Part shown: positions 1 through 64,000 of the stretch, piece by piece | Numbering within the stretch: the first letter of the stretch is position 1 | Layout: each line of letters begins with the position of its first letter | From: an uncultured Thermoplasmata archaeon | GTDB taxonomy: Archaea; Thermoplasmatota; Thermoplasmata; Halarchaeoplasmatales; Halarchaeoplasmataceae | DNA: 64,000 nucleotides | Assembly (NCBI GenBank): GCA_964585175.1 | Contig: CAZPCW010000001.1 | Location: 12,314-76,313 of the forward strand | Reading direction: 5' to 3' | Made by a program: the position numbers and the translations under genes | The notes under the pieces: model-generated | Seen by the model: the letters and a program-made list of their open reading frames with translations, nothing else | The model's database searches: none | Told to the model about the DNA's origin: nothing

Positions 1-2369
1 CGGTATCTTTCATCCATCTCCGGCCAGTTGCATGTAAAGATACTATTTTCTTCTTCGTTCATATCTTGGTAAATTTTTTCACCGATATAAGGAGCAGACG
101 GGAATATCAATTTAGAGACTATATTTAAGCTCCTGTAGAAGACTTTTAAAATAGTCGATATATTTTCCTTGTCCTCATTTATTCTGGCTTTAGCTAAGCT
201 AAAATACCACTGGGCAAAGTCATCCAAGATGAATTCCTCTAATTCCTCTTCGGTATTATCGATTCTCCCGTTTTCATAGTGTTCTACCAATGTTTTTTTA
301 GTAGTTTCTAATTTCGACAATAACCACATATCTTCAATTTCTAGTTTTTCTAACTCAATCTCAGAGTCTAACTCTTTAGGTTTGATTTCGGTATCTTCAA
401 TTTGATCTTCAAAAAATTTGTAAAGGTTCCATAACACTCTTATCATTGGATGGGGCTCTTGGAGTTGTTCTCCCTCTATTCTCCTGTTATCACATAAATT
501 TGAATCAGATAAAAGATGTAATCTGAGAGTATCGTGACCCTGATTATCGACTAGCCCCTTCACATTTTTGTAATCTATCCCGCTAATCACCGTTCCCCTG
601 AATAATATCTTTTCAACACTAGTTTCTTCGAAAAGAGATAAAGATAAAGCTAAGTTAGCGGATATCAAACTATTTTTTTCGGGTTTTTCACCGATTAAAA
701 CTTTTCCCGGCCACCATGAGTGATAGCCATCCTCTTCCTGTGGATATCCCATCTGGGCCCAAGGAGAGACAGCTTGGAGGAACAAAGGACTTATCACCTT
801 GTGTTCACGATCCATCTCTTTTCCACATTCTGGACAATTCACTTCTATATCGTTGAGAACATTTGGGGTCACAGCCACTTCTATCTTATCCTCCATATTA
901 TCATCTTCTAGATCAAAATTTGATTTTTCACTTAAAGCTTCTCTATCTGAAGGAATAAGTGATTCTCCGCACTCACAAATCCAGAAGGGAAAAGAAACGC
1001 CCCAATTATTATCTCTAGTTATGATCCAATCATTCAATTTTAGTTCTTCATCAGACGGGAAAGTCTGGACTTTATCATTTAGATCCTCTTCCATATGTTC
1101 TTTGATCTCTTCGCCCTCTAAAAACCATTCTTTGTGAATGTGTTTAGTCATCTTACTTCTACAGGCGTCGCAGATCTCTATTTTTCTTTTTTCACGATCT
1201 TCCCAAAACAACAGTTCCTCAGATTTTAGATCGTCCAATATGACGTCTTCGTTCTGAAGAGCCGATAAACCAGAATATTTATTTTTTCTTGGACCTTTAT
1301 CAAAATATCCATTCTCTTTGATCGGGTCGTAAATATTCATATCTTTTTCTTCGGCCAATTCCCAGTGTTTCTCATCATATGCAGGGGTAAAAAATTCTAT
1401 CCCGCTTCCATTAACCTCTACACTTTCTGAAGTTATCACCTTTCTTTTGTTATCGCATTCAACTTCTCGCTTTTCAGGAATCTTTTTTCCTAACGGGTAT
1501 CTATAAGAGAGACCTTCTAACTGTTCACCTTTTACAGTCTTTAATATTTCATAACTTTTCCTTCCGGACTTTTCCATGATCTCTTCCACTTTTTCTCGCT
1601 GGACAACGAATTGCTCAATCTTTTTGTCCTCGCTAGTGGACTTTACTATAGAATAGTTACTTTCCTTATCTACCAATAAAGATAAACTGCTCGGGATTTT
1701 CCATATTTCGTTAATTTCCACTAAAAAATATCTCTCTTTTCCGCTTGCAAGAGGGATTTTAATTATTGCACTATTCTTTTGCTCTTCTCTTGTGGAGATT
1801 TCTGTAGAGGTGACTGGTATTTTACAATCGGGACACCATTTGACTGGTTTTTCCTTCTTTGTCAACAAATCTTTTTCCATCAATTCACTGATACTCCACC
1901 AAACGGAATCTATAAATTTACCGTAAATAGTTTTGTAGTCGAATTCGGATTTTGTCCATATCCCAAGTTGCTGAAGATGTTCTTCTGTGTCTTTCTCGAA
2001 CTCTTCAGCCATCTCTGACATGCTTTCAAAAATTTCATCTTCACTATCTATGGATGTTTTCAAACATTTTCGTCCTTTCTCCTTCAAAGCTAATTTTTCT
2101 ATCCTTAAACTCAACGGATCGAAACCAATACCGTTCCTTACATTAAATCCATGCATCCCCTTAAAACGAGCCCACACGTCATAGATGATATTTTCAAATA
2201 AATCATCCCAGCTGAACTCATCTTTAATTTGAAATGGAGGTCTTACCAAGTAGTAATTCCTACCGCCCTTCCTCGCCTCGCTTAATTCCTCATTGATATT
2301 TTTGGATTGCCAAAACTGAAGAATTTCCTCTTCCATCTCCTCAGGATTCAAATCATAGATATTTCCCAT
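1..2369 (-). CDS. Class Ia aminoacyl-tRNA synthetase of the isoleucyl-tRNA synthetase family, N-terminal about 790 aa (C-terminus lies beyond the window start); HIGH and KMSKS catalytic motifs are degenerate
   Basis: Hand translation of the minus strand from the ATG at 2367-2369: MGNIYDLNPEEMEEEILQFWQSKNINEEL...YYLVRPPFQIKDEFSWDDLFENIIYDVWARFKGMHGFNVRNGIGFDPLSLRIE. This is co-linear with the IleRS block PPxANGxxHIGHAL...ILKDII..R...M.G....GWDxHGLPIE, but HIGH is replaced by FSWD. Downstream come QLGIWTKSEFDYKTIYGKFIDSVWWSISELMEKDLL and KWCPDCKIP (the IleRS-type zinc knuckle). Around nt 480-600 I read ...FRGTVISGIDYKNVKGLVDNQGHDTLRLHLL where IleRS has HGF..DEKGRKMSKSLGNVVDP..GADALRL. The frame stays open to nt 1. 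It is absent from the ORF track because it runs off the window edge. Confidence 0.7.
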   Translation of the reverse strand, partial: MGNIYDLNPEEMEEEILQFWQSKNINEELSEARKGGRNYYLVRPPFQIKDEFSWDDLFENIIYDVWARFKGMHGFNVRNGIGFDPLSLRIEKLALKEKGRKCLKTSIDSEDEIFESMSEMAEEFEKDTEEHLQQLGIWTKSEFDYKTIYGKFIDSVWWSISELMEKDLLTKKEKPVKWCPDCKIPVTSTEISTREEQKNSAIIKIPLASGKERYFLVEINEIWKIPSSLSLLVDKESNYSIVKSTSEDKKIEQFVVQREKVEEIMEKSGRKSYEILKTVKGEQLEGLSYRYPLGKKIPEKREVECDNKRKVITSESVEVNGSGIEFFTPAYDEKHWELAEEKDMNIYDPIKENGYFDKGPRKNKYSGLSALQNEDVILDDLKSEELLFWEDREKRKIEICDACRSKMTKHIHKEWFLEGEEIKEHMEEDLNDKVQTFPSDEELKLNDWIITRDNNWGVSFPFWICECGESLIPSDREALSEKSNFDLEDDNMEDKIEVAVTPNVLNDIEVNCPECGKEMDREHKVISPLFLQAVSPWAQMGYPQEEDGYHSWWPGKVLIGEKPEKNSLISANLALSLSLFEETSVEKILFRGTVISGIDYKNVKGLVDNQGHDTLRLHLLSDSNLCDNRRIEGEQLQEPHPMIRVLWNLYKFFEDQIEDTEIKPKELDSEIELEKLEIEDMWLLSKLETTKKTLVEHYENGRIDNTEEELEEFILDDFAQWYFSLAKARINEDKENISTILKVFYRSLNIVSKLIFPSAPYIGEKIYQDMNEEENSIFTCNWPEMDERY

Positions 2370-2479
2370 ACTATCTTACATACATATCGTTCTTCTATAT
2401 TAAATTAATTTCCATCTTTCACGGCGAGAAATACTTTATAAGGATTGATAACCTTAAATATAAAAGGGAGTTCGGTGAT

Positions 2480-3418
2480 ATGAAACTAGATCAAATGCCA
2501 AAAGAGCTAAAAGAAAAAACCAGTCCCGATCATCTTTCAAAAAATGACCATGGTCCTAAGAGAGGAGATATACTAAAAAGACTAAAAAAAGAAATTAACA
2601 GTTTAAGAAATAAAGATCAGTCTAAGAAAAGCGAGGGTATAACGAAATATGAATACTATCCTGGAGAATTTAGAGAAGACCTGCAGAGAGTCAAATCGGT
2701 TCTAGAAGATATTTCTGATGAAAGAATAGATACTGATAACTTAGAAAAAAAGGTAGAACAAGTTCTTTCCCTTAAAGAAGATGGAAAGTACAAGAGAGCG
2801 ATACACTTAATCCATGAGCAAGTTCTAGATGTGGAGGTGATCGAAGATTTAGAAAGAGTTTTGAAAAAGACCGGTCACCTTGGAGAGAATGAACTCGATG
2901 ACGAGGAAGAAAAAAAATGGTATAAAAAGGTAAAAAAGATAAGAAAGAACTGTGAAAACGGCGAATATTTGAAGGCCTTAAACATCGCCGAAAGTTTGAA
3001 TGGTCTCAAAAGCAGAAGAACTGCCGGGAAAAGAGAAAAAACTTTTGAAAACAAGTTGGAAAGAGCGAGGAAGAAATTGAGAGTATCAAGATTTTCAGAT
3101 GTTGATCTTAAGGAGATAAAGGTACACATCAAGAAGGGCGTGGAAGCAGCAAAAAGAGGCAAGACAAAGAAGGCGATAGAAAACCTGGATAGAGGCATCG
3201 ACAAACTAGATGACGTGTTCTTATTCTCTTTAAAATTGGAAAAAGCCGAAACTGAACTCAAAGACTCCGATCTTTCTAAAGAGGCAAAAAGAAGATATGA
3301 GAAGAGATTGGATGATCTTCAAAACATGGGGAAAAGAGGTAACTTTGACAAAGCTTCTTCGAAAATAGATGATTTGATCTCTGAACTATCTAGAAAAGAA
3401 AAAGCCAAAAGTGGTTAA
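2480..3418 (+). CDS. Hypothetical Lys/Glu-rich coiled-coil protein
   Basis: 312-aa ORF with strongly charged composition (KELKEK, KKEINSLRNKDQSKK, LEKAETELKD) and no recognisable catalytic motif. It is divergent from the IleRS-like gene. Confidence 0.4.
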   Translation: MKLDQMPKELKEKTSPDHLSKNDHGPKRGDILKRLKKEINSLRNKDQSKKSEGITKYEYYPGEFREDLQRVKSVLEDISDERIDTDNLEKKVEQVLSLKEDGKYKRAIHLIHEQVLDVEVIEDLERVLKKTGHLGENELDDEEEKKWYKKVKKIRKNCENGEYLKALNIAESLNGLKSRRTAGKREKTFENKLERARKKLRVSRFSDVDLKEIKVHIKKGVEAAKRGKTKKAIENLDRGIDKLDDVFLFSLKLEKAETELKDSDLSKEAKRRYEKRLDDLQNMGKRGNFDKASSKIDDLISELSRKEKAKSG

Positions 3419-3444
3419 AGGATTTTCTATTATATCCACCCATA

Positions 3445-4803
3445 TCATGAACTATGGACGCTTTCACCTGAAACGTTTTCTGCGGCTTCCTTGATCGCTT
3501 CTGAATACGTTGGATGCGGATGGATCATCTCGCCCAGCTCATCTGCTTTCATATCTTTTTCCATAGCCGCAGAACACTCCATTATTATGTCGGTAGCGCC
3601 GGGACAGGCGAGATGAGCTCCCAATATATTATTTTCCGAATCGGACACTATCTTCGCAAACCCCATCCTTTTGCCCGTTGAAGAACCTCTTCCCGTAGCG
3701 GATATGGGGAACTTACCAACCCTAATCTCTCCTTTTTCGTTTTCAGCTTCTTCTTCCGTTAAGCCTATACTAGCCATTTCAGGATGGGTATATATCCCAG
3801 CTGGTATGTATGACCCGGAGAAACCTCTCGTTTCTTCGTCTAACATATCCTTTACGGCTATATCAGCCTGTTTAAAGGCAGCGTGAGCTAGCATCGCCTT
3901 TCCATTAACATCTCCAATAGCATAGACTCCGTCAACATTAGTTTCCATCTTATCGTTGACTTCGATCTCTCCATTTTTCCCGATTATATTTACTTCACAA
4001 TCCGGAGGAGTCGGTTTTCTACCTACAGCGCATAATACTTTTTCGACTTCAACTTCTTTTTCAGTTTCGCCCTCGATCTGGACTTTTACCGGATCTTTCC
4101 TCTCTACATCGGTCACTTTCGACCCAGTGTGGAATTTTATCCTTTTACGTTTCATCATCTTTTCAGCAGTTTCGCTCAAATCTTCATCCATATTAGGTAA
4201 CAATCTATCGAGTAATTCAACTATTATAACTTCAGACCCTAAAGAAGAGTAGGTATATGCCATCTCCAATCCTATATAACCTCCTCCAATTATCAAGAGA
4301 GAATCGGGAATTTCCTCAAGCGAAAGAGCCCCCTTACTTGAAATTACCGAGTTTCCATCGATTTTTATATCTGGAAGAGATATAGGTTCTGAACCCGTAG
4401 CTATGATCATATTGTCGGACTCTATAATCTCATCATCTACTTTAACTTCGTTTGAACTTATTACTTCTGCTTCCCCTTTAATGACTTCGATATCGTGTTT
4501 CTCGAATAGATTTTTTATAGCTTTTCTAGACATCTTTACAGCTCTTTCTTTTTTAGACATCACTTTTTCAAAATCGACTCCGTTAAATTCAGCTTTGATA
4601 CCTTCCCTTTTCGCGCCTTTTATGTTTTCGATTGTTCCTGCCGTAGAGAGCATAGCTTTTGAAGGTATACATCCATGGTTAGTACAGACCCCTCCGATCA
4701 CGTCTTCCTCAATCACTTTGACATCCATACCTCTTTTTGAAGCCAAAATAGACGCCACATATCCTCCCGGTCCAGTTCCTATAACAGTCAAACTCTTTCC
4801 CAT
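3445..4803 (-). CDS. lpdA: Dihydrolipoyl dehydrogenase (E3, pyridine nucleotide-disulfide oxidoreductase)
   Basis: Redox-active disulfide motif GGVCTNHGCIPSK, FAD/NAD Rossmann signatures (VIGTGPGGY, IIGGGYIGLE) and the C-terminal dimerisation motif THPEMASIGLTEEEA. The likely true start is the internal Met of MGKSLTVIG at 4801-4803, with a TATA-like TATATAAATAT about 30 nt upstream. The ORF-track start at 4860 is probably over-extended. Confidence 0.8.
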   Translation of the reverse strand: MGKSLTVIGTGPGGYVASILASKRGMDVKVIEEDVIGGVCTNHGCIPSKAMLSTAGTIENIKGAKREGIKAEFNGVDFEKVMSKKERAVKMSRKAIKNLFEKHDIEVIKGEAEVISSNEVKVDDEIIESDNMIIATGSEPISLPDIKIDGNSVISSKGALSLEEIPDSLLIIGGGYIGLEMAYTYSSLGSEVIIVELLDRLLPNMDEDLSETAEKMMKRKRIKFHTGSKVTDVERKDPVKVQIEGETEKEVEVEKVLCAVGRKPTPPDCEVNIIGKNGEIEVNDKMETNVDGVYAIGDVNGKAMLAHAAFKQADIAVKDMLDEETRGFSGSYIPAGIYTHPEMASIGLTEEEAENEKGEIRVGKFPISATGRGSSTGKRMGFAKIVSDSENNILGAHLACPGATDIIMECSAAMEKDMKADELGEMIHPHPTYSEAIKEAAENVSGESVHSS

Positions 4804-4957
4804 GATATCGGTTATACAATCTCTGTTTCGATATTTATATAGTTTGGTTTGCTTATTCAAAATTCATTTAGTGCCAAGACCAATCTATAATCCATAAATA
4901 TTAATAATAGTTCGTTAATTACAGATGCGATAAGAGTTTATATGAGGCGATGAAACT

Positions 4958-6052
4958 ATGGAATCATTGGTGGATGATGCTCTTTCTAGCGACGAAGAAG
5001 AATTAGAAGATGAAACATACCAAGATGCTGAAACTGACGAGGAACTCAAAGAGGTACTTGAGTCTCTGAGGACAAAGATTTACATCACCGGATTAGGAGG
5101 TGCCGGATGTAACACGATCAATCGTATCTCTGAAGAGGGCATACACGGTGCGGAGCTTATCGCTGGTAATACCGACGCTCAGGACCTTTTGACTGTCAGG
5201 GCGAACCGTAAAGTTCTGATGGGCAAAAACTTGACAAAAGGTCTGGGAGCAGGTGCAAAACCCGAGGTCGGAGAAAAGGCGGCGAAAGAAGCTAAAGAAA
5301 AATATGAAAACATCCTGGAAGACTCAGATATTTGTTTTTTGACCTGCGGCTTAGGAGGAGGAACCGGCACAGGTTCCGTTGGAACGGTCGCTAGAGTAGC
5401 TAAGGACGCGGGAGCATTGACCATAGCCGTTTTGACCAAACCTTTCGAAGCTGAAGGCAAATCTAGGATGAAAAATGCCAAATGGGGAATCAAAAGAGTT
5501 CGAGACATAGCCGATACGGTCATAGTTATACCCAATGATAAACTATTAGAACTCGTTCCGAGACTCCCTCTCAACAAGGCCTTCAAAGTGGCCGACGAAG
5601 TGTTGATGAGAGCGATCAAGGGCATGACGGAAATAATCACTAAACCAGGTCTGGTGAACTTGGATTACAACGATCTCAAGACAATAATGGAAGGAGCCGG
5701 TCAGGCGATGATCGGTATGGGAGAATCTTCCGCAGGCGGCGATAAAAGGGCCGAAGAAGCCATAGAAGAAGCTATCAACTCTCCTCTCTTAGATGTAGAT
5801 ATATCCGGTGCTTCAGGTGTTTTAATCAATGTTACGGGTCCCGAAGATATGAGTGTTCACGAAGCTGAAATGGTTGCTGAAAGTGTTGAACAAAAAGCTG
5901 GAGAAGGAGCAAACATAATTTGGGGATGTAGTGTGGATCCCACTCTGGAAGATCAGTTAAAAGTGATGATCGTAGCTACCGGAGTCGAATCAGAACAGAT
6001 ATTAAGTGCAAGTAGTTCGTCTAAGACCAAAGATATCGAAGAAGTAGCTTAA
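4958..6052 (+). CDS. ftsZ: Cell division GTPase FtsZ (tubulin superfamily) with an acidic N-terminal extension
   Basis: Tubulin signature GLGGGTGTGS, GLGGAGCNTINRI, NTDAQ, VIVIPNDKLLELV and NLDYNDLKTIMEGAGQAMIGMGE. These are typical of FtsZ rather than CetZ. Confidence 0.8.
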   Translation: MESLVDDALSSDEEELEDETYQDAETDEELKEVLESLRTKIYITGLGGAGCNTINRISEEGIHGAELIAGNTDAQDLLTVRANRKVLMGKNLTKGLGAGAKPEVGEKAAKEAKEKYENILEDSDICFLTCGLGGGTGTGSVGTVARVAKDAGALTIAVLTKPFEAEGKSRMKNAKWGIKRVRDIADTVIVIPNDKLLELVPRLPLNKAFKVADEVLMRAIKGMTEIITKPGLVNLDYNDLKTIMEGAGQAMIGMGESSAGGDKRAEEAIEEAINSPLLDVDISGASGVLINVTGPEDMSVHEAEMVAESVEQKAGEGANIIWGCSVDPTLEDQLKVMIVATGVESEQILSASSSSKTKDIEEVA

Positions 6053-6064
6053 TTAAAAATCTCT

Positions 6065-6925
6065 CTAATATTTTTTATTTATTTTTTCTCTAGCTCCGAT
6101 TAACTCGTAGATGAATCTAGCGGCTAGGTTTGATGTTATATCGCTTTCATCATATTTTGGAGATACTTCAACCACATCCATACCGACTAGATCTCCCGAT
6201 AAATTCTTTATGATCTCTTTAACATCTAATGATGAAAGACCAAACGGTTCGGGATTTCCAACACCTGGTGCATAAGAAGGATCTAAAACATCCATATCTA
6301 TAGATAGATATATAGGGGAACTTAGACTATCGGTTATTTTATCAAGGGTTTGATTAACACTTTCGATATCTCTTGAGTTTACATAAAGAGGCATTTCTAC
6401 ATCGAAAGACTGCGACGATATCGATCTTACTCCCAAGACAGCCAAGTTACTTGTACCAACTAATTCAGATATCCTTCTATTTACGGTGGCATGACTGTGC
6501 TCCAACCCTTCATATCTATCTCTAAAGTCAAGATGAGCATCTAGTGTTAAGACATTTAGGTCAGAATATTGATCTTTTAACGCCTCGACTGCGATGGGAG
6601 AAATAGAATGTTCTCCGCCTAGAATTATTGGAAATTTTTTCTTTTCAACTCTACTTGATATAAATTGAATCAGCTCTTTTTTGAGAGATTCAAAATCACC
6701 TGTATTTTCTATATCTCCAGCGTCGTGCAGTTCCAATCTATCTAAAGACACTGAGTGTTCTTCAATATATGGCTCGAAGCAATACGATGATTCTCTGATT
6801 TTAGAGGGAGCATGTTTGCTCCCAGTACGAAAAGAAGAGGTTTTATCGTAGGGAGCTCCTACTAGAACGTAATCTGCCTCATCTAAACTAGAATCGAAAC
6901 TGGCAAAATTTAGATCCCGTTTCAT
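6065..6925 (-). CDS. speB: Agmatinase (arginase/ureohydrolase family)
   Basis: Mn-binding ureohydrolase motifs ILGGEHSIS, DAHLDFRD and SIDMDVLDPSYAPGVGNPEPFG. It overlaps the upstream aIF5A gene by 4 nt (ATGA), so the two are co-transcribed. Confidence 0.75.
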   Translation of the reverse strand: MKRDLNFASFDSSLDEADYVLVGAPYDKTSSFRTGSKHAPSKIRESSYCFEPYIEEHSVSLDRLELHDAGDIENTGDFESLKKELIQFISSRVEKKKFPIILGGEHSISPIAVEALKDQYSDLNVLTLDAHLDFRDRYEGLEHSHATVNRRISELVGTSNLAVLGVRSISSQSFDVEMPLYVNSRDIESVNQTLDKITDSLSSPIYLSIDMDVLDPSYAPGVGNPEPFGLSSLDVKEIIKNLSGDLVGMDVVEVSPKYDESDITSNLAARFIYELIGAREKINKKY

Positions 6926-7317
6926 GTCCTGATGATCTTCTTACTGCCCATGGCTTCAAGATATCTGATATTTTGTCCCTGCTCTATTTCTTCATAGGTT
7001 TCTTGATCCACATTTATCTGGAATGTGTCGTAGGAATCTAGATCCATAACATTGACTTCTCCATCGGACTTATTGACGATCTGTCCTTTTCTTCTGTCTA
7101 TTATAGGGACTCTAACTTTCGTAGTTACCGGGTTCAACATGCTGTGCTTCTTATTATCAAATATACCTTTAGCTTCTATACGGGCTTTAGCTTCTCCATG
7201 TTTTCCAGGCTTGGAAGTATCTATGCTGTTTATCTCACATGGCTCGTCATCGATTATTATATATTGACTTTCCTGTAGATTTCTAATTTCTTCCTGTTCC
7301 CAATCCATAACTATCAC
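6922..7317 (-). CDS. eif5a: Translation initiation factor 5A (aIF-5A)
   Basis: Hypusine-loop motif SKPGKHGEAKARIEAKGIF, 131 aa, and the SH3-like plus OB-fold length typical of aIF5A. Confidence 0.85.
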   Translation of the reverse strand: MIVMDWEQEEIRNLQESQYIIIDDEPCEINSIDTSKPGKHGEAKARIEAKGIFDNKKHSMLNPVTTKVRVPIIDRRKGQIVNKSDGEVNVMDLDSYDTFQINVDQETYEEIEQGQNIRYLEAMGSKKIIRT

Positions 7318-7373
7318 TCCGGATTATAACCTTATCAATTAAAAATATTATGTTTGGCTGAGTGAGGGAGTTT

Positions 7374-9197
7374 TTATATCTTCCCTACACTTTCAGCCAG
7401 TTCCTCCATCTTTTCCAATTTGTCTGATAGAACTCGGATACCTCTTTCCCAGAAATCGGGATCCGTGATATCCACTCCGATCTTTTTCAATAGATCTTTT
7501 GGATCCTCCGAACCACCGGCTTTTAACAACTCGAGGTATTGGGGTACGAACTCATCGCCTTTTTCCTTGTAAATATCGTATAATGCTAGAACGAGCAATT
7601 CACCAAAAGCGTAGGCATAGCAATAGAACGGATAATGGACAAAATGTAGCACGTAGCTCCACCACCAGCCGTATTCATCTCTCAACTCTACTGAATCTCC
7701 GAATTCCTCTCGATTAGCTTCAAGCCAAAGTTCGTTTATCTTTTCACTCCTCAATTCGCCCTCTTCTCTTTGGGCTTGGTGCAATTTCTGTTCGAATCGG
7801 GTCATTATTACCTGTCTGAAAACTGTTGAAAAATCTCGCTGGAGCTTGTTTCCTATCAACAACAATTTGGTCTCTTCGTCCTCGACTTCACTCATCAATT
7901 TATCGAAAAGAAGCATCTCTCCGAAAACACTAGCCATCTCTGCGGTTGTCAGCGGGGTGCTCTGCTGGAGGGCCCCCTGGTCTCGAGCAAGATATTGGTG
8001 TACGCCGTGTCCAAGTTCATGAGCTAAGGTGATCGTATCGCTGGTTTTATCTGAGAAATTCAACATGATGTAGGGATGAACGGATGGAACGGTAGGCGAA
8101 CTGAAAGCTCCGCCTCTTTTACCCTCTTTTATCTCTGCATCTATCCAATCGTTATCGAAGAATTTCTCAACTATATCTTTCATTTCAGGGGAGAATTTTT
8201 CATAGGCGTCTAACACCTTCTCTTGGCTCTCATCAAATGTAGTTTCCGGAACACTTCCTGGGAGTGGGCTATATCGATCATAATCATAGAGAGTATCGAA
8301 ATCTACTAGTTCCTGCTTTAAGTTATAAAATCGCTCGACTATATCCGTATTTTCTTCGACCGTCTCCATCAAAGCGTCCACTGTTTTCCTATCAACTCTA
8401 TTGTTTAGATTTCTAGGAGTCATCGGGTCAGGATAATCCCTGAACTTGCATATTGTCGAATGGTTCTGAACTATATTGTTGAAGATGAAGTTAAGGAGTT
8501 TGTTTTCGTCTTTCAATGATTCCGTTACCGCGTCTGAAGCTGCTTTCCTTTTCTCTCTGTTTTCTTCATAAAGAACTGACAAAGCCTGATCTAAAACCAT
8601 CTCGTACTCTTCTCCTTTCGCTTCGAACTCGACCGTTATATCACCTATCGTCTGATCGAACAATCGTTTGAAAGCCTCTTTACCGGTGTTCTGTAACGAC
8701 TCTATGATCTGTTCTTCATATTCGCTCAGCATATAAGGACTGTATCTTCTCCAATTGTTCAAGTAACTAGAATAGTGTTCGAGTTCCTCGCTATCCATGT
8801 ACCTTTCGGCTTCATCATCATCTAATTCCTGCCATTCGAGTTCAAAAAAGATCAGTTTGTTTTTGACTTCGCTCTGCTTATTTTTTGCTTCTTGAAGCAG
8901 TGCCCCCCTGTCTGGGTCTTGGGTATCCATCGCATGATAAAGTGAAGCATAAGAACTAACCTTTCCTATTTTTTCTTGGATCTCCTCGTATTCCTCCATG
9001 GCCTCTCTGAACTGCTCGGGCGAAAGCTGTGATGTCTCAACTTTCCCTTTGTATTCTTCTCTAAAATCTTCTGCTCTTTCAATAGCTTCTTCTATATCTT
9101 GTTCTAATTCTGGATCATCAGGCCCCTCGTATAGGTCACTTAAATCCCACTCTACACCATCTGCGCTCGTTGATTTTGTTGGGCTCATTAATTTCAC
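7374..9197 (-). CDS. pepF: Oligoendopeptidase F (M3B zinc metallopeptidase)
   Basis: HEXXH zinc site in TLAHELGHGVHQYLA, 607 aa, overall M3B layout. Confidence 0.8.
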   Translation of the reverse strand: MKLMSPTKSTSADGVEWDLSDLYEGPDDPELEQDIEEAIERAEDFREEYKGKVETSQLSPEQFREAMEEYEEIQEKIGKVSSYASLYHAMDTQDPDRGALLQEAKNKQSEVKNKLIFFELEWQELDDDEAERYMDSEELEHYSSYLNNWRRYSPYMLSEYEEQIIESLQNTGKEAFKRLFDQTIGDITVEFEAKGEEYEMVLDQALSVLYEENREKRKAASDAVTESLKDENKLLNFIFNNIVQNHSTICKFRDYPDPMTPRNLNNRVDRKTVDALMETVEENTDIVERFYNLKQELVDFDTLYDYDRYSPLPGSVPETTFDESQEKVLDAYEKFSPEMKDIVEKFFDNDWIDAEIKEGKRGGAFSSPTVPSVHPYIMLNFSDKTSDTITLAHELGHGVHQYLARDQGALQQSTPLTTAEMASVFGEMLLFDKLMSEVEDEETKLLLIGNKLQRDFSTVFRQVIMTRFEQKLHQAQREEGELRSEKINELWLEANREEFGDSVELRDEYGWWWSYVLHFVHYPFYCYAYAFGELLVLALYDIYKEKGDEFVPQYLELLKAGGSEDPKDLLKKIGVDITDPDFWERGIRVLSDKLEKMEELAESVGKI

Positions 9198-9320
9198 AAC
9201 CGGTACGATACATATACATGGTCAAAATAAAGTTTTTTATCTAATTCGAATCAAATCCCGTTATCATCGAGGATAATTAGAAGTGAATATTTATAGTGAT
9301 ATGAAGGGTATTTACCATAG

Positions 9321-9656
9321 ATGATGAGATCAAAAAACACTCACGAAAAAATACGCATACTCCAAAACTCGGTCTCAAAAAAGATATTGAGTGCCTGCTC
9401 AAACGAACCGAAATCTGTAACGGAGATCAGCAAAATTCAGGGTATTCCACTTGCAAAATGTTATCGTATGGTGACTGAACTTGAAGAAAAGGGTTACATC
9501 GAAGTCGCTCAAAAGCTCCTAACAAACGGAAAAGAGGTCTGTCTTTATAAAACTATGATAGATTTGAAATTTATCAGTCATGGTGATGGAAAAGAGACAC
9601 TCAAGGTGGATTTAGAAGATATAAGAGAAAAAGATCATAAACCCTCCACTGGATAA
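9321..9656 (+). CDS. Small winged-helix (ArsR/TrmB-like) transcriptional regulator
   Basis: 111 aa. The HTH-like segment KSVTEISKIQGIPLAKCYRMVTELEEKGYIEV is followed by a beta-wing. Confidence 0.5.
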   Translation: MMRSKNTHEKIRILQNSVSKKILSACSNEPKSVTEISKIQGIPLAKCYRMVTELEEKGYIEVAQKLLTNGKEVCLYKTMIDLKFISHGDGKETLKVDLEDIREKDHKPSTG

Positions 9657-9728
9657 ACATCGATACGGCGTTATCATCTGTGATTTTCGAAACGTATTAT
9701 TTATAATTGAAAGGAGAAATGATAAACC

Positions 9729-12131
9729 ATGAGGCCCTTGGGAATCTTCGTTGCCTTGATATTGATCACCTCGATTTTAACAGCAGGAGCCTTACCTAAG
9801 GCTATGGGAAGTGGTGAAGGCGCCCCCAATAGGGTCTATGAAGGAGATATGGAAGAAGAGTTTGAAGAGATAAATGAGTTCGAATCTCCCGGGATTTGGA
9901 GTGATAGACACGGTGTGACCTTTAAAAACTCAACCTCTAGAAATATGTCTACGGACATAGATGCAAGGGGTGATGTCGATATAGGTTGGGAAGATAATAG
10001 AAGGGGTAATTGGAATATATATTATGTTAAACTGGATAATCATGATGGCGAAAAGCTGATCAATGATTATAGAGTGACAGATAATGAGAAAAAATCTGTG
10101 AATCCAAAAATCGTTTCATATTCAGATAACATATACGTAGTTTGGGAAGAATTATCCGATGGCACCTGGGAACTGTATTTTTCCAAATTGCGATATTCGG
10201 ATGAAGAGGTAACGTCAATAATAGAAAGAAAACGTGTAGCCTCGCTGGGAACACCAGGTCCTAAAGAATACACTTTCGTAAGGGGTAGAGATACTAGTTT
10301 TCATCTGATCTATGAAAGAGAGAAAGACGGTAGACAGAATATATTTTACAGGAGAATAAACGGAAGAGGAGAAAACATAATATCTCCATTTCAGATAACT
10401 GAAACTTCAAATCCGTCCTACGATCCCAAACTAAAACTTACCGAGAACGGAGAATTACATCTTCTCTGGTTGGAACCTATAGAAAGGAACAACGGAATAT
10501 TTTACAAAAAGATAGACTACGCTGGAAATACGCACGTCAATAGAAAAAGATTGACAGTTGTAAATAGGTTGGATAGATACGCGTTAGGAAAAGATCGTGA
10601 AGGAAACCTTCATATGGTATTCGATGACGATAGGTATCACGAGTACAAAAGAGACGTAATATATCAAAAACTGAGCTCAGATGGAAAAATCCTTATCGAC
10701 GACTCTGTGATCACTGCTAGAGATGACGATACTAACTCTTTCTTACCCTCGATATGTAAAGGGAGAAAAGGGTTCATGTACGTTTCCTGGAGTGACAGTA
10801 GAGACTATCAGGCATTGGAAGAAGGTAAAAAAAATCTATCTGAAACCCCTCATGATATTTATGTCCAAAAGATAGATTTAAATGGTGAAACGGTGAGACC
10901 AGACAGAAGAGTAACAGGAACTTTTTCATACTCAGCTAACCCGATTTTATTCACTGATAATGAAAATCAACAGCAATTGATTTGGGGGGACTCAAGACGA
11001 GGGGTATTAGATATCTATCATAAAAAGACTGTCAAACCTGATATCACCGTAAATGACTTCGATATTGGGCCTGTCAGCCCCGAGTTTAACTCAACGGTCG
11101 ATGTTACTATTAAATTAGAAAATATAGGTCAGTCTTCGATCGAAACTAATGGTAGATTGTATATAGGAGAGGGTCGAGACGAATTGATAAATGAGTTTAA
11201 TATCTCATTGCCTTCCGAGGCGAAAAAAACAGTTTCATTTAATTTTACCGCAAAAAGAAAAGGTGAACAAAACCTTACTTTCGTAGTTAATGAAGATGAG
11301 GAGATTACGGAAAAAAATTATGATAATAACCTCGCTCACTCTCAGATATTTATCGGTTATTATGAGTTGAGTTTGGATATGATAGATGAATATAAATCTG
11401 TAGATCCAGGAGACGGAACCGAGTTCAGTTACAGCATAACTAACGATGGTAATGTTCCACAAGATGTCGAAATGATCTTTGAGTCCCCTAAGAAGATAGA
11501 AGTCGATCAAGATACTAATAAATCTACCTTGGATAGTGGAGACACTGAAAGATATAACTTTACTGTGAACACAAGTGCGGGTCAGATAGCGGGAGAATAT
11601 GAAATAAAGCTGATAGTCGAGTCTTTAGATAGAGCAGAATTGAACCTCACAGAAAATTTCACTCTCAATGTCAATCCGATCTATGATTTTTCACTTTCTG
11701 CTGAGAAGAAGAGTATCTCTGATCCAGGAAAAATGAACTATACAGTCGATCTATCGGTTACTAACTTGGCTAACACCGATCAAGAGATATTTGTATATGT
11801 ATTAGAGGGAACCAATTACGCGGCCGTAGAAGGAGGTTTGATGACTCTAGGGCCCGACGAAGAGGGAAACGCAGTACTCAATTTAACTAATTATAAATCG
11901 ATAGAGGCTCAAGAACTTGAAATAACAGTGATGGCCGAATCGATGGACAATGGAGTGGATAATGGAAACCTAACTAAAACGGAAACAATAACGATAGAAG
12001 GAGAAGAGCAAAAAAAAGAATCATCTGAGTCCTGGCTCGATATGATCCCATGGTTCTGGATAGGAATAGCTCTTGCTGTAATCTTGGGTATCTTCGTAGC
12101 CCTCAGGATTTATTACACTTACATTTCCTAG
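9729..12131 (+). CDS. Large cell-surface glycoprotein: N-terminal signal/TM, beta-propeller-like repeats, CARDB-like Ig domains and a C-terminal TM anchor
   Basis: N-terminal hydrophobic segment LGIFVALILITSILTAG. Repeated WxxY blades (GNWNIYYVKLD, NIYVVWEELSDGTWELYFSKL, RQNIFYRRINGRGEN, NNGIFYKKIDYAG). CARDB-like block ITVNDFDIGPVSPEFNSTVDVTIKLENIGQ. C-terminal anchor WFWIGIALAVILGIFVALRIYY. There are more than 12 N-x-S/T sequons. Confidence 0.55.
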   Translation: MRPLGIFVALILITSILTAGALPKAMGSGEGAPNRVYEGDMEEEFEEINEFESPGIWSDRHGVTFKNSTSRNMSTDIDARGDVDIGWEDNRRGNWNIYYVKLDNHDGEKLINDYRVTDNEKKSVNPKIVSYSDNIYVVWEELSDGTWELYFSKLRYSDEEVTSIIERKRVASLGTPGPKEYTFVRGRDTSFHLIYEREKDGRQNIFYRRINGRGENIISPFQITETSNPSYDPKLKLTENGELHLLWLEPIERNNGIFYKKIDYAGNTHVNRKRLTVVNRLDRYALGKDREGNLHMVFDDDRYHEYKRDVIYQKLSSDGKILIDDSVITARDDDTNSFLPSICKGRKGFMYVSWSDSRDYQALEEGKKNLSETPHDIYVQKIDLNGETVRPDRRVTGTFSYSANPILFTDNENQQQLIWGDSRRGVLDIYHKKTVKPDITVNDFDIGPVSPEFNSTVDVTIKLENIGQSSIETNGRLYIGEGRDELINEFNISLPSEAKKTVSFNFTAKRKGEQNLTFVVNEDEEITEKNYDNNLAHSQIFIGYYELSLDMIDEYKSVDPGDGTEFSYSITNDGNVPQDVEMIFESPKKIEVDQDTNKSTLDSGDTERYNFTVNTSAGQIAGEYEIKLIVESLDRAELNLTENFTLNVNPIYDFSLSAEKKSISDPGKMNYTVDLSVTNLANTDQEIFVYVLEGTNYAAVEGGLMTLGPDEEGNAVLNLTNYKSIEAQELEITVMAESMDNGVDNGNLTKTETITIEGEEQKKESSESWLDMIPWFWIGIALAVILGIFVALRIYYTYIS

Positions 12132-12248
12132 AAAAAGTCAACTTCTTCATTTTTGATTTTCAAATCCTATTATCAAAACGGATAACAATACTAGAAAAAT
12201 AAAGATGGAATAACCCTGGGAGGGTTGTGGGAAATAATTTCTATTTTT

Positions 12249-12851
12249 CTAAAGGTGCATTATATCTTTGTGGTACACGGAAGGAGTCACTAAAGTCTCT
12301 ATCGTACTTGCTCCATGTTTTGGAGTGAACTGTATATTCATCTCGGACTGTGGACCGAGGTTAAATCCTACTTTAGTGGTGTTGACTGTTACCTGTAGTG
12401 TAGTACCACTAGCGATTAATGGATTATCTTCAGCGTCGAACTCGCCTTCAGGATCCATAAGGGCTTCCGCTGTATAGTTGTGCTCACTAGTTTCCGTTGC
12501 ATTGTATTCTAAAGCTGTTTGATTATTTCCGTCATCGACGTGTATCAATAGGTTTTCAAGATTTTGAGGTGGTGTGCCGGGTCCAACTCCTATATTGAAA
12601 TGTATTTTTCTTAGATCCGTTCCGTTATTGTCTCTAATTCCGAGGATCGACCTTACCTTGATGTAAGTCGAGACCTCGGCCATCGCTTCTTCCGCGGACT
12701 GTTCGGCCTGCTGTTTTAACATCGTCGCTGTTCGGATGAAAACACCTGCTGACACTGCAGACACTAGAACTATCGCTATAAAGATCATCAGGGTTCCCAC
12801 ACCCATCATAGCGTTTTCGTCTTCTTCGGTATTCCTTTTTATACGCCTCAT
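12249..12851 (-). CDS. arlB: Archaellin (ArlB/FlaB family), divergent paralog 1
   Basis: Class III signal peptide plus hydrophobic N-terminus MRRIKRNTEEDENAMMGVGTLMIFIAIVLVSAVSAGVF and the archaellin C-terminal beta-domain ending QFTPKHGASTIETLVTPSVY. Confidence 0.8.
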   Translation of the reverse strand: MRRIKRNTEEDENAMMGVGTLMIFIAIVLVSAVSAGVFIRTATMLKQQAEQSAEEAMAEVSTYIKVRSILGIRDNNGTDLRKIHFNIGVGPGTPPQNLENLLIHVDDGNNQTALEYNATETSEHNYTAEALMDPEGEFDAEDNPLIASGTTLQVTVNTTKVGFNLGPQSEMNIQFTPKHGASTIETLVTPSVYHKDIMHL

Positions 12852-13552
12852 AAATTATCCGCCTCTTAGACACCCGGTCAAGGGCAATTTCGAACAGGCG
12901 CAATCAGTTCCTGTTCTCGTTATGAAATATCATTATCGATATAAATAGTAGTTTCGAAAGTGGTATCATTCTTGATAAAAAACACAAATTATCATCTTTG
13001 AAAATCAATATCGAAGGTAAATGATTCAAGAATCTATTTCATTTTGATTTTTCATCCGGGTCATTATCAATATTGAAAATACAGCAATATGTTTATTTAC
13101 TATGATGTAATAATCATATTTGATAACATGTCCCTAGGATCCCAGGATTCTGTGGATTCTTCGGTCCTGGAATTTGAAAAGTTTCTTGGAATTGGATGGG
13201 AACCTATTTCGGTCAGGATGGAAAGAACGAAGAAAGGACCTAATCACTTGGAACAAACGATAACGATCTCCTGCATTCGAAGGAAACAGGCGGTCGAAGG
13301 CGAAAAGCAGTTCTGTGGGCGGTCTAATCTTCGTTTGGAGTTTTTGATGGAAGATGGAAAAAGTTCTTCCACACAGGATTAAAAACCTCTTTTCTCTTTA
13401 TTTTTGTGCCTTATTTGTTTCATGAAAATCATTTTTGATTTTAAGTAGTGAAAATGTTATTTAGATAGAAAGTATCTTTTCTATCTTAAAGATATAAAAT
13501 ACTAATAGTATTAAAAATAATAAGAAAATCAGTAAGATACAAATACCACTTT

Positions 13553-14047
13553 TTGTCTTATGTAATATTGATGTCAAAGAAAAACATCAAGGTGAGCGAA
13601 GTAGTTTATGATAGACTTGTAGCTGAAAAAGAGGGAAATGAGAGTTTTGACGACACTTTGAGAAGGATACTGGAACTTTCCCCGGACATCCAGGATTTAG
13701 CGGCATATTATCCGGATGAGATGAGAGATATGTCGAAGGAGATAGTAGATTTTATTTTCCAGATGGATGATTTCAAAAGGAACGTGAATAGGGGAAGTGA
13801 ATGTGATACGTTAAAATTCATACCGGAAGATTCCGACTTGGCTGTCGCCCAGATACAGTTTTGGGAGGACAGTTTGAAGATAATGTACAGGAACAAGAAC
13901 GGAGATATGGATTGGATAACTTCTCTCGTTGTAGGGAACGATAAAGATACGAATTTCGGTTACGATCTCGATGGTGAATTCGACGAGTTAAAGGAGGAAA
14001 TCAAAAGAAAAATAAAAGGTGCAATAAGAAAATGGGCCGGTTCATGA
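13553..14047 (+). CDS. Hypothetical protein with an N-terminal CopG/RHH antitoxin-like domain (COG1753-like)
   Basis: KNIKVSEVVYDRLVAEKEGNESFDDTLRRILE resembles the small archaeal antitoxin-like family (motif KtItVsdEvYekL...g.eSFSdvI.rLLe). The likely start is the internal Met at 13571. A further 110 aa downstream are acidic and of unknown function. The gene sits inside the archaellin array on the opposite strand. Confidence 0.35.
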   Translation: MSYVILMSKKNIKVSEVVYDRLVAEKEGNESFDDTLRRILELSPDIQDLAAYYPDEMRDMSKEIVDFIFQMDDFKRNVNRGSECDTLKFIPEDSDLAVAQIQFWEDSLKIMYRNKNGDMDWITSLVVGNDKDTNFGYDLDGEFDELKEEIKRKIKGAIRKWAGS

Positions 14048-14053
14048 TAAAAA

Positions 14054-14108
14054 GAGAGGTAAAATCCCCGGGCCTAGGGACATGTTTTATCACCGGGGTT
14101 TACCTCTC
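14054..14108 (+). terminator. GC-rich extended hairpin immediately 3' of the 13553..14047 ORF
   Basis: GAGAGGTAAAATCCCCGGG-(20 nt loop containing CCTAGG)-CCGGGGTTTACCTCTC. It is a 10-bp perfect outer stem plus a 6-bp inner stem, in an otherwise AT-rich intergenic region. Confidence 0.4.
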
Positions 14109-14313
14109 CCATTCATTATGAATACAATCAGGGACCGGTGAGTTATAGGGACGTATTGTTTATCTAGATTGAAGTTTATAAAGCTTTGATGATTATTATC
14201 AGTTTGAATAATTTGGTAAAAGTTATTGGATTGTTCTTTATAGAAAATTAGTGATTCAGAAGAGAATAAAAAAGCAAAAATAGAGAAAGTAGAAAGGGTT
14301 TTTAATCTCAGCT

Positions 14314-14936
14314 TTATAGATCTACCATCCGCTCAGTTATAACAGGCGGTGTGACTACTTCTTCATAGGTCGGCGTGCCGTGTTTTGGTATGATCCTTAT
14401 GTTGAGCGGTTCCTGTGTTCCTACTGATCCATCTATCGCATTGTCTAGATTGACGGTGATATTGTACAAGTCCCCAGATTCTACGTACTGGTCCTCACTA
14501 CCATCCTGCTCTTTGATAACTTCCCAATCATAGTGTGTGTTTGTGTTCACTGGACTGGTAGCAGAGCCATCAGTACCATCGGGTCCCTGTAGGTTTACTT
14601 CCTGAGTGTTGTTCTGCACTTCGATTACAGTTTGATTGAGGTCCTGCCCTGTGGCTCCGGCTGCTAAACTCACCTTCAGATATATCGCATCTATTTCACC
14701 ATCAGCGGTGCCAGTGGCGGCATCCAAATCTTGACCGTAAATCTCCTGCACCTTGAAAGAGCTGGACACTTCTCTGATCGCTTCGTCACCTGTCCTCTCA
14801 GCCTGCTACTGCAGCTGATTAGCGGTATCGATGAGTACACTCGCGGCTACAGCCGCCACTAAGACCATCGCTATGAACACTATGAGCGTGCCTACGCCCA
14901 TCGCACCTTTGTCGTCTTCTCTCTTTATCCGCTCAT
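14314..14936 (-). pseudogene. arlB: Archaellin (arlB) pseudogene with an in-frame TAG nonsense codon and a start-proximal frameshift
   Basis: Homologous along its whole length to the neighbouring archaellins. It keeps the promoter, the SD (GGAGG) and an ATG at 14934-14936, but a 1-nt deletion near codons 2-6 puts the ATG out of frame (ATG AGC GGA TAA). Where the intact paralogs have CAG in [10 protein letters not shown], this copy has TAG at 14806-14808 (minus strand). The ORF track recovers only the 151-aa distal fragment 14314..14769. Confidence 0.7.
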
Positions 14937-15116
14937 ATTTGGTATTTTCCTCCTATTCGAATACAGCATGATAATCATCACTGTTTCTCAATATATAATT
15001 AAAGAATTAATTATACTGATCCATATTCAACAGCGATAATCCAAGGTGATAAAACTTAGACACATTTCTATGATCTAAGAAATTTATTATTTGAGCTTAG
15101 AAAAGACAAAAATAGA

Positions 15117-15145
15117 AAAAAGTAGAAAGGGTTTTTATTTCATTT
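15117..15145 (-). terminator. Conserved archaellin 3' element AAAAACCCTTTCTAC followed by a T-tract (transcript sense)
   Basis: The plus-strand motif AGTAGAAAGGGTTTTT recurs within 30 nt after the stop of six archaellin copies (about 14288, 15121, 15917, 16688, 17523, 18306). Oligo-U tracts follow on the mRNA. Confidence 0.5.
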
Positions 15146-15760
15146 TTACAGATCTACTAAGGTGCTTGTTATCGTTGGCGGAGTGACTACCTGCTCGTAA
15201 GTCGGCGTGCCGTGCTTCGGTATTATGTTTATATCGAGTTGTTCTTGTGTTCCTATTGTTCCACCCAGATCATTTTGTAGATTGATAGTGATCTTGTAAA
15301 GATCACCACTTTCGACATACTGGTCTTTATCGCCGTCCTGTTCTTTGACAACTGACCAGTCATAGTGGATTTCGTCAAGATTCTCACTAGCGGCTCCATT
15401 TCCGTTTCCATCGGCTCCTTGTAAATTGACTTCTGCACTCTTATTCTGTAACTGCACTATCGTCTGATTGAGATCTTGTCCGGTCGCACCAGCTGCTAGT
15501 CCTATTTTCAAAGTTATATTCTGGATTTCGTTTGCATCAGTAGATTCATTCGTTTCTCCAAAAACATCCTGTACCTGGAACGAGCTGGACACTTCTCTGA
15601 TCGCTTCGTCACCTGTTCTCTCTGCCTGCTGCTGTAGCTGGTTCGCGGTATCGATGAGTACACTTGCCGCAACAGCGGCCACCAAGACCATCGCTATGAA
15701 CACTATGAGCGTGCCTACGCCCATCGCACCTTTGTCGTCTTCTCTTTTTATCCTTCGCAT
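15146..15760 (-). CDS. arlB: Archaellin (ArlB/FlaB), major-type paralog
   Basis: [57 protein letters not shown] is a class III signal peptide (KGA|MGVGTL) followed by the conserved hydrophobic helix. The C-terminus is [27 protein letters not shown]. An AGGAGA SD lies 8 nt upstream. Confidence 0.85.
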   Translation of the reverse strand: MRRIKREDDKGAMGVGTLIVFIAMVLVAAVAASVLIDTANQLQQQAERTGDEAIREVSSSFQVQDVFGETNESTDANEIQNITLKIGLAAGATGQDLNQTIVQLQNKSAEVNLQGADGNGNGAASENLDEIHYDWSVVKEQDGDKDQYVESGDLYKITINLQNDLGGTIGTQEQLDINIIPKHGTPTYEQVVTPPTITSTLVDL

Positions 15761-15786
15761 AGTTATTATCTCCTTTCGGATACAGC

Positions 15787-15818
15787 ATGATAATCATCTC
15801 TTTTTATCATTATATAAT
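15787..15818 (-). promoter_or_regulatory. Archaellin promoter/leader: TATA box ATTATATAAT (15809-15818), palindrome ATGATAATCAT (15787-15797), SD AGGAGA (15769-15774)
   Basis: The same arrangement is conserved upstream of the copies starting at 14936, 16531 and 17308, with the palindrome at 14968-14978, 16558-16568 and 17334-17344. A variant TCGATAATCAC sits at 18163-18175. Confidence 0.6.
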
Positions 15819-15940
15819 TTGATAAACAATTATGCTGACTCATATTCAATAGTGATAATCCGAGATGATAAAACACAGATAAACATCTACAATATAAAAA
15901 TCTAAAATAGAAAAAAGTAGAAAGGGTTTTTAGTTCATTT

Positions 15941-16531
15941 CTACAGATCAACTAGCTCGGTGGTTATCGTTGGCGGAGTGACTACCTCTTCGTAGGTAGG
16001 TGTTCCGTGTTTTGGTATTATATTTATGTCTAGATCCGCTTGGGTTCCTAATTGGCCTACCGTGTTTTCAAGATCGATAGTTATATTATAGAGATCGCCG
16101 GATTCTACGTACTGGTCTGAACTACCTTCTTGTTCTATGATCGAACTCCAAGAATAGTTATTTGAACCCGGACCTTCTCCCTCTGCACCTGCAGCAACTA
16201 AGTTTTGTTCACTCGTGTTAGTTTGTATTTGAATAACGGTTTGATTGAGGTCCTGTCCCGTAGCTCCTGCTGCTAAACCAACCTTCAATGTCAGTTCATT
16301 GAGTTCACCACTGTCAGAAGTATCCCTACCGAACACGTCCTGCACCTGGAACGAGCTGGATACTTCCCTGATCGCTTCGTCACCTGTTCTCTCTGCCTGC
16401 TGCTGTAGCTGGTTCGCAGTATCGATAAGTACACTTGCCGCAACAGCGGCCACTAAGACCATCGCTATGAACACTATGAGCGTGCCTACGCCCATCGCAC
16501 CTTTGTCGTCTTCTCTCTTTATCCTTCGCAT
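15941..16531 (-). CDS. arlB: Archaellin (ArlB/FlaB), major-type paralog
   Basis: The first 70 codons and the upstream 170 bp are nucleotide-identical to the 15146..15760 copy. The central variable domain differs. Confidence 0.85.
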
Positions 16532-16711
16532 AGTTATTATCTCCTTTCGGATACAGCATGATAATCATCTCTTTTTATCATTATATAATTTGATAAACAA
16601 TTATGCTGACTCATATTCAATAGTGATAATCCGAGATGATAAAACACAGATAAACATCTACAATATAAAAATCTAAAATAGAAAAAAGTAGAAAGGGTTT
16701 TTAGTTCATCT

Positions 16712-17308
16712 CTACAGATCTACTAGCTCGGTGGTTATCGTGGGCGGCGTGACAACTTCTTCGTAGGTCGGTGTTCCGTGTTTCGGTATTATGTTGATGT
16801 CTAAGTCTGCCTGAGTACCTATCGAGTCTATATCAGTTGCACTAAGATCGACCGTTATATTATAGAGATCGCCGGATTCTACGTACTGGTCTGAACTACC
16901 TTCCTGTTCTATAATAGATGTCCATGCATAGTTATTTCCGATAGGATCAGCTCCTTCAGATGTGGCAGCCACCAGATTCACTTCACTTTCATTACTCTGG
17001 ATCTGAATTATGGTTTGATTCAGATCCTGTCCAGTTGCTCCAGCTGCTAGACCTACCTTCAAAGTTATCCTATCAATTTTATGATCACTCGCATCTAAAT
17101 TTCTACCGAACACGTCCTGCACCTTGAAAGAGCTGGACACTTCTCTGATCGCTTCGTCACCTGTTCTCTCTGCCTGCTGCTGTAGCTGGTTCGCGGTATC
17201 GATGAGTACACTTGCCGCAACAGCGGCCACCAAGACCATCGCTATGAACACTATGAGCGTGCCTACGCCCATCGCACCTTTGTCGTCTTCTCTTTTTATC
17301 CGTCTCAT
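16712..17308 (-). CDS. arlB: Archaellin (ArlB/FlaB), major-type paralog
   Basis: Same conserved N-terminus and C-terminus as the neighbouring copies, with a variable central domain containing N-x-S/T sequons. Confidence 0.85.
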
Positions 17309-17545
17309 ATTTTATCTCCTTTCGAATACAGCATGATAATCATCTCTGTTTTTCACTATATAATTTAATAAACAGTTATATCGGAAGGTATTCAATTTTG
17401 ATAATCTTCTTCTATAAAACGACCTTACTTATTCAGAGTGGTCTACCTTTAAAATCAGAATTGGGTTTTTATGATTATTCAAGAAGTCAGGAGATCTAAA
17501 AAGATCTAAAATAAAGTAATTAAAAGAAAGGTTTTTTAAATTAGC

Positions 17546-18136
17546 TTAGAGATCGACTATTTCACTAGTTACCGTAGGAGGTACAACTACTTCTTCATAT
17601 GTAGGTGTCCCGTGTTTCGGTATTATGTTTATATCTAGATTAGCCTGTGTTCCTAAAGATCCTACCGTGTTTTCAAGATCGATGGTTATATTGTAGAGAT
17701 CGCCGGATTCTACGTACTGGTCTGAACTACCTTCTTGTTCTATGATCGAACTCCAGGAATAGTTATTGGATCCCGGACCTTCACCTTCTGCGCCGGCAGC
17801 AACTAAGTTTTCTTCGGTAGTGTTACTCTGAACTTGAATAACAGTCTGGTTAAGATCCTGTCCAGTTGCTCCAGATGAAAGGGCAACTTTTAGGGTTGCT
17901 CTTTCTATTTCATTATCATCATCGATGTTTCTGCCAAATGCATCCTGTATTTTGAACGAGCTAGACACTTCACGTATCGCTTCGTCACCTGTTCTCTCAG
18001 CCTGTTGTTGTAACTGGTTAGCGGTATCGATGAGTACACTTGCGGCTACTGCAGCCACTAAGACCATCGCTATGAACACGATGAGTGTTCCGACGCCCAT
18101 CGCGCCTTTGTCGTCTTCTCTTTTTATTCTTCTCAT
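17546..18136 (-). CDS. arlB: Archaellin (ArlB/FlaB), major-type paralog
   Basis: The ORF-track start at 18187 is over-extended. The true start is the Met of [11 protein letters not shown] at 18134-18136, which has an AGGAGA SD 8 nt upstream like its siblings. Confidence 0.8.
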
Positions 18137-18330
18137 GGTTATTATCTCCTTTCGGATACAGCATCGATAATCACCTTCCTTATTCATTATATATATTCGC
18201 TAGTGATTATCTCTCAGCGTAAATCAATCTTGATAACGGGAGTTGATAGTCTATGAAAACGAAGATTACTCTTATATATTGAAGAAGCCTGTAAAAAAGA
18301 TATAAAAAGAAAGGGTTTTTTTTCGGTTAT

Positions 18331-18933
18331 TCACAGATCCACAATCTTTGTGGTTAAAGTAGGCGGCGCCACTAGCTCTTCATATGTGGATGTTCCATGC
18401 TTTGGTATGATCTGTAAATCTACTTCGGACTGTGTTGTCAGGTTGTCTATACTATCTATTTCTGTCAGATTTATACTGAGTGCATATAGATCACCTGGTT
18501 CAACAAATGAATTTGTGTTATCACTTTCTTGTGTTATTATTGGTTCCCAGTAGTAATGAGTTGCGTTTGCTTCTGGATTTTCTGCTGCACCTTGAAGATT
18601 TGTTTCACCGCTAGCAGTCATGATCTGAATCACTGTTTGGTTCAAGTCCTGAGACGTAGCACCAGCCGCTAGTCCGATTTTCATCGTTACATTGACTATC
18701 ACTCTTTCTCCATCCGACATATCTGTTTCACCGAATGTGTCCTGCACTTGGAAAGAGCTGGATACTTCCCTGATCGCTTCGTCACCTGTTCTCTCTGCCT
18801 GCTGCTGTAGTTTGTTCGCGGTATCTATAAGTACACTGGCTGCCACTGCTGATACTAGTACCATGGCTATGAATATGATGAGCGTGCCTACGCCCATCGC
18901 GCCTTTGTCGTCTTCTCTTTTTATCCTTCTCAT
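18331..18933 (-). CDS. arlB: Archaellin (ArlB/FlaB) paralog
   Basis: [57 protein letters not shown]; the central domain is more diverged. Confidence 0.8.
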   Translation of the reverse strand: MRRIKREDDKGAMGVGTLIIFIAMVLVSAVAASVLIDTANKLQQQAERTGDEAIREVSSSFQVQDTFGETDMSDGERVIVNVTMKIGLAAGATSQDLNQTVIQIMTASGETNLQGAAENPEANATHYYWEPIITQESDNTNSFVEPGDLYALSINLTEIDSIDNLTTQSEVDLQIIPKHGTSTYEELVAPPTLTTKIVDL

Positions 18934-19225
18934 AGTTACTATCTCCTTTCGGATACTCTAGTTTAATCACCTTCCTAATTGATTATATAAATTCGGAACC
19001 AATTATCCTTTAAGTTTTCAAATATCAATTATATAAGGAGGTTATAACGATAAAGAATCACGCGCGTTTACAAACTATGTTTATTAAGCTAAAAAGTCAA
19101 TTGTAATTATCAAGCACAATAACATCGAGTAAACGCTTATATCTGATAAGAATATTAATTTAATAGTCTTAGCAGGCCTATTACAGATTACAACCCTTTT
19201 TTCCCTGAAGGCTATTATCTAGAGA

Positions 19226-19259
19226 GATAATCACGACATTAAATATAATATGATAATCG
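19226..19259 (+). promoter_or_regulatory. Promoter of the divergent arl accessory operon: TATA TTAAATATAATA (19239-19250) flanked by GATAATCAC (19226-19234) and TGATAATCG (19251-19259)
   Basis: The TATA box lies about 30 nt upstream of the ATG at 19275 (leaderless or short leader). The GATAATC core is the same as in the archaellin leader palindromes. Confidence 0.45.
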
Positions 19260-19274
19260 AAACTGTTTATCATA

Positions 19275-19952
19275 ATGCTTGAGGACTTAAGAGAGACAGA
19301 GCTATTTCAAGGGTCTTCATCGTTCAGACGGGCCCGGTTGTCCGATGACGAATCTGCTTCCACAGGAGTCAGTTCATTGATGCTTCTGATCGCCACGATA
19401 ATGATCACGGCGATAGTGGCCGGGGTCCTGGTAGATACGGTGACCAAGCTCCAAAATCAGTCGGAGAAAACCGCTGACCAGGCTATATCGGACGTGAGCA
19501 CGGGGATGAACACTCTTTCATTGACAGGAGATAGAAAGGAAAACGGGAATTCGAGTAAACCAACATCAAATGAAATAGAGGTGGTGGAAGTGATAGTTAG
19601 ACTTCAGTCGGGAAGCAATCCTGTAGATATGGATGACGTCGTGACTATAATTAACGACGGTAACACAACAAGTGAATTGCTCCATAATCCAGATACGAAT
19701 GATCCGACGGGAGCTGATGATACTAATTTCACTACAAAAGTTCTTAGAGATCCTGAAGGGGACTACGCGGATTCCAATGTGATGAATCAGGGTACTTTGG
19801 TAAAGATCTACATAGACGCTAACCTTACCGGTCTTCAACTGGACACCAATACCCCTGTTGAAATCAAAATTATACCAAATACCGGCCAATCCACTCAGAT
19901 ATCCTTCACCACTCCTTCAGTCTATGCTTCAAGGAAGGTGAATCTGAAATGA
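19275..19952 (+). CDS. Archaellin-like protein (divergent ArlB/ArlA-type) heading the arl accessory operon
   Basis: Archaellin-type hydrophobic N-terminus GVSSLMLLIATIMITAIVAGVLVDTVTKLQNQSEKTADQAISDV and archaellin-like C-terminus EIKIIPNTGQSTQISFTTPSVYA. Its central domain (DDGN.T...DPEGDY) resembles paralog 1 at 12249 more than the five major copies. Confidence 0.6.
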   Translation: MLEDLRETELFQGSSSFRRARLSDDESASTGVSSLMLLIATIMITAIVAGVLVDTVTKLQNQSEKTADQAISDVSTGMNTLSLTGDRKENGNSSKPTSNEIEVVEVIVRLQSGSNPVDMDDVVTIINDGNTTSELLHNPDTNDPTGADDTNFTTKVLRDPEGDYADSNVMNQGTLVKIYIDANLTGLQLDTNTPVEIKIIPNTGQSTQISFTTPSVYASRKVNLK

Positions 19953-20014
19953 TAAGGAAGAGTTTAAATAAGGTTAGATATCAAATTTATATTTACGCGC
20001 GAAGGTGGTAAGAT

Positions 20015-23000
20015 ATGGTAGACTTCGGAAAGTTGTTGGGAAAAGACAAAGATGAAGAAGAGGAAGATGAAGCCGAAGAAGAATCGGAAGGCGACATAGA
20101 TGATATTATAGACGGCGACGAAGGAGAGGGGGGGATGGGTCCGATGGGCGCGGATATGGACGAAGGTGAAGGTATCGGACCGCAGGGTGGTGGAGAAGGA
20201 GGTATGGGCGTGGCGCCCGACGTTAGGGACGATATTGACAGAAATAGAGATGACATCAGAGAAGTGGAAAATAAAGTAGAAACCATGAATGACACGGTAG
20301 ACGATATAGAGGAAAGAGTAAATGATCTTGAAGAAGATATAAGTCAATTATTAGATGTTTATGAGATGGTGACCGCTGAATTCAATCCTTTCTTAGAAGA
20401 AGGCGGCGGTTTAAGCGGAGGAGGTGGATCCTCTGAAGAAGGAGGCGGAGATGACTGGGATAGTATGGATTTCGGTGGATCACCTGAAGAAGAAAGCGAA
20501 GAAGAAAGTTCTGAAGGATCACCTCTTGATGAACTTGTAGAACCCCCTGAAGAGGAGCAAGAAGAGGAAGCGCCCGAAATGCCAGATATCGGATCCCCAG
20601 GTGAAGAAGAAGCCCCTGAAGCTCCGACGGAAACACCTCCTCAAGATCAATCTCAGGAACCAAAAAGTCCTGAACCCGCTCAGCCGGAGACCCCACAACA
20701 GCCTGCACAAGAACAACAGGCTCCACCTCAAACAGAACAAACCCAAGAACCCGTTCAACAACCCTCGACACAGCAAGAAGAATCTCAACAATCTCCTCAA
20801 CCCGCACAAGAACAGGTTCAGGAGCCTACCCAACAACCACAAACCCCTACCCAAGAACCTCAGCAACCGGCTCAAAAACAGCAAACCTCTCCACAGCAAC
20901 AACCAACACCTTCTCAAGAATCCAAACAACCGGCTCAAGAGCCTGAAAGGTCTACTGAACCTCAGCTATCTAAAGAACCAGGACCCGTCATGGAAGAGTC
21001 AGTTGAAACCATGGAAGAGGCACCAGGAGGTGAAATAACTGATGCCGAAGAACTACTAGATGAACTTGAAGGTGGGACTATGTATTTACTCGAATCTAGT
21101 GATGAGGATTTTCCATATGAAATATTTCAAGCTCTAGTTAAAGACAGATCTGGATTATGCCTAGTTAGAAACCACCCCGATGATATAAAAGACAATTATG
21201 ACATGACAGGAGTGGAATACGGGTGGCTTTCATCCTCTGGTGAAGACGTTGCTATTGGACCTGACGAATTAGATCTATTGGGCTTGACTATAGAGAGATT
21301 CATTTCGGAAGATGATGGAATAATACTCCTTGATGGGATTGGTTATCTTCTTTCGAACAATCCCGAATCTACTGTTATCCATTTCATACAATCCCTGCAG
21401 GATCAGATAACAGTCAAATCTACAATATTCTTGATCGTAGTCGATCCAGAGGATATGGAGCAGAAGAACATAGATCTGATCAAGAATGAACTTGATCTAG
21501 AAGTCAAAAAGAAAGAGGAGCTCTCTAAGGATACTGGAAGGAGCATCAGTGGAGGAGAAGAAAACCTAGTCTCAAAAGTAAGAAGAATGATGCAGTTCCT
21601 GGAAGAACAGGAGAAAAATCTTCAGGAGAGAGTCGATGAAATCAATCAGAAGACCATACCAGAATTTTCAGAGAGTATGGATTCGTCTGTAGTAAAAGAA
21701 GCTATCGAAGATCTGAAAAAAGAAAACAGAAGGCTTAAAGAGGAACTAGATAGATTGAAAGAAGAAGAATCGGAAGAGGAGATAGATACTTCTCCAGAAA
21801 GAGCTAAAGACATAAAGGAAACGATGGATCTATTCAAAGAAGAAAAAGAAACCCTTGAGGAGATAAAAGAACTTGAAGAGGAAGAAGAGGTGGAAGAAGA
21901 AGTCGGTGAAGAACCTTCTGCTATAATCGAAGCTATACAAGATCTCGAAGAAGAGATCGATAAGTTGAAGGATGAGATGAAAGAGCTCAAAGAAGGTGCT
22001 CCAGAAGAAAGTGAAATTGTCGAAAAAGAAGAAACTATAGAGGGTATTGATGAAAGTTTGAAAGGAGAAACGGAAGTTGAAGTGGAACCAGAACCTGAAC
22101 AGGAAATCAAAATCGAAGAACCAGAAGAATCAGTTGAAGAGGAATCGATGGATGAAATCACCGATATACCCGGAAATATAGACGAAAAAGTCGATGTTGA
22201 AATCGAGGAAGAAACAGGAATAGAAGAAGAAAAAGAAGCTGAGGAATCGGGTCTTCCGGAAATAGAAGAAGAGGAAACTGAAGAGCTCGAAGTAGAAGAA
22301 CCGGGGATGGAAGAATCAGAAGCGGAAGAAAACAAAGAGGAAAAAACGGTTGAAGAAAAAAGCGAAGAAAAACCAGAAGAAGAAACTTCCATCTTGAAGG
22401 AAATGATACAGGGTCTAGAAAAAGAAATAGATGGTCTAAGGAACGAAATCCAGGATCTAAAACAGGGTGAAGAGGAAACTGAAGCTATTGGTGAAGAAAC
22501 CGGCGAGAAGATTGAAGAGATCGAGGAAAAAGATCTAGCGAGTGAAGCAGCAGAGAAAGCTGGTGAGATCGTTGAAGAGGTAGAAGAAGAGCTGGGCGAA
22601 GATATGGTCGATGAGGATGTACAGGAGGAAAGCGAAGAGGAAGAAAAAGAGATGGAAGAAGTGATGGAAGTGATCGAAAAGGAAGAACAATTGATGGAAG
22701 AACCTGAAAAAGTTAAAGAAAAAGTAGGATCTGAGGAAGTGGAAAGCCCAGTCCAGACTGAAGGATCAGAAGAAGAGAAAGAAGAGGAACTCGAATCGGA
22801 TCATTTAACTGAAGACGCTGAAAAAGGGATTGAAGAGGACAAAGAAGTGATGCCAGAGCGCGAAGAGCCGATAGAGGAAAGTGAGAAAGAGACAGAAGAT
22901 AAAGAAATAGAGCCCGAAAAGAAAGAGGAAACAGTCGAGGAGCCAAAAATAGATGAAAAAGAAGAAGGAACTATCTATTCTGAGGAAGAAATACAGTTAG

Positions 23001-23458
23001 AGCCAGAGTCGGAGATATCTGGTGATATAGCATCTGATAGTGATGTCCAGATCGAGAAAGATGTGAAAGTTGACGGATCTTTGAGTGCAGAAGAGGATAT
23101 CAAAATACACGAAAAAACTGAGATACAGGGAGATATAAAATCTGATTCTGGTGACGTAAATATAGGTGAAGAGTGTAAGGTGGGAGGAGAGATCAATGGA
23201 AAGAAAGTGTTAATCTCTAAAGGAAGTGAAGTGGAAGATATTGAAGCAGAAGAAAAAGTGATCTTGGAAGAAAATACGAAAGTGAATAAAGTTTTGTGTG
23301 AAGGTGACGTGAAGCTGTCAGAAAACGTCCAGATCGAAGAAGGAATTGAGTACGGTGGCCAATTACTATTTGAAGGAGATAAGATAAGTATCGGTGATCT
23401 GGTTCATCCGATAAATGAAGACGAAGAGGTGGTGAAAGAAAGATGGGCTTCTCAGTAG
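20015..23458 (+). CDS. Giant acidic multidomain protein: ArlC/D/E-like N-terminus, PQ-rich linker, DUF835-like (KaiC-lobe-like) domain, a long Glu-rich coiled coil of about 450 aa, and a bactofilin-like beta-helical C-terminus
   Basis: It occupies the position of arlCDE, between the archaellin-like gene and arlF. N-terminal coiled coil ending LLDVYEMVTAEFNPF, which I read as ArlD/E-family-like. A P/Q/E low-complexity block around 20580-20990. Block GLCLVRNHPDDIKDNYDMTGVEYGWLSSSGEDVAIGPDELDLLGLTIERFISEDDGIILLDGIGYLLSNNPESTVIHFIQSLQDQITVKSTIFLIVVDP, which I read as DUF835-like. An extremely E/K-rich region with heptad-like periodicity. C-terminal 150 aa built from the repeat D/E-V-x-I-x-G-D-I/V (SGDIASDSDVQIEKDVKVDGSLSAEEDIKIHEKTEIQGDIKSDSGDVNIGEECKVGGEINGKKVLISKGSEVEDIE...), which is bactofilin-like. 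The 3' end overlaps the arlF start by 16 nt. Confidence 0.55.
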   Translation: MVDFGKLLGKDKDEEEEDEAEEESEGDIDDIIDGDEGEGGMGPMGADMDEGEGIGPQGGGEGGMGVAPDVRDDIDRNRDDIREVENKVETMNDTVDDIEERVNDLEEDISQLLDVYEMVTAEFNPFLEEGGGLSGGGGSSEEGGGDDWDSMDFGGSPEEESEEESSEGSPLDELVEPPEEEQEEEAPEMPDIGSPGEEEAPEAPTETPPQDQSQEPKSPEPAQPETPQQPAQEQQAPPQTEQTQEPVQQPSTQQEESQQSPQPAQEQVQEPTQQPQTPTQEPQQPAQKQQTSPQQQPTPSQESKQPAQEPERSTEPQLSKEPGPVMEESVETMEEAPGGEITDAEELLDELEGGTMYLLESSDEDFPYEIFQALVKDRSGLCLVRNHPDDIKDNYDMTGVEYGWLSSSGEDVAIGPDELDLLGLTIERFISEDDGIILLDGIGYLLSNNPESTVIHFIQSLQDQITVKSTIFLIVVDPEDMEQKNIDLIKNELDLEVKKKEELSKDTGRSISGGEENLVSKVRRMMQFLEEQEKNLQERVDEINQKTIPEFSESMDSSVVKEAIEDLKKENRRLKEELDRLKEEESEEEIDTSPERAKDIKETMDLFKEEKETLEEIKELEEEEEVEEEVGEEPSAIIEAIQDLEEEIDKLKDEMKELKEGAPEESEIVEKEETIEGIDESLKGETEVEVEPEPEQEIKIEEPEESVEEESMDEITDIPGNIDEKVDVEIEEETGIEEEKEAEESGLPEIEEEETEELEVEEPGMEESEAEENKEEKTVEEKSEEKPEEETSILKEMIQGLEKEIDGLRNEIQDLKQGEEETEAIGEETGEKIEEIEEKDLASEAAEKAGEIVEEVEEELGEDMVDEDVQEESEEEEKEMEEVMEVIEKEEQLMEEPEKVKEKVGSEEVESPVQTEGSEEEKEEELESDHLTEDAEKGIEEDKEVMPEREEPIEESEKETEDKEIEPEKKEETVEEPKIDEKEEGTIYSEEEIQLEPESEISGDIASDSDVQIEKDVKVDGSLSAEEDIKIHEKTEIQGDIKSDSGDVNIGEECKVGGEINGKKVLISKGSEVEDIEAEEKVILEENTKVNKVLCEGDVKLSENVQIEEGIEYGGQLLFEGDKISIGDLVHPINEDEEVVKERWASQ

Positions 23459-24651
23459 CTGGTTCCGGCGGAATAATCTTTGTAGCTCTTATCGTTACCT
23501 TCTCTGCACTCTCAGGAGCTTTTTACTCCAGCATGGAGAACTTTGAAACTGAGATAAATGATAGTTCGGAAAGAAAGATATATCGGCAACAGACGGACAT
23601 CGAAATAAAGTCCGTAATGTATAATAGGACCAATAACCAGACGGTAATCAAAGTCAAAAATACCGGTTCAACTGTTTTGAACGCTACAAAAAGCGACGTC
23701 GTTCTAGACGGAGAAATCATAAACTCTGAAAATATAACCTTCGATAATGAAGAATATGAAGGTTATCATTGGCCGCCTGAAGAGGATTTGAAGATAAGAT
23801 TGAACGATGTAGACCTGGACTTTATACCGACCGTTAGCGAAAGAGTTGGTAATAAGGTTACGAAAGGAATAACCCTACCAGGTTCTATCAGTTCAAATTC
23901 AAATTATACATATGTTATAGAAGATGGAGATGTAGACGATAGAGGAAACATCTCGATATATGATTACAAAAATAATCTGATCAACACGATATCGGGAGGT
24001 ATCCTAGATAAAGCCACGGACCTCTCTTCTAATTACCAAAATCTTTTCGTTATCGATAATCAAAATCACGTAGACAAGTTTGATCTTGAAGGGGGTGGTG
24101 GAGTTGAACATATAACGAACGGAGAATTGACTTCACCTAAAGCAATATCGGTTACTGATGAAAATACTCAAGACTACATTTACATCTTAGATGATAACTC
24201 CCATGTAGATAGATTTAACCTGAACGGTTCCTATCATGATACTCCAGTGACAAACCTTGATGGCGTTATAGACATTTACGTCACGGACCATATCTACTTG
24301 GTTAATGAAACATCGAACAGTGTAGAAAGGTACTCTCTTGACGGCACCACACATAGCACTTTGATCTCGGGTGGAGAACTTTCTGATCCTAGTAATATTA
24401 CAGTGAGCGATCAGAACTTTGCTTCTCCACGAATATATGTCGTTGATTCTAGTTCTCATGTAGATGTGTTCGATACTGATGGGACCTTCATAAAGACGAT
24501 CGAAGAAGAAATGGGTAGTCAGTTGGGAGGTATAGATGTAGCAGGAAAGATATTCATCGGTAATGGATTGAACGGATGGTTCAGACTCAATCTTGGCCCT
24601 AAGTTAAAAGTAGTTCTTGAAAACGGAATAGCAGATTATGAAAGAATATAG
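23443..24651 (+). CDS. arlF: ArlF (FlaF)-like protein fused to a C-terminal NHL-repeat beta-propeller
   Basis: N-terminal TM plus FlaF/FlaG-family domain (MGFSVAGSGGIIFVALIVTFSALSGAFY...VIKVKNTGSTVLNATKSDVVLDG), homologous to the ArlG next door (VYVKNTGSTRMNMTDVKILVNG). Repeated NHL-like blades follow: LFVIDNQNHVDKFDLEGGG, IYILDDNSHVDRFNLNGSY, IYLVNETSNSVERYSLDGT, IYVVDSSSHVDVFDTDGTF. Confidence 0.6.
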   Translation: MGFSVAGSGGIIFVALIVTFSALSGAFYSSMENFETEINDSSERKIYRQQTDIEIKSVMYNRTNNQTVIKVKNTGSTVLNATKSDVVLDGEIINSENITFDNEEYEGYHWPPEEDLKIRLNDVDLDFIPTVSERVGNKVTKGITLPGSISSNSNYTYVIEDGDVDDRGNISIYDYKNNLINTISGGILDKATDLSSNYQNLFVIDNQNHVDKFDLEGGGGVEHITNGELTSPKAISVTDENTQDYIYILDDNSHVDRFNLNGSYHDTPVTNLDGVIDIYVTDHIYLVNETSNSVERYSLDGTTHSTLISGGELSDPSNITVSDQNFASPRIYVVDSSSHVDVFDTDGTFIKTIEEEMGSQLGGIDVAGKIFIGNGLNGWFRLNLGPKLKVVLENGIADYERI

Positions 24652-24663
24652 GAGGTAAAAAAT

Positions 24664-25101
24664 ATGGGATTCTCTATATCGAGTTCGCACTTGGTCTTTT
24701 TCTTGGCCTCGATGGTAGTGGCATCTACGCTAGCAGGAGTATTTATCACTTCTACCGATACTATTTCCAACGCGATAAGATCAAGAGAGGACTCGTTGAG
24801 CGAAAGGATGAAAAGCGATATCTCTATAATCAATGACCCAAACAATATGCCGAACGATCCATTGACAGTATATGTAAAAAATACCGGTTCGACAAGGATG
24901 AATATGACTGATGTAAAGATACTTGTTAATGGAACGCTTCAACAGACTTCTTCCATCCAACTGGTAGATAGTGACGATAACTATTGGTCACCCACAGATG
25001 TTATAAAGGTGGAAGTAGATATTAATTTACCAGCTGGCGATCACTGGCTAAAAGTTGTGGCTTCTCACCAATCGGAAGATACCTTAGAATTCACTATATA
25101 A
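24664..25101 (+). CDS. arlG: ArlG (FlaG) archaellum stator/accessory protein
   Basis: 145 aa with N-terminal TM helix MGFSISSSHLVFFLASMVVASTLAGVFI and a FlaF/FlaG-family beta-sandwich region. Its position after arlF is canonical. Confidence 0.65.
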   Translation: MGFSISSSHLVFFLASMVVASTLAGVFITSTDTISNAIRSREDSLSERMKSDISIINDPNNMPNDPLTVYVKNTGSTRMNMTDVKILVNGTLQQTSSIQLVDSDDNYWSPTDVIKVEVDINLPAGDHWLKVVASHQSEDTLEFTI

Positions 25102-25113
25102 AAGGTGGTATAG

Positions 25114-25809
25114 ATGGTAGAGATTAGAGAGATAGATATACCTCGTGACGATCTCTCCGATATGCTCGGAGGAGGTTTCCCATCATCATCCCTTGGAATA
25201 ATTGAGGGTAGATACGGTACTGGAAAGTCAGTGTTCACTCAACGCTTAACGTATGGGTTTTTAGAAAATGGTTATCAGGTTTCAGTGATATCTACGGAGT
25301 TGACCGTAAAGGGATTCATCGAACAGATGGATTCCTTGGGGTACAAAATAACATCCTATCTCTTGAATCACGATCTGCTATTCATACCAATTTACGGAAT
25401 GCTTCAACAGGAGTCCTCTACAAATTACGTAGAAAAATTGATGAGTGGAGAAAAGATATTCGAATCTGATGTCATAGTGGTAGACACATTTTCGGCCCTA
25501 GTAAATAAAGATTCTAACCCTGAAGAGTCTTTGAAAAAGTTGGAAAGTTTCACACAGAGACTTTTAGCGCAGGGTAGAACTATTCTGTTGAATATCGAAT
25601 CAGGCCCTTCTTCTGAGAAACTGTTCCCCCCCTTCTATTCCTCCGCACACATGCTTTTTGAGATGGAGCTTAACCAGGTCGGTGGAACCGTCTCCCAGGA
25701 AATCAATATAAAAAGATTTGCTAAAGCTGGAGGCGGAGTTTCTAATAGCATCGCTTTTAGGGTCGAGCCTGGAATCGGATTTGTATTAGAAATCACATCG
25801 GTGGGATAA
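25114..25809 (+). CDS. arlH: ArlH (FlaH) KaiC/RecA-like ATPase
   Basis: Walker A motif GRYGTGKSVF, 231 aa, RecA/KaiC-like layout. Its position before arlI is canonical. Confidence 0.8.
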   Translation: MVEIREIDIPRDDLSDMLGGGFPSSSLGIIEGRYGTGKSVFTQRLTYGFLENGYQVSVISTELTVKGFIEQMDSLGYKITSYLLNHDLLFIPIYGMLQQESSTNYVEKLMSGEKIFESDVIVVDTFSALVNKDSNPEESLKKLESFTQRLLAQGRTILLNIESGPSSEKLFPPFYSSAHMLFEMELNQVGGTVSQEINIKRFAKAGGGVSNSIAFRVEPGIGFVLEITSVG

Positions 25810-25810
25810 G

Positions 25811-27460
25811 ATGTCTCCCGTACAGCAGCATGAAAGTTCATTGGCGCAAGCTAGAAAGAGGAACCCGCACCTTAATGAATATATCAAGGGGCTACAAAGT
25901 AGAGGCATCGACGTTCCTGTATTGAAAAATAGGGTGGATAGAGATCTAAAAGATCAAAACGAAGTGAATATAATATATCCTATAGGTGATCCTATCTTCG
26001 TCCACGTTTATGGGACCGAGAACAGTGGATACAATTACAACGGGATAGAACCTGAATTAGATACTGAAAGCAGGGAACTCCTTCAAGAAATACAGGATTT
26101 TATCTTTGAAAAAGCTGCTTTTGAAGACGTAAAAGACGATCCAGAAAAATTAAAAGATCTTATCGAAGAATCCGTTGAGGAATTCGTCGATAAGGAAACC
26201 AGTGGACTATTATTCAGCAGGGATATACCAAAAGAGAGGGTGAGAAGAGTAAAATACAGACTGATGAGAGATCTGGCTGATCTAGGACCTCTTGAACCTC
26301 TTATGAGAGATCCTTATATAGAAGATATTTACGTAGTTGGTTTAGAACCTATCAAACTCATCCATAAGATATTCGATGAGATGAAGACTAATCTACAATT
26401 CGAGACAATGGAGAAGCTCGATGAATATCTAGTCAATCTAGGGGATAGAGTCGACGTGGATGTGAACGCTTCGGATGCTGTATTTGACACTGCAATGCCA
26501 GATGGATCTAGACTTAATATAATATATCCCGAAGATATTTCGATAAAAGGACCCAGTTTTACGATAAGAAAGTTCGAAGAGACACCTCTTACAATGCCAC
26601 AGATAATTAAGTGGAATACATTCAGTCCGAGGATGGGTGCATACATGTGGCTAGCCATGGAGCATGGCATGTCTGTCATCGTTTCCGGAGAGACAGCTTC
26701 GGGTAAAACTACTACTTTTAACTCAATGTTACCATTCATTCCTCATAACAATAAGGTTTACTCGGTTGAAGATACGGCAGAAGTCCAACCCCCTCAAGAG
26801 ACTTGGCAGCAGATGATAATCAAAGAATCGGAAGACGAGCAGATATCTGTCGAATACTTTGACCTTATAAAGGCCGCTATGAGGAGTAGACCAGAGGCTC
26901 TCCTTGTGGGAGAGATCAGAGGTGAAGAAGGTAATATCGCTTTCCAGGCCATGCAGACCGGTGTACCCGTCATCTCCACTTTCCACGCAGCTTCAGTCCA
27001 CAAGTTAATACAGAGGATGAGTGGAGAACCGATAAACGTTCCTTTACACTTTTTCCCGAATCTTGATTTCGTCGTTATACAGCAGGCGGTTTATGTTGGT
27101 GGTGAATTTCTGAGAAGGATGTTAGCTCTAACCGAGATAACCGGTTACCTGAGAGAAGAAGACAGCGTAGAGGTCCGAGAGATATTTGGATGGGATCCTG
27201 TCAGTGACAGTTTCGACTTTAGAGGAAAATTTAACAGTCAGCTTTTAGAAGAAAAGATAGCTCCAAGGATGGGTTTTGATGATAAAAGAGACATATATTT
27301 GGAGCTGGAAAAAAGAGCCCAGATAATCAAAAACATGATCAGAGAAGATATATTGGGTTATGATGAGGTAATAGAGACACTAAGAAAATGGCATAGAGGA
27401 GGTATGGAATCTCTGCCTCCCCGTTTAAGAGTAAAAGATTCCCAGGTTAGCATAAAATAA
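25811..27460 (+). CDS. arlI: ArlI (FlaI) archaellum motor ATPase (type II/IV secretion ATPase family)
   Basis: Walker A motif SGETASGKTTTFNSMLPFIP, Asp box, His box (STFHAAS) and an N-terminal FlaI-specific domain. It lies immediately upstream of arlJ. Confidence 0.85.
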   Translation: MSPVQQHESSLAQARKRNPHLNEYIKGLQSRGIDVPVLKNRVDRDLKDQNEVNIIYPIGDPIFVHVYGTENSGYNYNGIEPELDTESRELLQEIQDFIFEKAAFEDVKDDPEKLKDLIEESVEEFVDKETSGLLFSRDIPKERVRRVKYRLMRDLADLGPLEPLMRDPYIEDIYVVGLEPIKLIHKIFDEMKTNLQFETMEKLDEYLVNLGDRVDVDVNASDAVFDTAMPDGSRLNIIYPEDISIKGPSFTIRKFEETPLTMPQIIKWNTFSPRMGAYMWLAMEHGMSVIVSGETASGKTTTFNSMLPFIPHNNKVYSVEDTAEVQPPQETWQQMIIKESEDEQISVEYFDLIKAAMRSRPEALLVGEIRGEEGNIAFQAMQTGVPVISTFHAASVHKLIQRMSGEPINVPLHFFPNLDFVVIQQAVYVGGEFLRRMLALTEITGYLREEDSVEVREIFGWDPVSDSFDFRGKFNSQLLEEKIAPRMGFDDKRDIYLELEKRAQIIKNMIREDILGYDEVIETLRKWHRGGMESLPPRLRVKDSQVSIK

Positions 27461-27475
27461 GTAATATGGGATAAT

Positions 27476-29134
27476 ATGGATATAGAAATATTAGAACATT
27501 ACCAGAAGATGGAGATGTCCTTTAGGGATTACATACTTGGAGGTTTACTTCCATCTATAGTTCTATTTATCCTTATTGTTTTCTTCCCTAGTTTGATATT
27601 TCCCGAAATCCTTCTAGAAGGATTCTTGATGTTTTTTACTCAATATGTTCTTCCTACGGTGATTCTAGTTCTAGCTATACTTTTCCCCATAATTATTAGA
27701 AAATTGAAAAAGGAGGAAATCGATTCTTATCTTCATCTATTTATCACATTCTTTTATGCGTTATCCACTTCTGCCGTATCTGAAGCGAGGATGATAAAAA
27801 AGCTCTCGGAAGTCGACGAATACGAATCTTTGGCAGATGAGATTAAAAAGGTCTATAGTAGAATGGAATACTGGGATATGCCTTTACCTGAAGCGGCGAG
27901 GGACGTTGCGGATGAAACACCCAGTGAAAGGTTATCAGACTTTTTAACCAGGCTCGCCCACTCGCAGGAAGCCGGAGAGAACATGACTACCTTTCTCGAA
28001 AAAGAGCATTCTGTAGTTATGAAGGATTATGAAACAGAGTATAGATCCGCACTCGAGACGCTCGATCTACTGAAGGAAGTCTTTATCGCACTGATGACTT
28101 CGACTCTATTTCTTTTAGTCTTCCTGAGCATCCTTCCGATCTTTAGCGGTACTTCGGCGATGCTGCTTTTAACGGGAGGATTAGTTGTATTCATAATAAC
28201 GGAGGTGATCATGGCCGTAGCCGTAAAAACCGTCATGCCAAATGATCCCATTTGGCATCAATTAAATAGAAGACCTCCTCTGACGAGTAAGCTAAAAAAA
28301 GTAATACCCGCCTGTGTAGTGGGAGCTGTAGTACTTTTCTTTGTATTGGTATCCTACATACAATTAGATATATTTTGGATAGTCGCTATTTCACTGAGTC
28401 CTTTCATAGCCCCGGGTTTGATGATATATTTCTCTGAAAAGGAATTGAAAAGGTCTGATAATAACTACGATGCGTTCATGAGAGCTATAGCGAGTAGTAT
28501 CGCGATGAAAGGAGGAAGTGTAGAGAACGCTTTACAAAAACTGAGGCAGTACGATTTCGGACCACTAACTGAAGAGATCGAAAAACTATACAAAAGGTTG
28601 CTGACTAGGATCGACGAAGAAAAAGCTTGGAGATTTTTCGCTTCTGGTACTGGAAGCAATCTTATAGCCACTTTTACGAACATATATAACGGTTCGACAG
28701 ATTTAGGTGCCAATGTCAGAGATGTCAGCGATATAATCTCAGACACGTTCGTTAGAATCCTTTCTTTGAGAAAAGATAGATATCAGCAGGCTTCCGGCAT
28801 GATAGGGATCTTTTATGGGTTGGGCCTTGGTGCCGCACTGACTCTTACTTTGACCTTGAACATATCGGTTATGATGAACGATTCGATCGGGATGGTCACT
28901 CAAACATCAGAATTTTCAAACATTCTGCACCAAGTTCAATACAGCCCTCAGATGATCCAAATATTTATCCTGGCTGCGATACTTGTACACGCCATATTTG
29001 CTTCTCTCTCTTTGGTGATGTCTGCAGGTAGTCATAAGCTGTCGATCCTTTACCACACCGTAGGTATGACCTGGATAGGAGTCGTTTCCTCTTTGATCGC
29101 TCGTTCGGTAATGAGCGGACTTATTGGGGTGTGA
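27476..29134 (+). CDS. arlJ: ArlJ (FlaJ) archaellum platform membrane protein (TadC/GspF family)
   Basis: 552 aa, polytopic (multiple long hydrophobic segments), two cytoplasmic domains. Its position after arlI is canonical. Confidence 0.75.
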   Translation: MDIEILEHYQKMEMSFRDYILGGLLPSIVLFILIVFFPSLIFPEILLEGFLMFFTQYVLPTVILVLAILFPIIIRKLKKEEIDSYLHLFITFFYALSTSAVSEARMIKKLSEVDEYESLADEIKKVYSRMEYWDMPLPEAARDVADETPSERLSDFLTRLAHSQEAGENMTTFLEKEHSVVMKDYETEYRSALETLDLLKEVFIALMTSTLFLLVFLSILPIFSGTSAMLLLTGGLVVFIITEVIMAVAVKTVMPNDPIWHQLNRRPPLTSKLKKVIPACVVGAVVLFFVLVSYIQLDIFWIVAISLSPFIAPGLMIYFSEKELKRSDNNYDAFMRAIASSIAMKGGSVENALQKLRQYDFGPLTEEIEKLYKRLLTRIDEEKAWRFFASGTGSNLIATFTNIYNGSTDLGANVRDVSDIISDTFVRILSLRKDRYQQASGMIGIFYGLGLGAALTLTLTLNISVMMNDSIGMVTQTSEFSNILHQVQYSPQMIQIFILAAILVHAIFASLSLVMSAGSHKLSILYHTVGMTWIGVVSSLIARSVMSGLIGV

Positions 29135-29140
29135 TCATAG

Positions 29141-30751
29141 ATGGAGAGGAAGTTAAAAGCCCATATGAAAAAAAATCCCTTTTTAGGGAGCTACATAAAA
29201 AGGGTCAGAAGAGAAGTAGGTGTGCCAAAATTTAGAGAGGAATGTCCAGATTGGGGAGACGTGAGGGATGATTTCAATATAATGTATCCCATAACAGATC
29301 TAGTTTATATCCATTGTTACGTTTCCGAGGACGAAGAGAAGCATTATATCGCGGTAGAACCCCCACTAAATGAAGAAAGGCAGGAAAAACTTGAGAAGGC
29401 TAAGAAGTATATCTATAGAGAGGCGGATTACGAGAAGGAGATCGAATACAGAGAAGAATTGAGGGAAATGATCCATGATATTTTTGACAGGATCGTGGGT
29501 GAAGGAGGAGGTTTCTTTTCGAAACTCCAAGGTAGGACATTAGACGTAGATGATGATGAGATACCTATCTTGAAATATTATGTTGTGAGAGACCTAGTAG
29601 ATTATGGAGTTCTTGATCCACTGATCAACGATCCTAATATCGAAGATATAAATTGTGTGGGAACAGAGCCTCTTACTATTATTCACCAAACATTTGGAAG
29701 GATAAAAACGAACATCTCATTTGACTCTGAATTTGAATTAGATGAATATCTGAAAAGACTAAGCCAAAGAATAGGCAGTCCGGTCGGTGAAGCTCATCCC
29801 ATCGTGGATACGGCTATGCCGGACGGATCTAGAATAAACATCGTTTATCCAGAAGATGTTTCTACCAAAGGCAGATCATTCACGATACGAAAATTTCCAG
29901 ATGATCCTATCTCTATAACCAATCTTATTGAATGGAATACTTTATCCCCAGAATTGGCTGGATATATATGGCTCTGTTTGGAAAACTCCATGTCCATCTT
30001 CATATGCGGAGAAACAGCTTCGGGTAAAACAACTACTCTGAACGCTTTTCTCCCTTTCATACACCTTGATAGTAAACTTTACAGCGTGGAAGACACCCCT
30101 GAAGTGCAGCCACCACACGATAATTGGCAGCAACTCATAGTCAGAGAAGAGGGAGCAGAAGATGAGCAGGTCGGTCAGTTCGATCTTTTGAGAGCAGCCC
30201 TCCGTTCAAGGCCAGATTATATAGTTCCCAGTGAGATAAGAGGAGAAGAAGGTAGAGTGGCGTTTCAGGGCATGCAGACAGGCCATCCTGTCATATCGAC
30301 TTTCCATGCCGACTCCATACACAGGATGATCCAGCGACTAACCGGCGAGCCTATCAGGATCCCGATAACTTTCATAGATAATCTGAACGTAGCGGTGATA
30401 CAAGACAGCTTTAGAACCAAAGGGGCCGTTTTGAGAAGAGTAACTGAGGTTGGAGAGATCATGGGTTACTCTGAAGAACAGGATGGAGTGATGATGAGGG
30501 TGGTATTCAAAAGAAATGAACAGGAAGATGAGCTGGAATTCGAAGGTATGTACAACAGCTTTATTCTAGAGGATAAGATCGCACAGATCCAAGGTTACGA
30601 CGATACTAGAAAAATCTACGATGTGATGGAAGAAAGAGCCCAGTTCTTAGAAGATCTCACGAGAAAAGGTATCTACGATTACGATAAGGTGGCGCAGCTG
30701 ATAGACGAATACAGGAAAGGCGGTAGAGAAAATCTTTCAATAAGGCTTTAA
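29141..30751 (+). CDS. Second ArlI/FlaI-like secretion-family ATPase (paralog)
   Basis: Walker A motif CGETASGKTTTLNAFLPFI, His box STFHADS, and the same domain order as ArlI (about 45% identity by eye: MYPITDLVYIHCY against IYPIGDPIFVHVY). It sits 7 nt after arlJ with no adjacent second TadC-like gene. Confidence 0.7.
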   Translation: MERKLKAHMKKNPFLGSYIKRVRREVGVPKFREECPDWGDVRDDFNIMYPITDLVYIHCYVSEDEEKHYIAVEPPLNEERQEKLEKAKKYIYREADYEKEIEYREELREMIHDIFDRIVGEGGGFFSKLQGRTLDVDDDEIPILKYYVVRDLVDYGVLDPLINDPNIEDINCVGTEPLTIIHQTFGRIKTNISFDSEFELDEYLKRLSQRIGSPVGEAHPIVDTAMPDGSRINIVYPEDVSTKGRSFTIRKFPDDPISITNLIEWNTLSPELAGYIWLCLENSMSIFICGETASGKTTTLNAFLPFIHLDSKLYSVEDTPEVQPPHDNWQQLIVREEGAEDEQVGQFDLLRAALRSRPDYIVPSEIRGEEGRVAFQGMQTGHPVISTFHADSIHRMIQRLTGEPIRIPITFIDNLNVAVIQDSFRTKGAVLRRVTEVGEIMGYSEEQDGVMMRVVFKRNEQEDELEFEGMYNSFILEDKIAQIQGYDDTRKIYDVMEERAQFLEDLTRKGIYDYDKVAQLIDEYRKGGRENLSIRL

Positions 30752-30775
30752 AAATCGCTTATCGGCTTCTCTCCC

Positions 30776-31651
30776 TCATTTATTATATTGATTTTCTAAG
30801 TAATTTATATTAGAATAGATATCTTCAATACGAGCTTCAGTCAAACCGATCAAAGGTCGTAAAATCAGAGTGTCTATTTCTTTTTTAGAGAAATTTGGTA
30901 ATCTTTCTCCGAGAACTATCGCCTCGATCTCTTCGGGCAGATCCTTATCTAGCATCTCCTTTAAACTAGAAACTTCTTCCTTTCTCAGATTCGGATCCCA
31001 TCTCTCTAATTTATTACCCCACTTAGGATCGCTAAAATAAACGTATGGTCTCGCACCTCTTTTCATCATCAACCATGTTGCGATTAAATCCGTTCTATCA
31101 TCTACATATGCGGCTACTTTACCCTGAGAACTTAAAGGCAAACCGCCTGGTCCATTTTTCCCGTTCTTGATTATATATGCCCTGTTGTGTCTTATCTCTA
31201 TTTTGAACTTGTGATCAGGTTCATCTAGGTTTACTTCTAACTCCGGATTTTCTTTTAGAATCAAGGCCCCTAGCTCTTCTTCTATATCTTGGCTACCAAA
31301 TTCGTGATCTCCTACCCTTTTGACTCTGACAGCGAATTGACCGTCGATATCATCTGCAAATCTTTCAGCTTCTTCTTTGATTTTTCTTAAATCCGCTTCG
31401 ATAGATTCTATTTCTTCACATTTACTATAAGAGACGACTCCGAATATTCTAGAGAAGAATCCGGCGTTTTTTTCCTGCGTATAAGCAAATATCCTTCCAT
31501 GATGGCGTCCCTCCACAATCACTTCTTTATCTCTAGAAAGAAAAGTTCTCTCTATGTTTTGTATCAATATATTTTTAAAATCCTTACGAATCCTAGGGCT
31601 TTTCGTTCCGAGTTCTCCGTAACGAATCAGATATAACTGAAAATCACTCAT
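30776..31651 (-). CDS. ThiI-like THUMP-domain protein with a degenerate PP-loop (short paralog of tRNA 4-thiouridine synthase)
   Basis: N-terminal ferredoxin-like plus THUMP region (LIRYGELGTKSPRIRKDFKNILIQNI). The C-terminal half aligns to the ThiI adenylation domain (LMMKRGARPYVYF, LILRPLIGLTE). At the SGGxDS PP-loop position the nucleotides at 31090-31140 read GKVAAYVDDRTDLIA. Only 291 aa. Confidence 0.55.
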   Translation of the reverse strand: MSDFQLYLIRYGELGTKSPRIRKDFKNILIQNIERTFLSRDKEVIVEGRHHGRIFAYTQEKNAGFFSRIFGVVSYSKCEEIESIEADLRKIKEEAERFADDIDGQFAVRVKRVGDHEFGSQDIEEELGALILKENPELEVNLDEPDHKFKIEIRHNRAYIIKNGKNGPGGLPLSSQGKVAAYVDDRTDLIATWLMMKRGARPYVYFSDPKWGNKLERWDPNLRKEEVSSLKEMLDKDLPEEIEAIVLGERLPNFSKKEIDTLILRPLIGLTEARIEDIYSNINYLENQYNK

Positions 31652-31670
31652 GTATATCTTTCCTTTTGAA

Positions 31671-32192
31671 TCACCAGCTGCCTTCGTGTATCAATTCTTC
31701 TGCACTCATCTTTTCAGGAGAAGTTGGTTCTTCTGTCGGATACCCGACAGGTATCATTGTTACCGGTCTAACTCCCGCAGGAATTTTAAGCTGATCCGCC
31801 ACTTTTTCTTCCTCAAAGGCCCCTACCCAAACTGCGGCATAACCTTTGTCGACTACGGCTAAGAGCATATTTTCTACCGCAGCGCTAGCGTCCTGTATAG
31901 AATACAGTTCTCTTCCTCTATCTCCATATCTTTCCGCAGATCTTTCTTTATTGGCACAAACCACTATCACCCATGCAGCTTCGCCGATAAACGATTGCCC
32001 GTGAGCATTTTTTACTAACTTTTGCTTTTCTTTCTCATCTCCAACGAGAATAAAATCTCTAGCCTGAAGATTACCAGCGGAAGGGGCCATATGTCCCAGC
32101 TCGATGATCTCTTCGATATCCTCTTTAGGAATATCTTTTTCTTTGAAACTCCTCACGCTTCGTCTCTTCTTGACCACTTCCCTAAACTCCAT
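31671..32192 (-). CDS. Nitroreductase-family NAD(P)H-flavin oxidoreductase
   Basis: RRSVRSFKEKDIPKEDIEEIIELGHMAPSAGNLQARDFILV. The likely start is MEFREV at 32190-32192, which abuts the flavodoxin stop; the track start at 32240 is over-extended. Confidence 0.7.
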   Translation of the reverse strand: MEFREVVKKRRSVRSFKEKDIPKEDIEEIIELGHMAPSAGNLQARDFILVGDEKEKQKLVKNAHGQSFIGEAAWVIVVCANKERSAERYGDRGRELYSIQDASAAVENMLLAVVDKGYAAVWVGAFEEEKVADQLKIPAGVRPVTMIPVGYPTEEPTSPEKMSAEELIHEGSW

Positions 32193-32194
32193 TT

Positions 32195-32686
32195 CTAGAC
32201 CTCCAAACCCGATATTTTTTCCATAAATTCGGCCATCCATTCACCGTAATAACGGCATTGTTTGAGTTCGTTTTCGTCGGGATCACCGATCACTACGGGA
32301 CCGTAGTGATCTCCTTTAGGCATGCCTTTTACTATCATCCCGTGTATGATCAAGCTTTCTAGAAGCGCCATGATAGTGGTTTCGTTTCCTCCGGCGGTAT
32401 TAGCGCTAGAGGTGAAGGCGCCACCTACGATTCCATCAAGATCTCCGTGATGAGTTATACTTTCATCCAAAAATTCCTTCATTTCAGCACTGGGAAGTCC
32501 GTAATAAGTGGGAGATCCGAGTATAATACAGTCGTATTCAGGCAGAGACTCTACGTCAGCTTCTTCGACTGACTTCAAATCTATCTCAATAGAGGCGTCG
32601 CTTTCTTCCGCACCCTCAACTATCTTTTCGGCCATTTCTTCAGTCGTACCACCCTTCGAATAATAACAGACTAACATCTTCGACAT
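32195..32686 (-). CDS. Flavodoxin-like FMN-binding protein
   Basis: MSKMLVCYYSKGGTTEEMAEKIVEGAEE matches the flavodoxin phosphate-binding loop (S/T-x-T-G-x-T). 163 aa. Confidence 0.65.
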   Translation of the reverse strand: MSKMLVCYYSKGGTTEEMAEKIVEGAEESDASIEIDLKSVEEADVESLPEYDCIILGSPTYYGLPSAEMKEFLDESITHHGDLDGIVGGAFTSSANTAGGNETTIMALLESLIIHGMIVKGMPKGDHYGPVVIGDPDENELKQCRYYGEWMAEFMEKISGLEV

Positions 32687-32744
32687 ATTATCGAATTCAT
32701 ATAGTTCTCTCGTTTAATATGTTTTGCTTCCCTCGTATTTCGGA

Positions 32745-33740
32745 TCACTCTTCTCTTTTTTTCTCCTCAAGTTCACAAAGTAGATCAACTATTTCCTCGG
32801 ATTTTTCCTTTTCTAGGGAGACCTCTTCATCATAAAACCCAGATTTTTTTTCTCCCACAAATTGACCGATATTAGTCAATTTTAGGATTATATCCTCTGT
32901 TTTGATCACCTTTTTTTCTTCCAACCTCGTGATAATGCTTTTAAACCTCTCCAAATCCAGGTTGAGGGTCTCAGCTATCTTAGTAGCCAAAAATTGGTTA
33001 CCGCTCTCAAGAGAATTCAAAATTTTTACGACTTTCAATTCCTTTTGATTTAAAGTAGGGATCTTTTGTTCTTCTCTCAAGAAGCAACTCTCAAAGTACT
33101 GTAAAATCATCGAGACTGAAGTATTGACGGGATATATCACATCCACTATCACTTCATCTTCGTTCTCGTTTTCCCCGTCTTCGTAATATATTTTTAAAGA
33201 GTTTTTACCCTTCAGTTCCTCAGTAGCCACGAACAAAATCTTCTTTCGGGGGATCGCTAAAAGTCTATTGTCTTCTCCAAGTATCTGAACGTGCTCTGTA
33301 CCCTTACCTCTATATTTTCCTTCTTTCCATTCTTTATCCTTATTTACCTTTTCTCCGACTTGATATTTTGTTATGTAATTAATCTTGGCACCCGACATTA
33401 TTTGCCTTAAAATAGTTCTTTTAAGCTTTCTTTTAGAAGAAGTTTTTATCAACGCTAGATATCCGCCGTCGGAGGTCATGAAATTAAATGTCAATACGTT
33501 GTGTTCCCTAGCTTTCAAAAAGTTTATCTGACGATCGAGGTAAAAAATTGAGTTCAATTCGATCCTTTTGGTCTCTTCCTTCGTTTCATATATAAGTTTA
33601 TCTGGGGTGAGATATATCTTGGAAGGTGTCCATTCTTTTTCTTTGTAAAAATCCTCTTCAACTTCATTGATAGTTCCCGCAGGTATGATCGCTTGTACTT
33701 CCTCCTCAAACTGAACATTTCTTCTACCTATATTAAACAC
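32745..33740 (-). CDS. CheF-like protein (archaea-specific che/archaellum adaptor family, DUF439-like), paralog A
   Basis: Co-linear homology with the two tandem genes at 38957 and 39880: AIIPAG..., (K)IYLT/YLVYK, LIKTS.K..LKRTIL, ...KDKEW.KG, IYYED/IRYEKDDEE, and a C-terminal winged-helix-like region. It is co-operonic with a PAS-HK, a REC and a CheB-methylesterase domain protein. Confidence 0.5.
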   Translation of the reverse strand: MFNIGRRNVQFEEEVQAIIPAGTINEVEEDFYKEKEWTPSKIYLTPDKLIYETKEETKRIELNSIFYLDRQINFLKAREHNVLTFNFMTSDGGYLALIKTSSKRKLKRTILRQIMSGAKINYITKYQVGEKVNKDKEWKEGKYRGKGTEHVQILGEDNRLLAIPRKKILFVATEELKGKNSLKIYYEDGENENEDEVIVDVIYPVNTSVSMILQYFESCFLREEQKIPTLNQKELKVVKILNSLESGNQFLATKIAETLNLDLERFKSIITRLEEKKVIKTEDIILKLTNIGQFVGEKKSGFYDEEVSLEKEKSEEIVDLLCELEEKKREE

Positions 33741-33747
33741 CTCAGAA

Positions 33748-34320
33748 TCACTTCTTAAACAATTCTATAAGTTTAGCTCTGATACCTTCGGGTTTTAAGA
33801 TAAACTCCACACTGCCGGTATCTATAGCACCCTCGGGCATATGTGATATTATCGCGGAAGAGACTTTTTGTGCTATAGTGGTGCCTCCAATGCTGTCTAT
33901 ATGCTCAATACCTTCGATACCGTCATGCCCTATCCCGCTCAGTAAGATGCCTACATACTCATGATCCTTTTTTATATCTAAACTTTTCATCACCCCGTCT
34001 ATAGAAGGACAAGCAAAACTTTCTTTAGGACATTTGGAAAAAGAAATTTTAGAGTTATCTTTTATATCGAGTTGCTTTTTCGAAGGTGCAATATAGATCG
34101 TTCCGCTTGACAAGCGTTCGTCCTCCGCAAGTTTCACTTCCATTTTCGTGAGACTGTTGATCCTTTTTACCATACCTTCGTTTAGCTGTTTAGACATGTG
34201 CTGAACGATTATTATAGCCGCGTCTAACTCGGGCAGATGGGAGAATATAACTTTTAAAGCGTTGGGTCCCCCAGTCCCGGAACCTATAACTACTATATTT
34301 TTGCACAATTCAGACGACAT
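33748..34320 (-). CDS. Standalone CheB-type methylesterase catalytic domain (no receiver domain)
   Basis: VVIGSGTGGPNALKVIFSHLPELDAAIIIVQHMSKQL, IYIAP, CPSIDGVM, LSGIGHDGIEGIEHIDSIGGTTIAQ. The Ser-His-Asp triad positions are present. 190 aa. Confidence 0.75.
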   Translation of the reverse strand: MSSELCKNIVVIGSGTGGPNALKVIFSHLPELDAAIIIVQHMSKQLNEGMVKRINSLTKMEVKLAEDERLSSGTIYIAPSKKQLDIKDNSKISFSKCPKESFACPSIDGVMKSLDIKKDHEYVGILLSGIGHDGIEGIEHIDSIGGTTIAQKVSSAIISHMPEGAIDTGSVEFILKPEGIRAKLIELFKK

Positions 34321-34327
34321 ATTTTCA

Positions 34328-34702
34328 TTATTCCATATATTTCCAATATTCCGAGATCTTTTCTTTTATTTCTTCACTAGTTACTGGTTTCCGGATATAA
34401 TCTATAACGTACTTTTGAAGATCCTTTCTATTTTCAGCCGGTGAATCCTTTGCCGTGAGCATCGATATCACAATATTCTGCATGTCAAATCTGTCCGCGA
34501 TCCCTCGAACCGTCTCCCATCCGTCCATATCGGGCATCATCACGTCCATCAATATTATACCTTCAAAACCTTCGTCTAAAGTATCCAAACATTCTTTTCC
34601 GCTCTCTACCGTTATCACTTCTAAATCCTCGTCTTCCAATATCCTCTCTAAAGTATAGAGGAGGTGAGGATCATCATCCACGATCATGATTTTTCTATCC
34701 AT
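34328..34702 (-). CDS. Single-domain response regulator (REC)
   Basis: KIMIVDDDPHLL...GIILMDVMMPDMDGWETV...YIRKPV is a CheY-like receiver fold with the phospho-acceptor Asp in MDVMMP. Its stop is adjacent to the HK start. Confidence 0.8.
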   Translation of the reverse strand: MDRKIMIVDDDPHLLYTLERILEDEDLEVITVESGKECLDTLDEGFEGIILMDVMMPDMDGWETVRGIADRFDMQNIVISMLTAKDSPAENRKDLQKYVIDYIRKPVTSEEIKEKISEYWKYME

Positions 34703-36163
34703 CTAAAGCATCTCCTTCTGTTCTTTGGGCAGTTCTATACAGAAGACAGTCCCTTTTCCATCTTCAGATCTTTCTGCCCATATATTGCCATTGTGGTTTT
34801 CTATTATATATTTTGAGATTGGTAAACCCAAACCGGTGGATTCTAGTTTATGTTTAGTTTTTCCGGTAGTATAAAAGTACTTAAAGATATTCTCTAACTC
34901 TTCTTCTTCCAAATTTCCACCCGTATCTCGGAACTTGATGATAACCGAATCCTCTTTTTCCTCCGCACCGATAAACATTTTACCTTCTTTAGATAAATGT
35001 TCAAGAGAGTTTTTAGCTAAATTATCGAATACTTCAAAAAGACCCATCTTGTCAACTTCTATCCGGGTATCTAACTCGATTTCATTCCTAAATTCTATAT
35101 TCCACTTTTCTTCTATCTCATCCAAATTTCGCCCCTTGAAGTTCGACAACCAATCTTCAACAAGTTCTTTAACTTGAACAGATTGCAGACCCGTTTTTCT
35201 ACCGCTTTTACTGTATTCAGCTATCTTCAATATGTGTTCAAGCAATTCTTTCAGGTAAAGCGCATTTTTTTCACAGATTTCTAGGTCTTTTTGGATGATT
35301 TCATCGTCAAGCTTTTTGCCAACTTTGTCTTTCACCATAGGAATCAAATTGACCAATGGACTCACCGGTGTTTTGAGGTCATGACTCAATCTATGTATTA
35401 TATTTTCTCTCTCTTCTAAAAGATCTTTCAATCTTTGTTCAGCTTTTTTTCTTTCCGTCACGTCTTCCGCAAATCCTAAATATCGATCTTTCGATATTTT
35501 TACCGCATTTACTATCCAATACCCTTTAGACCCGCCTTTTCTTTTGTAAGGGAGTTCTATTTTCATCTTTCCTCTTTCGAGAAGTTTATCAAAAGACTCT
35601 TTCGCCTTCCCTCGAGCGTTAGAAGTAGTTATATCTGATATATTCATTTCTAGCATCTCTTTTTCTGAATATCCAGTCATCTCACAGGCGCTTTCATTGA
35701 TTTCGAGATAGTCACCCTTCGAATCGACTACGAAGACGCCGCTCGGTGCATTTTCTACATAACTTCGAAATTTTTCTTCACTTTTCTTTAATTCCTCCTC
35801 GGCTTTTTTTCTCTCAGTTATATCTCTAGCTACGCTCAGTACAACTTTTTCATCTTTGAATTTAATCAGTGAGGAATTTATTTCGACAGGTATCTTCCTT
35901 CCATCCTTTGTTTCGTGTTCAGCCTTAAAAGTGAGATGTCCTCTTTTCTTTATTTCCTCCAATCTCCCCTCTACCAAGGGTTTGCTCTCTTCAGAATCTA
36001 ATTCATAAGGCGTCATCTCCATAAATTCATCTCTACTGTATCCATATCTTTCTACGGCGGCTCTATTTACCTTTATGAATCCACCATCTAGATTATGGAC
36101 GAAAACGGCGTCCTTCATCCCGTCCAAGATATGTTCGTATTTTTTTTCATCATCAAAAGACAT
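34703..36163 (-). CDS. PAS/PAC sensor histidine kinase
   Basis: Two PAS-like segments (AVFVHNLDGGFIKVNRAAVERYGYSRDEF...; GVFVVDSKGDYLEINESACEMTGYSEKEM), H-box IIHRLSHDLKTPVSP, and HATPase_c G-boxes (FRDTGGNLEEEELENIF, TGLGLPISKYIIENHNGNIWAE). Confidence 0.8.
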   Translation of the reverse strand: MSFDDEKKYEHILDGMKDAVFVHNLDGGFIKVNRAAVERYGYSRDEFMEMTPYELDSEESKPLVEGRLEEIKKRGHLTFKAEHETKDGRKIPVEINSSLIKFKDEKVVLSVARDITERKKAEEELKKSEEKFRSYVENAPSGVFVVDSKGDYLEINESACEMTGYSEKEMLEMNISDITTSNARGKAKESFDKLLERGKMKIELPYKRKGGSKGYWIVNAVKISKDRYLGFAEDVTERKKAEQRLKDLLEERENIIHRLSHDLKTPVSPLVNLIPMVKDKVGKKLDDEIIQKDLEICEKNALYLKELLEHILKIAEYSKSGRKTGLQSVQVKELVEDWLSNFKGRNLDEIEEKWNIEFRNEIELDTRIEVDKMGLFEVFDNLAKNSLEHLSKEGKMFIGAEEKEDSVIIKFRDTGGNLEEEELENIFKYFYTTGKTKHKLESTGLGLPISKYIIENHNGNIWAERSEDGKGTVFCIELPKEQKEML

Positions 36164-36302
36164 GATTAGCTTCCCCCGGCCTTTAATTCTTTATCTCTAC
36201 TCTTCTTTATAAAGGTAACTTTTTCATAAACAGGGGTTAGTAAATTTCAGTTTCTGAAAAGTTACAGGAACTTTTTTTTAGTTTCTCTCTTATGACCGTT
36301 TA

Positions 36303-38873
36303 ATGAGTTCCTTGGACGAGTTGATCTCAAATCTTGGCCGATTCTGGAAAAGAAAAAATGCTTTCCAAGAACTAGTAAAGAAAGGAAAGAAAGATCCAGA
36401 AGAGGTTGTTCCTAAACTCCTGAGAAGATTAGAAAGTAATGGCGGTAAGGTTGAGAAGAGAATCAAAAAAGTGTATGAAGAAATAGCGAAGGATATCGAT
36501 CTTGTTCCCATACTCTACAGTGTTCCAACTGTTGAGAATCTATGGACTTTTACAGAAAGTGATAATTCTATTTCCTGCGTATGTGCAGGGGAATTGGATG
36601 ATGATAATATCATGGCGGTTGGGTCTAGATCGGGAACAGTCTACATCTTGGATAAGGAAGGAGAGGAGAAGTGGAAAAAAGAGGATATAACAAGCGGTAT
36701 CAGCAGTCTCTTGGTAGATGAACTTGGAGACAAAAAGGTCGTTATAGCAGGATCGGGAAAGGCTTTCGGCAGTTCAGAGGAAAATAACGTTTACGTATGG
36801 AGCGAAAAGGGGGGATCTATTTGGACTGGAATTCAACCAGAATCTTGGATCACCGATTTAAAGACCGGGAGATTGAAGGGGAGGAATGTTGTAGTAGCGG
36901 GATGCGGAGGTTTGGAGGTCAGGTCCACCAATCTGATCGTATGGGATGAAGAAGGAAATCTCTTATGGGCTAGAGATGAACCAAATTCATGGATAAGCGG
37001 AGTAAGGATCACGGAACTAAATGGAAAAAAAGCCGTTATAGGTAGTTCGGGAGATAACAATATTTACGGGTGGGACGCTACTGGAAGTTTGGTATGGGAG
37101 GGGACGGAGTCAGAAGAATCTTTAGTCGGTCTAACAGTAGGCGATTTAGGAGGAAAAGAGGGTATTATAAGCATATCTTCAAATGTTTATGCATGGGACA
37201 AGAAAAAAAATCTCTTGTGGAAGAGTACTCATCCCGATTCTTGGCTCAGATGTGTTGATCTTGGTGACTTCAATGGTAAAAAGATGATAGTCGCAGGTTC
37301 AGAAGAAGGAATCGTGTACGGATGGGATGGAAAAGGTGATCTTGTGTTCAAAGACGAATCCCTAAACGGTGAGATCAATACGATCAAGATCGGAGAGATC
37401 GACGGGAAAAATGTCATAGTCGCCGGAACGAAAGTTGGCAGCCTTTACATTTGGAAAGAAGAAAGCTCTTTTCCTTCGGTATCTAACGTACCAAGAGACG
37501 CCATAAATGAGATCGCTTTTGGAAATTTTGAAGATCAAAATGTCATGATTTCAGGATCTGAAGATAAAAAAGTCTATGTCTTCAGGTATGAACTTACAAC
37601 TTTAGATGATCTTATTTCAAATACTGAAGAAGTAATACCAGTTCCCGATCTGAAAAGAAAATATAAAAAATTGAAAAAATCGGTAGATACCGATACGCCG
37701 GGTAAAGACAAAGAGATATACAATAGATTTCTCAAGCTCGGCGAAAAGATCAAAAATAGACAGGACAAAGGAGATGAGATAATAAGTGACATGAAGACCA
37801 TACAGGAGCACATCGAGAAGTTTAGAGATAAAGGAATAGATACAAGCGGTTTAACAGATAGATTTGAAAGATCAAAAATATATCTGAAAGATGGAAAGAT
37901 TAGGAATTGTGAAAATTATCTTGACGATCTATTGAAGGATTTATCCGATATCCAGAAAAGATTAGACAAGAAGAAAGAAAAAAACAAAAAGATAAGGAAT
38001 TGGATAGAAAAACTTGAAGTAGATATCGACACTGAGTCGATCCCAAAAGAGGCTATAGAGAATCTTGAACCGATCTATTCCAAATATGAAGAGATCTTAA
38101 AAGAACTCATAATAGAGGAAAATATAGATGAATTAAGAGAAAAGATACAGAAATTTGACAAAGTAACCGATAAGTACCATGAAGTGTCGGCCCAACATCG
38201 TAATGCTTTCAAAGTTTCAAAAAATTTAAACGAATTCGTGACTGAAAGATTGAAAAACCTGAAATCCGATCGTCAAAAACTGAAAAGATTGAAGCGTAAA
38301 AAAGAACTAGCTTTGAAAAATATACAGGACTCTACAAGCAGTGTCATCCTACAGTCACGATCACAGAAAACGTGGATCTCACCTGATGACCTATTAAATA
38401 GGATTAGAGAAATAGAAGATAAACTAAAAAATACTTTAGAAGATTTAATGTTGGATATAGTAAAAAACACTGTGGATATAAAAATGAAGATAGGATACGA
38501 AAACCAAGAATTCTTCATTCCAAAAGGCTATCCCTCAAAAGAAAAAGTAAATTTTGGATTGAGAAAGATTCGAGAAGAAATAAAGGAGATAGATGACGAG
38601 TCTTTAGAGAAAAGTATAGATTTCAATAAATTGAACCAAAAAATCGGCAATTCCGATCTAAAAACCTCTTCAAAGTTGATGAATGATATCGCTCATGAGA
38701 TATTTAGATACAAGGCTATTCTTAGTTTAGAAGAAACTCTGAAAAGTGAAGGAAACAGTAAAAGTTTGTATGAAAATTTTGAAATTCCAGAGGACTTTAA
38801 AACTAATATTCTAGCAAGGATAAAAAGAAAGAAAAAAGAAGTGAAAGCGAAAATGATCGAAATCCAAAAATAG
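36303..38873 (+). CDS. Beta-propeller (PQQ/WD-like repeats) protein with a long C-terminal Lys/Glu-rich coiled coil
   Basis: The N-terminal 430 aa or so is tandem 40-aa blades with conserved (V/I)YxWD...G.LxW and interleaved G(K/R)xVVIAGS (NVYVWSEKGGSIW, LIVWDEEGNLLW, NIYGWDATGSLVW, VYAWDKKKNLLW, IVYGWDGKGDLVF). The C-terminal 420 aa is K/E/I-rich with heptad character. It sits between the HK operon and the cheF paralogs. Confidence 0.5.
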   Translation: MSSLDELISNLGRFWKRKNAFQELVKKGKKDPEEVVPKLLRRLESNGGKVEKRIKKVYEEIAKDIDLVPILYSVPTVENLWTFTESDNSISCVCAGELDDDNIMAVGSRSGTVYILDKEGEEKWKKEDITSGISSLLVDELGDKKVVIAGSGKAFGSSEENNVYVWSEKGGSIWTGIQPESWITDLKTGRLKGRNVVVAGCGGLEVRSTNLIVWDEEGNLLWARDEPNSWISGVRITELNGKKAVIGSSGDNNIYGWDATGSLVWEGTESEESLVGLTVGDLGGKEGIISISSNVYAWDKKKNLLWKSTHPDSWLRCVDLGDFNGKKMIVAGSEEGIVYGWDGKGDLVFKDESLNGEINTIKIGEIDGKNVIVAGTKVGSLYIWKEESSFPSVSNVPRDAINEIAFGNFEDQNVMISGSEDKKVYVFRYELTTLDDLISNTEEVIPVPDLKRKYKKLKKSVDTDTPGKDKEIYNRFLKLGEKIKNRQDKGDEIISDMKTIQEHIEKFRDKGIDTSGLTDRFERSKIYLKDGKIRNCENYLDDLLKDLSDIQKRLDKKKEKNKKIRNWIEKLEVDIDTESIPKEAIENLEPIYSKYEEILKELIIEENIDELREKIQKFDKVTDKYHEVSAQHRNAFKVSKNLNEFVTERLKNLKSDRQKLKRLKRKKELALKNIQDSTSSVILQSRSQKTWISPDDLLNRIREIEDKLKNTLEDLMLDIVKNTVDIKMKIGYENQEFFIPKGYPSKEKVNFGLRKIREEIKEIDDESLEKSIDFNKLNQKIGNSDLKTSSKLMNDIAHEIFRYKAILSLEETLKSEGNSKSLYENFEIPEDFKTNILARIKRKKKEVKAKMIEIQK

Positions 38874-38956
38874 ATTATGAATATCTAATCGTTGGGATTA
38901 AATAGTAAATGAATCATGATATATATTGTAATTGATAGATGATGAGGTATAACTAG

Positions 38957-39826
38957 ATGGGAAAACAAAACGTACTGTATAACCAAGTAGAAAAGGCGAT
39001 AATACCCGCCGCAGAAGGTGATCGATACTTTAGAAATAAAGACTGGATCAAAACAACTGTTGCAGTAACTGGAGAATATCTAGTCTATAAAAATTCGGAA
39101 GGCGAAGGTTCGATTCCATTGAATGAAATCTACTATATGGATAGAAAAGTGGGCTACTCGAAAGCTCAAGGGGGAGCTGTTCTCAATTTCAATTATAAGC
39201 AGAATGGAGAAACTTATATGGGGTTGATAAAGACGTCCCATAAAGATTACTTGAAGAGAACTATACTTATTGCAACTATTTCGAATATTCCCATCTATTT
39301 TATTTCTCCCTACCAGAGCGGAGGAAGGATTCATACCGATAAAGAATGGAAAAAAGGAATTTTTCAGGTGACTAAGAACAAGGTCATAATTAAATCTCCA
39401 AACGGTTCGGTGGTTAATGAAATACCCGAGAGAAAAATATTCGGTGAAAGTGAGGATAAAATTAAGGGATACGATGCCATAAAGATCAGATACGAGAAAG
39501 ATGACGAGGAATTAGCTGATCTGATGTTCTCGCCGGAAGTTTCATTGGCTATACTGAGCGATTTCTTTTCTGAAGTTCTGATGAAGAAAAAGGGTAAAAA
39601 AAGAAAACTTTCAGAAGATGAAAAAGAAATCATGATGGCTATCCAGACGGGGATCAATTCTTCCACCGAAATAGCCGAATTGATGGAGATGGATCACGAA
39701 GATGTATTAAACTCTATAGACACGCTAAAGGATAAGAACGTGATAAATATAGTCGGAAGAGAAAAAATAGTCGAGTTAAGTTCAGAAGGAAAACAGGCTT
39801 TAGATGATTCAGGCGAATCGATGTGA
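38957..39826 (+). CDS. CheF-like protein (DUF439-like), paralog B
   Basis: Same family as 32745 and 39880. Directly upstream of cheW-cheR and facing cheA-cheB. Confidence 0.55.
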   Translation: MGKQNVLYNQVEKAIIPAAEGDRYFRNKDWIKTTVAVTGEYLVYKNSEGEGSIPLNEIYYMDRKVGYSKAQGGAVLNFNYKQNGETYMGLIKTSHKDYLKRTILIATISNIPIYFISPYQSGGRIHTDKEWKKGIFQVTKNKVIIKSPNGSVVNEIPERKIFGESEDKIKGYDAIKIRYEKDDEELADLMFSPEVSLAILSDFFSEVLMKKKGKKRKLSEDEKEIMMAIQTGINSSTEIAELMEMDHEDVLNSIDTLKDKNVINIVGREKIVELSSEGKQALDDSGESM

Positions 39827-39879
39827 GATTATATTTATGAAAAGTTTCATTATGAATACCAAAATGAAGAGGGAAAAAA

Positions 39880-40743
39880 ATGGCTCAAGATCAATTGTAT
39901 AACAATGTTGACGAAGCGATAATACCAGCTGGACAAGGAGGAAAGATCAAGGGGAATTTAAGCTGGGAGAAGACAAGGATAGTGATCACCAGTAAATACT
40001 TGATATACAAAGGGATGAATTCTGAGGGTTACATACCACTCAACAATATATTTAATATGGATAAAAAATTAGATTTTCAAAAAGGAAAGGGAAAAAATAT
40101 ACTTAACTTCTTTTATACAAAAGACGAAAAAAACTATTTCGGTCTGATCAGATCTAATCAGAAGAGTTATCTAAAAAGGAGTGTTTTGGTCGCATCGATC
40201 TCGAGTATACCCATCTACTACATATCTCCTTATCGGGTTGGGGGAAGGATTAACACTAGTAAAGAATGGGAACGAGGTATTTTGGAAATAAATCCAAGAT
40301 CTATGAAGATAAAAAATGTGGGAGAAGAATTAGTAAACGAATTATCCGAGGATGATATATATAGAATAGATTCTGACAAGGTAAAAGGTCATGATGCGGT
40401 AAAGATAAGCTACGAGAAAAACGAAGAAGAATTCACCGATCTCCTTTATTCTCCGGGTATTTCTCTCTCGATCCTTTACGATTATTTCGAAGAAATTTTG
40501 ATAGGAAAAGACGTTACGGATATAACTATCTCTGAACTGGAAAAGGAGATGATCTTGGCGATCGAAAGTGGTATCAACTCGTCTAAAGAACTCTCGGATC
40601 TGATCGAAAGTGACCATGAAAAGGTCTTAAATAGCTTGAAAAGATTGAAGGAAAAAGGGTTAATAGAAGAGATAGGCATAGATAAGATTGTTGATCTCAC
40701 ATCTCAAGGTAAAAAGAAGATAGGCGATTCGATAGAAAGGTGA
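39880..40743 (+). CDS. CheF-like protein (DUF439-like), paralog C
   Basis: About 45% identical to paralog B along the whole length. C-terminal wHTH-like block EKEMILAIESGINSSKELSDLIESDHEKVLNSLKRLKEKGLI. Confidence 0.55.
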   Translation: MAQDQLYNNVDEAIIPAGQGGKIKGNLSWEKTRIVITSKYLIYKGMNSEGYIPLNNIFNMDKKLDFQKGKGKNILNFFYTKDEKNYFGLIRSNQKSYLKRSVLVASISSIPIYYISPYRVGGRINTSKEWERGILEINPRSMKIKNVGEELVNELSEDDIYRIDSDKVKGHDAVKISYEKNEEEFTDLLYSPGISLSILYDYFEEILIGKDVTDITISELEKEMILAIESGINSSKELSDLIESDHEKVLNSLKRLKEKGLIEEIGIDKIVDLTSQGKKKIGDSIER

Positions 40744-40747
40744 TCTG

Positions 40748-41293
40748 ATGGAAAGAGAAGATATGGATATAGACGACACTAAAAAAGAATTAGAAGAAGA
40801 AGTCAAAGAAAAGATAGAGGGGATGAAAGGAATCGATAGAGAAAATGAACTCCTCTTTACTATTTTTGAACTAAGCGGCGAAGATTATGGCGTCTCAGTG
40901 GACGAGATGGATGAAATAGTTAAGGATGTAGATACTTTCAATATTCCCGGTGCTCCAGATTATGTGTTGGGTGCTGCAAAATTAAGAGGAGATGTGGTTC
41001 CCGTTATTGATCTTAAAAAAGTTCTAGGAATAGGTGAAACCAGAGAAGGATGGAAGGAGGTACTATTAATAACTCATGAGGATGAAAAATACGCCATGCC
41101 AGTAGATAAGTTAAAAGATATGATCACACCCGAAAGAGAACAGTTAGTCGATCCCACTTCTATCACGAATTTAAGGGACAAGATGCTCAAATGGATAATC
41201 AGCCTAGAGGATAATAAGAGTATACGAGTAATAGACATGGATGAATTGATAAGCAAAAAAACTGAAGACCTTGATATTAAAGAGAAAAGTTAG
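40748..41293 (+). CDS. cheW: Chemotaxis coupling protein CheW
   Basis: LLFTIFELSGEDYGVSVDEMDEIVKDVDTFNIPGAPDYVLGAAKLRGDVVPVIDLKKVLG is a CheW-like domain. 181 aa. Confidence 0.85.
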   Translation: MEREDMDIDDTKKELEEEVKEKIEGMKGIDRENELLFTIFELSGEDYGVSVDEMDEIVKDVDTFNIPGAPDYVLGAAKLRGDVVPVIDLKKVLGIGETREGWKEVLLITHEDEKYAMPVDKLKDMITPEREQLVDPTSITNLRDKMLKWIISLEDNKSIRVIDMDELISKKTEDLDIKEKS

Positions 41294-41308
41294 GGCGGGT
41301 AGAATAGG

Positions 41309-42130
41309 ATGCCAGAACTAGAAGAAAATACTGATTCTAAGGGATTTAAAAGACTTAGAAAAGAAGTATCCCGAAAAATAGGCGTAGATTATGATAATTA
41401 CTCTAAGCGGCACTTGAGAAGACGTTTTCACGCAAGGATGAGAGTCGTAGAAACTCCAAAATTTGAGGGATATCTCGACTATATCAAAAAACACGAAGAA
41501 GAGATCGAAGAGCTTAGAGATCTCCTTACGGTGAACGTGACTAGATTTAAAAGAGATGAGGAAGTCTGGGAAATTATAGAGGATGAACTTATACCCGAAT
41601 TAATCGAAAATAAGGGTACAGGTGTTTTAGATAGTTTTGATGTCTGGTCAGCTGGATGTGCGACCGGAGAAGAACCATATTCGCTTGCTATCAGTTATTT
41701 AAAAAATAATCCTCCTGCCAATCTCTCTTTTTCCGTCACCGCTACAGATTTGGATAATGAAGCCCTAGATTTTGCGAGAAACGGCGAATATCCCAGTAAA
41801 TCGATCAAAAACTTATCCGAATCAGAAAAAAGAAAGTTTTTTAAAGATAAAAAGGGCGGTTGGCAGGTAAAAGGCAAGGTCAAAGAATTGGTGGAGTTCA
41901 AGGAAAAAGACATCTTCAAAACCTCCTTTAAAAAGAAATTCGATCTTATACTCTGTAGAAATCTGATGATTTACTTCAACAACGAGGCTAAAAGCAAATT
42001 GATGGAAAGGCTCGTAGAAAGTTTAAGCAAAGGAGGCTATCTTGTTATAGGTATGTCTGAAAATTTAAGATCACCAGCTAAGGACAAGGTTGAATCCTAC
42101 AATTTAAAAAGAAGGGTGTTTAAGAGGTAG
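41309..42130 (+). CDS. cheR: Chemotaxis protein methyltransferase CheR
   Basis: SAM-binding core FDVWSAGCATGEEPYSLAIS, a CheR N-terminal helical domain, and LILCRNLMIYF. Confidence 0.85.
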   Translation: MPELEENTDSKGFKRLRKEVSRKIGVDYDNYSKRHLRRRFHARMRVVETPKFEGYLDYIKKHEEEIEELRDLLTVNVTRFKRDEEVWEIIEDELIPELIENKGTGVLDSFDVWSAGCATGEEPYSLAISYLKNNPPANLSFSVTATDLDNEALDFARNGEYPSKSIKNLSESEKRKFFKDKKGGWQVKGKVKELVEFKEKDIFKTSFKKKFDLILCRNLMIYFNNEAKSKLMERLVESLSKGGYLVIGMSENLRSPAKDKVESYNLKRRVFKR

Positions 42131-44096
42131 TCTTTATCCAGTGAAGCGTGTCGAGTATCATCGCTATAGTACCGTCTCCAAGTATCGTTGCCCCCATGAA
42201 TCCTCCGAGACCCTGAAGATGTTCCGGCAGCGGTTTTATAACTATCTCCTTTTCGGTTAGGACGTCGTCTATAACTAGACCGGCGGTCTTTCCTTCTTTG
42301 GAAACGATCGAGACTTTTAGCTTTTCTTTTTCCTCTTTTATAGAACTCGCAGGATATCCTTCAAACTCCTCTTGCAGATAGATAAGAGGTAAATATTCAT
42401 CCCTGATTTTCACGAAATCATTTCCTTTGATTTTTTCTATCTGCTCCAAATCGACCTGAGCAGTTTCAACTACGTCTTCTAAAGGTACAGCGTAAGTACC
42501 GTCTCCGACCTTAATCAGGAATGCCTGAACTATTGCCACCGAAGGAGGTAATGTCAATCTGATAGTTGTACCTTCATCGATCTCTGACTCAACGTTTACT
42601 TCTCCACCAAGAGAATCCATGGTTTTCTTAACCACTTCCATGCCAACTCCTCTTCCAGAGACTTTAGTAACCTCGTCTTTGGTGGAGAAATGGGAATTGA
42701 ATATAAACATGTATAAATCTTCATCTGATATTTCTTCAGCTTCTTCTTCGTCTATAAGATCATTATCGATGGCCTTTTCCTTGATCTTCTCTTTATTCAA
42801 TCCTCGACCGTCATCGCTTACTTCTATTACAACGTTCTCCTCTTTTTGGGTCGCGGCTAGTTTGATCTTACCTTTTTTTGGCTTTCCCTTCTTTTCTCTT
42901 TCTTCTACAGGCTCAATACCATGATCTATAGCGTTCCTCAAAAGATGAACTAAAGGATCGGTTATTCGGTCGAGAATGGTTCTATCCAGCTCTATTTCTT
43001 CACCCTGCATTTCGAAATCGACCTTTTTATTATTCTCCTTAGCAAGATCTCTCACCATCCTCGGGAAGCGTCTAAAGACGGTCTTGACTTCCGTCATCTT
43101 CATGTCTAGGACCGATTCTCTCAACTCGCTGGATATCCTGTCTATTCTCCCGGTCACATTAGAAAGTCTATCCGATTCCAAAGAGCGAGAAAGATCTTCC
43201 AAAGTACCTTTTGAAATAACTAATTCACTTACTAGGTTCATTATATGTTCGATATCTTCTAGGTCTACCTTTATCTTGTCCGATGTCGAAATCTTTTTTT
43301 CCTTCTTTTTCTTTTTTTCCTTTTTTTCTTCGGTTTCTTCTTCCTTTTCTGGTTTTTCTACCCCCTTCTTTTGCTTTAGGAGACCTTCTCCAGCTCCTCT
43401 TCTTACTTCGATTGTTAACCCGGCTGTTTTATCTAAATCTTTTTCTTCTATCTCTTCTTCAGTCACGATATAAAACTGGTTATGCTGTGGATCTACTTCA
43501 TCAGGATCGGGATAGAACATTTCACATTCAAAATCTAACTTTTCTTGGACCTCCATGCCTCTAACAGCGGGCAGCTTTTCCTCTTGAGAAACTTCCAATA
43601 TACCTAAGGAGATCTCTTCCTCTGCTTTTTCTTTTAATTTCTCTTGCACTTCGTCTGGGACATCTATCTCTTCTATTTCTTCAGACTCTTCGACTTCAAC
43701 CTCTTCTTCAGTGCTCCCCTCTTCCTTTGTAACTTCACCTCCTTCTATTAGCTCGTTGAGCTCATTTACCAAATGGCCATAATCTTCGTCTTCTCCGCTA
43801 GCGAGTATTTCTATGGTGTCAACACATTCAAAAAGAAGATCGAAAAGCTCTTCCTCTACCTTACCCCCTTCGCCCTTCAACTTATCAAAAAGTTCCTCCA
43901 TCCTATGACTTATCTTCTGGATACCGTCATAACCCATTGTGCCCGCCATACCCTTCAAAGTATGGCTGGCTCTATAGATTTCTTCTATCAATTCGATATC
44001 CTTCGGATCATCTTCCAATGCCAAAAGATTCTCATTCATCTTTTCAATTTGTTCTCTTGTCTCTTCTTCAAACATTTCTTGATATTCTTCACTCAT
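42120..44096 (-). CDS. cheA: Chemotaxis histidine kinase CheA
   Basis: Hpt P1 with H-box ASHTLKGMAGTMG, a dimerisation domain, HATPase_c (VIEVSDDGRGLNKEKI...STKDEVTKVSGRGVGMEVVKK) and a C-terminal CheW-like P5 (DGTYAVPLEDVVE...AGLVIDDVLTEKEIVIKPL). Confidence 0.9.
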   Translation of the reverse strand: MSEEYQEMFEEETREQIEKMNENLLALEDDPKDIELIEEIYRASHTLKGMAGTMGYDGIQKISHRMEELFDKLKGEGGKVEEELFDLLFECVDTIEILASGEDEDYGHLVNELNELIEGGEVTKEEGSTEEEVEVEESEEIEEIDVPDEVQEKLKEKAEEEISLGILEVSQEEKLPAVRGMEVQEKLDFECEMFYPDPDEVDPQHNQFYIVTEEEIEEKDLDKTAGLTIEVRRGAGEGLLKQKKGVEKPEKEEETEEKKEKKKKKEKKISTSDKIKVDLEDIEHIMNLVSELVISKGTLEDLSRSLESDRLSNVTGRIDRISSELRESVLDMKMTEVKTVFRRFPRMVRDLAKENNKKVDFEMQGEEIELDRTILDRITDPLVHLLRNAIDHGIEPVEEREKKGKPKKGKIKLAATQKEENVVIEVSDDGRGLNKEKIKEKAIDNDLIDEEEAEEISDEDLYMFIFNSHFSTKDEVTKVSGRGVGMEVVKKTMDSLGGEVNVESEIDEGTTIRLTLPPSVAIVQAFLIKVGDGTYAVPLEDVVETAQVDLEQIEKIKGNDFVKIRDEYLPLIYLQEEFEGYPASSIKEEKEKLKVSIVSKEGKTAGLVIDDVLTEKEIVIKPLPEHLQGLGGFMGATILGDGTIAMILDTLHWIKTTS

Positions 44097-45145
44097 TATT
44101 TCTCCTCCATAAACATATCAACCAATTTCTTTCCAATTTCAGAAGGTGTTCCTTCAAAATCAGGAGTTGTTTTATTTTTCGCAGATTTAGGCATCCCATA
44201 TACAACGGAACTCTCTTCATCTTGGAGGGCAAGAAAACCATCGTTATCTTTTACTATTTTAGCTCCGGTAGCTCCATCCTTTCCCATTCCAGTCAAAACT
44301 ACCCCAATAACTTTATCCCGATATACTTCGGCGGCGGATTGGAAAAGATAATCCGCAGAGGGTCTAACGCCGTGTAATTTGGGTTTTTTCTTGAGGACTA
44401 TAGATTTCTCTTCATTCCATTCTCTTACCATTCCATGATAGTCCGAAGGGATTATGTAGATATTATTAGGTTCGATATTATCATGATCTTTAGCCTCCCT
44501 AACTGGGAGCTCAAGTTTTGAATTCAATGTAGAAGCTAGATATTCGGTAAAATCAGGGGGCATATGCTGGACTACAACGATAGGAACAGGGAAATTAGAG
44601 GGTAGATTAGATAGTAAGCTGTCTAAAGCTCTCGTCCCGCCTGTGGATGAAGCTATAGTGATAATATTATCTTTAAATTTTTCTGGGACGAATTCCTTTT
44701 CTATCGGCTTTCCCTTTTCCAACTCCAAAGATTCCATATCGGTCTTTCCAGCATTGATAACTTTTTGAGTGATCTCGTCTGATTTCTTCCTGATATCCAT
44801 CGATAAAGAACCAGATGTCTTTGGGATGAAATCCACAGCTCCCGCTTCTAGAGCCTTCACTGACATCCCAGTCTTCTTATCTTCCATCGCGGAAACTATA
44901 ACGACTGGTGTAGGATTGTCGGACATGATTTTTTTTACGGCGGTGAGCCCGTCCATCACGGGCATCTCGATGTCCATTAATATGACATCAGGATCTTTCT
45001 CTCTGTTAAGTTCTATAGCTTCTTCACCGTTACCACCAGTGCCTACTACTTCTATCTGTTCATTCTCTTCAAGTATGTCTGTTAATATGGTAACCATGAA
45101 ATTCGAATCATCTACTACGACAGCGCTGATTTTACTTGAAGTCAT
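44096..45145 (-). CDS. cheB: Chemotaxis methylesterase CheB (REC plus methylesterase)
   Basis: N-terminal receiver (VVVDDSNFMV...DVILMDIEMPVMDGL) and C-terminal esterase (IASSTGGTRALDSLLSNLP, VVVQHMPPDF, LTGMGKDGATG). Its stop overlaps the cheA start. Confidence 0.9.
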   Translation of the reverse strand: MTSSKISAVVVDDSNFMVTILTDILEENEQIEVVGTGGNGEEAIELNREKDPDVILMDIEMPVMDGLTAVKKIMSDNPTPVVIVSAMEDKKTGMSVKALEAGAVDFIPKTSGSLSMDIRKKSDEITQKVINAGKTDMESLELEKGKPIEKEFVPEKFKDNIITIASSTGGTRALDSLLSNLPSNFPVPIVVVQHMPPDFTEYLASTLNSKLELPVREAKDHDNIEPNNIYIIPSDYHGMVREWNEEKSIVLKKKPKLHGVRPSADYLFQSAAEVYRDKVIGVVLTGMGKDGATGAKIVKDNDGFLALQDEESSVVYGMPKSAKNKTTPDFEGTPSEIGKKLVDMFMEEK

Positions 45146-45312
45146 TTATCGAATTATGCTTAGGATGATATTTATAGTTTCTCAAGATTAACAAAATTTG
45201 CTATTAGTGATAGTGTCAGACGAATAGATAAATCAATAGAGGGTCAACTTGGGCATCCAGAGTGTTGTTATTACCCAATCGAAAAATATATAAGTAACTT
45301 ACTCGTTGTTTT

Positions 45313-45330
45313 GTCCGACAAAGTGTCAGA
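45313..45330 (+). promoter_or_regulatory. Tandem GTCnGAC sites (GTCCGAC-AAAGT-GTCAGAC) between a TATA-like box and the ATG at 45341
   Basis: The same architecture (GTCGGAC-GAAGT-GTCCGAC, 61420-61438, minus strand) lies between a TTTAAATAA box and the ATG at 61398. A third single site GTGTCAGACGAA is at 45214-45225. Confidence 0.45.
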
Positions 45331-45340
45331 CGATGGTGGT

Positions 45341-45490
45341 ATGATGGATGAAAGAAATGTAGACGAACTGATAAAGAAAATGCACGAAAAAGAAGGAAAC
45401 ACGGTCGAGTATCTGAAAGAATCCTATAGTGAAGAAGAACTTGCCAATTTGAATAAGAAAATATCTGGAGAATTACATCTCAAAAACTAA
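45341..45490 (+). CDS. Possible small acidic protein (49 aa) between cheB and cheY
   Basis: The ATG at 45341 is preceded by a TATA-like AAAATATATAAG (45284-45295) and by the tandem GTCnGAC motif. The ORF MMDERNVDELIKKMHEKEGNTVEYLKESYSEEELANLNKKISGELHLKN has the acidic composition typical of this genome. It is below the ORF-track size cutoff. Confidence 0.3.
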   Translation: MMDERNVDELIKKMHEKEGNTVEYLKESYSEEELANLNKKISGELHLKN

Positions 45491-45545
45491 AAAAATCAGG
45501 TGTTGTTTTAATAGTACAACACTCTCTTATCTTTTTATTATTATA

Positions 45546-45908
45546 TTATTCCTCAAGGACTTTTCCTATCTCTTCTAAAACACTATCCTTTTTAAACGGC
45601 TTAACTATATAACCATCGGCTCCTCTCTTTATTGCTTCCGTGACTTTCTCATGCTGGTCCACAGACGTACACATGATCACTTTCTGAGTTTCGTCATGGT
45701 TTTTTATCTCCGATAATGCCTCAAATCCGTCCATCTCGGGCATAACGACGTCGAGAGTCACGAGATCGGGATCTAGTTCTTTTACCTTTTCGACAGCCTC
45801 CTTTCCATTCTCAGCCTCGTCAGCTACGTTGTATTTAACTGAGAGGATCTTTCTAAGCATCTTTCTCATGAACTTAGTATCATCCACGATCAACACTCTT
45901 TTAGCCAT
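45546..45908 (-). CDS. cheY: Chemotaxis response regulator CheY
   Basis: KRVLIVDDTKFMRKMLRKIL...DLVTLDVVMPEMDGFEALSEIK...ADGYIVKPF; 120 aa single REC. Confidence 0.85.
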   Translation of the reverse strand: MAKRVLIVDDTKFMRKMLRKILSVKYNVADEAENGKEAVEKVKELDPDLVTLDVVMPEMDGFEALSEIKNHDETQKVIMCTSVDQHEKVTEAIKRGADGYIVKPFKKDSVLEEIGKVLEE

Positions 45909-46019
45909 TGTAAAATGTGAGGGTGATTAGATATATATAATTTTTCGGATTTCTTTTGATTTTTTGATAGGAAACTACGAAGATATCTCTATCTACCGAT
46001 CATCATTTAGATTTGTCAA

Positions 46020-46600
46020 CTACCTCCACCTGAAGGAGGAGGCTTGTAATATGGCAGGACCAGACCACAGAGACAATTTAATTATCAGTGTACTCCACTC
46101 TATCCCGCAAAACGGGAACGGAGAGGCACATGGCTTCACGTTCGCTTCAACGCACCTGATTCAAGGGCCAGTTGACCGTGACTCACACACGCAGAGAACG
46201 AAACATGGTCAGTCGTTTCATCGCTCCTCATGGAACGGCTTTTGCCCAGCGTGCGGGTTTGTATCTCATCCACAGTGGCGTAACGCAACCGAAGCGGTTT
46301 TCTCTCCTTCAAGAAGAGTGCCTTTTATGGTGCAGCCTACTGTACTCGGATACAGTGTATTAACATCATCTTCCCCATATTTAAAGCATGACTACGGGAG
46401 TCACTGTTATGAAATAATTCCAGTGGAAGAGGAATTTTTAATTCCTCGTCGCTAGTGAGGATGCGAGGACTTTGTCCTCTTTTCCCTCAACTAGTGAGTT
46501 TCGGGAATGAAAGGATGTTAATCCTGCAACATCCGCAGTGCTAACGAGGAATGAAAGGATGTTTATCCTGCACATGAAGGAAGGAGTTTCCTGCCTGTTT
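46020..46600. other. GC-rich (about 50%) non-acidic island, probably non-coding. Candidate structured RNA or a foreign DNA remnant; the ORF-track protein 45964..46455 is probably spurious.
   Basis: Local GC is well above the 38-40% of flanking genes. The predicted 163-aa ORF is H/S/R/C-rich and neutral to basic, unlike every other protein here. There are multiple local stem-loops (CCUCCACC-UGAA-GGAGGAGG, GAAAC-N10-GUUUC, GCG-UAA-CGC, GAGGAC-UUU-GUCCUC) and a tandem 26-nt direct repeat GGAATGAAAGGATGTT(A/T)ATCCTGCA at 46505 and 46545, each able to form alternative hairpins. Confidence 0.35.
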
Positions 46601-47189
46601 AGCCTTGATGAAAATCCGGGAGTTTGATGATCAGGAAGTATATCAGAAATATCGTAATAGCTACGAATAAAAGAGAAAAACCAAACAGGACCATTATATC
46701 GGTCTCTTCGCTGAAATTGAAGGAACCCGCCCAACTTATTAACATCGCCAATAATGAAATCACAAACGTAAGAGAAGAATTTTTCAACAAAGAATGATTC
46801 CATTCTTTTCTATAGTCCTCTAATATTTCATTTTCTTTTCCTTCTGAACATCTAAGGATGCTATTTATTCTCATCAGGTTATTTATGTACAGTAGTGCAG
46901 CATAAAATAATACTAGTGCCCCCACTAAAATTGTCACATTTAGCAGAGTAAAGGGGAAATCTAAATTACTTAAATAAAATGCAGAGCCCATAATTCCTAC
47001 TCCTAAATTGACTAAAATTTTTCTTTTATCGAAAAATCCTACAGCCGATAGTGCACCTCCTATGATGGCTCCATACCATAATAGATTAGGATAAGAAAAT
47101 ACAGCTGATAGTACTATCAAAACGAATATAACGAAAAAAGCCCTAATTTGGGCATATCTTTTTCCAGTAAATTGACTTGTCCATTGCAA
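46599..47189 (-). CDS. Hypothetical polytopic membrane protein
   Basis: 196 aa with 5-6 hydrophobic helices (FFVIFVLIVLSAVF, GAIIGGALSAVGFF, LLNVTILVGALVLFYAALLYI, FVISLLAMLISWAG, LFGFSLLFVAITIFLIYFLII). Confidence 0.5.
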   Translation of the reverse strand: MQWTSQFTGKRYAQIRAFFVIFVLIVLSAVFSYPNLLWYGAIIGGALSAVGFFDKRKILVNLGVGIMGSAFYLSNLDFPFTLLNVTILVGALVLFYAALLYINNLMRINSILRCSEGKENEILEDYRKEWNHSLLKNSSLTFVISLLAMLISWAGSFNFSEETDIMVLFGFSLLFVAITIFLIYFLIIKLPDFHQG

Positions 47190-47212
47190 AAAGAATGTAC
47201 TCTCATTTTCTT

Positions 47213-48478
47213 CTATTTTCTCATCTGATATCGTCTCACCCCCTCAATAGCTACCTCTAACGGTTGTCCAGGATCCCAATCGATGACCGGCCCGTAATTT
47301 CTTAAATGGGCCATTCGATTCTTTCTTTCTATAGTTCTGAGCCTCTCCGCAAGCTCTTCATCCCCTTGTAGATATCGTTTTTGTAGGTCTAAAGGAGATG
47401 GTGAAAGAACGGCTATATCATATTTCTTTCTCGCAAGACCGGCTATGGCATCGGTCACTTTTTCACTGGTCAGAGGAGAGATAAAAAGTAAAAGGCACCT
47501 ATTTGGGAATATATTATCTAGAATATAATTAGCATGTTCTAAACGCCACATACTTCCGCTGTCTAAACTCATAAGATTATCCATTATCCGATATAACTGT
47601 TCTTCGCCCGATCGAGGGTAAACCCATCTAACAAAATCGCCTATCACCATCAGACCGACCCTATTTCGATCTGAAAGGATATCGGAAGCTAAACTGGTAG
47701 CGGCTCTCACAGAATGTTTTAACATATTGTCCTTGAAGACACCGACGTTAGATACATGGAAAGCGTCAACTATTATTATAACATCCCCGCTTTTTTCAGC
47801 CTCGTAAGAGTTAGTTTTAGGGGTTAGATATCTAGCGGTAGCTTTCCAATTTATGTCTCTCATCTCGTCTCCCTGAAGATATTCCCTTATAGAAAAAAAT
47901 TCAGAGCCCAACCCCATCTGAGAGGATTTAATATTACCTAACCAGCCTCTAGTATGCTGAGGTCTCAGTTTGGTTCTACTTAGTTCCTCTATAGGCGGCA
48001 TTGCTACAACATTCATGTACTTTTTGAATATCATATCTTGAGAAAAAAGTTCGAATGTATCTATGTGCCTGGCTTTTACAGGCCCGATTTTATAATTATC
48101 GGTTTTCAAGAATTTTACACTATATTTTATCTTTTGTTTATCCTTAGGCCCTAGATGGACTAATTGATGGTTTGATCCTTCTGTCAATTCTAAGTTGGAT
48201 GATAATTCATCTATGATTTCGAGAAAGACCTCTTCTTCACTTTCATTTTTAACGGTGAATCCTACTTCCATCTCTTCACCTTCATATGAATGGACTTCCT
48301 CTCGATCCCTTTCTATTACTATAGACTCAACCTCGCCAGGAAGACCAAAATAGCCGATCGCGATAATGGTCATGGATACGATAGTCACGATCATAAGGGG
48401 ATAATTCAAAGTCGCCAAGCTCAGAATAAGGGCTAGGATGGAGATTGAAAACAACATCGAAAAATTAGTTGTATTCAT
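47213..48478 (-). CDS. DUF58-family protein (vWA-like, MoxR-associated), N-terminal TM
   Basis: DUF58 signature SIREYLQGDEMRDINW and a vWA-like core DVIIIVDAF...VGLMVIGDFVRWVYP. 421 aa. Confidence 0.65.
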   Translation of the reverse strand: MNTTNFSMLFSISILALILSLATLNYPLMIVTIVSMTIIAIGYFGLPGEVESIVIERDREEVHSYEGEEMEVGFTVKNESEEEVFLEIIDELSSNLELTEGSNHQLVHLGPKDKQKIKYSVKFLKTDNYKIGPVKARHIDTFELFSQDMIFKKYMNVVAMPPIEELSRTKLRPQHTRGWLGNIKSSQMGLGSEFFSIREYLQGDEMRDINWKATARYLTPKTNSYEAEKSGDVIIIVDAFHVSNVGVFKDNMLKHSVRAATSLASDILSDRNRVGLMVIGDFVRWVYPRSGEEQLYRIMDNLMSLDSGSMWRLEHANYILDNIFPNRCLLLFISPLTSEKVTDAIAGLARKKYDIAVLSPSPLDLQKRYLQGDEELAERLRTIERKNRMAHLRNYGPVIDWDPGQPLEVAIEGVRRYQMRK

Positions 48479-49134
48479 GAATTATCATCAGGATTATTCG
48501 TCCATTTATTAATCTTTTCCAGTTCATTCATGGTTTCCTTAACCTTCTCTTCGAAATCTATATCGTTATTGCTCCCAATCCTTTGGATCTTTTTAGTGAA
48601 CGGATCACCTTTTTTGCCTTTTTGAATCGTTTTAAAATCGGCTAAGGATTTCATATTCAGAAGATATCTCCGGAAGGTATCGTTTTCTATAAATTCATCT
48701 ACTTTCTTGGGGTCATTTTTTATTTCTTTTATTTCCTCCTCTGTAAGTTCATTTTTGTTTTTAAGGGTGTAGAATATCTCGTCTCTGAGCCTCTCTTCGA
48801 TTAAAGCTTGTTTCACCTTTGAACCCTTCCTCGCGTTACGAATAGAGTGGACATCTTCTTTGAGAGGAAGTCTCGAAAAATTTTCCTTTTTTGTAGAGGT
48901 TTCCCAAATATCTTGCAATTCCTTGTTTTTTCCTACGATTATGGATAACAAAAACAATGGTATCAATAGAGCGGTCATCACCATCGCTGCTCGGACACCC
49001 TTAATAGAGAGTATTATGATTATGAATGCTCCAATCAACGCCAACTTAATGAACTCCATATAACCCCAGGCAGTAGCGTCTTCGTTCCAACCTGGAATCC
49101 TAGAAGCCATTTCTCCTCCACCACCAAGAGGCAT
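48475..49134 (-). CDS. Hypothetical membrane protein
   Basis: 219 aa with two N-terminal TM helices and a charged cytoplasmic tail. It overlaps the DUF58 gene start by 4 nt. Confidence 0.45.
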   Translation of the reverse strand: MPLGGGGEMASRIPGWNEDATAWGYMEFIKLALIGAFIIIILSIKGVRAAMVMTALLIPLFLLSIIVGKNKELQDIWETSTKKENFSRLPLKEDVHSIRNARKGSKVKQALIEERLRDEIFYTLKNKNELTEEEIKEIKNDPKKVDEFIENDTFRRYLLNMKSLADFKTIQKGKKGDPFTKKIQRIGSNNDIDFEEKVKETMNELEKINKWTNNPDDNS

Positions 49135-49136
49135 AT

Positions 49137-50009
49137 TTATTCACCACCCAGTTGATCTCTAATTTGTTTGAAGTTTTCGATAGCTCTATCGCGTTCTTTT
49201 TCCTTTAAAGGATGATCACTGTACTTGGCCTCTTCAAATAGTTTCGTCATCTTGTCGATGGTTTTCTCTTTTAGGCTCAATTGATTTAAAGCTTTATTTT
49301 CGAGTTCTCTAGGTGTATAGGATATTTCCTGATTAACACCTTTTCTCTCTAAAATAAGACACATCTTTTGATAATTACGGATTATCACGTCTCTCACATT
49401 TTTTCCTTCATGAAGCTCCTCCAATGCCCTGTCGGCTGTTTTACTTATATTTTCTTCTTTGTCTTTTGAATCTTCAGAGGATGATTCCATCCGTCTAAAG
49501 AGCAGGAAAGTGAACACAAGTACCGTAACCAGGAACAAAAGCACGCCTATACCAGAGATATTCGAGGTAGCCTGAGATGACCTTATAGGATCGATCACTT
49601 CACCGAATGATATATTAGGAAACGAAGGTAAATTGATTTCCGGAAGATCAATAGAAAATATGTAAGACCTGATCAAGTCGCGGTTCCAAGCTACGATGAC
49701 ACCGATAAATGTAAAAAATAATTGCCCAGCCTTTTTCTTGAGTTCTTCCGTGGGAGAGATCAGAATACCTATAGATGCGAATACAAATACTGCACCAACG
49801 GCTAAGTCTATAATATATTTTGGTATATCTATATAACCAGCAGGAGAACGACCTGAGTCACCAACTTCTGTTTCATCTCCTCTCCAAAGGTCTTCTCCCT
49901 CCATCGAAAAATATGAAACGCTCAAATTTCCAAGTGTCCATGCAAGAAGCAATATGATAATTATACCAATAATAACTATCTTCTTCTTCTTGAACTGGGG
50001 GTTCATCAT
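49137..50009 (-). CDS. Membrane protein with a C-terminal DUF4129-like domain
   Basis: N-terminal TM segments plus a C-terminal soluble region (ISYTPRELENKALNQ...EAKYSDHPLKEKERDRAIENFKQIR) of the type found downstream of DUF58/MoxR operons. Confidence 0.45.
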   Translation of the reverse strand: MMNPQFKKKKIVIIGIIIILLLAWTLGNLSVSYFSMEGEDLWRGDETEVGDSGRSPAGYIDIPKYIIDLAVGAVFVFASIGILISPTEELKKKAGQLFFTFIGVIVAWNRDLIRSYIFSIDLPEINLPSFPNISFGEVIDPIRSSQATSNISGIGVLLFLVTVLVFTFLLFRRMESSSEDSKDKEENISKTADRALEELHEGKNVRDVIIRNYQKMCLILERKGVNQEISYTPRELENKALNQLSLKEKTIDKMTKLFEEAKYSDHPLKEKERDRAIENFKQIRDQLGGE

Positions 50010-50108
50010 TCATAAGCTTTATATCCAACTTCGATTTAAAGCTTGTCCCATCTCAGGTCTAGCCAGCTATCATACCAAAATCTCAGACGTAAAGACAATT
50101 ATCCCTTT

Positions 50109-52556
50109 TTAGGATTCGATTTCATCGAGCTCTTCAATTTCTCTCTCGACTTTTTCAAGAAATTTAGCGCCCTGTCCGACCTTCTTGAATAGCTTCTTTG
50201 CTTCTTCAAAATTTTCTCTAGCCTTTTCGTATTCTCCTTTTTCTTTATAGGCTATCCCCAATTCCATCATATCTTCTCCTTTGTTGAACGGAACATCAAA
50301 ATCTTCCAAGATTTCCTGTGCCTCTTTATATAATTTTATAGCACCATCTAAGTCACCATCTACTTCTTTCTTGATCATACCTTCAACTCTTCTAACACTG
50401 GCTAAACCTATCCTTTCCCCCAAACTCTCCATTACATCATCTATTCCTTCAATATATTTCAAAGCTTCTTCTGGATCTCCCTTTTTAACCAAAGCTTCAG
50501 CGGCATTGAATGATGCCCAACCCATATACAAGTCATTTCCTATCCGTTCGGCATTTTCGATACATTTATCAAAGTACTCTATAGCTTGATCATATTTTTC
50601 TCTCTTCATATACTGATCTCCAAGATTGTTGTAAGCTCTAGACAGCTGAGCAAAAATGTCTCTAGAATTCAATATGGGTAGGCTTTTTTCGTAATACTGC
50701 ATAGCTCTATCGTGATTTCCTCTCTGGGCATGTACATTTCCAAAATCTATATAATTGAGTGCCAGTTCTTTATTATTGCCGCTCCTCTTTGAATTCTTGA
50801 TGGCTTTTTCGTAATGCTTCTCCGCCACTTCGAGATGACCTTCTCGCCAGTGAACATATCCGAGTCCTCTATGGGCCTCAGAAATCCCCTCAAGCTCGTC
50901 GATCTCTTCACTCAAATCAAGAGCTTGCTGACAGTATTCCTTCGCTTCTTCATATTTCTCTATATTCTTGTAAGCGTGGCCTAAACGTCTCAATCCCAGT
51001 GATTTCATCTTCTGGTCTTCAGCTTCTTCCGCTTTTTCGATAAGTTCTTGGTAAATCTCTTTAGCCGAGTACCAATCACTCATATCATAATTCAACTGAC
51101 CTAGTCGGACTAAAATATCCATCTCTTTCTCTATTTCATTCTCGATATCTGAAGCTTTTTGTAAGGACTCCAATGTTTTTTCATAATATTCTTTAGCGCG
51201 GGTTATATCTAGGCTCCTCAAAGATCTTTCCGCAGATTTTTTAGAATATTCATAGGCCTTCTCGTATTGTTTACCTTCATAGAAGTGATTACTCAATTCG
51301 TAATAATGCTCCTCTAGATTATCCGAATAGAACTCTTCGAGTGCTTCCCCCATCATTTTATGTGAAACTCGTTTTCTACTCGAACCCATCTCCTCATAAA
51401 GAGTAGTTCGCGTCTGAAGGTGATGGAATCGATAAAGTTCATCTTCACCTTGATCTTCTTCGATGAGGCCCTTTTCCACGAGGTTATCTATTATATCCAA
51501 TAACTCGATGACGTCCATATCGATTACTTTTTCTAATAGTTGAAAATTGAACTCACTCCCGATTAGAGAAGCGAACATCAATATCTTTTTTTCTTCCTTG
51601 TTTAACCTCTCAATCCTTCTAGAAGTGATATCTTTGATAGTCGAAGGTATGGATATATTGGAGAGTTCTTCCTCTGGATCCCATGTATACGAGTCTGGAC
51701 TAATTACATCTTCCTGTTTCATCGAATCGAGCATTTCGATCACATAGAAAGGATTTCCTTCGCTCTCCCTGTAAATCGTCCAGGTAAAGTCATCTGGAAG
51801 ATCTTCTCTATCGAGATATTTTTTCACCAATTTACTAGTAGTAGGTTGATTAAATCTTGAGATTTCGATGATATTCACTAGGTCTTCATCTTTTAGCCTG
51901 TTTAAGGTCTCCTTAAGAGGGAGTTCTTCTTCTACATATCTCAGCTCTTCCTGCCGATAAGCACCAAGCAATAATATAGAGTTATCCGTGATATCTCTAG
52001 CTAGGTGGTGCATCAATTGAGCGGAAGATTTGTCGATCCATTGGAGATCGTCCATAAAGAAAACCACCGGCTTTTCTTCCGATAATTCTTTTAATAGATC
52101 AGAAACTCGGTTGAACATCATCTCCTGCTGACTCGCTAAAGAGGTGTCTGATTCTTCTTGCAAATTTTGTGCCCCGCCCATCATACTCATAGGAGCGGAT
52201 CCTGTCGATTTCGAGCCGGAGGAGCTGGGTTGAATGAATGCTGGACCGAACTCTTCCCCACTATCTTCCTCGAGATGTTCCTCCAACGCTTCATAATAAG
52301 GAAGATAGGGTTCAGAAGTTTCATAATAAAGACATCTGCTTCTCAGTACTTGAAATCCTTGGTTTTCACACTCTTTAAGAAACTCCTCCGCCAAACGAGT
52401 TTTACCTACTCCAGTCTCACCTTTCAACAGAACAGTCTTTCCCTCACCTGATTCTATAGAATTTTTATAGTGACTCAATTCCGCAAGATGGCTTTTCCTA
52501 TCTACAAAATCGATTTCATGCTCTTCATCTATTGCCGTTTGACGTGGAACCATCAA
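50109..52556 (-). CDS. AAA_16/STAND-like P-loop NTPase with C-terminal TPR repeat array
   Basis: Walker A motif KGETGVGKTRLAEEFL, Walker B motif VVFFMDDLQW and a 400-aa or so C-terminus of TPR-like repeats (W-x2-A-x3-Y-x-A periodicity). 815 aa. Confidence 0.65.
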   Translation of the reverse strand: MMVPRQTAIDEEHEIDFVDRKSHLAELSHYKNSIESGEGKTVLLKGETGVGKTRLAEEFLKECENQGFQVLRSRCLYYETSEPYLPYYEALEEHLEEDSGEEFGPAFIQPSSSGSKSTGSAPMSMMGGAQNLQEESDTSLASQQEMMFNRVSDLLKELSEEKPVVFFMDDLQWIDKSSAQLMHHLARDITDNSILLLGAYRQEELRYVEEELPLKETLNRLKDEDLVNIIEISRFNQPTTSKLVKKYLDREDLPDDFTWTIYRESEGNPFYVIEMLDSMKQEDVISPDSYTWDPEEELSNISIPSTIKDITSRRIERLNKEEKKILMFASLIGSEFNFQLLEKVIDMDVIELLDIIDNLVEKGLIEEDQGEDELYRFHHLQTRTTLYEEMGSSRKRVSHKMMGEALEEFYSDNLEEHYYELSNHFYEGKQYEKAYEYSKKSAERSLRSLDITRAKEYYEKTLESLQKASDIENEIEKEMDILVRLGQLNYDMSDWYSAKEIYQELIEKAEEAEDQKMKSLGLRRLGHAYKNIEKYEEAKEYCQQALDLSEEIDELEGISEAHRGLGYVHWREGHLEVAEKHYEKAIKNSKRSGNNKELALNYIDFGNVHAQRGNHDRAMQYYEKSLPILNSRDIFAQLSRAYNNLGDQYMKREKYDQAIEYFDKCIENAERIGNDLYMGWASFNAAEALVKKGDPEEALKYIEGIDDVMESLGERIGLASVRRVEGMIKKEVDGDLDGAIKLYKEAQEILEDFDVPFNKGEDMMELGIAYKEKGEYEKARENFEEAKKLFKKVGQGAKFLEKVEREIEELDEIES

Positions 52557-52619
52557 GTATAAAATGAAGAGAAGTTCTATAAAAGTTTACCTAAAAGTTA
52601 GTATCTAATAGATCTCAAT

Positions 52620-53402
52620 TTAAGTCTGACTCTGGTTCATCGGTTCATCTGGTGTTACCGTCAACCATCCCGCATGATCGCCCACACGAACCTTAACTTC
52701 ATAAACTTCCCTAATATTATCTTTGTTGACAACATCCATGCCACCTGAGACATAGACCTCCCCTTCTTTTAGCATAACTATTCTATCACTGTATCTGATG
52801 GCCATATTAAGATCGTGAATGGCAATGATCGACGAAATATCTTCCTTAGTCTGTTCCTTTATTATATTCAATACTTCTAATTGATGTTTTAGATCAAGAT
52901 TACTCGTTGGCTCGTCTAATAACAATATTTCTGGTTGTTGTGCTAACGCCCTAGCTACAAAAACTTTCTGTCTCTGCCCTCCGCTCAATTCGTCGATATC
53001 TCTCATAGCAAAATCGGTTAATTCCATCTTTTTGATCAGGTCAGATACTATCTTCTTGTCCTTTTCACCGGGTTTCCAAGAGATGTATGGTTTTCTTCCC
53101 ATGAGTATCGTCTCGAATACCGTAGAAGGAAAATTAACATTCTCTATCTGTGGGACATATCCTAATTTTCTCGCTTTCTCGTTCAGAGTGTAATCCGTTA
53201 TACTTTTCCCATCTATCCTCACAGTGCCCTTTTTGGGTTTGTGAAAATTTCCTAAACATTTCAGCAAAGTACTCTTTCCTGAGCCATTGGGGCCTACTAA
53301 AGCTAAGATCTCACCCTCCTTTATTTCTATATCTATGTCCTTTAATACCCTAGGCTCGTTATTGTATGAAAAATGCACTCCATTAGCTTCCAATCGACTC
53401 AC
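52620..53402 (-). CDS. ABC transporter ATP-binding protein (FecE/BtuD iron-siderophore/cobalamin type)
   Basis: Walker A motif GPNGSGKSTLLK, ABC signature LSGGQRQKVFVARAL and Walker B motif ILLLDEPTSNLD. Confidence 0.85.
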   Translation of the reverse strand: MSRLEANGVHFSYNNEPRVLKDIDIEIKEGEILALVGPNGSGKSTLLKCLGNFHKPKKGTVRIDGKSITDYTLNEKARKLGYVPQIENVNFPSTVFETILMGRKPYISWKPGEKDKKIVSDLIKKMELTDFAMRDIDELSGGQRQKVFVARALAQQPEILLLDEPTSNLDLKHQLEVLNIIKEQTKEDISSIIAIHDLNMAIRYSDRIVMLKEGEVYVSGGMDVVNKDNIREVYEVKVRVGDHAGWLTVTPDEPMNQSQT

Positions 53403-54475
53403 CAGTAAGACCTCCCGTTTATTAATACATATATGAAAAGCGGCGCACCCATGAACGAAGTCAGTATACCCACAGGTAGTATCTCTGGAGATATTACCGT
53501 TCTAGCTACTGTATCACAGGCTAATAAAAACGCGCCTCCAAAGAAAACAGAAGCAGGGATCAGATATCTTTCGTCTCCACCGATAATCCTTCTGATTATA
53601 TGAGGAACGACCAAGCCTACAAAACTGATTATCCCAAAAAAGGATACGATTATTGCTGTGACCAGGGAAGATAATACCATGCCTACGATCCTTGTTCTTT
53701 CGATGTCAACACCAAGACTTTTAGCAGTTTCATCTCCACTGTCAAGAGCGTTGAGATCCCAGCTTTTCTTTATGAAATATATAGAGATCGGGATAACCAC
53801 AGCCGCTAAGATCATTATCCAATGCCAGTTACCTAGTATCTTGCTTATATCACCGAATCTCCATGCTATGAAGGCAGCCAGATTAGTCTCGTCGGTGGAA
53901 AAATATTGTAGGGAAAGTATACCCGCGTTGAAAAGAGAACCTAATGCTACGCCTGTTAAAATCAATGTTGCCGGTGAAGTATCGGTCAATCTGATAAGTA
54001 GTAAAAGGACAAGGGTGGCCACCATCGCAAAAGTAAAAGCTGAAACGGTTGTCATATAGGGATTATGGATGGTTATGGCATCGGCACCGCTGCTGTAAGT
54101 ACCTCCCGCTCCTAGGTATAGTATAGAAAACGCAGCCCCAAAAGCTGCTGCCGAGGATATACCCATCGTTGAGGGAGACCCTAAAGGATTCCTCAATATG
54201 CTCTGCATGGTTGCCCCAGCCACAGACAAACCGAGGCCCGCTAATATAGCTCCCGCTACTCTAGGCATCCTGATACGCCATATTATACCTATATCGACCT
54301 CATCACCTTTTCCTAAAAGTGCGTAAAAAACCACATCTAAAGGTTTGTTTGATGGGCCAATAGAAACGGCTATAACTACGAGTATGAATAATAAAAGGAT
54401 AGATGTTAAGATGAACATTACTTTTTTTGATATATGTTCATCATAGCTCTTCAAAATATCTGGTTTATTGGACAT
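53399..54475 (-). CDS. ABC transporter permease, FecCD/BtuC family
   Basis: 358 aa, about 9-10 TM segments, FecCD-type composition. It overlaps the ATPase gene by 4 nt. Confidence 0.75.
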   Translation of the reverse strand: MSNKPDILKSYDEHISKKVMFILTSILLLFILVVIAVSIGPSNKPLDVVFYALLGKGDEVDIGIIWRIRMPRVAGAILAGLGLSVAGATMQSILRNPLGSPSTMGISSAAAFGAAFSILYLGAGGTYSSGADAITIHNPYMTTVSAFTFAMVATLVLLLLIRLTDTSPATLILTGVALGSLFNAGILSLQYFSTDETNLAAFIAWRFGDISKILGNWHWIMILAAVVIPISIYFIKKSWDLNALDSGDETAKSLGVDIERTRIVGMVLSSLVTAIIVSFFGIISFVGLVVPHIIRRIIGGDERYLIPASVFFGGAFLLACDTVARTVISPEILPVGILTSFMGAPLFIYVLINGRSYW

Positions 54476-54479
54476 GTTA

Positions 54480-55574
54480 TTATCTCTTTAGATCAACTTT
54501 CTTGAATCCGCCAAAGTCCTCTTCCATTTCGTCATAAACACCTTCTCCGACAAGCTCTTTGTATATCTGATCTGCTTTTTCTTCAGCATCAACGTCGTTG
54601 AACCTCTCTGGAAATAGAACTTTTCCTATGTAATACGAATCTGCAAGTATAGTTCCATAGTTAGCTGTATAGTAGTTGAAGGGCATAACCGCATAGGTTT
54701 CATTATTTTTAACAGCATCTATACTTTTGTAAAGATCGTTGTTTTCAATGTCATCTTTTAAAAGTTCATATCCCCCTTCATCGATGAATAATCTCTCCGG
54801 GTTCCAATCAACAATCTTTTCAGGATCTACCATGGCATGCTCAGTGGTTAGATCATCCGCAACGTTCTTTGCATTTACGAACTCGAACGGAGAATAGTCA
54901 GGTAATGTAGATTTTATTCCATGTGGACCTCTTTGTCCTATTCCTCCGACGTAACATTTACTTTTTTCTTCTTCGGGTATCTCTTCTGTTCTTTGATTTA
55001 GGTCGGAAATTGTACCCTCGATAAAATCCTGGATTTCTTGAGCCCTTTCAGTCTTATCCAAGACTTTTCCGATAGTATCCAAAGCACGGTAAAACATATC
55101 CCGGTTATCGTCTAGATCGCCATATCTTAATGCGATCACAGGTATTCCAGTCTGTTCTTGAAGATCTTCAGCTTTACCTGCTTCTGCATAGGTCCAAAAG
55201 ATCACATCCGGATCAAGGTCCATTATCAGTTCAGAATTTCCCCCATGTTGTGGACCGATACTTGTTTCGTCCTGAAGTTCAGGATGAGCCATGATATAAG
55301 GCCTCAAACCATCATCTTTTTCAAAATTCTCAACACCGCTCACCATATCAGTGGCGTTCATGTAGACTAAAAGACGCAGCGCACCGGCTTCGATCCCCAC
55401 GACTTCATCTATATCTTTAGGAACTTCGACTTCTCTCCCCGTCATGTCTGTTATCGTTCTAGTTTCTCCATCACTCTCTGCACTTAAATTAACACAACCA
55501 CTGCTGAAAACTGAGAAGAGAATCAATCCTACAAAAAGAATAGAAATTTTTTTATCCACCTTATTCACCATCAC
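54480..55574 (-). CDS. ABC transporter substrate-binding lipoprotein (cluster A, FecB/BtuF-like)
   Basis: Signal peptide with a lipobox-like FSSGC, and a two-lobe periplasmic binding protein layout with an acidic mature protein. Confidence 0.65.
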   Translation of the reverse strand: MMVNKVDKKISILFVGLILFSVFSSGCVNLSAESDGETRTITDMTGREVEVPKDIDEVVGIEAGALRLLVYMNATDMVSGVENFEKDDGLRPYIMAHPELQDETSIGPQHGGNSELIMDLDPDVIFWTYAEAGKAEDLQEQTGIPVIALRYGDLDDNRDMFYRALDTIGKVLDKTERAQEIQDFIEGTISDLNQRTEEIPEEEKSKCYVGGIGQRGPHGIKSTLPDYSPFEFVNAKNVADDLTTEHAMVDPEKIVDWNPERLFIDEGGYELLKDDIENNDLYKSIDAVKNNETYAVMPFNYYTANYGTILADSYYIGKVLFPERFNDVDAEEKADQIYKELVGEGVYDEMEEDFGGFKKVDLKR

Positions 55575-56259
55575 AAATTATACCGTATCCAGTCAACTCG
55601 TTATAATTTGAGGCCGCGCAGTCTAAACATAAAATTTTACCGTCCTCTTCTACTGTTCTCGTGGCCATGACACTCTCTCCACAGCTATCGCATATATGAC
55701 TATCATGTATTGGGGCATATTCAGGTATTTCAACATCTACTATCTCAATTTTGAATAAGTCCTCAGCGGGCAGATTTACAACGTGATGAGAGACTTTTTT
55801 AGCAAGTTTAGAGAACTTCCTTTCGTCCTCTTCACTCGCTTCTCTCTTTGTAACCACCTTTTCAAACAATTCTTGGTACTCAGGAAATTCATCCGCCCAA
55901 TTCTCGCTTGTGTCCGGCTTCGATACAAGCCTGATTCCTTTACCATCTCTTTTAGCGAGCGTGAAGGCTGTCTTTCCGAGATCTCTGAATACAAGTGAAT
56001 TATTACCAAAGGTACATCCTGTAACTAACTGCACACCGTCAGAGGCGCAGTTGTTTGTTTCCATCATCGCCAATACATCTTCCATGCCTTCCGAGTGGAG
56101 ATCCATCTCTTTTACCGCTGTATAGGCGGCCTTGACCCCGATCGCCAACCCAGGACAATAGTGCCCGTGCAGAACCGCGGCTCTATCCAAAAGCTCACCT
56201 AAATTACCATCTTCTATTATTTTCCATATAGCATCCCTTGGGGCTTTCGTGTTATCCAT
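55561..56259 (-). CDS. FmdE-family protein with a C-terminal zinc ribbon
   Basis: FmdE-domain motif [15 protein letters not shown] and a C-terminal CxxC...CxxC (CDSCGESV...CLDCA). The real start is MDNTKAPRD at 56257-56259; the track ORF is over-extended upstream to 56556 through a low-complexity stretch. It is the first gene of the ABC transporter operon. Confidence 0.65.
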
Positions 56260-56279
56260 ATCTATATACCTCGTTAATT

Positions 56280-56364
56280 GTAACACGAAAAAGATATGGA
56301 TAACATTATTAAGTCTTTCGGAAAGTGTAACACGAAAGATATATATCTTTGTCATTGATAACAC
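56280..56364. promoter_or_regulatory. Candidate NikR operator region in the divergent fmdE-like/nikR intergenic region: GTAACACGAAA (56280-56290), GTGTAACACGAAAG (56325-56338), GATAACAC (56357-56364)
   Basis: Direct and palindromic GT(G)TAACAC repeats lie between the two divergent start codons. A palindromic TATA-like AGATATATATCT is at 56335-56346. Confidence 0.35.
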
Positions 56365-56377
56365 TGATTTGATAAAT

Positions 56378-56782
56378 ATGGATGACACAACCAGGTTCGG
56401 AGTCTCCGTTCCTACGGAATTATTGGAAAAGTTCGATGAAAAGATAGATGAAAAGATGTACACTAACCGCTCTGAAGCGATAAGGGATCTCATTAGAAAC
56501 TTTTTGGTCGAAGAAAGATGGGAAGTGTCAGAAGAAAAGGTATACGGCTCGCTCACTATAGTTTATGACCATGAGAAAAGAGGCATAGCAGATAAACTTA
56601 CAGATCTACAGCACAAGGACCATACCCATATCGTTTCCACTATGCATATACATCTAGATGAACACAACTGTATGGAGACTATGGCTATAAGGGGAAAACC
56701 TGATGATATCAAGAATATAGCCGATAAGTTGAAGAGTACCAAAGGAGTAAAACACGGAAAATTGATGATGACGTCTGTGTGA
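56378..56782 (+). CDS. nikR: Nickel-responsive regulator NikR (ribbon-helix-helix plus ACT-like metal-binding domain)
   Basis: [39 protein letters not shown] is an RHH like Nik[61 protein letters not shown] carries the NikR high-affinity site His/Cys (H..H, H.H....C). The true start is the Met at 56378; the track ORF is over-extended. Confidence 0.75.
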
Positions 56783-56846
56783 AATCCCGTTTAGAAGTCT
56801 TAGTTAGAAAACCCAATGGCAGTTGATAAACCAATCGGGATCGAAT

Positions 56847-59063
56847 TTATTTCTCATCCTCGCTGAAAAGTACCAAAAGGATAATTATTATCCCTGCACC
56901 AGGCAGAATAAGATAGAAGGCTCTATCATTAGTCTGTGGATCATCCTTTATTTCTCCTTCCTGAATTTCCACCGACTTTTCATATGCCCTTGTTATGCCG
57001 TTTTCAGCAGTTATATTTACTGTTACATTATACGTTCCGATGTCTGAATACTCATGGACAACCTCTTTACCATAACAAGTTGAACCATCGCCAAAATGCC
57101 AGGTAGAGTTCTTAACCTTGACATCCTCTTTACACTTTAAACTGAACTTTACTCTATCCGATAGTAATGGTTTTTCCGGTTTGATAGATATATCTCCATC
57201 AATTGGATCAATTATATTTACCGTTTTATTCACGCTCGAGGAGGCACCTTCTTCATCCCATACTGTGAGATTTACATAGAATATTCCCTCATTTTCAAAG
57301 GTCATAGTCGGATTCTCTTTATCAGAACCATTCTTTCCTCCAAAATCCCATCGATGCCTAACTATTTCTCCATCACTGTCTTTAGATCCAGATTCAAATT
57401 TTATTTGCTGATCGACTTCTGGATTTTTAGGGTTAAAAGTAAAATTCGCAATAGGTAATTCATTTTTAGTAGTAATAAAATTAAAGACGTGAGCTTCACC
57501 TAGAGTATTTCCGGCCCTATCCGTAATATTTCTAAAGATCAGTGAATAGCTGGTGTTTTTCTCCAAAGAACTGAGCGTAGTGACCAGGCGTATCTTTAAA
57601 GTATCGTTTTCAACAAGTTTTAGATAATAAGACTCTAGGTCAGGTTGGAAATAGACATTTTTTTCACTGATGCTTTCCTCGTCGATCTCCTCTGAAAATT
57701 TTGCAGTGAATTTATCTCTTTGATTATCTATTCGGTCTTGATCTTTGGATGGTTCGATTTTTGATACTTCTGGAGCGACACTGTCAACGGTTAATTCATA
57801 ATGATCTTCAAAAATCAAACTATCGTCTGGATGAAAAATTCGACAATTTAAAGTCAGATTACCGTTTATCTCGGGTAGCTCCCATTCCGTTCTATATTCC
57901 CCCTGATAACTTCCGATATGGTGATCCACGCTGTTAGTTGTATAATTCAATTCTAAACTGAACTCAGAAGAACTTAGATTTTCATGGTCTAAAAACCAGT
58001 TGATCTCCATAGATTCTCCACCATGATGAAGCGAATCCGGCTCGGGATTCTGAAGATAAAACAGGAATGGATCCGGTTTGACTAATTCTCCAAGATGGGC
58101 CGAACAGCCTACGGATAATTGTGTCACCTTTTCCATCATCTTCATAGACATCTTATCGATAGTATCATTAGTTGAATGATAATATGGATTCATATTTTCC
58201 TCTATCATCATGGTCGCGTTATATCCACGAGACCAAAAGGAACTATGGTCACTAGCCCTCATTGAGCTATTATATACTGGTGTAATATTTAATTGATTTT
58301 CATATATCTGATTTACCTTCAACATATGGTCTAACTGAGGTCTAGATTCATGATTAGAATGCACTTTAACATTACTCTCTCTTGACTCCGAATATCCTAC
58401 CATATCATATTGAAACATAGCATCTATTTTGGTCTCTTCTTGATTCAAAGCTGAGCTAACAAAGTAATTGCTTCCTACTAGACCGACCTCTTCAGCGTTC
58501 CAAGCACAGTATTTTATGGTTCTAGAATAATTGTACCTGCTCAGTATCCTAGCTGTTTCTAAAGTCGCCGCAACTCCACTTGCGTCATCATCAGCTCCTG
58601 GCGCCTTTGCTGAATCGTTATTATAAGTGGCACCGGAGATAGAGTCAAAATGTGCTCCAATAACGATCGTACTACCCTCCTTATCAGGATTTACACCCTG
58701 TTGGGTTGCTATAACGTTCGATAATTCTTCACCCTCATATGTAAAATTTTGTAATTCACTTTTCAAACCAAATGAATCAAATTTCTGGTTGATCCACTTT
58801 GTGGCGTTCTCGTTACCATCCGTGCCGATATATCTCGTTCCAAAATTCTGTAATTTGGTTATGTACTCGTTGATTTTAGAAGAGTTCACTTTCTCCATCA
58901 TATTAGAGATGTTTTGATCATGCTCGGGAGTGCTAAAAAAAGAAGAACTTTGATCGACTGATTGTAAGGTTGTATCTGTCCCGGGAGCGGCAGTGTTTAA
59001 AGGAATAAAAGCTAGAATCAAACAAAATAAAACAAGATATGTTAATACGTTCTTTTCAAACAT
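56847..59063 (-). CDS. Membrane-anchored secreted M28-family aminopeptidase with PA and PKD domains
   Basis: N-terminal signal peptide, M28 zinc ligands (GAHFDSISGATYNNDSAKAPGADDDASGVAA, YDMVGYSE), PKD-like repeats (IANFTFNPKNPEVDQQIKFESGSKDSDGEIVRHRWDFGGKNGSD) and a C-terminal TM anchor AFYLILPGAGIIIILLVLF. Confidence 0.7.
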   Translation of the reverse strand: MFEKNVLTYLVLFCLILAFIPLNTAAPGTDTTLQSVDQSSSFFSTPEHDQNISNMMEKVNSSKINEYITKLQNFGTRYIGTDGNENATKWINQKFDSFGLKSELQNFTYEGEELSNVIATQQGVNPDKEGSTIVIGAHFDSISGATYNNDSAKAPGADDDASGVAATLETARILSRYNYSRTIKYCAWNAEEVGLVGSNYFVSSALNQEETKIDAMFQYDMVGYSESRESNVKVHSNHESRPQLDHMLKVNQIYENQLNITPVYNSSMRASDHSSFWSRGYNATMMIEENMNPYYHSTNDTIDKMSMKMMEKVTQLSVGCSAHLGELVKPDPFLFYLQNPEPDSLHHGGESMEINWFLDHENLSSSEFSLELNYTTNSVDHHIGSYQGEYRTEWELPEINGNLTLNCRIFHPDDSLIFEDHYELTVDSVAPEVSKIEPSKDQDRIDNQRDKFTAKFSEEIDEESISEKNVYFQPDLESYYLKLVENDTLKIRLVTTLSSLEKNTSYSLIFRNITDRAGNTLGEAHVFNFITTKNELPIANFTFNPKNPEVDQQIKFESGSKDSDGEIVRHRWDFGGKNGSDKENPTMTFENEGIFYVNLTVWDEEGASSSVNKTVNIIDPIDGDISIKPEKPLLSDRVKFSLKCKEDVKVKNSTWHFGDGSTCYGKEVVHEYSDIGTYNVTVNITAENGITRAYEKSVEIQEGEIKDDPQTNDRAFYLILPGAGIIIILLVLFSEDEK

Positions 59064-59126
59064 ATCATGGTGATTGTAAGACCATCTAATTAAATATTGC
59101 TATTTGATCACTTGCTGCTATCGAGC

Positions 59127-60335
59127 TCATTTCTTTTTTGGCAATTTCTGCATCTTTCCAACCTTCGCTATTACCAGCCCAAATATTGAGACTAGGCCCA
59201 TAGCGATCCATCCATATATCAAAGCTTCAGATCTTAATATATTCGTTACTATAGGAGCCGCTACATTTGCTGAATTCCCCAGTAGCCCTAGGGCGAATCC
59301 TCCTCTACTGACCAAATTGTCCGGATAAATCAATGAAGGCGAACTCCAGAACACCGGTCCTACACCCTGTATACCGGCTGTTAAGAAAAGAGCAAAGGGA
59401 AACAAAGAATTGATCTCATTGCTCAATGCATATACCATCAACATCAATCCTCCAAATGCGATGATGAAGGAAGCGTACATGATATGAACATATGAATTAA
59501 AAATGCCTCTATCAGTCTTTTTCCGTGTAGTTATCTTGTAGGCTATGTAACCGATTGTTATAGACCAGAACACTTTGCAAGCGTTTAGTACTATATGTAG
59601 ATTTTTTATGAAAGAGTCTTGTAAGCCTATTTCGAAACCCGTAGAGGGTAGAAAACCCTGTATGGTAAAAACTACCCATATGGTCGGGAAGAAAGTAAAT
59701 CCCCATATCCAGGTGAATTTGATGTTCCAAACACTTTCCACGTCGTGGTCTGGTTCCTCTATTTCAGGTTCAGTGGTAAAGATCCACCAAACTACCAACA
59801 TCCCGTAAAGCAAGATCCCAGTTAGCCAAAAGGTGTTTCTCCAACCCAATATATTGTTTAAAGGACCGGCCGAAAAACTTCCAAACATGCCTCCCAAAAA
59901 TATCCCAGATAAGACGATACCTACTGCCAAAGGCTTTTCGTCTTTCAATATCCTGCCCAATTGGGCGGAAAAAAGAGGGACCATCGATACGACGAAACCC
60001 TGTAAAAACCTTAACGCTATCAAGAGATAAATATTACCGATAAAAGGTATCAAAAGTTGAGGGATGGCCGCAAAAGAAGTTGCGATAACCACTCCTTTTT
60101 TCAAGTTATGTTCGAAGAACTCAGAATGACCTATGAAAAAAGCGGCAAATAGACCAACAGTGAAAGCGAGAATACTCCAATCAAATAATCCTCCACCCAC
60201 TCCAAGCGAGCTTTTAATTGTATTTTGAAGATCTGGATATAAACTCATTGTGGCGAATCCGAACGTAAGCATCAGTAAATTCAAAACGACAGGTCTTATT
60301 TTTTCCGTGACATCTTGGAGAGCTTGTCCTGACAT
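59127..60335 (-). CDS. MFS-type transporter
   Basis: 402 aa with about 12 TM helices in a 6+6 arrangement with a central loop. Confidence 0.6.
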   Translation of the reverse strand: MSGQALQDVTEKIRPVVLNLLMLTFGFATMSLYPDLQNTIKSSLGVGGGLFDWSILAFTVGLFAAFFIGHSEFFEHNLKKGVVIATSFAAIPQLLIPFIGNIYLLIALRFLQGFVVSMVPLFSAQLGRILKDEKPLAVGIVLSGIFLGGMFGSFSAGPLNNILGWRNTFWLTGILLYGMLVVWWIFTTEPEIEEPDHDVESVWNIKFTWIWGFTFFPTIWVVFTIQGFLPSTGFEIGLQDSFIKNLHIVLNACKVFWSITIGYIAYKITTRKKTDRGIFNSYVHIMYASFIIAFGGLMLMVYALSNEINSLFPFALFLTAGIQGVGPVFWSSPSLIYPDNLVSRGGFALGLLGNSANVAAPIVTNILRSEALIYGWIAMGLVSIFGLVIAKVGKMQKLPKKK

Positions 60336-60486
60336 CTTTACACCGATTTACATGGTCTCTTGGTGCTCTATCAACGAGTGTTATTTAATTCATTCGTCCA
60401 ATTTTCTAGATACTCGTATGACTATTGAAGAAAAAGTATTGAGGAAAATAATTTGAATTATAGAAAAAAGTATAGTCGGGTTTTTC

Positions 60487-61398
60487 TCAGAGGAATTCCC
60501 AATCGTCACCGTTCGAAGTGGAGTGATGTCTGACATCACTCTTTGGAATCGACTCCTCGTCTTCGAACCCGAACTGATCACTTACCTTTTTATCAGGACT
60601 ATTTTCAAAGTTCTTTTTAGATTTTGGAGAAGGTTTCCTTTTTTTGGGTCTTCTTTTTTCAGTATCATCAGAACCTTTAGTCTGTTTCTTTCCCTGATAT
60701 CTTACCGCGTTAAGATTGTTCAGACTTCTAGCATTGTTCGTTGGCGCTTTCGTTCCCTTAGGAGTATCTTTCGAGGCTGGATTTTTAGCATATTTATGTA
60801 GATTCGACATTTCTTTTTTTACCCTGTCTATAGAGCGAACTCCATTCGTTACTTCCTTTCTCTTTTCTAAAGAGATAATCCCCCCAATATATGCAAATAT
60901 CATGGTCAAGATATAACTATTAGAACCAAAGGGAACGCCAGCTATAACGCTGTGAAAGAACGCTGTCCAATACAGCCTTAAGAATTCAAAATATGGTCCC
61001 AAAACGGAATGAGAAGTTGCTAAAGCCATGATCTGTTCCGGATATTCCACGATATGTTCAACTGTTAGAAATAAATAACCTTGAGTAAGAGCGTAATATA
61101 TAGCTCCGATGATCCCTAAACCCACGATAGAAGATAAGATTCCTTTTTTAGGACCTCCTGTTCTTCTTCCACCGACATAACCAGCCAACATCGGTCCGAA
61201 GAGAGGTATCCACCACAGTAAAGCTGATAAAACCACGATATACTTTACCCCGCTCCAAAAATCGTAGCTTATTCTCCCAAATTCCTTTATCTTCTTAGCC
61301 GTTCTCCCACGGCCGTTGTTTTTTCGAAAATTCAATAAACCATCGTTTTCCAACTTTCGAGTCGCAGGATCCCTATCCTTTTTACTTCTTAGGTTCAT
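60487..61398 (-). CDS. Hypothetical membrane protein with a Lys/Arg-rich C-terminal tail
   Basis: Four TM helices followed by a 120-aa basic low-complexity tail (KRRPKKRKPSPKSKK) ending DDWEFL. The likely start is the ATG at 61396-61398 (MNLRSKKDRD). The track start at 61440 is a TTG inside the upstream GTCGGAC...GTCCGAC palindrome. Confidence 0.45.
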   Translation of the reverse strand: MNLRSKKDRDPATRKLENDGLLNFRKNNGRGRTAKKIKEFGRISYDFWSGVKYIVVLSALLWWIPLFGPMLAGYVGGRRTGGPKKGILSSIVGLGIIGAIYYALTQGYLFLTVEHIVEYPEQIMALATSHSVLGPYFEFLRLYWTAFFHSVIAGVPFGSNSYILTMIFAYIGGIISLEKRKEVTNGVRSIDRVKKEMSNLHKYAKNPASKDTPKGTKAPTNNARSLNNLNAVRYQGKKQTKGSDDTEKRRPKKRKPSPKSKKNFENSPDKKVSDQFGFEDEESIPKSDVRHHSTSNGDDWEFL

Positions 61399-61499
61399 TT
61401 TTACCCCATCTAGTAATATGTCGGACGAAGTGTCCGACAATAAAGATAGGGTGGTAAAATTATTTAAAGATTTTGGCCGATGCTATCTAACGTCATACG

Positions 61500-62855
61500 T
61501 TATTTGATCGACTCCAGTACGCTTTCCACCTTTTCTTTGTGCTCTTCGGCTAGTTTTTCAGCGGTTTCACTATTTTTAGCTTCGGAATATACTCTATACT
61601 TGGGCTCCGTACCAGAAGGCCTTATCAATACCCATCCTTCGTCGTAATATATCTTGAGACCGTCAGTATCGTCGTGGTTTGTATCACTGTAAACCTCTTT
61701 CAATTTTTCTAAAAGAGGTGTCTTCAATTCGTCCTCACATTCGACTCCTTTCTTTTCTAAGGCGTAGTTTGGAAGATCATCTATGAGATGAGATAGTTTA
61801 TCTTGTTTAGCGACCATCTCTACGATTTGGGCCGCGGTCATCGCCCCGTCCCTGCAGTACTGGTGATCGGCAAATATCAATCCACCGTTTTCTTCTCCAC
61901 CAAATAGTGCGTCTTCATCTTTCATCCTCCTAGCAACGATAGGTGATCCAACAGCCGTGTAGATCAGTTCCCCTCCATTCTCTTCCACCACATCGGCCAC
62001 GCTACTTGAGGATGACACTGGAGTAACGACTATACCTCCATCATGTTCTTTGACAAGTTTTTTTGCGATGAGAGTCAGCGTTCGATCCCCCTCTATATAA
62101 CCACCGTTTTCATCGACAAAGATCGTTCGGTCAGCGTCTCCGTCGTGAGCTATCCCAAGATCAGCATCTGTTTCTTTTGTCAATCTTCTAAGGTCTTCTA
62201 GATTCTCCGGCGTAGGTTCGCTGTTATGACCGGGAAAAGACCCGTCGGGTTGAGCGTTGAGAGTGATGACTTTACATCCTAGATTTCTGAGAAGATAAGG
62301 AGTAAAATAGCAACCGGCTCCATTAGCACAATCTACGATGACCTTCAAATCATTTTCTTCGATAGATTTATGATCAATTCTTTCTTCGATAGCCGCAGCA
62401 TAAAGTTCTAAAGCATCATCCGTTCTTTTAGCGCCTACCTTCTCCCATCCTACGAGATCAAAATCTTCGGAAAAATAGATATCCTCTATCTCTTCTTCCA
62501 TCCATTTAATCAATTCCGTTCCATCCTCGTTCACACACTTTATCCCGTTGAACTCCGGGGGATTATGCGAGGCGGTAATAGCTATTCCTAGATCCGTTCT
62601 TCTTTTGGTATAATACTGAATAGCGGGTGTTGGGGCTTCGCCTAAATCTATCACGTCGCAACCAACGGCCATAAGCCCAGAAGAGACCGCATTTTTCAAC
62701 ATCTCGTTAGAATCTCGCGTATCAGTTCCTACAGCTGCCGTCTTTCCCTCGCCAAACCAAGTTCCGATTGCTTTGCCAAGCTTAAGTGCGAGGTCGGTAT
62801 TCATATTTTTATTGACTTTTCCTCTAACTCCGTTCGTTCCGAATAACTCCGTCAT
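61500..62855 (-). CDS. glmM: Phosphohexomutase (phosphoglucosamine mutase / phosphomannomutase family)
   Basis: Active-site serine loop GIAITASHNPPEFNGIK, metal-binding loop GIAHDGDADR, 451 aa. Confidence 0.8.
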   Translation of the reverse strand: MTELFGTNGVRGKVNKNMNTDLALKLGKAIGTWFGEGKTAAVGTDTRDSNEMLKNAVSSGLMAVGCDVIDLGEAPTPAIQYYTKRRTDLGIAITASHNPPEFNGIKCVNEDGTELIKWMEEEIEDIYFSEDFDLVGWEKVGAKRTDDALELYAAAIEERIDHKSIEENDLKVIVDCANGAGCYFTPYLLRNLGCKVITLNAQPDGSFPGHNSEPTPENLEDLRRLTKETDADLGIAHDGDADRTIFVDENGGYIEGDRTLTLIAKKLVKEHDGGIVVTPVSSSSSVADVVEENGGELIYTAVGSPIVARRMKDEDALFGGEENGGLIFADHQYCRDGAMTAAQIVEMVAKQDKLSHLIDDLPNYALEKKGVECEDELKTPLLEKLKEVYSDTNHDDTDGLKIYYDEGWVLIRPSGTEPKYRVYSEAKNSETAEKLAEEHKEKVESVLESIK

Positions 62856-63835
62856 TTTCTTTCCTCCTCAGGTTTTAGATCTTCCTCTATTATCTCAGAT
62901 CCTTTTTCTATATAAAGTCCGTCCGAGATAACAGAATTTTTTATAGTCACATCATCATCGACTATTACGTCGTATCCCAAAATACTGTTTTCGATGGTAG
63001 AACCTTCATCGATTTCTACCCCGTCGAAAAGAATAGAATTTGATATATCACTCTCATCTATAAAACAGTCCTTTCCGATCGTTACATATTCTCCTAGTTC
63101 GCCTTTCACAGAACTCCCTTCATCTATCAGGTTTTTCTTTCCTTTCTCATCCAAGAGAGTCCGAGTGGCTTCAAAAAGACTGGAAGGTCTTCCACAATCT
63201 ATCCAATAACCGCTGAACTGGTACCCGTACATCCTGTCTTCGAGCAATTTTGGGAAAATCTCATGTTCGATAGATATTTTTTGTCCCTCCGGTATCCTGT
63301 CCAATACTTCCGGTTCAAGTATATAATGACCGGCATTTATAAGATCAGAAAAAGCCTCTCCGGGATCTGGCTTCTCTTGAAAGCGTTTTATCCTGGAGTT
63401 ATCATCGAGGTCCATTATACCAAATTCAGTAGGATCGTCGACACTCCAGGCTGAAATCGCACCTATGCCGTCTTTTTTGTTGTAAAAATCGAGATATCTC
63501 TCGAAATCTAAACTCGAAACTACATCTGAATTTAGAACGATAAAGGTGTCATCGATGAATTCTTCCACGTTTTTTATAGCTCCTCCGGTACCTCTCGGTT
63601 CTGGTTCATCCACCACATGAACTTTTTCATCCAAGTCCACTTCTGAAAAATAATCCCTGAGCATTTCGATTTTATAATTAGCTGCCAGTACGATCTCATC
63701 TACAGCATCAGGTAATGAATCTATTAAACGGTGTATCAACGGCTTATTCAGCAGTGGTAGAAGCGGTTTTGGGGTCGTATAAGTCAGGGGACGCATTCTT
63801 GTCCCAAATCCTCCCGAAAGTATTATCGCTTGCAT
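62852..63835 (-). CDS. Sugar-1-phosphate nucleotidyltransferase with C-terminal left-handed beta-helix acyltransferase domain (archaeal GlmU-like)
   Basis: N-terminal MQAIILSGGFGTRMRPLTYTTPKPLL matches GxGTRxxPxT. The C-terminus carries hexapeptide repeats (ILGYDVIVDDDVTIKNSVISDGLYIEKGSEII). It overlaps glmM by 4 nt. Confidence 0.7.
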   Translation of the reverse strand: MQAIILSGGFGTRMRPLTYTTPKPLLPLLNKPLIHRLIDSLPDAVDEIVLAANYKIEMLRDYFSEVDLDEKVHVVDEPEPRGTGGAIKNVEEFIDDTFIVLNSDVVSSLDFERYLDFYNKKDGIGAISAWSVDDPTEFGIMDLDDNSRIKRFQEKPDPGEAFSDLINAGHYILEPEVLDRIPEGQKISIEHEIFPKLLEDRMYGYQFSGYWIDCGRPSSLFEATRTLLDEKGKKNLIDEGSSVKGELGEYVTIGKDCFIDESDISNSILFDGVEIDEGSTIENSILGYDVIVDDDVTIKNSVISDGLYIEKGSEIIEEDLKPEEERK

Positions 63836-63870
63836 GGGAAGTTATTATACCTGTTTTACTAATAAAGATT

Positions 63871-64000
63871 ACGATTCCAGTTTATCTAATTCTTTCCCTA
63901 CATCCTCTATATTATCAAAACTTTCGACTGCATCGACTTCCCAAGTTCCCAGACCGAGTATCCGCTTACCGTATTTTTGGGCCATAGAAATTTCCGATAG
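63871..64000 (-). CDS. 3' end of a CDS continuing beyond the window (unknown product)
   Basis: The minus-strand frame stays open from 64000 down to the TAA at 63871-63873 (...MAQKYGKRILGLGTWEVDAVESFDNIEDVGKELDKLES*). The acidic composition fits the genome. Alternatively it is a 35-aa micro-ORF. Confidence 0.25.

Follow-up and report, generated by a model that had tools for sequence, protein, structure and literature searches.

Two ArlI ATPases flank a single arlJ in one archaellum operon

The archaellum operon analyzed here carries two intact genes for the hexameric ATPase ArlI, one on either side of a single platform gene, arlJ, and both products are true members of the ArlI family. From the sequences, we consider it about an even chance that the two paralogs are subfunctionalized parts of one archaellum machine, sharing one ArlJ, one ArlH, and one stator/switch set, probably as a mixed ArlI-1/ArlI-2 ring on ArlJ.

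Within the window (the whole 64-kb stretch of DNA that was analyzed), the archaellum operon is a single unit on the plus strand, spanning positions 19275 to 30751, with the gene order arlB, arlC/DUF835/bactofilin, arlF, arlG, arlH, arlI-1, arlJ, and arlI-2. The first gene is the archaellin gene arlB (19275 to 19952; Pfam Arch_flagellin, E = 8.8e-24), followed by a 1,147-residue ArlC-like fusion (20015 to 23458) of FlaC_arch, DUF835, and bactofilin domains (Pfam PF05377, PF05763, and PF04519), which fills the slot normally taken by arlC/D/E and is also found in the related loci L071 and L073. The arlF-like gene (23443 to 24651) encodes a long product of 402 residues, whose match to the NCBIfam ArlF model is confined to residues 1 to 129 and scores 95 bits, below the cutoff of 110. 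The NCBIfam models for ArlG and ArlH recognized arlG (24664 to 25101) with 122.7 bits (cutoff, 110) and arlH (25114 to 25809) with 231 bits (cutoff, 215), the latter being the single tblastn match and the sole KaiC-like archaellum gene of the window.

Downstream of arlH lie the arlH-proximal paralog arlI-1 (25811 to 27460; 549 residues), arlJ (27476 to 29134; 552 residues), and the distal paralog arlI-2 (29141 to 30751; 536 residues), the last gene of the operon, with gaps of 1, 15, and 6 nucleotides from arlH to arlI-2. ArlJ was identified by Pfam T2SSF and aligned over its full length to the NCBIfam ArlJ model NF004704, despite a score of 517 bits that is below the cutoff of 550; it is the sole platform match by tblastn in the window. 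The TGA stop codon of arlJ ends at 29134 and is followed by six bases (TCATAG) and the ATG of arlI-2 at 29141, 7 nucleotides past the last stop base; a Shine-Dalgarno-like GGGGTG is located within the 3' end of arlJ, ahead of arlI-2. These coordinates agree exactly with the earlier note, which had placed a second full-length FlaI-like ATPase of 536 residues 7 nucleotides past arlJ. Its observation that no second platform gene is adjacent could be extended, since tblastn and Pfam scans of the long open reading frames checked (from a list of those of at least 150 residues) revealed no further T2SSF platform, T2SSE ATPase, or KaiC/ArlH-like gene in the 64 kb. The gene downstream of arlI-2 is convergent (30776 to 31651, minus strand).

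The surroundings of the operon were also evaluated. Seven archaellin genes, divergent from the operon, are located on the minus strand between 12249 and 18933 (12249 to 12851, 14314 to 14769, 15146 to 15760, 15941 to 16531, 16712 to 17308, 17546 to 18187, and 18331 to 18933), with Pfam Arch_flagellin E values from 1e-9 to 1e-32; the match of the gene at 14314 to 14769 is truncated at the N terminus. Together with arlB, these bring the archaellin genes of the window to eight, in two divergent sets. Pfam matches to chemotaxis genes adjoin the operon (32745 to 45145) and comprise three CheF paralogs, CheW, CheR, CheA, CheB, and a stand-alone CheB methylesterase domain, indicating that the locus is part of a chemotactic swimming apparatus.

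Both ATPases belong to the ArlI family

ArlI-1 and ArlI-2 share 44% identity over 540 residues. Both passed the NCBIfam FlaI/ArlI equivalog NF058587 (cutoff, 550 bits), with 640.2 and 660.1 bits, respectively, while the next-best family, BasE, reached 162 and 202 bits (cutoff, 1,000). Matches to pilT_fam were limited to the P-loop core and scored 62.9 bits for ArlI-1 and 54.4 bits for ArlI-2 (cutoff, 319); on the remaining models, ArlI-2 scored 134 bits for TadA (cutoff, 373) and 110 bits for VirB11. The profile matches included no curated ATPase model for UpsE/AapE, and the comparison with pili rests on BasE, TadA, GspE, CpaF, and PilT. Both proteins are approximately 540 residues long and contain the FlaI N-terminal domain, whereas PilT and PilU have approximately 350 residues and lack the long N-terminal domain, which places the two paralogs outside the PilT/PilU group.

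Structural comparisons gave the same picture. In a phmmer search against the PDB, residues 44 to 530 of ArlI-2 aligned to residues 29 to 504 of FlaI (E = 1e-107), and both phmmer and Foldseek ranked FlaI best for this protein, with AfGspE (2OAP) and CpaF lower. The AlphaFold model of ArlI-2 (pLDDT, 87.0) matched FlaI 4IHQ best, with a TM score of 0.84 to 0.88, and that of ArlI-1 (pLDDT, 86.4) matched FlaI 4II7 best, with a TM score of 0.80 to 0.87 (Foldseek). Both copies have the two-domain architecture of SaFlaI (4II7/4IHQ), in which a RecA-like C-terminal domain is joined to a variable N-terminal domain. In neighbor-joining (NJ) and maximum likelihood (ML) trees, both were nested within the euryarchaeal ArlI, with the crenarchaeal SaFlaI and the nonarchaellar AfGspE outside and AfGspE as the outgroup to all ArlI, ArlI-1 and ArlI-2 included. 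Such a phylogeny had been proposed in the earlier note, with a clustering of the second ATPase with pilus or Tad ATPases as the outcome against it; that outcome was not obtained.

ArlI-1 and ArlI-2 have diverged in complementary ways

Both copies carry the motifs GETASGKTT, which fits the Walker A pattern GxxxxGK[ST], SVEDT[AP]EV, (VG/PS)-E-IRG, DGSR, and TIRKF, and both keep the Walker A Lys, the Asp box, the catalytic Glu, both Arg fingers, and the second HIS-box His. In ArlI-1, Walker A is encoded at nucleotides 26687 to 26713, and the Walker B motif with the catalytic Glu (ALLVGEIRG; 26897 to 26923) is canonical, but the HIS box, MQTGVPVISTFHA (26951 to 26989), has Val in place of the first His. 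This change from TGH to TGV/I is found in 10/10 members of the ArlI-1 clade (TG[V/I]PV.STFHA), with the second His kept, while the first His of the HIS box (TGH......H) is found in 99% of the other ArlI sampled. The description of the first copy as a canonical arlI thus did not hold. As for ArlI-2, the motifs had been reported as intact, and this was confirmed for Walker A (GETASGKTT, residues 290 to 298; 30008 to 30034), the Asp box (SVEDTPEV), and the HIS box MQTGHPVISTFHA (TGHPVISTFHA; 30272 to 30310); the altered Walker B motif, YIVPSEIRG (30218 to 30244), had been overlooked. Members of the ArlI-2 clade exhibit YIVPS-E instead of hhhVG-E, with Ser replacing Gly in 11/11, whereas all 174 of the other ArlI sampled have this Gly (hhhhG-E). 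Two motifs of the ArlI-2 N-terminal domain are also altered, YPITDLVYIH (29285 to 29314) and GVLDPLINDPNIEDIN (29606 to 29653).

The extent of the divergence was measured over the 184 columns whose conservation reaches 90% or more among the 174 other ArlI. Members of the ArlI-1 clade deviate at 30 to 35 of these columns and those of the ArlI-2 clade at 24 to 35, compared with a mean of 4.1 and a maximum of 24 for the other ArlI. Between the two copies, identity is 38% in the N-terminal domain and 49% in the C-terminal domain, and ancestral motifs lost by one copy are kept by its partner, in both directions. Overall, these results indicate that, within a family that is otherwise very uniform, the two paralogs have changed in complementary ways and that both are derived, neither being a plain canonical ArlI.

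The pair is conserved and under purifying selection

Eight related Thermoplasmata loci (L001 to L003 and L071 to L075) share the order arlH-arlI-1-arlJ-arlI-2, at identities from 95% down to approximately 60%. The dN/dS values against L001 were 0.026 for arlI-1, 0.008 for arlI-2, 0.023 for arlH, and 0.029 for arlJ; both arlI copies are under strong purifying selection across the lineage. Because the arrangement is conserved and selected in this way, we consider this a real archaellum locus with two ArlI and one ArlJ. In the ML placement, forcing ArlI-1 and ArlI-2 to be sisters was 19 to 32 lnL units worse, which suggests that neither is a recent duplicate of the other, and one of them could have come from a different lineage.

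Two-ArlI operons recur in other uncultured lineages

Paired ArlI are not unique to this genome. While approximately 140 other arl loci fetched have one arlI each, two-ArlI operons occur in at least three further uncultured lineages (four with this one), either split (H-I-J-I') or in tandem (H-I-I'-J), and all eight paralogs from the four lineages pass the FlaI equivalog. As in the window, there are two ArlI equivalogs per ArlJ in L083/L084 (order G-H-Ia-J-Ib-KaiC-like), in L085 to L095 (F-G-H-I[TGI]-I'[TGH]-J), and in L104 (F-G-H-I-I'-J), the last two lineages differing by their tandem order. The organisms with two ArlI are uncultured lineages represented by MAGs. In one case, the pair clearly arose by tandem duplication within the lineage, the two copies being sisters at 93% bootstrap. 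Orthology of the TGI family to the window's pair is disfavored.

The first HIS-box His is gone from the arlH-adjacent copy in L083/L084 and L085 to L094, that is, in 2/3 of these lineages, but it is retained by the proximal copy of L104. In the L083 lineage, the proximal HIS box has changed from TGH to AGR, and the distal Walker A Thr is also replaced (GET to GES). The distal copies of L083 and L104 have a GES/GEA-ACGKTA Walker A and SLRR, whereas those of L085 to L095 are near canonical in sequence. In L083 and L102, the second ArlI is followed by a KaiC-domain gene, which is not ArlH by NCBIfam. Across the 260 ArlI, this His is absent in 34, which belong to the ArlI-1 clade (10), the "TGI" family (23), and P0139 (1), with no others. 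Wherever the context of a His-less ArlI is known, its gene immediately follows arlH, and the operon has a second ArlI copy that retains the His (L083/L084 and L085 to L094). Three further candidate pairs give weaker support for this pairing of His-less and His-bearing copies.

A mixed ring as the preferred mechanism

The mechanism that we prefer is one in which the same motor would need both subfunctionalized copies and a mixed ArlI-1/ArlI-2 ring would dock on ArlJ. In the active site of a PilT-like ATPase, the Walker A loop is packed against the HIS box of the neighboring chain. An alternating ring would therefore have two classes of sites. The ArlI-1 site, with canonical Walker A and Walker B, would meet the intact HIS box of ArlI-2 and stay canonical, whereas the ArlI-2 site, with its Walker B Gly changed to Ser, would meet the altered HIS box of ArlI-1 and be modified on both sides. 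The outcome would be three standard and three specialized sites, an arrangement that could split filament assembly from rotation or switching, tasks that are normally combined in a single ArlI. In PilB, cooperativity between chains is mediated by Thr and His of the HIS box, which touch the Walker A Thr of the neighboring chain (PMC5424180). If extrapolated from this bacterial protein to ArlI, the two replacements in the L083 lineage, TGH to AGR and GET to GES, would be the two sides of the same contact.

Duplicated hexameric ATPases of type IV filament systems are considered to form heterohexamers by default (PMC6711533); since ArlI-1 and ArlI-2 do not appear to be recent duplicates, this argument is weaker for the present pair. 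An alternating ring would also be C3 symmetric, whereas the best-supported PilB-like cycle is C2, although C3 structures of FlaI exist (PMC5424180). Other observations that point away from a mixed ring are the first His of the L104 proximal copy and the nonsister placement of ArlI-1 and ArlI-2, and the KaiC-domain gene behind the second ArlI of L083 and L102 could hint at two separate ATPase modules. More tentatively, and with a chance well short of even, the ring could be an obligate asymmetric heterohexamer similar to the alpha3-beta3 assembly of F1/V1, in which three canonical sites and three remodeled ones (ArlI-2 Walker B Ser plus the His-less HIS box of ArlI-1) split assembly from rotation, or clockwise from counterclockwise rotation; on this view, uncultured Thermoplasmatota-related archaea would have evolved it at least twice, losing the same His convergently in the arlH-proximal copy.

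Two separate homohexamers might instead dock in turn on the same ArlJ, one for assembly and the other for rotation, or one for each rotation direction, which we regard as possible but rather doubtful. Core catalytic residues are found in both copies, and each could be an autonomous ATPase. The greatest difference between them lies in the N-terminal domain, which is proposed to face ArlJ (PMC6011876); as members of nonsister clades, they need not have inherited a common interface. Paralogous extension and retraction ATPases provide a bacterial precedent, with PilB and PilT exchanging on PilC in type IVa pili, and it has been speculated that FlaI assembles the filament in its C2 state and rotates it in its C3 state (PMC5424180). 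The KaiC-domain genes of L083 and L102 would also fit two homohexamers, but they are not ArlH equivalogs, and the window has a single ArlH. Furthermore, the two arlI genes are co-transcribed and closely linked within a single operon, or next to each other in lineages with the tandem order, whereas pilB and pilT are usually at separate loci. Finally, the first HIS-box His is lost only in the company of a His-bearing partner, for which trans complementation in one ring is the simpler explanation.

It is improbable that one copy is instead a partly redundant, condition-specific "ecoparalog" for different archaellins, or a catalytically weakened regulatory duplicate, without being an obligatory part of the motor. 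The two divergent archaellin sets fit this possibility, archaellin ecoparalogs are known in Haloarcula (PMC10117864), and the changes in the ArlI-1 HIS box and the ArlI-2 Walker B could each reduce ATPase activity. Nevertheless, differential expression is unlikely within the same operon, and ArlI has no direct contact with archaellins in current models. Moreover, dN/dS values on par with those of arlH and arlJ are not expected of a dispensable duplicate, nor is a pair retained down to approximately 60% identity, with pairs in four lineages. Least probable of all, by a wide margin of our own estimate, is that ArlI-2 belongs to another type IV filament system (pilus, Tad, or bindosome) whose platform gene is elsewhere. 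Additional type IV pilus loci are usual in archaea (PMC4858521), and the only adjacent platform gene is arlJ; against this, the profile scores (660 bits for ArlI versus 202, 134, 110, and 54 for BasE, TadA, VirB11, and PilT), the fold matches, the trees, and the constant position after arlJ in the eight related loci rule out a misplaced pilus or Tad ATPase.

Comparison with known systems and implications

According to reviews and a primary paper of 2025, the archaellum has a single ATPase, ArlI (PMC12448462 and PMC6711533), and two ATPases are, as the earlier note anticipated, unusual for an archaellum. The canonical operon of Sulfolobus acidocaldarius, Pyrococcus furiosus, Haloferax volcanii, and Methanococcus (arl1-type arlB-C-D/E-F-G-H-I-J) contains the same families in the same order from arlB to arlJ, with ArlH, ArlI, and ArlJ likewise recognizable by curated models and ArlI sharing the two-domain FlaI fold and core catalytic motifs. 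The present operon differs by the extra full-length ArlI after arlJ and by the FlaC-DUF835-bactofilin fusion in the ArlD/E slot, and neither of its ArlI copies has the full invariant residue set (HIS-box His in ArlI-1; Walker B Gly and N-terminal motifs in ArlI-2).

Several PilT-like hexameric ATPase paralogs per platform are also found in the bacterial type IVa pilus (PilB for extension, PilT/PilU for retraction, and PilC), for which subfunctionalization of a bifunctional ancestor has been proposed and heterohexamers have been discussed (PMC6711533). Here, in contrast, both paralogs are ArlI type, full length, and encoded in one operon, and the machine rotates rather than retracts. Among archaea, the CdiP pilus operon of Cuniculiplasma divulgatum (Thermoplasmatales) also encodes two paralogous ATPases, CdiPE1 and CdiPE2, which its authors consider unique and enigmatic in function (ISME J 2025, PMC12448462); the platform of CdiP is split and the system is an Aap-like adhesion pilus, whereas the present locus encodes an archaellum. 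More than one ArlI is likewise found in genomes with two complete archaellum loci, such as Methanosarcina (fla2A/fla2B), Methanococcoides burtonii (fla1 and fla2), and Thermoplasmatales archaeon ex4484_6 (L081 and L082). There, the ArlI are at separate loci, each accompanied by a dedicated ArlH and ArlJ, whereas here one ArlH and one ArlJ are common to two ArlI.

How a single hexameric ATPase, ArlI, can build the archaellum filament and afterward turn it both ways is a central open question. Bacterial type IV pili divide extension and retraction between paralogs, while archaella are described as single-ATPase machines; two-ArlI loci will be described incompletely by annotation pipelines and MacSyFinder-type models in which an archaellum has one ATPase. 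Lineages with two diverged ArlI on one ArlJ represent a natural experiment in subfunctionalization, in which the positions changed or kept in each copy point to residues that may serve separable functions, such as the first His of the HIS box, the Walker B Gly, the YPxGDP and LEPLxRDPY motifs of the N-terminal domain, and the DNLN motif.

Results

A single plus-strand operon carries two arlI genes around one arlJ. The ORF list and profile scans delimit one archaellum operon on the plus strand of the window, at 19275-30751. It begins with the archaellin gene arlB (19275-19952, Arch_flagellin profile) and continues, on the same strand and by profile scans, with a gene for a 1147-aa FlaC/DUF835/bactofilin fusion (20015-23458), a long arlF-like gene (402 aa, 23443-24651), arlG (24664-25101), arlH (25114-25809), arlI-1 (549 aa, 25811-27460), arlJ (552 aa, 27476-29134), and arlI-2 (536 aa, 29141-30751). 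Six bases separate the arlJ stop codon from the start of arlI-2, a GGGGTG run lies within the arlJ 3' end ahead of arlI-2, and the gene downstream of arlI-2 is convergent. An intrinsic-terminator scan of 18900-31800 detected no terminator-like hairpin between arlJ and arlI-2, and a sigma-70 scan of the same interval returned 34 sites versus 28 expected, its consensus being bacterial and not applicable to archaea. The ORF list agrees with the coordinates, lengths, and spacing in an earlier note on this DNA, which had remarked on ArlJ lying between two ArlI/FlaI-family ATPases with no second platform gene adjacent. The latter statement holds for the whole 64 kb, where tblastn with ArlH, ArlI, and ArlJ and Pfam scans of long ORFs found no second platform gene, further T2SSE ATPase, or second KaiC/ArlH-like gene.

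The surroundings are a motility island. Upstream, divergent from the operon, are seven archaellin genes (12249-18933, minus strand, Arch_flagellin profile), bringing the total in the window to eight; one of them (14314-14769, minus strand) matches the model only from profile position 48 and may have a truncated N terminus. Among them lies a VapB-antitoxin-like ORF (13553-14047, plus strand). A chemotaxis set identified with Pfam (32745-45145, mixed strands) comprises CheW, CheR, CheA, CheB, and three CheF paralogs flanking the archaellum operon (32745-33740, minus strand; 38957-39826 and 39880-40743, plus strand). CheF is the adaptor linking CheY to the archaellum switch. Besides a full CheB (44096-45145, minus strand), a CheB methylesterase domain stands alone, without a receiver (33748-34320, minus strand).

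Within the operon, the arlC/arlD/arlE slot is filled by the 1147-aa protein, which has FlaC_arch (aa 80-126), DUF835 (aa 363-493), and C-terminal bactofilin (aa 1013-1116) domains and no Arch_fla_DE match in Pfam. The same combination occurs in the related loci L071 and L073, and base composition is strongly skewed in this region (GC skew +0.38 and AT skew +0.37 at 22001-24000). A tie between this fusion and the possession of two ArlI was rejected, since the two-ArlI locus L083 has ordinary FlaC and FlaD-E genes. In the ArlF-like protein (23443-24651, plus strand), aa 1-129 alone match the ArlF model of about 137 positions (95 bits, cutoff 110); the remaining 270 or so residues have no family match, and the length is kept in relatives (390-403 aa in L071, L073, and L074).

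Both ATPases are ArlI. The NCBI equivalog for the archaellum motor ATPase, NF058587, gave 640 bits for ArlI-1 and 660 bits for ArlI-2 (cutoff 550), and other secretion-ATPase models scored far lower for both, each under its own cutoff; for ArlI-2 these were BasE at 202 (cutoff 1000), TadA at 134, VirB11 at 110, and PilT at 54 bits. By sequence, the top PDB match of ArlI-2 was Sulfolobus acidocaldarius FlaI (E=1e-107, residues 44-530), with Archaeoglobus fulgidus GspE and CpaF behind. AlphaFold models built with alignments were confident (pLDDT 87.0 and pTM 0.77 for ArlI-2; 86.4 and 0.76 for ArlI-1), and Foldseek ranked FlaI chains first for both, with TM scores up to 0.88 (ArlI-2) and 0.87 (ArlI-1). 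In a neighbor-joining tree of 197 sequences rooted on A. fulgidus GspE, crenarchaeal S. acidocaldarius FlaI branches first and both window copies, which are 44% identical to each other, fall among euryarchaeal ArlI. No exact match to ArlI-2 is on record; the nearest is protein cluster P0001, a 528-aa call from a downstream start codon that is 100% identical.

The two copies are conserved together. Close relatives of ArlI-1 (P0121-P0129) are at least 62% identical and those of ArlI-2 (P0001-P0010) at least 59%; outside the two clades identity drops to 46-51%, typical of any euryarchaeal ArlI. The order arlH, arlI-1, arlJ, arlI-2 was found in 8/8 loci recovered for these clades (L001-L003, GTDB genomes labelled "uncultured Thermoplasmata archaeon," and L071-L075). 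Identity to the orthologs in L001, L002/L003, and L074 declines in parallel for the four genes: 95, 84, and 75% for ArlH; 95, 85, and 75% for ArlI-1; 95, 81, and 71% for ArlI-2; and 87, 75, and 66% for ArlJ. Rough dN/dS estimates against L001, with dS near saturation, were 0.026 for arlI-1, 0.008 for arlI-2, 0.023 for arlH, and 0.029 for arlJ. Clearly, arlI-1 and arlI-2 are both under strong constraint. Proteins of both clades are also very acidic (mean net charge about -25 for ArlI-1 and -23 for ArlI-2, versus about -4 for the remaining aligned ArlI), which suggests an acidified proteome and possibly a salt-adapted organism.

The two copies diverge in complementary ways. At 184 columns at least 90% conserved in 174 other ArlI, members of the ArlI-1 clade deviate at 30-35 and those of the ArlI-2 clade at 24-35, versus a mean of 4.1 and a maximum of 24 for other ArlI. 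Since S. acidocaldarius FlaI deviates at 31, each paralog is as derived as the protein of another phylum. The changes are fixed in each clade and largely complementary. ArlI-1 keeps the N-terminal YPxGDPxFxH motif, the GPxEPLxRDPYIEDI segment, the Walker B hhhVG-E, and the Trp of the FeWdp motif, which in ArlI-2 become YP(I/V)(T/S)D(L)VYxH, G.LDPLLND.NIEDI, YIVPS-E (11/11), and Arg, respectively. Conversely, ArlI-2 keeps the ERxGxPVS..P segment, the first HIS-box His, and the DNLN motif; the first of these is changed in ArlI-1, and the others become TG(V/I) instead of TGH (10/10) and PNLD. The TR of TRexG is (I/V)K in ArlI-1, and in ArlI-2 the Arg is kept and Thr is replaced by Val, as in ArlI-1. 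In S. acidocaldarius FlaI numbering, the paralog-specific substitutions fall at P192, R307, Y331, H353, D384, N387, and G421 for ArlI-1 and at G37, P39, R135, Y138, H143, V334, G335, Y396, and W430 for ArlI-2; R135 and D384 are a possible inter-subunit pair. The Walker A Lys, Asp-box Glu, catalytic Glu, both arginine fingers, and second HIS-box His are retained in both copies. Thus, the Walker A, Asp, and HIS boxes of ArlI-2 are intact, as the earlier note had it, but its Walker B change had been overlooked, and the first copy, taken there as canonical, is itself non-canonical in its HIS box. Identity between the copies is 38% in the N-terminal domain versus 49% in the C-terminal domain. The "crown" region of FlaI has been proposed to bind ArlJ; its mean net charge (-7 in ArlI-1, -3 in ArlI-2, and -1 in other ArlI) has a large spread and is non-discriminating.

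Two-ArlI operons recur in other lineages. The contig of P0139, the neighbor of ArlI-1 in maximum-likelihood placement, led to a second lineage (L083 and L084), which is far more distant and shares this layout. Its order is arlG, arlH, Ia (P0139), arlJ, Ib, and a KaiC-domain gene, and its ArlH and ArlJ are only 39% identical to those of the window. In this lineage, the HIS box of Ia reads AGR instead of TGH, and Ib has an N-terminal YKVSDLVYVH motif resembling that of ArlI-2, a GESACGKTA Walker A, and SLRR instead of TIRK. Searching with Ib then identified a large ArlI family of 23 clusters with TGI in the HIS box, labelled as Thermoplasmata, Thermoplasmatota, or Methanobacteriota archaeon. Three candidate pairs of a TGI-type and a TGH-type ArlI (P0200/P0204, P0205/P0220, and P0225/P0228) are putatively co-located, as judged only from equal longest-contig sizes and matching motif types. 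With a TGI protein as seed, a metagenome scan yielded L085-L095, in which the copies are in tandem (arlF, arlG, arlH, ArlI with TGI, ArlI' with TGH, arlJ; the proximal copy of L094 has IGN instead of TGI). The same scan yielded L104, with the order F-G-H-I-I'-J, whose distal copy has GEAACGKTA and SIRR, as in Ib. The FlaI equivalog was passed by 8/8 paralogs of the four lineages (624-722 bits). The other approximately 140 arl loci examined, from Methanosarcinales, ANME-1, Chloroflexota, MGII-like contigs, and various Thermoplasmatota (among them L079, L080, and L096-L100, the closest outgroups), have one arlI each. The Thermoplasmatales MAG ex4484_6 also has two ArlI; unlike those of the window, they belong to two separate complete loci that each include an H and a J, a pattern already known. 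Overall, the two-ArlI arrangement is real and conserved, and it extends further than the earlier note saw.

Several further observations were made in these loci. A KaiC-like single-domain ATPase gene (242 aa) lies directly 3' of the distal ArlI in L083 (6469-7197), L084 (6636-7364), and L102 (1671-2171), all of the second lineage with split ArlI copies, and a similar gene lies upstream, amid archaellins, in L094 (1294-2040); in L083 its reading as a second ArlH was rejected, because its NCBIfam matches are generic archaeal KaiC models only. ArlI contigs labelled Chloroflexota or Dehalococcoidia (L056, L063, and L070, with a single arlI each) fit a recent publication on archaellum clusters transferred into Chloroflexota (PMC12488501). 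Metagenome contigs L150-L155 show an atypical layout: they carry a gene for an ArlI-like protein with 46% identity to P0213 (match over residues 16-510), no arlJ was detected beside it, and an ArlH-like gene lies some 2.3 kb downstream on the other strand. In Pfam scans, L073 encodes a 1825-aa protein (11154-16631) combining a class I tRNA-synthetase core, an anticodon-binding domain, and a C-terminal DUF835, and nearby a response regulator fused to DUF835; because of these fusions, DUF835 appears to be a recurring fusion module beside the archaellum locus. In L071, a ribonucleotide reductase large-subunit gene near the locus (20782-21611) contains an intein with a LAGLIDADG endonuclease domain.

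Loss of the first HIS-box histidine follows a rule. Among 260 ArlI, this position is His in 226 and another residue in 34, the latter being exactly the ArlI-1 clade (10), the TGI family (23), and P0139 (1). Wherever context is known, the His-less ArlI directly follows arlH in a two-ArlI operon and the other copy has the His. In this sample, the loss is tolerated only with a second, His-bearing ArlI present; the L104 proximal copy, which retains its first His, is an exception to the converse.

The pairs appear to have more than one origin. The TGI family and its tandem partner family are sister clades (bootstrap 100 for TGI, 99 for the partner, and 93 for their union) with 55-57% identity, and this pair seems to have arisen by tandem duplication within the lineage. 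Around the window's pair, the deep nodes were left unresolved by distance trees (neighbor-joining bootstraps of 16% for ArlI-1 with Ia, 0% for ArlI-2 with Ib, and 4% for ArlI-1 with ArlI-2), and a four-cluster site-pattern count (ArlI-1, ArlI-2, an MGII-like group, and the rest) resolved nothing, with 5, 3, and 2 sites. Maximum-likelihood placement scans (Gonnet-derived rate matrix, four gamma categories, fixed backbone, local branch optimisation only) put ArlI-1 best as sister of L083 Ia, with lnL lower by 8.2 at the next best position, 19.4 on the ArlI-2 stem, and 60.9 on the TGI stem. ArlI-2 was placed best as sister of the single-ArlI MGII-like group, with lnL lower by 4.1 when joined with P0234 and the L104 distal copy and by 31.9 on the ArlI-1 stem. 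Sister placement of the window copies is thus 19-32 lnL units worse, an informative difference, though short of a formal AU or SH test. These scans argue against a recent duplication as the source of ArlI-1 and ArlI-2, and for independence of the TGI duplication from the window's. The window, L083, and L104 lineages may have one old duplication in common, or one copy may have been gained by transfer.

Discussion

The operon combines two intact ArlI genes with one ArlJ and one ArlH, in co-oriented, tightly spaced genes; both ArlI are strongly constrained and diverge in complementary ways, and the pattern recurs in other lineages. We infer that both copies act on the same motor, with ancestral properties divided between them. 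We give an even chance to a cooperative motor with two ATPases, for which a mixed ring is the form we prefer. In closed interfaces of Geobacter metallireducens PilB, a HIS-box Thr sandwiched by two His touches the Walker A Thr of the neighboring chain, and the authors of that work conclude that cooperativity between chains is mediated by the HIS box (PMC5424180). If this contact is carried over to ArlI, in an alternating ring the ArlI-1 active site would stay canonical, completed by the intact HIS box of ArlI-2, and the Walker B Ser of ArlI-2 and the HIS-box Val/Ile of ArlI-1 would both lie in the other class of site. Both sides of the contact, itself extrapolated from PilB, are altered in the L083 lineage (Ia has AGR for TGH, and Ib has GES for GET). 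A mixed ring is further favored because the histidine rule is what complementation within one ring would predict, because operon adjacency and coupling fit a heteromer, and because co-assembly is expected by default of duplicated TFF ATPases (PMC6711533). However, the PilB contact would be an extrapolation to FlaI, an alternating ring would be C3-symmetric whereas the favored catalytic cycle is C2, and the two copies may not be recent duplicates.

As the main rival, two homohexamers could alternate on ArlJ, one for assembly and the other for rotation, or one for each direction of rotation. PilB/PilT provide a precedent, and the N-terminal domain, which published work on FlaI places towards ArlJ (PMC6011876), is the more diverged one; we regard this as possible, though doubtful, and the histidine rule speaks for the mixed ring. 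It is improbable that one copy is a redundant or regulatory duplicate, given the constraint on both genes. That arlI-2 encodes a foreign pilus ATPase is highly improbable: the clustering with pilus or Tad ATPases that the earlier note had named as the outcome against its reading was absent from the NF058587 (660 bits), PDB/Foldseek, and tree results.

Compared with an ordinary archaellum, every other component is ordinary, and the window differs in its paired motor ATPase. The earlier note considered two ATPases unusual for an archaellum, and a 2019 primer on TFF evolution gives ArlI as the sole archaellar ATPase and places ATPase duplication on the bacterial branch, "unlike the archaeal branch" (PMC6711533). 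According to a 2025 paper on filaments of Thermoplasmatales, the operons reported so far for archaeal pili and archaella contain a single ATPase gene (PMC12448462). Two arlI in one archaellum operon are not mentioned in the retrieved passages of an archaeal T4P census (PMC4858521), an archaellum phylogenomics paper (PMC1914349), a 2021 history review (PMC10117864), or a TFF diversification paper (PMC6668835). A full-text literature search found nothing relevant on such operons; most subscription journals lie outside its coverage, and absence there is no proof.

Two-ArlI operons, here from uncultured organisms, contradict the field's general statement of a single archaellar ATPase. Their interest lies in this contradiction, in the recurrence of the arrangement, where the arlH-proximal copy has repeatedly lost the same catalytic-site histidine, and in the concrete way they offer to study how assembly and rotation are combined in ArlI.

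Follow-up and report, generated by a model that had tools for sequence, protein, structure and literature searches.

A short ThiI-like protein family of Thermoplasmatota that has lost the PP-loop and conserves its tRNA-binding half

A ThiI-like gene at the end of a three-gene block

The window analysed here, a 64-kb stretch of DNA (64,000 nucleotides) from an uncultured Thermoplasmata archaeon, carries on its minus strand a ThiI-like gene (30776..31651) encoding a protein of 291 aa, which is made up of a ferredoxin-like domain at the N-terminus (NFLD), a THUMP domain and a vestigial PP-loop-domain core. The frame is intact from its ATG start, and alignment places both the start and the stop at the same positions as in orthologues. 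The NFLD spans residues 7–76 (31424..31633, minus strand; PF22025 (ThiI_fer), E 8e-12) and the THUMP domain residues 86–160 (31172..31396, minus strand; PF02926, E 1.5e-13). A GPGGLP linker (residues 167–172; 31136..31153, minus strand) leads from the THUMP domain to a C-terminal domain, a shortened alpha/beta domain corresponding to the PP-loop-domain core (residues 176–291; 30779..31126, minus strand). Within this domain, alignments place VDDRTDL (residues 183–189; 31085..31105, minus strand) at the former position of the PP-loop, and the motifs LMMKRG (residues 194–199, window 31055–31072) and RPLIG (residues 265–269, window 30845–30859) could be read directly from the sequence. The THUMP domain, these two motifs and the length of 291 aa had been named in an original prediction, and all were borne out by Pfam searches and by the sequence.

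Two genes lie upstream on the same strand. A nitroreductase-family gene (31671..32192, minus strand; 173 aa; PF00881, E 2e-32) ends 19 nt before the ThiI-like start codon, and a gap of 2 nt separates it from the first gene of the block, which encodes a WrbA-like short flavodoxin (32195..32686, minus strand; 163 aa) matched by the Pfam flavodoxin and FMN_red models. The best PDB match of the flavodoxin is 2ark, followed by WrbA proteins. A chemotaxis cluster borders the three-gene block on one side and a convergent archaellum operon on the other. An A/T-rich element, ATATTAAA (32700..32715, minus strand), was read from the sequence around 20–25 nt upstream of the ATG that starts the flavodoxin gene and is a candidate TATA box, of the archaeal type, for a three-gene transcript; a promoter and terminator scan of the window with bacterial-type models, which are not suited to archaea, returned nothing above background.

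The catalytic elements of ThiI are missing

The curated ThiI models match the protein below their cutoffs: the NCBIfam equivalog TIGR00342 scored 127.8 bits against a cutoff of 264.5 and covered residues 8–201 only, and PF02568, the model of the ThiI PP-loop domain, scored 16 bits against a cutoff of 20.5, over residues 256–283. The SGGIDS of canonical ThiI is replaced by V183-D-D-R-T-D188. HMMER set S182-G-G-I-D-S187 of Thermotoga maritima ThiI opposite D184-D-R-T-D-L189, and MAFFT placed 'DDR-TD' at the SGGxDS position with a one-residue deletion. Both methods thus upheld the predicted substitution of VDDRTD for SGGxDS, give or take one position in the register.

The losses go beyond those in the original prediction. 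Alignments indicated that the protein also lacks the CxxC-bearing insert (around 30 aa), the GxSLGQVASQT dimer-interface and ATP loop, and the C-terminal 70–100 or so residues that form the Cys-bearing subdomain of ThiI, and that the segment containing R264 and M267 (T. maritima numbering) is deleted or replaced. In the structure of T. maritima ThiI with RNA and ATP, the nucleotide is held by S182–S187, R264, M267 and the G286–Q295 loop, and C344 is needed for catalysis (PMC4041423). Every one of these ATP-contacting and catalytic residues falls inside a segment that the ThiI-like protein has lost. Compared with ThiI/TtuI enzymes (TIGR00342; 4KR6 and 2C5S; the Methanococcus maripaludis and Pyrococcus furiosus [4Fe-4S] TtuI proteins), to which its NFLD, THUMP domain, linker and third-domain core are homologous, the protein therefore has no PP-loop, no ATP elements, no catalytic Cys (the Cys344 equivalent), no CxxC+C ligands for a [4Fe-4S] cluster and no rhodanese domain. 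Its single cysteine, Cys78, is not conserved, and many orthologues have no cysteine at all. We found no conserved new motif at the old active site, where the residues at the PP-loop position differ from member to member.

A still-active 4-thiouridine synthetase with an unconventional loop would account for the retained hallmarks MMKRG, RPLIG and GPGGLP and for the 'ThiI' label that relatives carry in many databases. We consider such activity very unlikely, as every ATP-contacting element is gone together with the catalytic Cys and the CxxC, the replacement loop varies within the family, and the curated ThiI models stay below cutoff.

The tRNA-binding half is conserved

The domains that bind tRNA in ThiI have fared differently. 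Alignment columns of the NFLD include an invariant loop, R10-Y-G-E-x-G-x-K17, and an invariant G52-R53, and in T. maritima ThiI the loops equivalent to these positions touch RNA (PMC4041423). In the THUMP domain, the conserved residues F106, R112, S120, G128, V140, L142 and P145 correspond to the 3'-CCA-binding groove, as mapped by HMMER alignment to the contacts of T. maritima ThiI (PMC4041423). The full set of RNA-contact residues kept comprises R10, K17, basic residues at 20 and 22, R49 and G52-R53, and, further on in the THUMP domain, F106, R112, G128-A129, V140, L142 and P145; in our alignment these NFLD and THUMP contact positions are invariant in short and canonical proteins. The GPGGLP linker is likewise invariant, or nearly so, in the short family and in canonical ThiI, and the C-terminal domain keeps Q176, G177, W193, M196-K-R-G199, L215, W218, P266-L267 and G269 family-wide, most of these positions being common to canonical ThiI as well.

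With the family alignment as input, AF2 gave a confident model (pLDDT 92.4, pTM 0.88), whose NFLD and THUMP domain superpose on ThiI structures. Together, the alignments support the view that the protein is a ThiI-derived scaffold from which the nucleotide-binding motif has gone and in which the tRNA-binding half is fully conserved. We reasonably infer that a dead ThiI scaffold may have been reused here as a tRNA-binding protein.

A large and conserved family

A first homology search returned around 60 orthologues of 280–302 aa and 44–68% identity, none of them with PF02568, whose named sources were Thermoplasmatota metagenome-assembled genomes (MAGs) of Natronoplasma and Saliniplasma. More distant short relatives followed, and then canonical ThiIs at around 34% identity. 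A scan of species-representative genomes identified at least 590 relatives, and SGGxDS was present in 0 of the 80 best loci. These relatives come from Halarchaeoplasmatales-type lineages, Methanomassiliicoccales, Sysuiplasma and other Thermoplasmata, with a few on contigs labelled Aenigmatarchaeota or Halobacteriales. Finally, when 1.84 billion cluster representatives (50% identity) were searched with a profile, there were 1396 matches at E<=1e-30; among the best 150 of the 1396, 126 were short proteins without the PP-loop, 22 were longer and had no canonical PP-loop, and 2 had one.

Conservation extends over the whole protein, with a mean pairwise identity in the close clade of 0.49 in the C-terminal domain, 0.51 in the THUMP domain and 0.62 in the NFLD. 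Judged from these comparisons, the short family is old, widespread and under purifying selection in Thermoplasmatota. The C-terminal domain, being under such selection itself, could have an unrecognised ligand or active site. There is hardly any chance, in our view, that the gene is decaying into a pseudogene or has been called too short: it is around 70–100 residues shorter than ThiI, but its frame is intact, its length equals that of dozens of orthologues, its C-terminal domain is conserved family-wide and its fold is predicted with confidence. The original prediction of an inactivated tRNA-binding scaffold thus stood with respect to the lost motif and the conserved tRNA half, but what it had read as a feature of this genome belongs to a widespread conserved family.

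The longer ORFs were also examined for fusion partners, and none proved to be a fusion: some extend by read-through from upstream, and the others are full-length homologues of ThiI whose PP-loops are degenerate. The latter (around 355–390 aa; L049, L058, L069, L073, L077, L084, P0066 and P0067) have 'GDC[GNS]S', 'KDLHS', 'DDV-ES' or 'SGNADC' as PP-loops and mostly keep the CxxC insert and the C-terminus, with P0066 lacking the CxxC. The contigs of L049, L058, L069, L073 and L077 are labelled Aenigmatarchaeota/Nanobdellati and that of L084 Halobacteriales. By sequence, these full-length degenerate homologues look like steps on the way from canonical ThiI to the short form. A further contig labelled 'Candidatus Aenigmatarchaeota' (L012, JBKHKA010000024.1) has a ThiI-like gene 59% identical to that of the window and the same flavodoxin–nitroreductase–amidohydrolase block as Natronoplasma MAGs, and is probably mis-binned or mislabelled.

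PH1313 and a probable repeated reduction of ThiI

A Foldseek search with the AF2 model ranked PH1313 (1VBK) at the top (TM 0.80, E 5e-24), ahead of T. maritima and Bacillus anthracis ThiI and then other THUMP enzymes. The family profile aligned to PH1313 end-to-end (E 2e-54) and to canonical ThiI only in part. No function has been assigned to PH1313 since 2005. PH1313-type proteins and the window protein alike consist of an NFLD, a THUMP domain and a shortened PP-loop-type domain, have around 300 aa and lack the PP-loop; they differ in that the window protein is 27% identical to PH1313, which is without the WDPNL-type motif. In the 1VBK crystal, PH1313 is a homodimer. [quoted passage not shown] It is the sole characterised relative of this architecture, and our family comparison found no known active subfamily with the VDDRTD loop. 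PP-loop-less ThiI-like proteins were, then, already known from one crystal structure, and the window family is a separate lineage of them.

To place PH1313, we searched with its own sequence. Its nearest relatives are short proteins of Pyrococcus and Palaeococcus ferrophilus, and it is 50–56% identical over its full length to canonical 380-aa Thermococcales ThiIs (Thermococcus siculi and Palaeococcus pacificus). The canonical Thermococcus and P. pacificus ThiIs matched in this way retain SGGIDS, CxxC, GDSLGQVASQT and the C-terminus. The window protein, by alignment (A3), is around 27–31% identical to PH1313-type short forms and to canonical Thermococcales ThiIs. On this pattern, PH1313-type proteins arose inside the Thermococcales ThiI lineage. 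Because PH1313 is 50–56% identical to Thermococcales ThiI and only 27% identical to the window protein, the same reduction of ThiI was probably independent in Thermoplasmatota and Thermococcales. A single origin of all short forms was set aside, with the identity pattern against it and bootstrap values that were weak or absent: in a crude neighbour-joining (NJ) tree, all short forms grouped as one clade in 18 of 40 bootstraps with all columns and in 0 of 40 with the N-terminal half. The case for repeated origin draws mainly on the identity pattern.

The short form of P. ferrophilus (P0133) has 'SGP-NS' at the PP-loop position and is 61.6% identical to canonical T. siculi ThiI versus 57% to PH1313. 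The genus Palaeococcus has both forms, the short P0133 in P. ferrophilus and a canonical 381-aa ThiI (P0228) in P. pacificus, which are 58% identical, and within Thermococcales, too, truncation may thus have occurred more than once. Methanofastidiosia, in which short forms (P0236 and P0238) occur beside a canonical protein (P0237), may be a further case. ThiI has probably been reduced independently, then, in at least two lineages, perhaps three: Thermoplasmatota, Thermococcales and perhaps Methanofastidiosia. In each of them the outcome is one and the same inert scaffold of NFLD, THUMP and mini-domain. Parallel losses in the Thermococcales lineage, and a reduction that was probably repeated, argue for a real, selectable non-enzymatic function as opposed to decay.

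The short Pyrococcus proteins P0121–P0128, which lack the PP-loop, are named 'tRNA 4-thiouridine(8) synthase ThiI' in NCBI and UniRef, which is probably over-annotation. Many members of the class are mislabelled 'tRNA 4-thiouridine synthase ThiI', so the capacity for s4U8 may be over-predicted in these archaea, and short ThiI-like genes are not to be taken as evidence of s4U8 synthesis.

A flavoprotein block in the halophilic clade

In the halophilic clade, the genes of the block follow one order on one strand: flavodoxin, an optional nitroreductase in the middle, an optional amidohydrolase (Amidohydro_2) and the ThiI-like gene last. This order holds, in four layouts, at every close-clade locus that has upstream DNA (around 30 species representatives). 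The amidohydrolase gene is absent from the block of the window; where present in L008 and L010, it overlaps the ThiI-like gene by 4 bp. The flanks of the block vary, with archaellum and che genes in some loci and S17e–Pcc1 or histone deacetylase in others. A tight, conserved block with overlapping genes suggests selection for co-expression, and a tight operon with flavoproteins and an amidohydrolase could mean that the ThiI-like protein is part of an enzyme system and not a passive binder.

Outside this clade the association is not seen. None of 53 more distant family loci has such neighbours, and ribosomal protein L15e mostly adjoins the gene there; the neighbours at distant loci, mainly L15e, a DNA-polymerase-sized gene and a GTPase, form a housekeeping context with no clue to a partner. 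The flavodoxin has homologues of 55–65% identity in MSBL1, Hadarchaeia and Planctomycetota, all in unrelated contexts, and we rejected the idea that it is an operon-specific protein, given the unrelated neighbours of these close homologues. The neighbours were also examined as candidate tRNA enzymes, and PDB, NCBIfam and Pfam searches identified them only as generic WrbA/flavodoxin, nitroreductase and Amidohydro_2 proteins. The flavodoxin operon is a weak clue to the function of the ThiI-like protein, because it is restricted to one clade, its genes are generic and the homologues of its flavodoxin lie in unrelated contexts.

These data bear on whether the protein might be a tRNA-targeting subunit, with the ThiI ruler delivering nucleotide 8 or 9 to a separate catalytic partner. 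The flavodoxin, the nitroreductase and the amidohydrolase would be the candidates, in a redox or hydrolytic modification or de-modification of, for example, s4U8 or C8. Tan1/THUMPD1 with NAT10 would be one analogue and CDAT8 (3G8Q) another. CDAT8, a Methanopyrus tRNA C8 deaminase with a THUMP domain and one of the structural matches of the ThiI-like model, has a THUMP module that aims a hydrolytic enzyme at nucleotide 8; its catalytic domain is fused and active, whereas the ThiI-like protein has only a vestigial domain attached and would need a hydrolase encoded separately. Retention of the block in around 30 species representatives despite differing flanks, the tight spacing of its genes (2 and 19 nt in the window, 4-bp overlaps in L008 and L010) and the precedent of non-catalytic THUMP partners (PMC9957541) all favour a targeting role. 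However, the link is limited to one clade and missing from the 53 distant loci, the nitroreductase and the amidohydrolase are each dispensable (the window itself has no amidohydrolase), the flavodoxin is generic and none of the three neighbours has a tRNA-related feature, and we regard a targeting role as unlikely. The more specific proposal of a tRNA-presenting subunit for an unknown nucleotide-8/9 enzyme, with the co-transcribed flavoprotein and/or amidohydrolase as its partner in halophilic Thermoplasmatota, is a long shot; if true, it would imply a new flavin-dependent or hydrolytic system of tRNA modification or de-modification.

Proposed function of the ThiI-like protein

On balance, and with only modest confidence, we favour the reading that the protein is a non-catalytic descendant of ThiI/TtuI that acts as a tRNA-binding, tRNA-presenting or chaperone subunit. 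It keeps the NFLD and THUMP domain, with which ThiI grips the acceptor stem and 3'-CCA of a tRNA and, like a ruler, points at nucleotide 8. Also kept are the linker and, from the former PP-loop domain, its core sheet. Gone are the PP-loop and the remaining segments that touch ATP, along with the CxxC/[4Fe-4S] insert and the tail that bears the catalytic cysteine, so that the protein would neither adenylate U8 nor transfer sulfur. The conserved contact residues suggest that tRNA would still be bound by its acceptor end, and the protein is probably dimeric, like ThiI and PH1313. As a functional model we favour, by analogy, Tan1/THUMPD1, an NFLD+THUMP protein that serves the tRNA acetyltransferase Kre33/NAT10 as a non-catalytic partner (PMC9957541). 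Tan1/THUMPD1-like proteins share with the ThiI-like protein a THUMP domain without a working catalytic domain; unlike it, Tan1 lacks a third domain and does not derive from ThiI.

A different role for a dead subunit would be to partner or regulate, as a pseudoenzyme, a genuine ThiI whose gene lies elsewhere in the genome, either donating tRNA binding in a heterodimer or titrating substrate. In the ThiI dimer, the THUMP domain and NFLD of one subunit present tRNA to the other's active site (PMC4041423); P. furiosus has both a short PP-loop-less protein (P0127) and an active [4Fe-4S] TtuI, PF1288 (PMC9825150), and Thermoplasma species possess a canonical TtuI with a rhodanese domain. Against such pairing, no canonical ThiI is encoded within 10 kb of 90 family loci or in the 64-kb window, where tblastn with six ThiIs detected the ThiI-like gene only, and no separately encoded PP-loop domain of ThiI type was found near family members at the 90 loci. 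Moreover, deletions have removed the dimer-interface loop and a large part of the domain that forms the interface, and the nearest canonical ThiIs are around 34% identical, making specific heterodimers less likely. We consider a partnership with ThiI improbable and retain the non-catalytic tRNA-binding subunit as the preferred reading.

For 20 years, truncated ThiI-like proteins without a PP-loop, as represented by PH1313, have stood as an orphan of structural genomics that lacks an explanation. To this our analysis adds that the class is large and conserved and dominates the ThiI homologues recovered from Thermoplasmatota, and that one clade ties the gene into a small flavoprotein operon. The function of the class is now more open to experiment.

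Other genes in the window

The original prediction had coupled the ThiI-like gene with an IleRS-like gene as two dead enzyme scaffolds in a reduced genome. The IleRS-like ORF (3-2375, minus strand; PF00133 and Anticodon_1), which is cut by the start of the window and has 791 aa visible, is highly diverged, aligning to IleRS structures along its whole length with only 193 bits. Where IleRS has HIGH, the ORF has 'FQIKDEFSWDD', and in place of KMSKS it has 'GIDYKNVKG'; both class-I signature motifs are absent, in agreement with the view that it is dead. A reduced genome, by contrast, is not suggested by the gene content of the window, which includes a full archaellum operon, a large chemotaxis set (CheA/W/R/B/Y and three CheF paralogues), an ABC transporter among its transporters, peptidases and FtsZ. 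Scans of the 64-kb window for tRNAs and Rfam families gave no match.

The archaellum accessory genes are headed by one that encodes a 1147-aa protein with FlaC_arch, DUF835 and bactofilin domains (20015-23458, plus strand). The archaellum operon has two FlaI-like T2SSE ATPase genes (25811-27460 and 29141-30751, plus strand) with a FlaJ-like T2SSF gene (27476-29134) between them, and the same FlaI–FlaJ–FlaI arrangement is present in L001 and L010. The chemotaxis region encodes two CheB-type methylesterases, one without a receiver domain (33748-34320) and one with it (44096-45145), and the three CheF paralogues (32745-33740, minus strand; 38957-39826 and 39880-40743, plus strand), the first of which has an extra winged-helix-like C-terminal part.

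Follow-up and report, generated by a model that had tools for sequence, protein, structure and literature searches.

The analysed window, a 64-kb stretch of DNA from an uncultured Thermoplasmata archaeon, carries on its minus strand four genes encoding a histidine kinase (HK), a single-domain receiver (REC), a stand-alone CheB-like protein and a CheF paralogue, here CheF3, separated by gaps of only 0, 7 and 7 nt (Table 1). An earlier note on this DNA had described these genes, their order and their tight spacing correctly, and all open reading frames and domain calls hold; the flavodoxin and nitroreductase genes that it reported downstream are likewise present, and belong to the conserved archaeal gene string described below. 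The flavodoxin gene lies 58 nt downstream of CheF3 and is kept in every archaeal cassette. Translation of the nitroreductase likely starts at Met17 of the longest ORF, 2 nt past the flavodoxin stop codon, giving a 173-aa protein, the length called in every relative. The final gene of the string, convergent with the archaellum operon, encodes a THUMP protein with an N-terminal ferredoxin-like domain and a degenerate PP-loop (VDDRTD instead of SGGxDS), which matches the ThiI family TIGR00342 below cut-off (127.8 versus 264.5 bits) and over profile positions 2-198 only. A candidate TATA box, 42 nt upstream of the HK start codon and inside the divergent intergenic region 36164-36302, may serve as the promoter element, and no comparable element was found in the 0/7/7-nt gaps among the four genes. 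The window also contains, as previously stated, a canonical CheB with both receiver and esterase domains and an intact nucleophile Ser (IASSTGG). No MCP gene was found in the 64 kb, and a link to a receptor is not visible locally. All organisms carrying the cassette are uncultured and known as MAGs.

Table 1. Features of the cassette and of the neighbouring chemotaxis genes in the window
Feature	Length	Positions	Strand	Evidence
Candidate archaeal TATA box, TTTATAAA		36206..36213	-	read directly from sequence
Soluble sensor histidine kinase (HK)	486 aa	34703..36163	-	Pfam and NCBIfam scans
Single-domain receiver (REC)	124 aa	34328..34702	-	PF00072, 82.3 bits
Stand-alone CheB-fold protein (CheB-like)	190 aa	33748..34320	-	PF01339, 162.8 bits, profile 1-174 of 174
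Third CheF paralogue (CheF3)	331 aa	32745..33740	-	PF04283, 30.4 bits (cut-off 25)
Flavodoxin / WrbA-like FMN protein		32195..32686	-	Pfam and NCBIfam scans, synteny
Nitroreductase-family protein		31671..32192 (longest ORF to 32240)	-	PF00881, 112.6 bits
ThiI-like THUMP protein		30776..31651	-	Pfam and NCBIfam scans, synteny
CheF1 of the che cluster (context only)		38957-39826	+	Pfam scan
CheF2 of the che cluster (context only)		39880-40743	+	Pfam scan
Canonical full-length CheB, REC + esterase (context, outside the cassette)		44096..45145	-	Pfam scan, alignment
CheY of the che cluster		45546-45908		

The complete string HK-REC-CheB-like-CheF3-flavodoxin-nitroreductase-THUMP is found in six non-redundant Thermoplasmata-type cassettes (the window, L004, L006, L017, L052 and L053), with 47-85 % protein identity. 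Because the same seven-gene order recurs in these five further cassettes, the arrangement is not due to chance, and as part of our best overall explanation we lean towards the view that the seven genes form one conserved transcription unit of a Thermoplasmata lineage. In all five cassettes with enough flanking sequence the string abuts the archaellum operon and is convergent with it, while the che cluster, beside which the cassette had been placed in the earlier note, adjoins it in only two of the five. Evolution is faster in the cassette than in the core fla and che genes. Identities to the L004 and L006 orthologues are 57 % and 47 % for the HK and 85 % and 78 % for the flavodoxin; in two between-cassette comparisons, the values are 72/62 % for the CheB-like protein, 73/66 % for REC and 76/58 % for CheF3. 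Judged by these similar values, the CheB-like gene is not decaying.

The HK combines two PAS domains (about 5-125 and about 130-243) with HisKA and HATPase_c domains (81.4 bits) and displays the boxes of a HisKA-type histidine kinase, i.e., an H box with His261 (SHDLKTP), an N box at 380, F at 427 and a G2 box at 444, together with an imperfect G1 box in which the last Gly is replaced (DTGGN). With a maximum 19-residue hydropathy of 0.69, it has no transmembrane segment. Both PAS domains match generic PAS profiles only (Pfam, NCBIfam); the first contains no Cys and is thus not LOV-like, and the single Cys of the second (C160) sits in a common N-x-A-x-x-x-x-G-Y context.

REC has a complete phospho-acceptor set (D9, D10, D53, T83 and K105) and is only 27 % identical to the CheY and to the CheB receiver domain of the window, as opposed to 41-45 % to the partner receivers of stand-alone CheB domains in Bacteria, which are 41-45 % identical to one another. 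It is therefore not an orthologue of the che-cluster CheY; its closest relatives are the partner receivers, and the relatives found are all single-domain proteins (142/142). In searches begun both from the CheB-like protein and from REC, almost all sampled loci have a gene of this receiver subfamily immediately before one for a stand-alone CheB-like protein, and the window, like all the archaeal loci, shows the same arrangement, with REC directly upstream, on the same strand, of a gene of about 190 aa that contains only a CheB_methylest domain. The earlier proposal of a functional REC/CheB-like pair is thus borne out; that of a split second CheB is contradicted by the receiver identities and by the single-domain relatives. 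Gene fission of a canonical two-domain CheB is likewise rejected, the CheB-like protein being 29 % identical to the resident CheB as against 47-50 % to bacterial stand-alone proteins; its nearest relatives are stand-alone proteins of 184-222 aa.

The bacterial pair (about 28 loci, seen in Chloroflexota/Dehalococcoidia, Desulfobacteraceae, Pelotalea and other contigs) consists of orthologues of the two archaeal genes, arranged in identical order and close together: the gap ranges from -56 to +101 nt, apart from a single outlier of 595 nt (L018). A PAS/GAF kinase often precedes it—a histidine kinase is directly upstream in L009, L015, L025, L026, L039 and L040—which makes it plausible, as had been suggested, that the HK rather than CheA is the phosphodonor. 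A nitroreductase-family gene recurs about 950 nt upstream of bacterial pairs and is found beside the pair in 7 non-redundant clusters, its product being only 24-27 % identical to the archaeal nitroreductases. One pair sits inside a che operon (L016, MCP-CheW-REC-CheBc-CheA) and another has CheA-REC and CheW genes on the other strand within a few kb (L009); many lack neighbouring che genes (L008, L011, L014, L015 and L020-L034). In contrast with the archaeal cassette, with its Gly15 (see below), CheF paralogue, flavodoxin, THUMP protein and attachment to the archaellum operon, the bacterial module keeps the nucleophile Ser and has no CheF. By these comparisons, the archaeal pair goes back to an unstudied two-gene module that is widespread in Bacteria and retains the serine there.

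The catalytic triad of CheB is S165-H191-D287 in Pectobacterium atrosepticum (PMC7698151), the nucleophile being S164 in Salmonella enterica. The CheB-like protein satisfies the sequence profile of the family (PF01339; EC 3.1.1.61) and its fold, with an AF2 model (pLDDT 91.3) that superposes on 1CHD and 3SFT with TM scores of 0.86-0.88 and an rmsd of about 2 Å. It retains His41 (VQHM) and Asp133 (GxDG) of the triad, which are invariant in the clade along with the Gly-rich loops. The nucleophile Ser, however, is replaced by Gly15 (IGSGTGGP), which the PDB alignment sets opposite Ser164 of 1A2O and which the model places on the strand-turn-helix elbow. Gly occupies this position in 11/11 archaeal clade members and in 0/156 other CheB domains (motif table of about 150 representatives), its codon varying synonymously within the clade (GGG, GGT, GGC) as opposed to the TCN Ser codons of the relatives. 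Because Ser at -1 is already present in the Ser-bearing relatives (GSSAGGP), the change is a loss of the serine and not a shift. The 190-aa CheB domain, taken in the earlier note for a methylesterase, is thus probably not one. Further changes are H83Q, T128S and M130I, and column statistics reveal clade-specific invariant gains, His160 and a C-x6-C pair (Cys97 and Cys104). Since the remaining triad residues and Gly-rich loops are invariant and these residues were gained, the active site could be re-engineered instead of dead.

In comparison with canonical CheB (S. enterica 1A2O/1CHD, T. maritima 3SFT, P. atrosepticum 6YMZ), the CheB-like protein therefore shares the fold, the His, the Asp, the Gly-rich loops and the association with a phospho-accepting receiver, and differs in the nucleophile and the further residues above, in a receiver that is a separate gene of another lineage, and in a likely phosphodonor that is a PAS kinase and not CheA. 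A CheB catalytic domain occurs as a stand-alone polypeptide also in Campylobacter jejuni, where the REC-less CheB is a working enzyme (10.1101/2023.01.06.523011). The family described here differs in its obligate REC partner gene and in the absence of the Ser from its archaeal branch. The C. jejuni protein belongs to a che context and is not known to have a dedicated upstream REC gene.

CheF3, claimed as a third CheF-like paralogue, proved to be a true one: it aligns end to end with CheF1 (31 % identity) and CheF2 (27 %), and its AF2 model, made of tandem PH-like domains and a winged-helix-turn-helix (wHTH)-like C-terminal domain, finds CheF (7OVP, E 1.5e-8) as its best PDB match. The C-terminal domain of CheF1 aligns to the solved CheF structures 7OVP and 7OD9, CheF1 ending where 7OVP ends; CheF3 continues for about 30 charged or helical residues past this canonical end, with a predicted helix at 311-330 and a C-terminal domain modelled at low confidence (pLDDT about 36-62). 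In canonical CheF, the C-terminal domain is bound by CheY-P, with alpha8 as part of the contact, and the terminal carboxylate extends to the phosphorylation site (PMC9126983). Judged from the alignment, the extra residues of CheF3 appear to follow precisely at this point of contact with CheY-P. A contact between REC and CheF3 may be proposed from the adjacency of their genes and by analogy with CheY and CheF. Only 4 clusters of CheF3-type sequences were found; among REC-CheB-like loci the paralogue is confined to the archaeal Gly15 clade, and Gly15 and CheF3 occur together in all cassettes whose downstream sequence is available.

Two further known systems are among the closest. The CheY-P/CheF/ArlCDE pathway of Methanococcus maripaludis, Haloferax volcanii and Pyrococcus horikoshii (PMC9126983, PMC7534055, PMC7289035) also has a single-domain receiver gene beside a CheF-fold adaptor and archaellum genes; the cassette departs from it in a receiver that is not a CheY orthologue, a kinase that is a PAS HK and not CheA, and an adaptor that is divergent from the resident CheFs and carries its tail where the carboxylate enters the CheY active site. 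An additional CheF paralogue alongside CheF1 is known from haloarchaeal CheF2, such duplication being reported, in the literature consulted, only for a few haloarchaea (PMC7289035), whereas the present locus belongs to Thermoplasmata, has three paralogues, and has the third in an operon outside the che genes that also encodes a two-component system. The locus looks like a set of known parts in an undescribed combination.

We marginally favour the interpretation that the cassette supplies the archaellum/taxis machinery with a two-component branch independent of CheA, acting through a non-esterase (or re-engineered) CheB-like protein and CheF3. The HK would sense a cytoplasmic cue—possibly a redox signal, as flavodoxin and nitroreductase genes share the operon—and phosphorylate REC; REC~P would then act on the CheB-like protein, its ancestral partner, on the CheF3 tail, in the manner of CheY-P on CheF, or on both. 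The CheB-like protein would have no serine methylesterase role in the clade and would more likely be a non-catalytic binding or adaptor subunit, while receptor demethylation would fall to the canonical CheB, whose gene lies 10 kb away. CheF3 would link this branch with ArlCDE, the switch belonging to the neighbouring archaellum operon.

The most serious competitor, which we regard as clearly less probable yet a genuine contender, is that the CheB-like protein still works as a methylesterase or deamidase, through Ser14 or a new Cys or His, with REC acting in trans, so that the PAS kinase would reset MCP methylation, and with it adaptation, upon an internal cue in parallel to the CheA-controlled CheB. 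Retention of the CheB fold and of the other conserved CheB positions, His41 and Asp133 among them, the gained His160 and Cys97/Cys104, the serine-bearing bacterial sisters in or near che genes (L016, L009) and the activity of the REC-less C. jejuni enzyme are all compatible with this, and Ser14 is kept in 10/11 clade members. The eleventh (P0011), however, which is generally degenerate, has Ala at positions 14 and 159, a GxSxG-type elbow spacing is absent around Ser14, and the Ser at -1 is not the nucleophile of the active relatives; the Gly found throughout the clade and in none of the other CheB domains points the same way. That the module has lost its function altogether—a horizontally acquired bacterial gene pair with an inactivated esterase, now decaying—is very improbable: it would accommodate the missing nucleophile, the faster evolution of the cassette genes and the degenerate look of P0011 and P0024, yet the open reading frames are intact, the gene order is kept over six cassettes down to 47-62 % identity, 13/17 strongly conserved CheB positions are retained, new residues have become invariant and the Gly codon varies synonymously, which together indicate purifying selection.

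A role outside taxis, in which REC and the CheB-like protein would act on a non-receptor target and CheF3, by its wHTH-like domain, would regulate or serve as adaptor for the downstream redox genes (flavodoxin, nitroreductase, THUMP) in a REC-dependent way, appears unlikely to us. The many bacterial pairs without che genes nearby, the nitroreductase-family genes beside the pair in Bacteria, the lack of an MCP in the window and the match of the C-terminal domain of the CheF profile to MarR-type wHTH structures (E 1e-3 to 3e-2) lend it some weight. Nevertheless, this wHTH-like topology is also seen in the solved C-terminal domain of CheF, which serves dimerisation and CheY binding, the sole known role of CheF is that of an adaptor between CheY-P and ArlCDE (PMC9126983, PMC7289035), the nitroreductases of the two domains are distant, and the cassette stands at the 3' end of the archaellum operon wherever flanking sequence suffices.

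Returning to the taxis branch, a more specific and distinctly tentative reading joins three elements: a second input to the archaellum switch running from a PAS HK through a non-CheY REC to a dedicated CheF; a CheB-fold protein that would have given up serine catalysis to become an adaptor or 'reader', e.g., of receptor methylation or amidation, or a thiol/His redox element; and a bacterial parent pair with perhaps non-chemoreceptor targets. If true, it would represent a previously unrecognised side-input to archaeal motility, derived from an unstudied bacterial gene pair.

The window covers an archaeal motility island with seven archaellin genes, FlaF/G-like genes, FlaH, FlaI and FlaJ together with CheF1, CheF2, CheW, CheR, CheA, a full-length CheB and CheY, and window proteins are identical to genes in the MAGs GCA_905333365 and GCA_905333585. 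No MCP, CheC or CheD was found in these 64 kb among the scanned subset of ORFs of at least 110 aa. The four minus-strand ORFs reported in the earlier note lie where it placed them, and Pfam and NCBIfam confirm each domain call: a PAS histidine kinase (HK), a receiver (REC), a CheB-like protein matching the CheB_methylest profile end to end (162.8 bits) and a CheF-arch protein (CheF3; 30.4 bits, cut-off 25), all soluble and separated by 0, 7 and 7 nt. The flavodoxin and nitroreductase genes that it had described downstream of CheF3 are likewise present on the same strand, with a ThiI-like gene in third place; the flavodoxin/WrbA-like gene lies 58 nt downstream of CheF3, and the nitroreductase starts 2 nt past the flavodoxin stop if Met17, the start called in all relatives, is its first residue. 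As a sigma-70 promoter/terminator scan is unsuited to an archaeal host, promoter elements were sought by reading the intergenic DNA directly, giving one clear TATA-like candidate. The phosphotransfer residues of the kinase (H261, N-box and G2 box) are present, with an imperfect G1 box (DTGGN versus DxGxG, residues ~409-413), and the phospho-acceptor residues of REC (D9, D10, D53, T83 and K105) are intact. The ThiI-like protein, with VDDRTD in place of the PP-loop SGGxDS and a shortened C-terminal domain, probably acts as an RNA-binding THUMP protein lacking adenylation activity. Elsewhere in the island, the FlaC-DUF835-bactofilin fusion is possibly an ArlC/D/E-type switch protein joined to a polymer-forming module.

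Features of the island and of related loci (L numbers), in window positions unless a locus is named
Feature	Positions	Strand	Description
FlaC + DUF835 + C-terminal bactofilin fusion	20015-23458	+	1147 aa
FlaI	25811-27460		
Second FlaI-like T2SSE ATPase	29141-30751	+	536 aa; after FlaJ, at archaellum operon end; also in L001, L004, L006, L052, L053
ThiI-like THUMP gene	30776-31651	-	Last gene of the string; ferredoxin-like + THUMP; kept in all cassettes
CheF3	32745-33740	-	331 aa
CheB-like	33748-34320	-	190 aa
REC	34328-34702	-	124 aa, single-domain
HK	34703-36163	-	486 aa; two PAS domains, HisKA, HATPase_c
TATA-like element TTTATAAA	36213-36206		Candidate; 42 nt upstream of kinase ATG
β-propeller + long coiled-coil protein	36303-38873	+	856 aa; divergent from kinase, directly upstream of CheF1; counterpart in L004 che cluster (871 aa, 73 % identity)
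CheF1	38957-39826		
CheF2	39880-40743		
Resident CheB	44096-45145		REC + esterase
Acidic ORF	45311-45490	+	59 aa; sole ORF in the 400-nt cheB-cheY spacer
Second receiver, L006	7636-8010	-	Same subfamily, 53 % identical to window REC; divergent, upstream of kinase, beside AbiEii-family gene
Second receiver, L007	7176-7550	-	As in L006
che operon, L016	1724-10390		Dehalococcoidia MAG
Nitroreductase/R3H-like/REC/stand-alone CheB string, L011	7573-9699		Equivalents in L027, L029, L030, L032, L033
P0024 gene, L013	202-831		Orphan on 1.4-kb contig; upstream ORF not a receiver

The order HK-REC-CheB-like-CheF3-flavodoxin-nitroreductase-THUMP is kept in six non-redundant archaeal cassettes (the window, L004/L005/L012, L006/L007, L017, L052 and L053), with an amidohydrolase gene inserted in L006; a genome-contig search with a single protein alone returned one locus, L012. 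Wherever enough flanking sequence exists, which is the case for five cassettes, the string runs convergently into the end of the archaellum operon. On its far side the che cluster is found in the window and L004 alone, the other cassettes having unrelated genes there; the stable link is therefore to the motor genes and not to cheA. Cassette genes evolve faster than core genes: compared with L004/L006, the window proteins are identical at 57 %/47 % for HK, 73 %/66 % for REC, 72 %/62 % for the CheB-like protein and 76 %/58 % for CheF3, versus 95 %/83 % for FlaI and, with L004 only, 87 % for CheA.

The proposal that REC and the CheB-like gene are a split second CheB is not borne out, since identities and domain architecture rule out that the pair arose from the resident cheB by fission or duplication. 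The window REC is 41-45 % identical to partner RECs of related pairs and 27 % to the window CheY and the CheB receiver, the CheB-like domain shares 29 % identity with resident CheB, and all 142 REC homologues—from Chloroflexota, Dehalococcoidia, Desulfobacteraceae, Pelotalea and Thermoplasmatota—are single-domain. CheB-like homologues from a word-indexed search are esterase-only in 20 of 20 cases (170-227 aa), and the best ~45 clusters of an exhaustive representative search are mostly 186-215 aa. Relatives at 47-50 % identity occur in bacterial-type contexts (LepA, SPOR, sigma-54 activators, RuvABC), each with a single-domain REC gene directly upstream, and in 3/3 REC homologues sampled the next gene downstream is CheB_methylest-only. 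A metagenome scan added 35 further loci. In the ORF/phmmer table, every stand-alone CheB-like gene whose upstream sequence is available is preceded by the same REC subfamily (E = 1e-21 to 1e-39; gaps of -56 to +101 nt, and of 595 nt in one case), except in L023, which has no upstream REC, and L048, which has only a weak, different one. REC plus stand-alone CheB is on this evidence an old, widespread two-gene module and no split cheB.

The surroundings of this module vary, from the interior of a che operon (L016) to places with no che gene anywhere near. In six bacterial loci the gene directly preceding REC encodes a kinase, whose similarity to the window HK is only generic (24-32 %); this level does not support orthology, and the kinase may have joined the pair independently. 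Seven non-redundant bacterial clusters have a nitroreductase-family gene and then a small R3H-like gene (~160 aa) ahead of the pair; the nitroreductase association is recurrent, but at 24-27 % identity common descent of the archaeal and bacterial proteins is unproven. The L016 operon reads MCP-CheW-REC-CheBc-CheA-CheX-CheD-CheY-CheB, the pair coexisting with a full-length CheB as in the window. Some proteins carry two tandem CheB catalytic domains (P0021, 383 aa; P0022, 405 aa; P0023; P0025, 557 aa; P0030, 570 aa), one copy lacking the nucleophile motif in P0025 (V-GAAGGL) and P0030 (IGADAGGM).

Alignment to solved CheB structures places Gly15 of the window protein (IGSGTGGP) at Ser164 of 1A2O/1CHD, the triad serine equivalent to that of S165-H191-D287 in 6YMZ (PMC7698151). 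Glycine occupies this site in 11/11 members of the archaeal clade (61-100 % identity; GAGTGGP in P0011), while the 156 CheB domains from outside the clade, drawn from the 150 best representative clusters, invariably have serine and never glycine; bacterial members of the pair family all have serine (GSSAGGP, GSSTGGP or GISTGGP). Since bacterial members also carry Ser at position -1, the archaeal Ser there is ancestral, indicating a loss and no register shift; a nucleophile shifted to Ser14 is likewise unlikely because Ser-bearing relatives have that -1 Ser (GSSAGGP) and P0011 has Ala in its place. Clade Gly codons show synonymous variants (GGG, GGT, GGC), and the TCN Ser codons of relatives are two substitutions away; on comparative grounds the change is old and maintained. 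The sole other CheB-like cluster with Gly at this site, P0024 (IGSGTGGT), is also degenerate in its His and PSxD motifs (VHHTS, VTSID).

Of the positions conserved in at least 75 % of other CheB domains, the clade departs from four only (S15G, H83Q, T128S and M130I), keeping G17, G18, Q40, H41, P105, S113, G129, G131, D133, G134, G137, M161 and P162. A scan of clade-specific invariant S/C/T/H residues for a substitute nucleophile returned H160, C97, S43 and S159: His160, invariant in the clade and found in 0 % elsewhere, takes the place of the Gly that is usual to the F/Y-G-M-P motif; Cys97, present in 4 % elsewhere, forms an invariant C-x6-C with Cys104. The AF2 model (pLDDT 91.3) superposes on 1CHD and 3SFT with TM 0.86-0.88, with Gly15 on the strand-turn-helix elbow. 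Serine methylesterase activity is very unlikely for this CheB-fold protein, which may be non-catalytic or may instead carry a redox-sensitive site or a Cys/His site that has been re-engineered.

The CheF-like gene of the earlier note is indeed a third CheF, aligning full length with CheF1 (31 %) and CheF2 (27 %). A PDB sequence search with CheF3 alone gave no match; a profile search gave weak matches to wHTH and the CheF C-terminal domain, and a fold search with its model found CheF 7OVP as best PDB match (E 1.5e-8), followed by tandem-PH proteins. CheF duplication was known only from a few haloarchaea in a 2018 review (PMC7289035), whereas the window lineage, with its third CheF, belongs to the Thermoplasmata. 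CheY-P binds the CheF C-terminal domain via α5, α6 and α8, the terminal carboxylate of CheF entering the site at which CheY is phosphorylated, and CheF loses its function when GFP is fused to its C-terminus (PMC9126983). CheF1 ends where 7OVP ends and CheF3 runs ~30 charged residues further, with an additional predicted helix, so that it differs precisely at the receiver-contacting end, which, by analogy, would suit a different receiver partner. The searches found CheF3-type proteins in the archaeal clade alone (4 clusters), and these occur together with Gly15 in every cassette with downstream sequence.

We lean, by a small measure, towards a CheA-independent branch running from the PAS kinase through REC to the CheB-like protein and/or CheF3 and on to the archaellum, with the CheB-like protein a non-esterase. 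The kinase would phosphorylate REC; REC~P would have as its target its ancestral partner, the CheB-like protein, or the CheF3 tail, as CheY has CheF, or both; and CheF3 would pass the signal on to ArlCDE, with the CheB-like protein serving as a binding or adaptor subunit instead of an esterase. The earlier note had taken this protein for an active esterase regulated in trans, a reading that the retained fold favours and the missing serine opposes, and that we hold to be doubtful. The flavodoxin and nitroreductase genes hint at a redox connection, without assignable direction or PAS cofactor; a non-taxis role of the cassette, redox or regulatory, set beside its constant position at the archaellum operon, seems improbable. 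That the faster-evolving cassette is a decaying relic is scarcely credible, since the divergence of the CheB-like gene matches that of its cassette partners.

In present understanding, the archaeal taxis route runs MCP→CheA→CheY-P→CheF→ArlCDE, with one adaptation esterase. The parts described here are all of known kinds (PAS-HK, REC, CheB fold, CheF), and a REC-less CheB occurs in C. jejuni (10.1101/2023.01.06.523011). In the literature, of which coverage was incomplete, no description was found of the conserved REC + stand-alone CheB pair as a family, of a naturally occurring CheB clade that lacks the catalytic serine, or of a REC + CheB-like pair in one operon with a CheF paralogue at an archaellum locus. 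A second archaellum input and an unstudied bacterial module are put forward as hypotheses from comparative sequence evidence on uncultured organisms. The bacterial pair, common and often outside che clusters, poses the question of its demethylation or deamidation target. The archaeal locus suggests that some archaea may connect the archaellum with an ordinary two-component system via its own CheF paralogue, and that the CheB fold can take on a non-esterase role, which would make this clade the first natural CheB group found to lack the serine.
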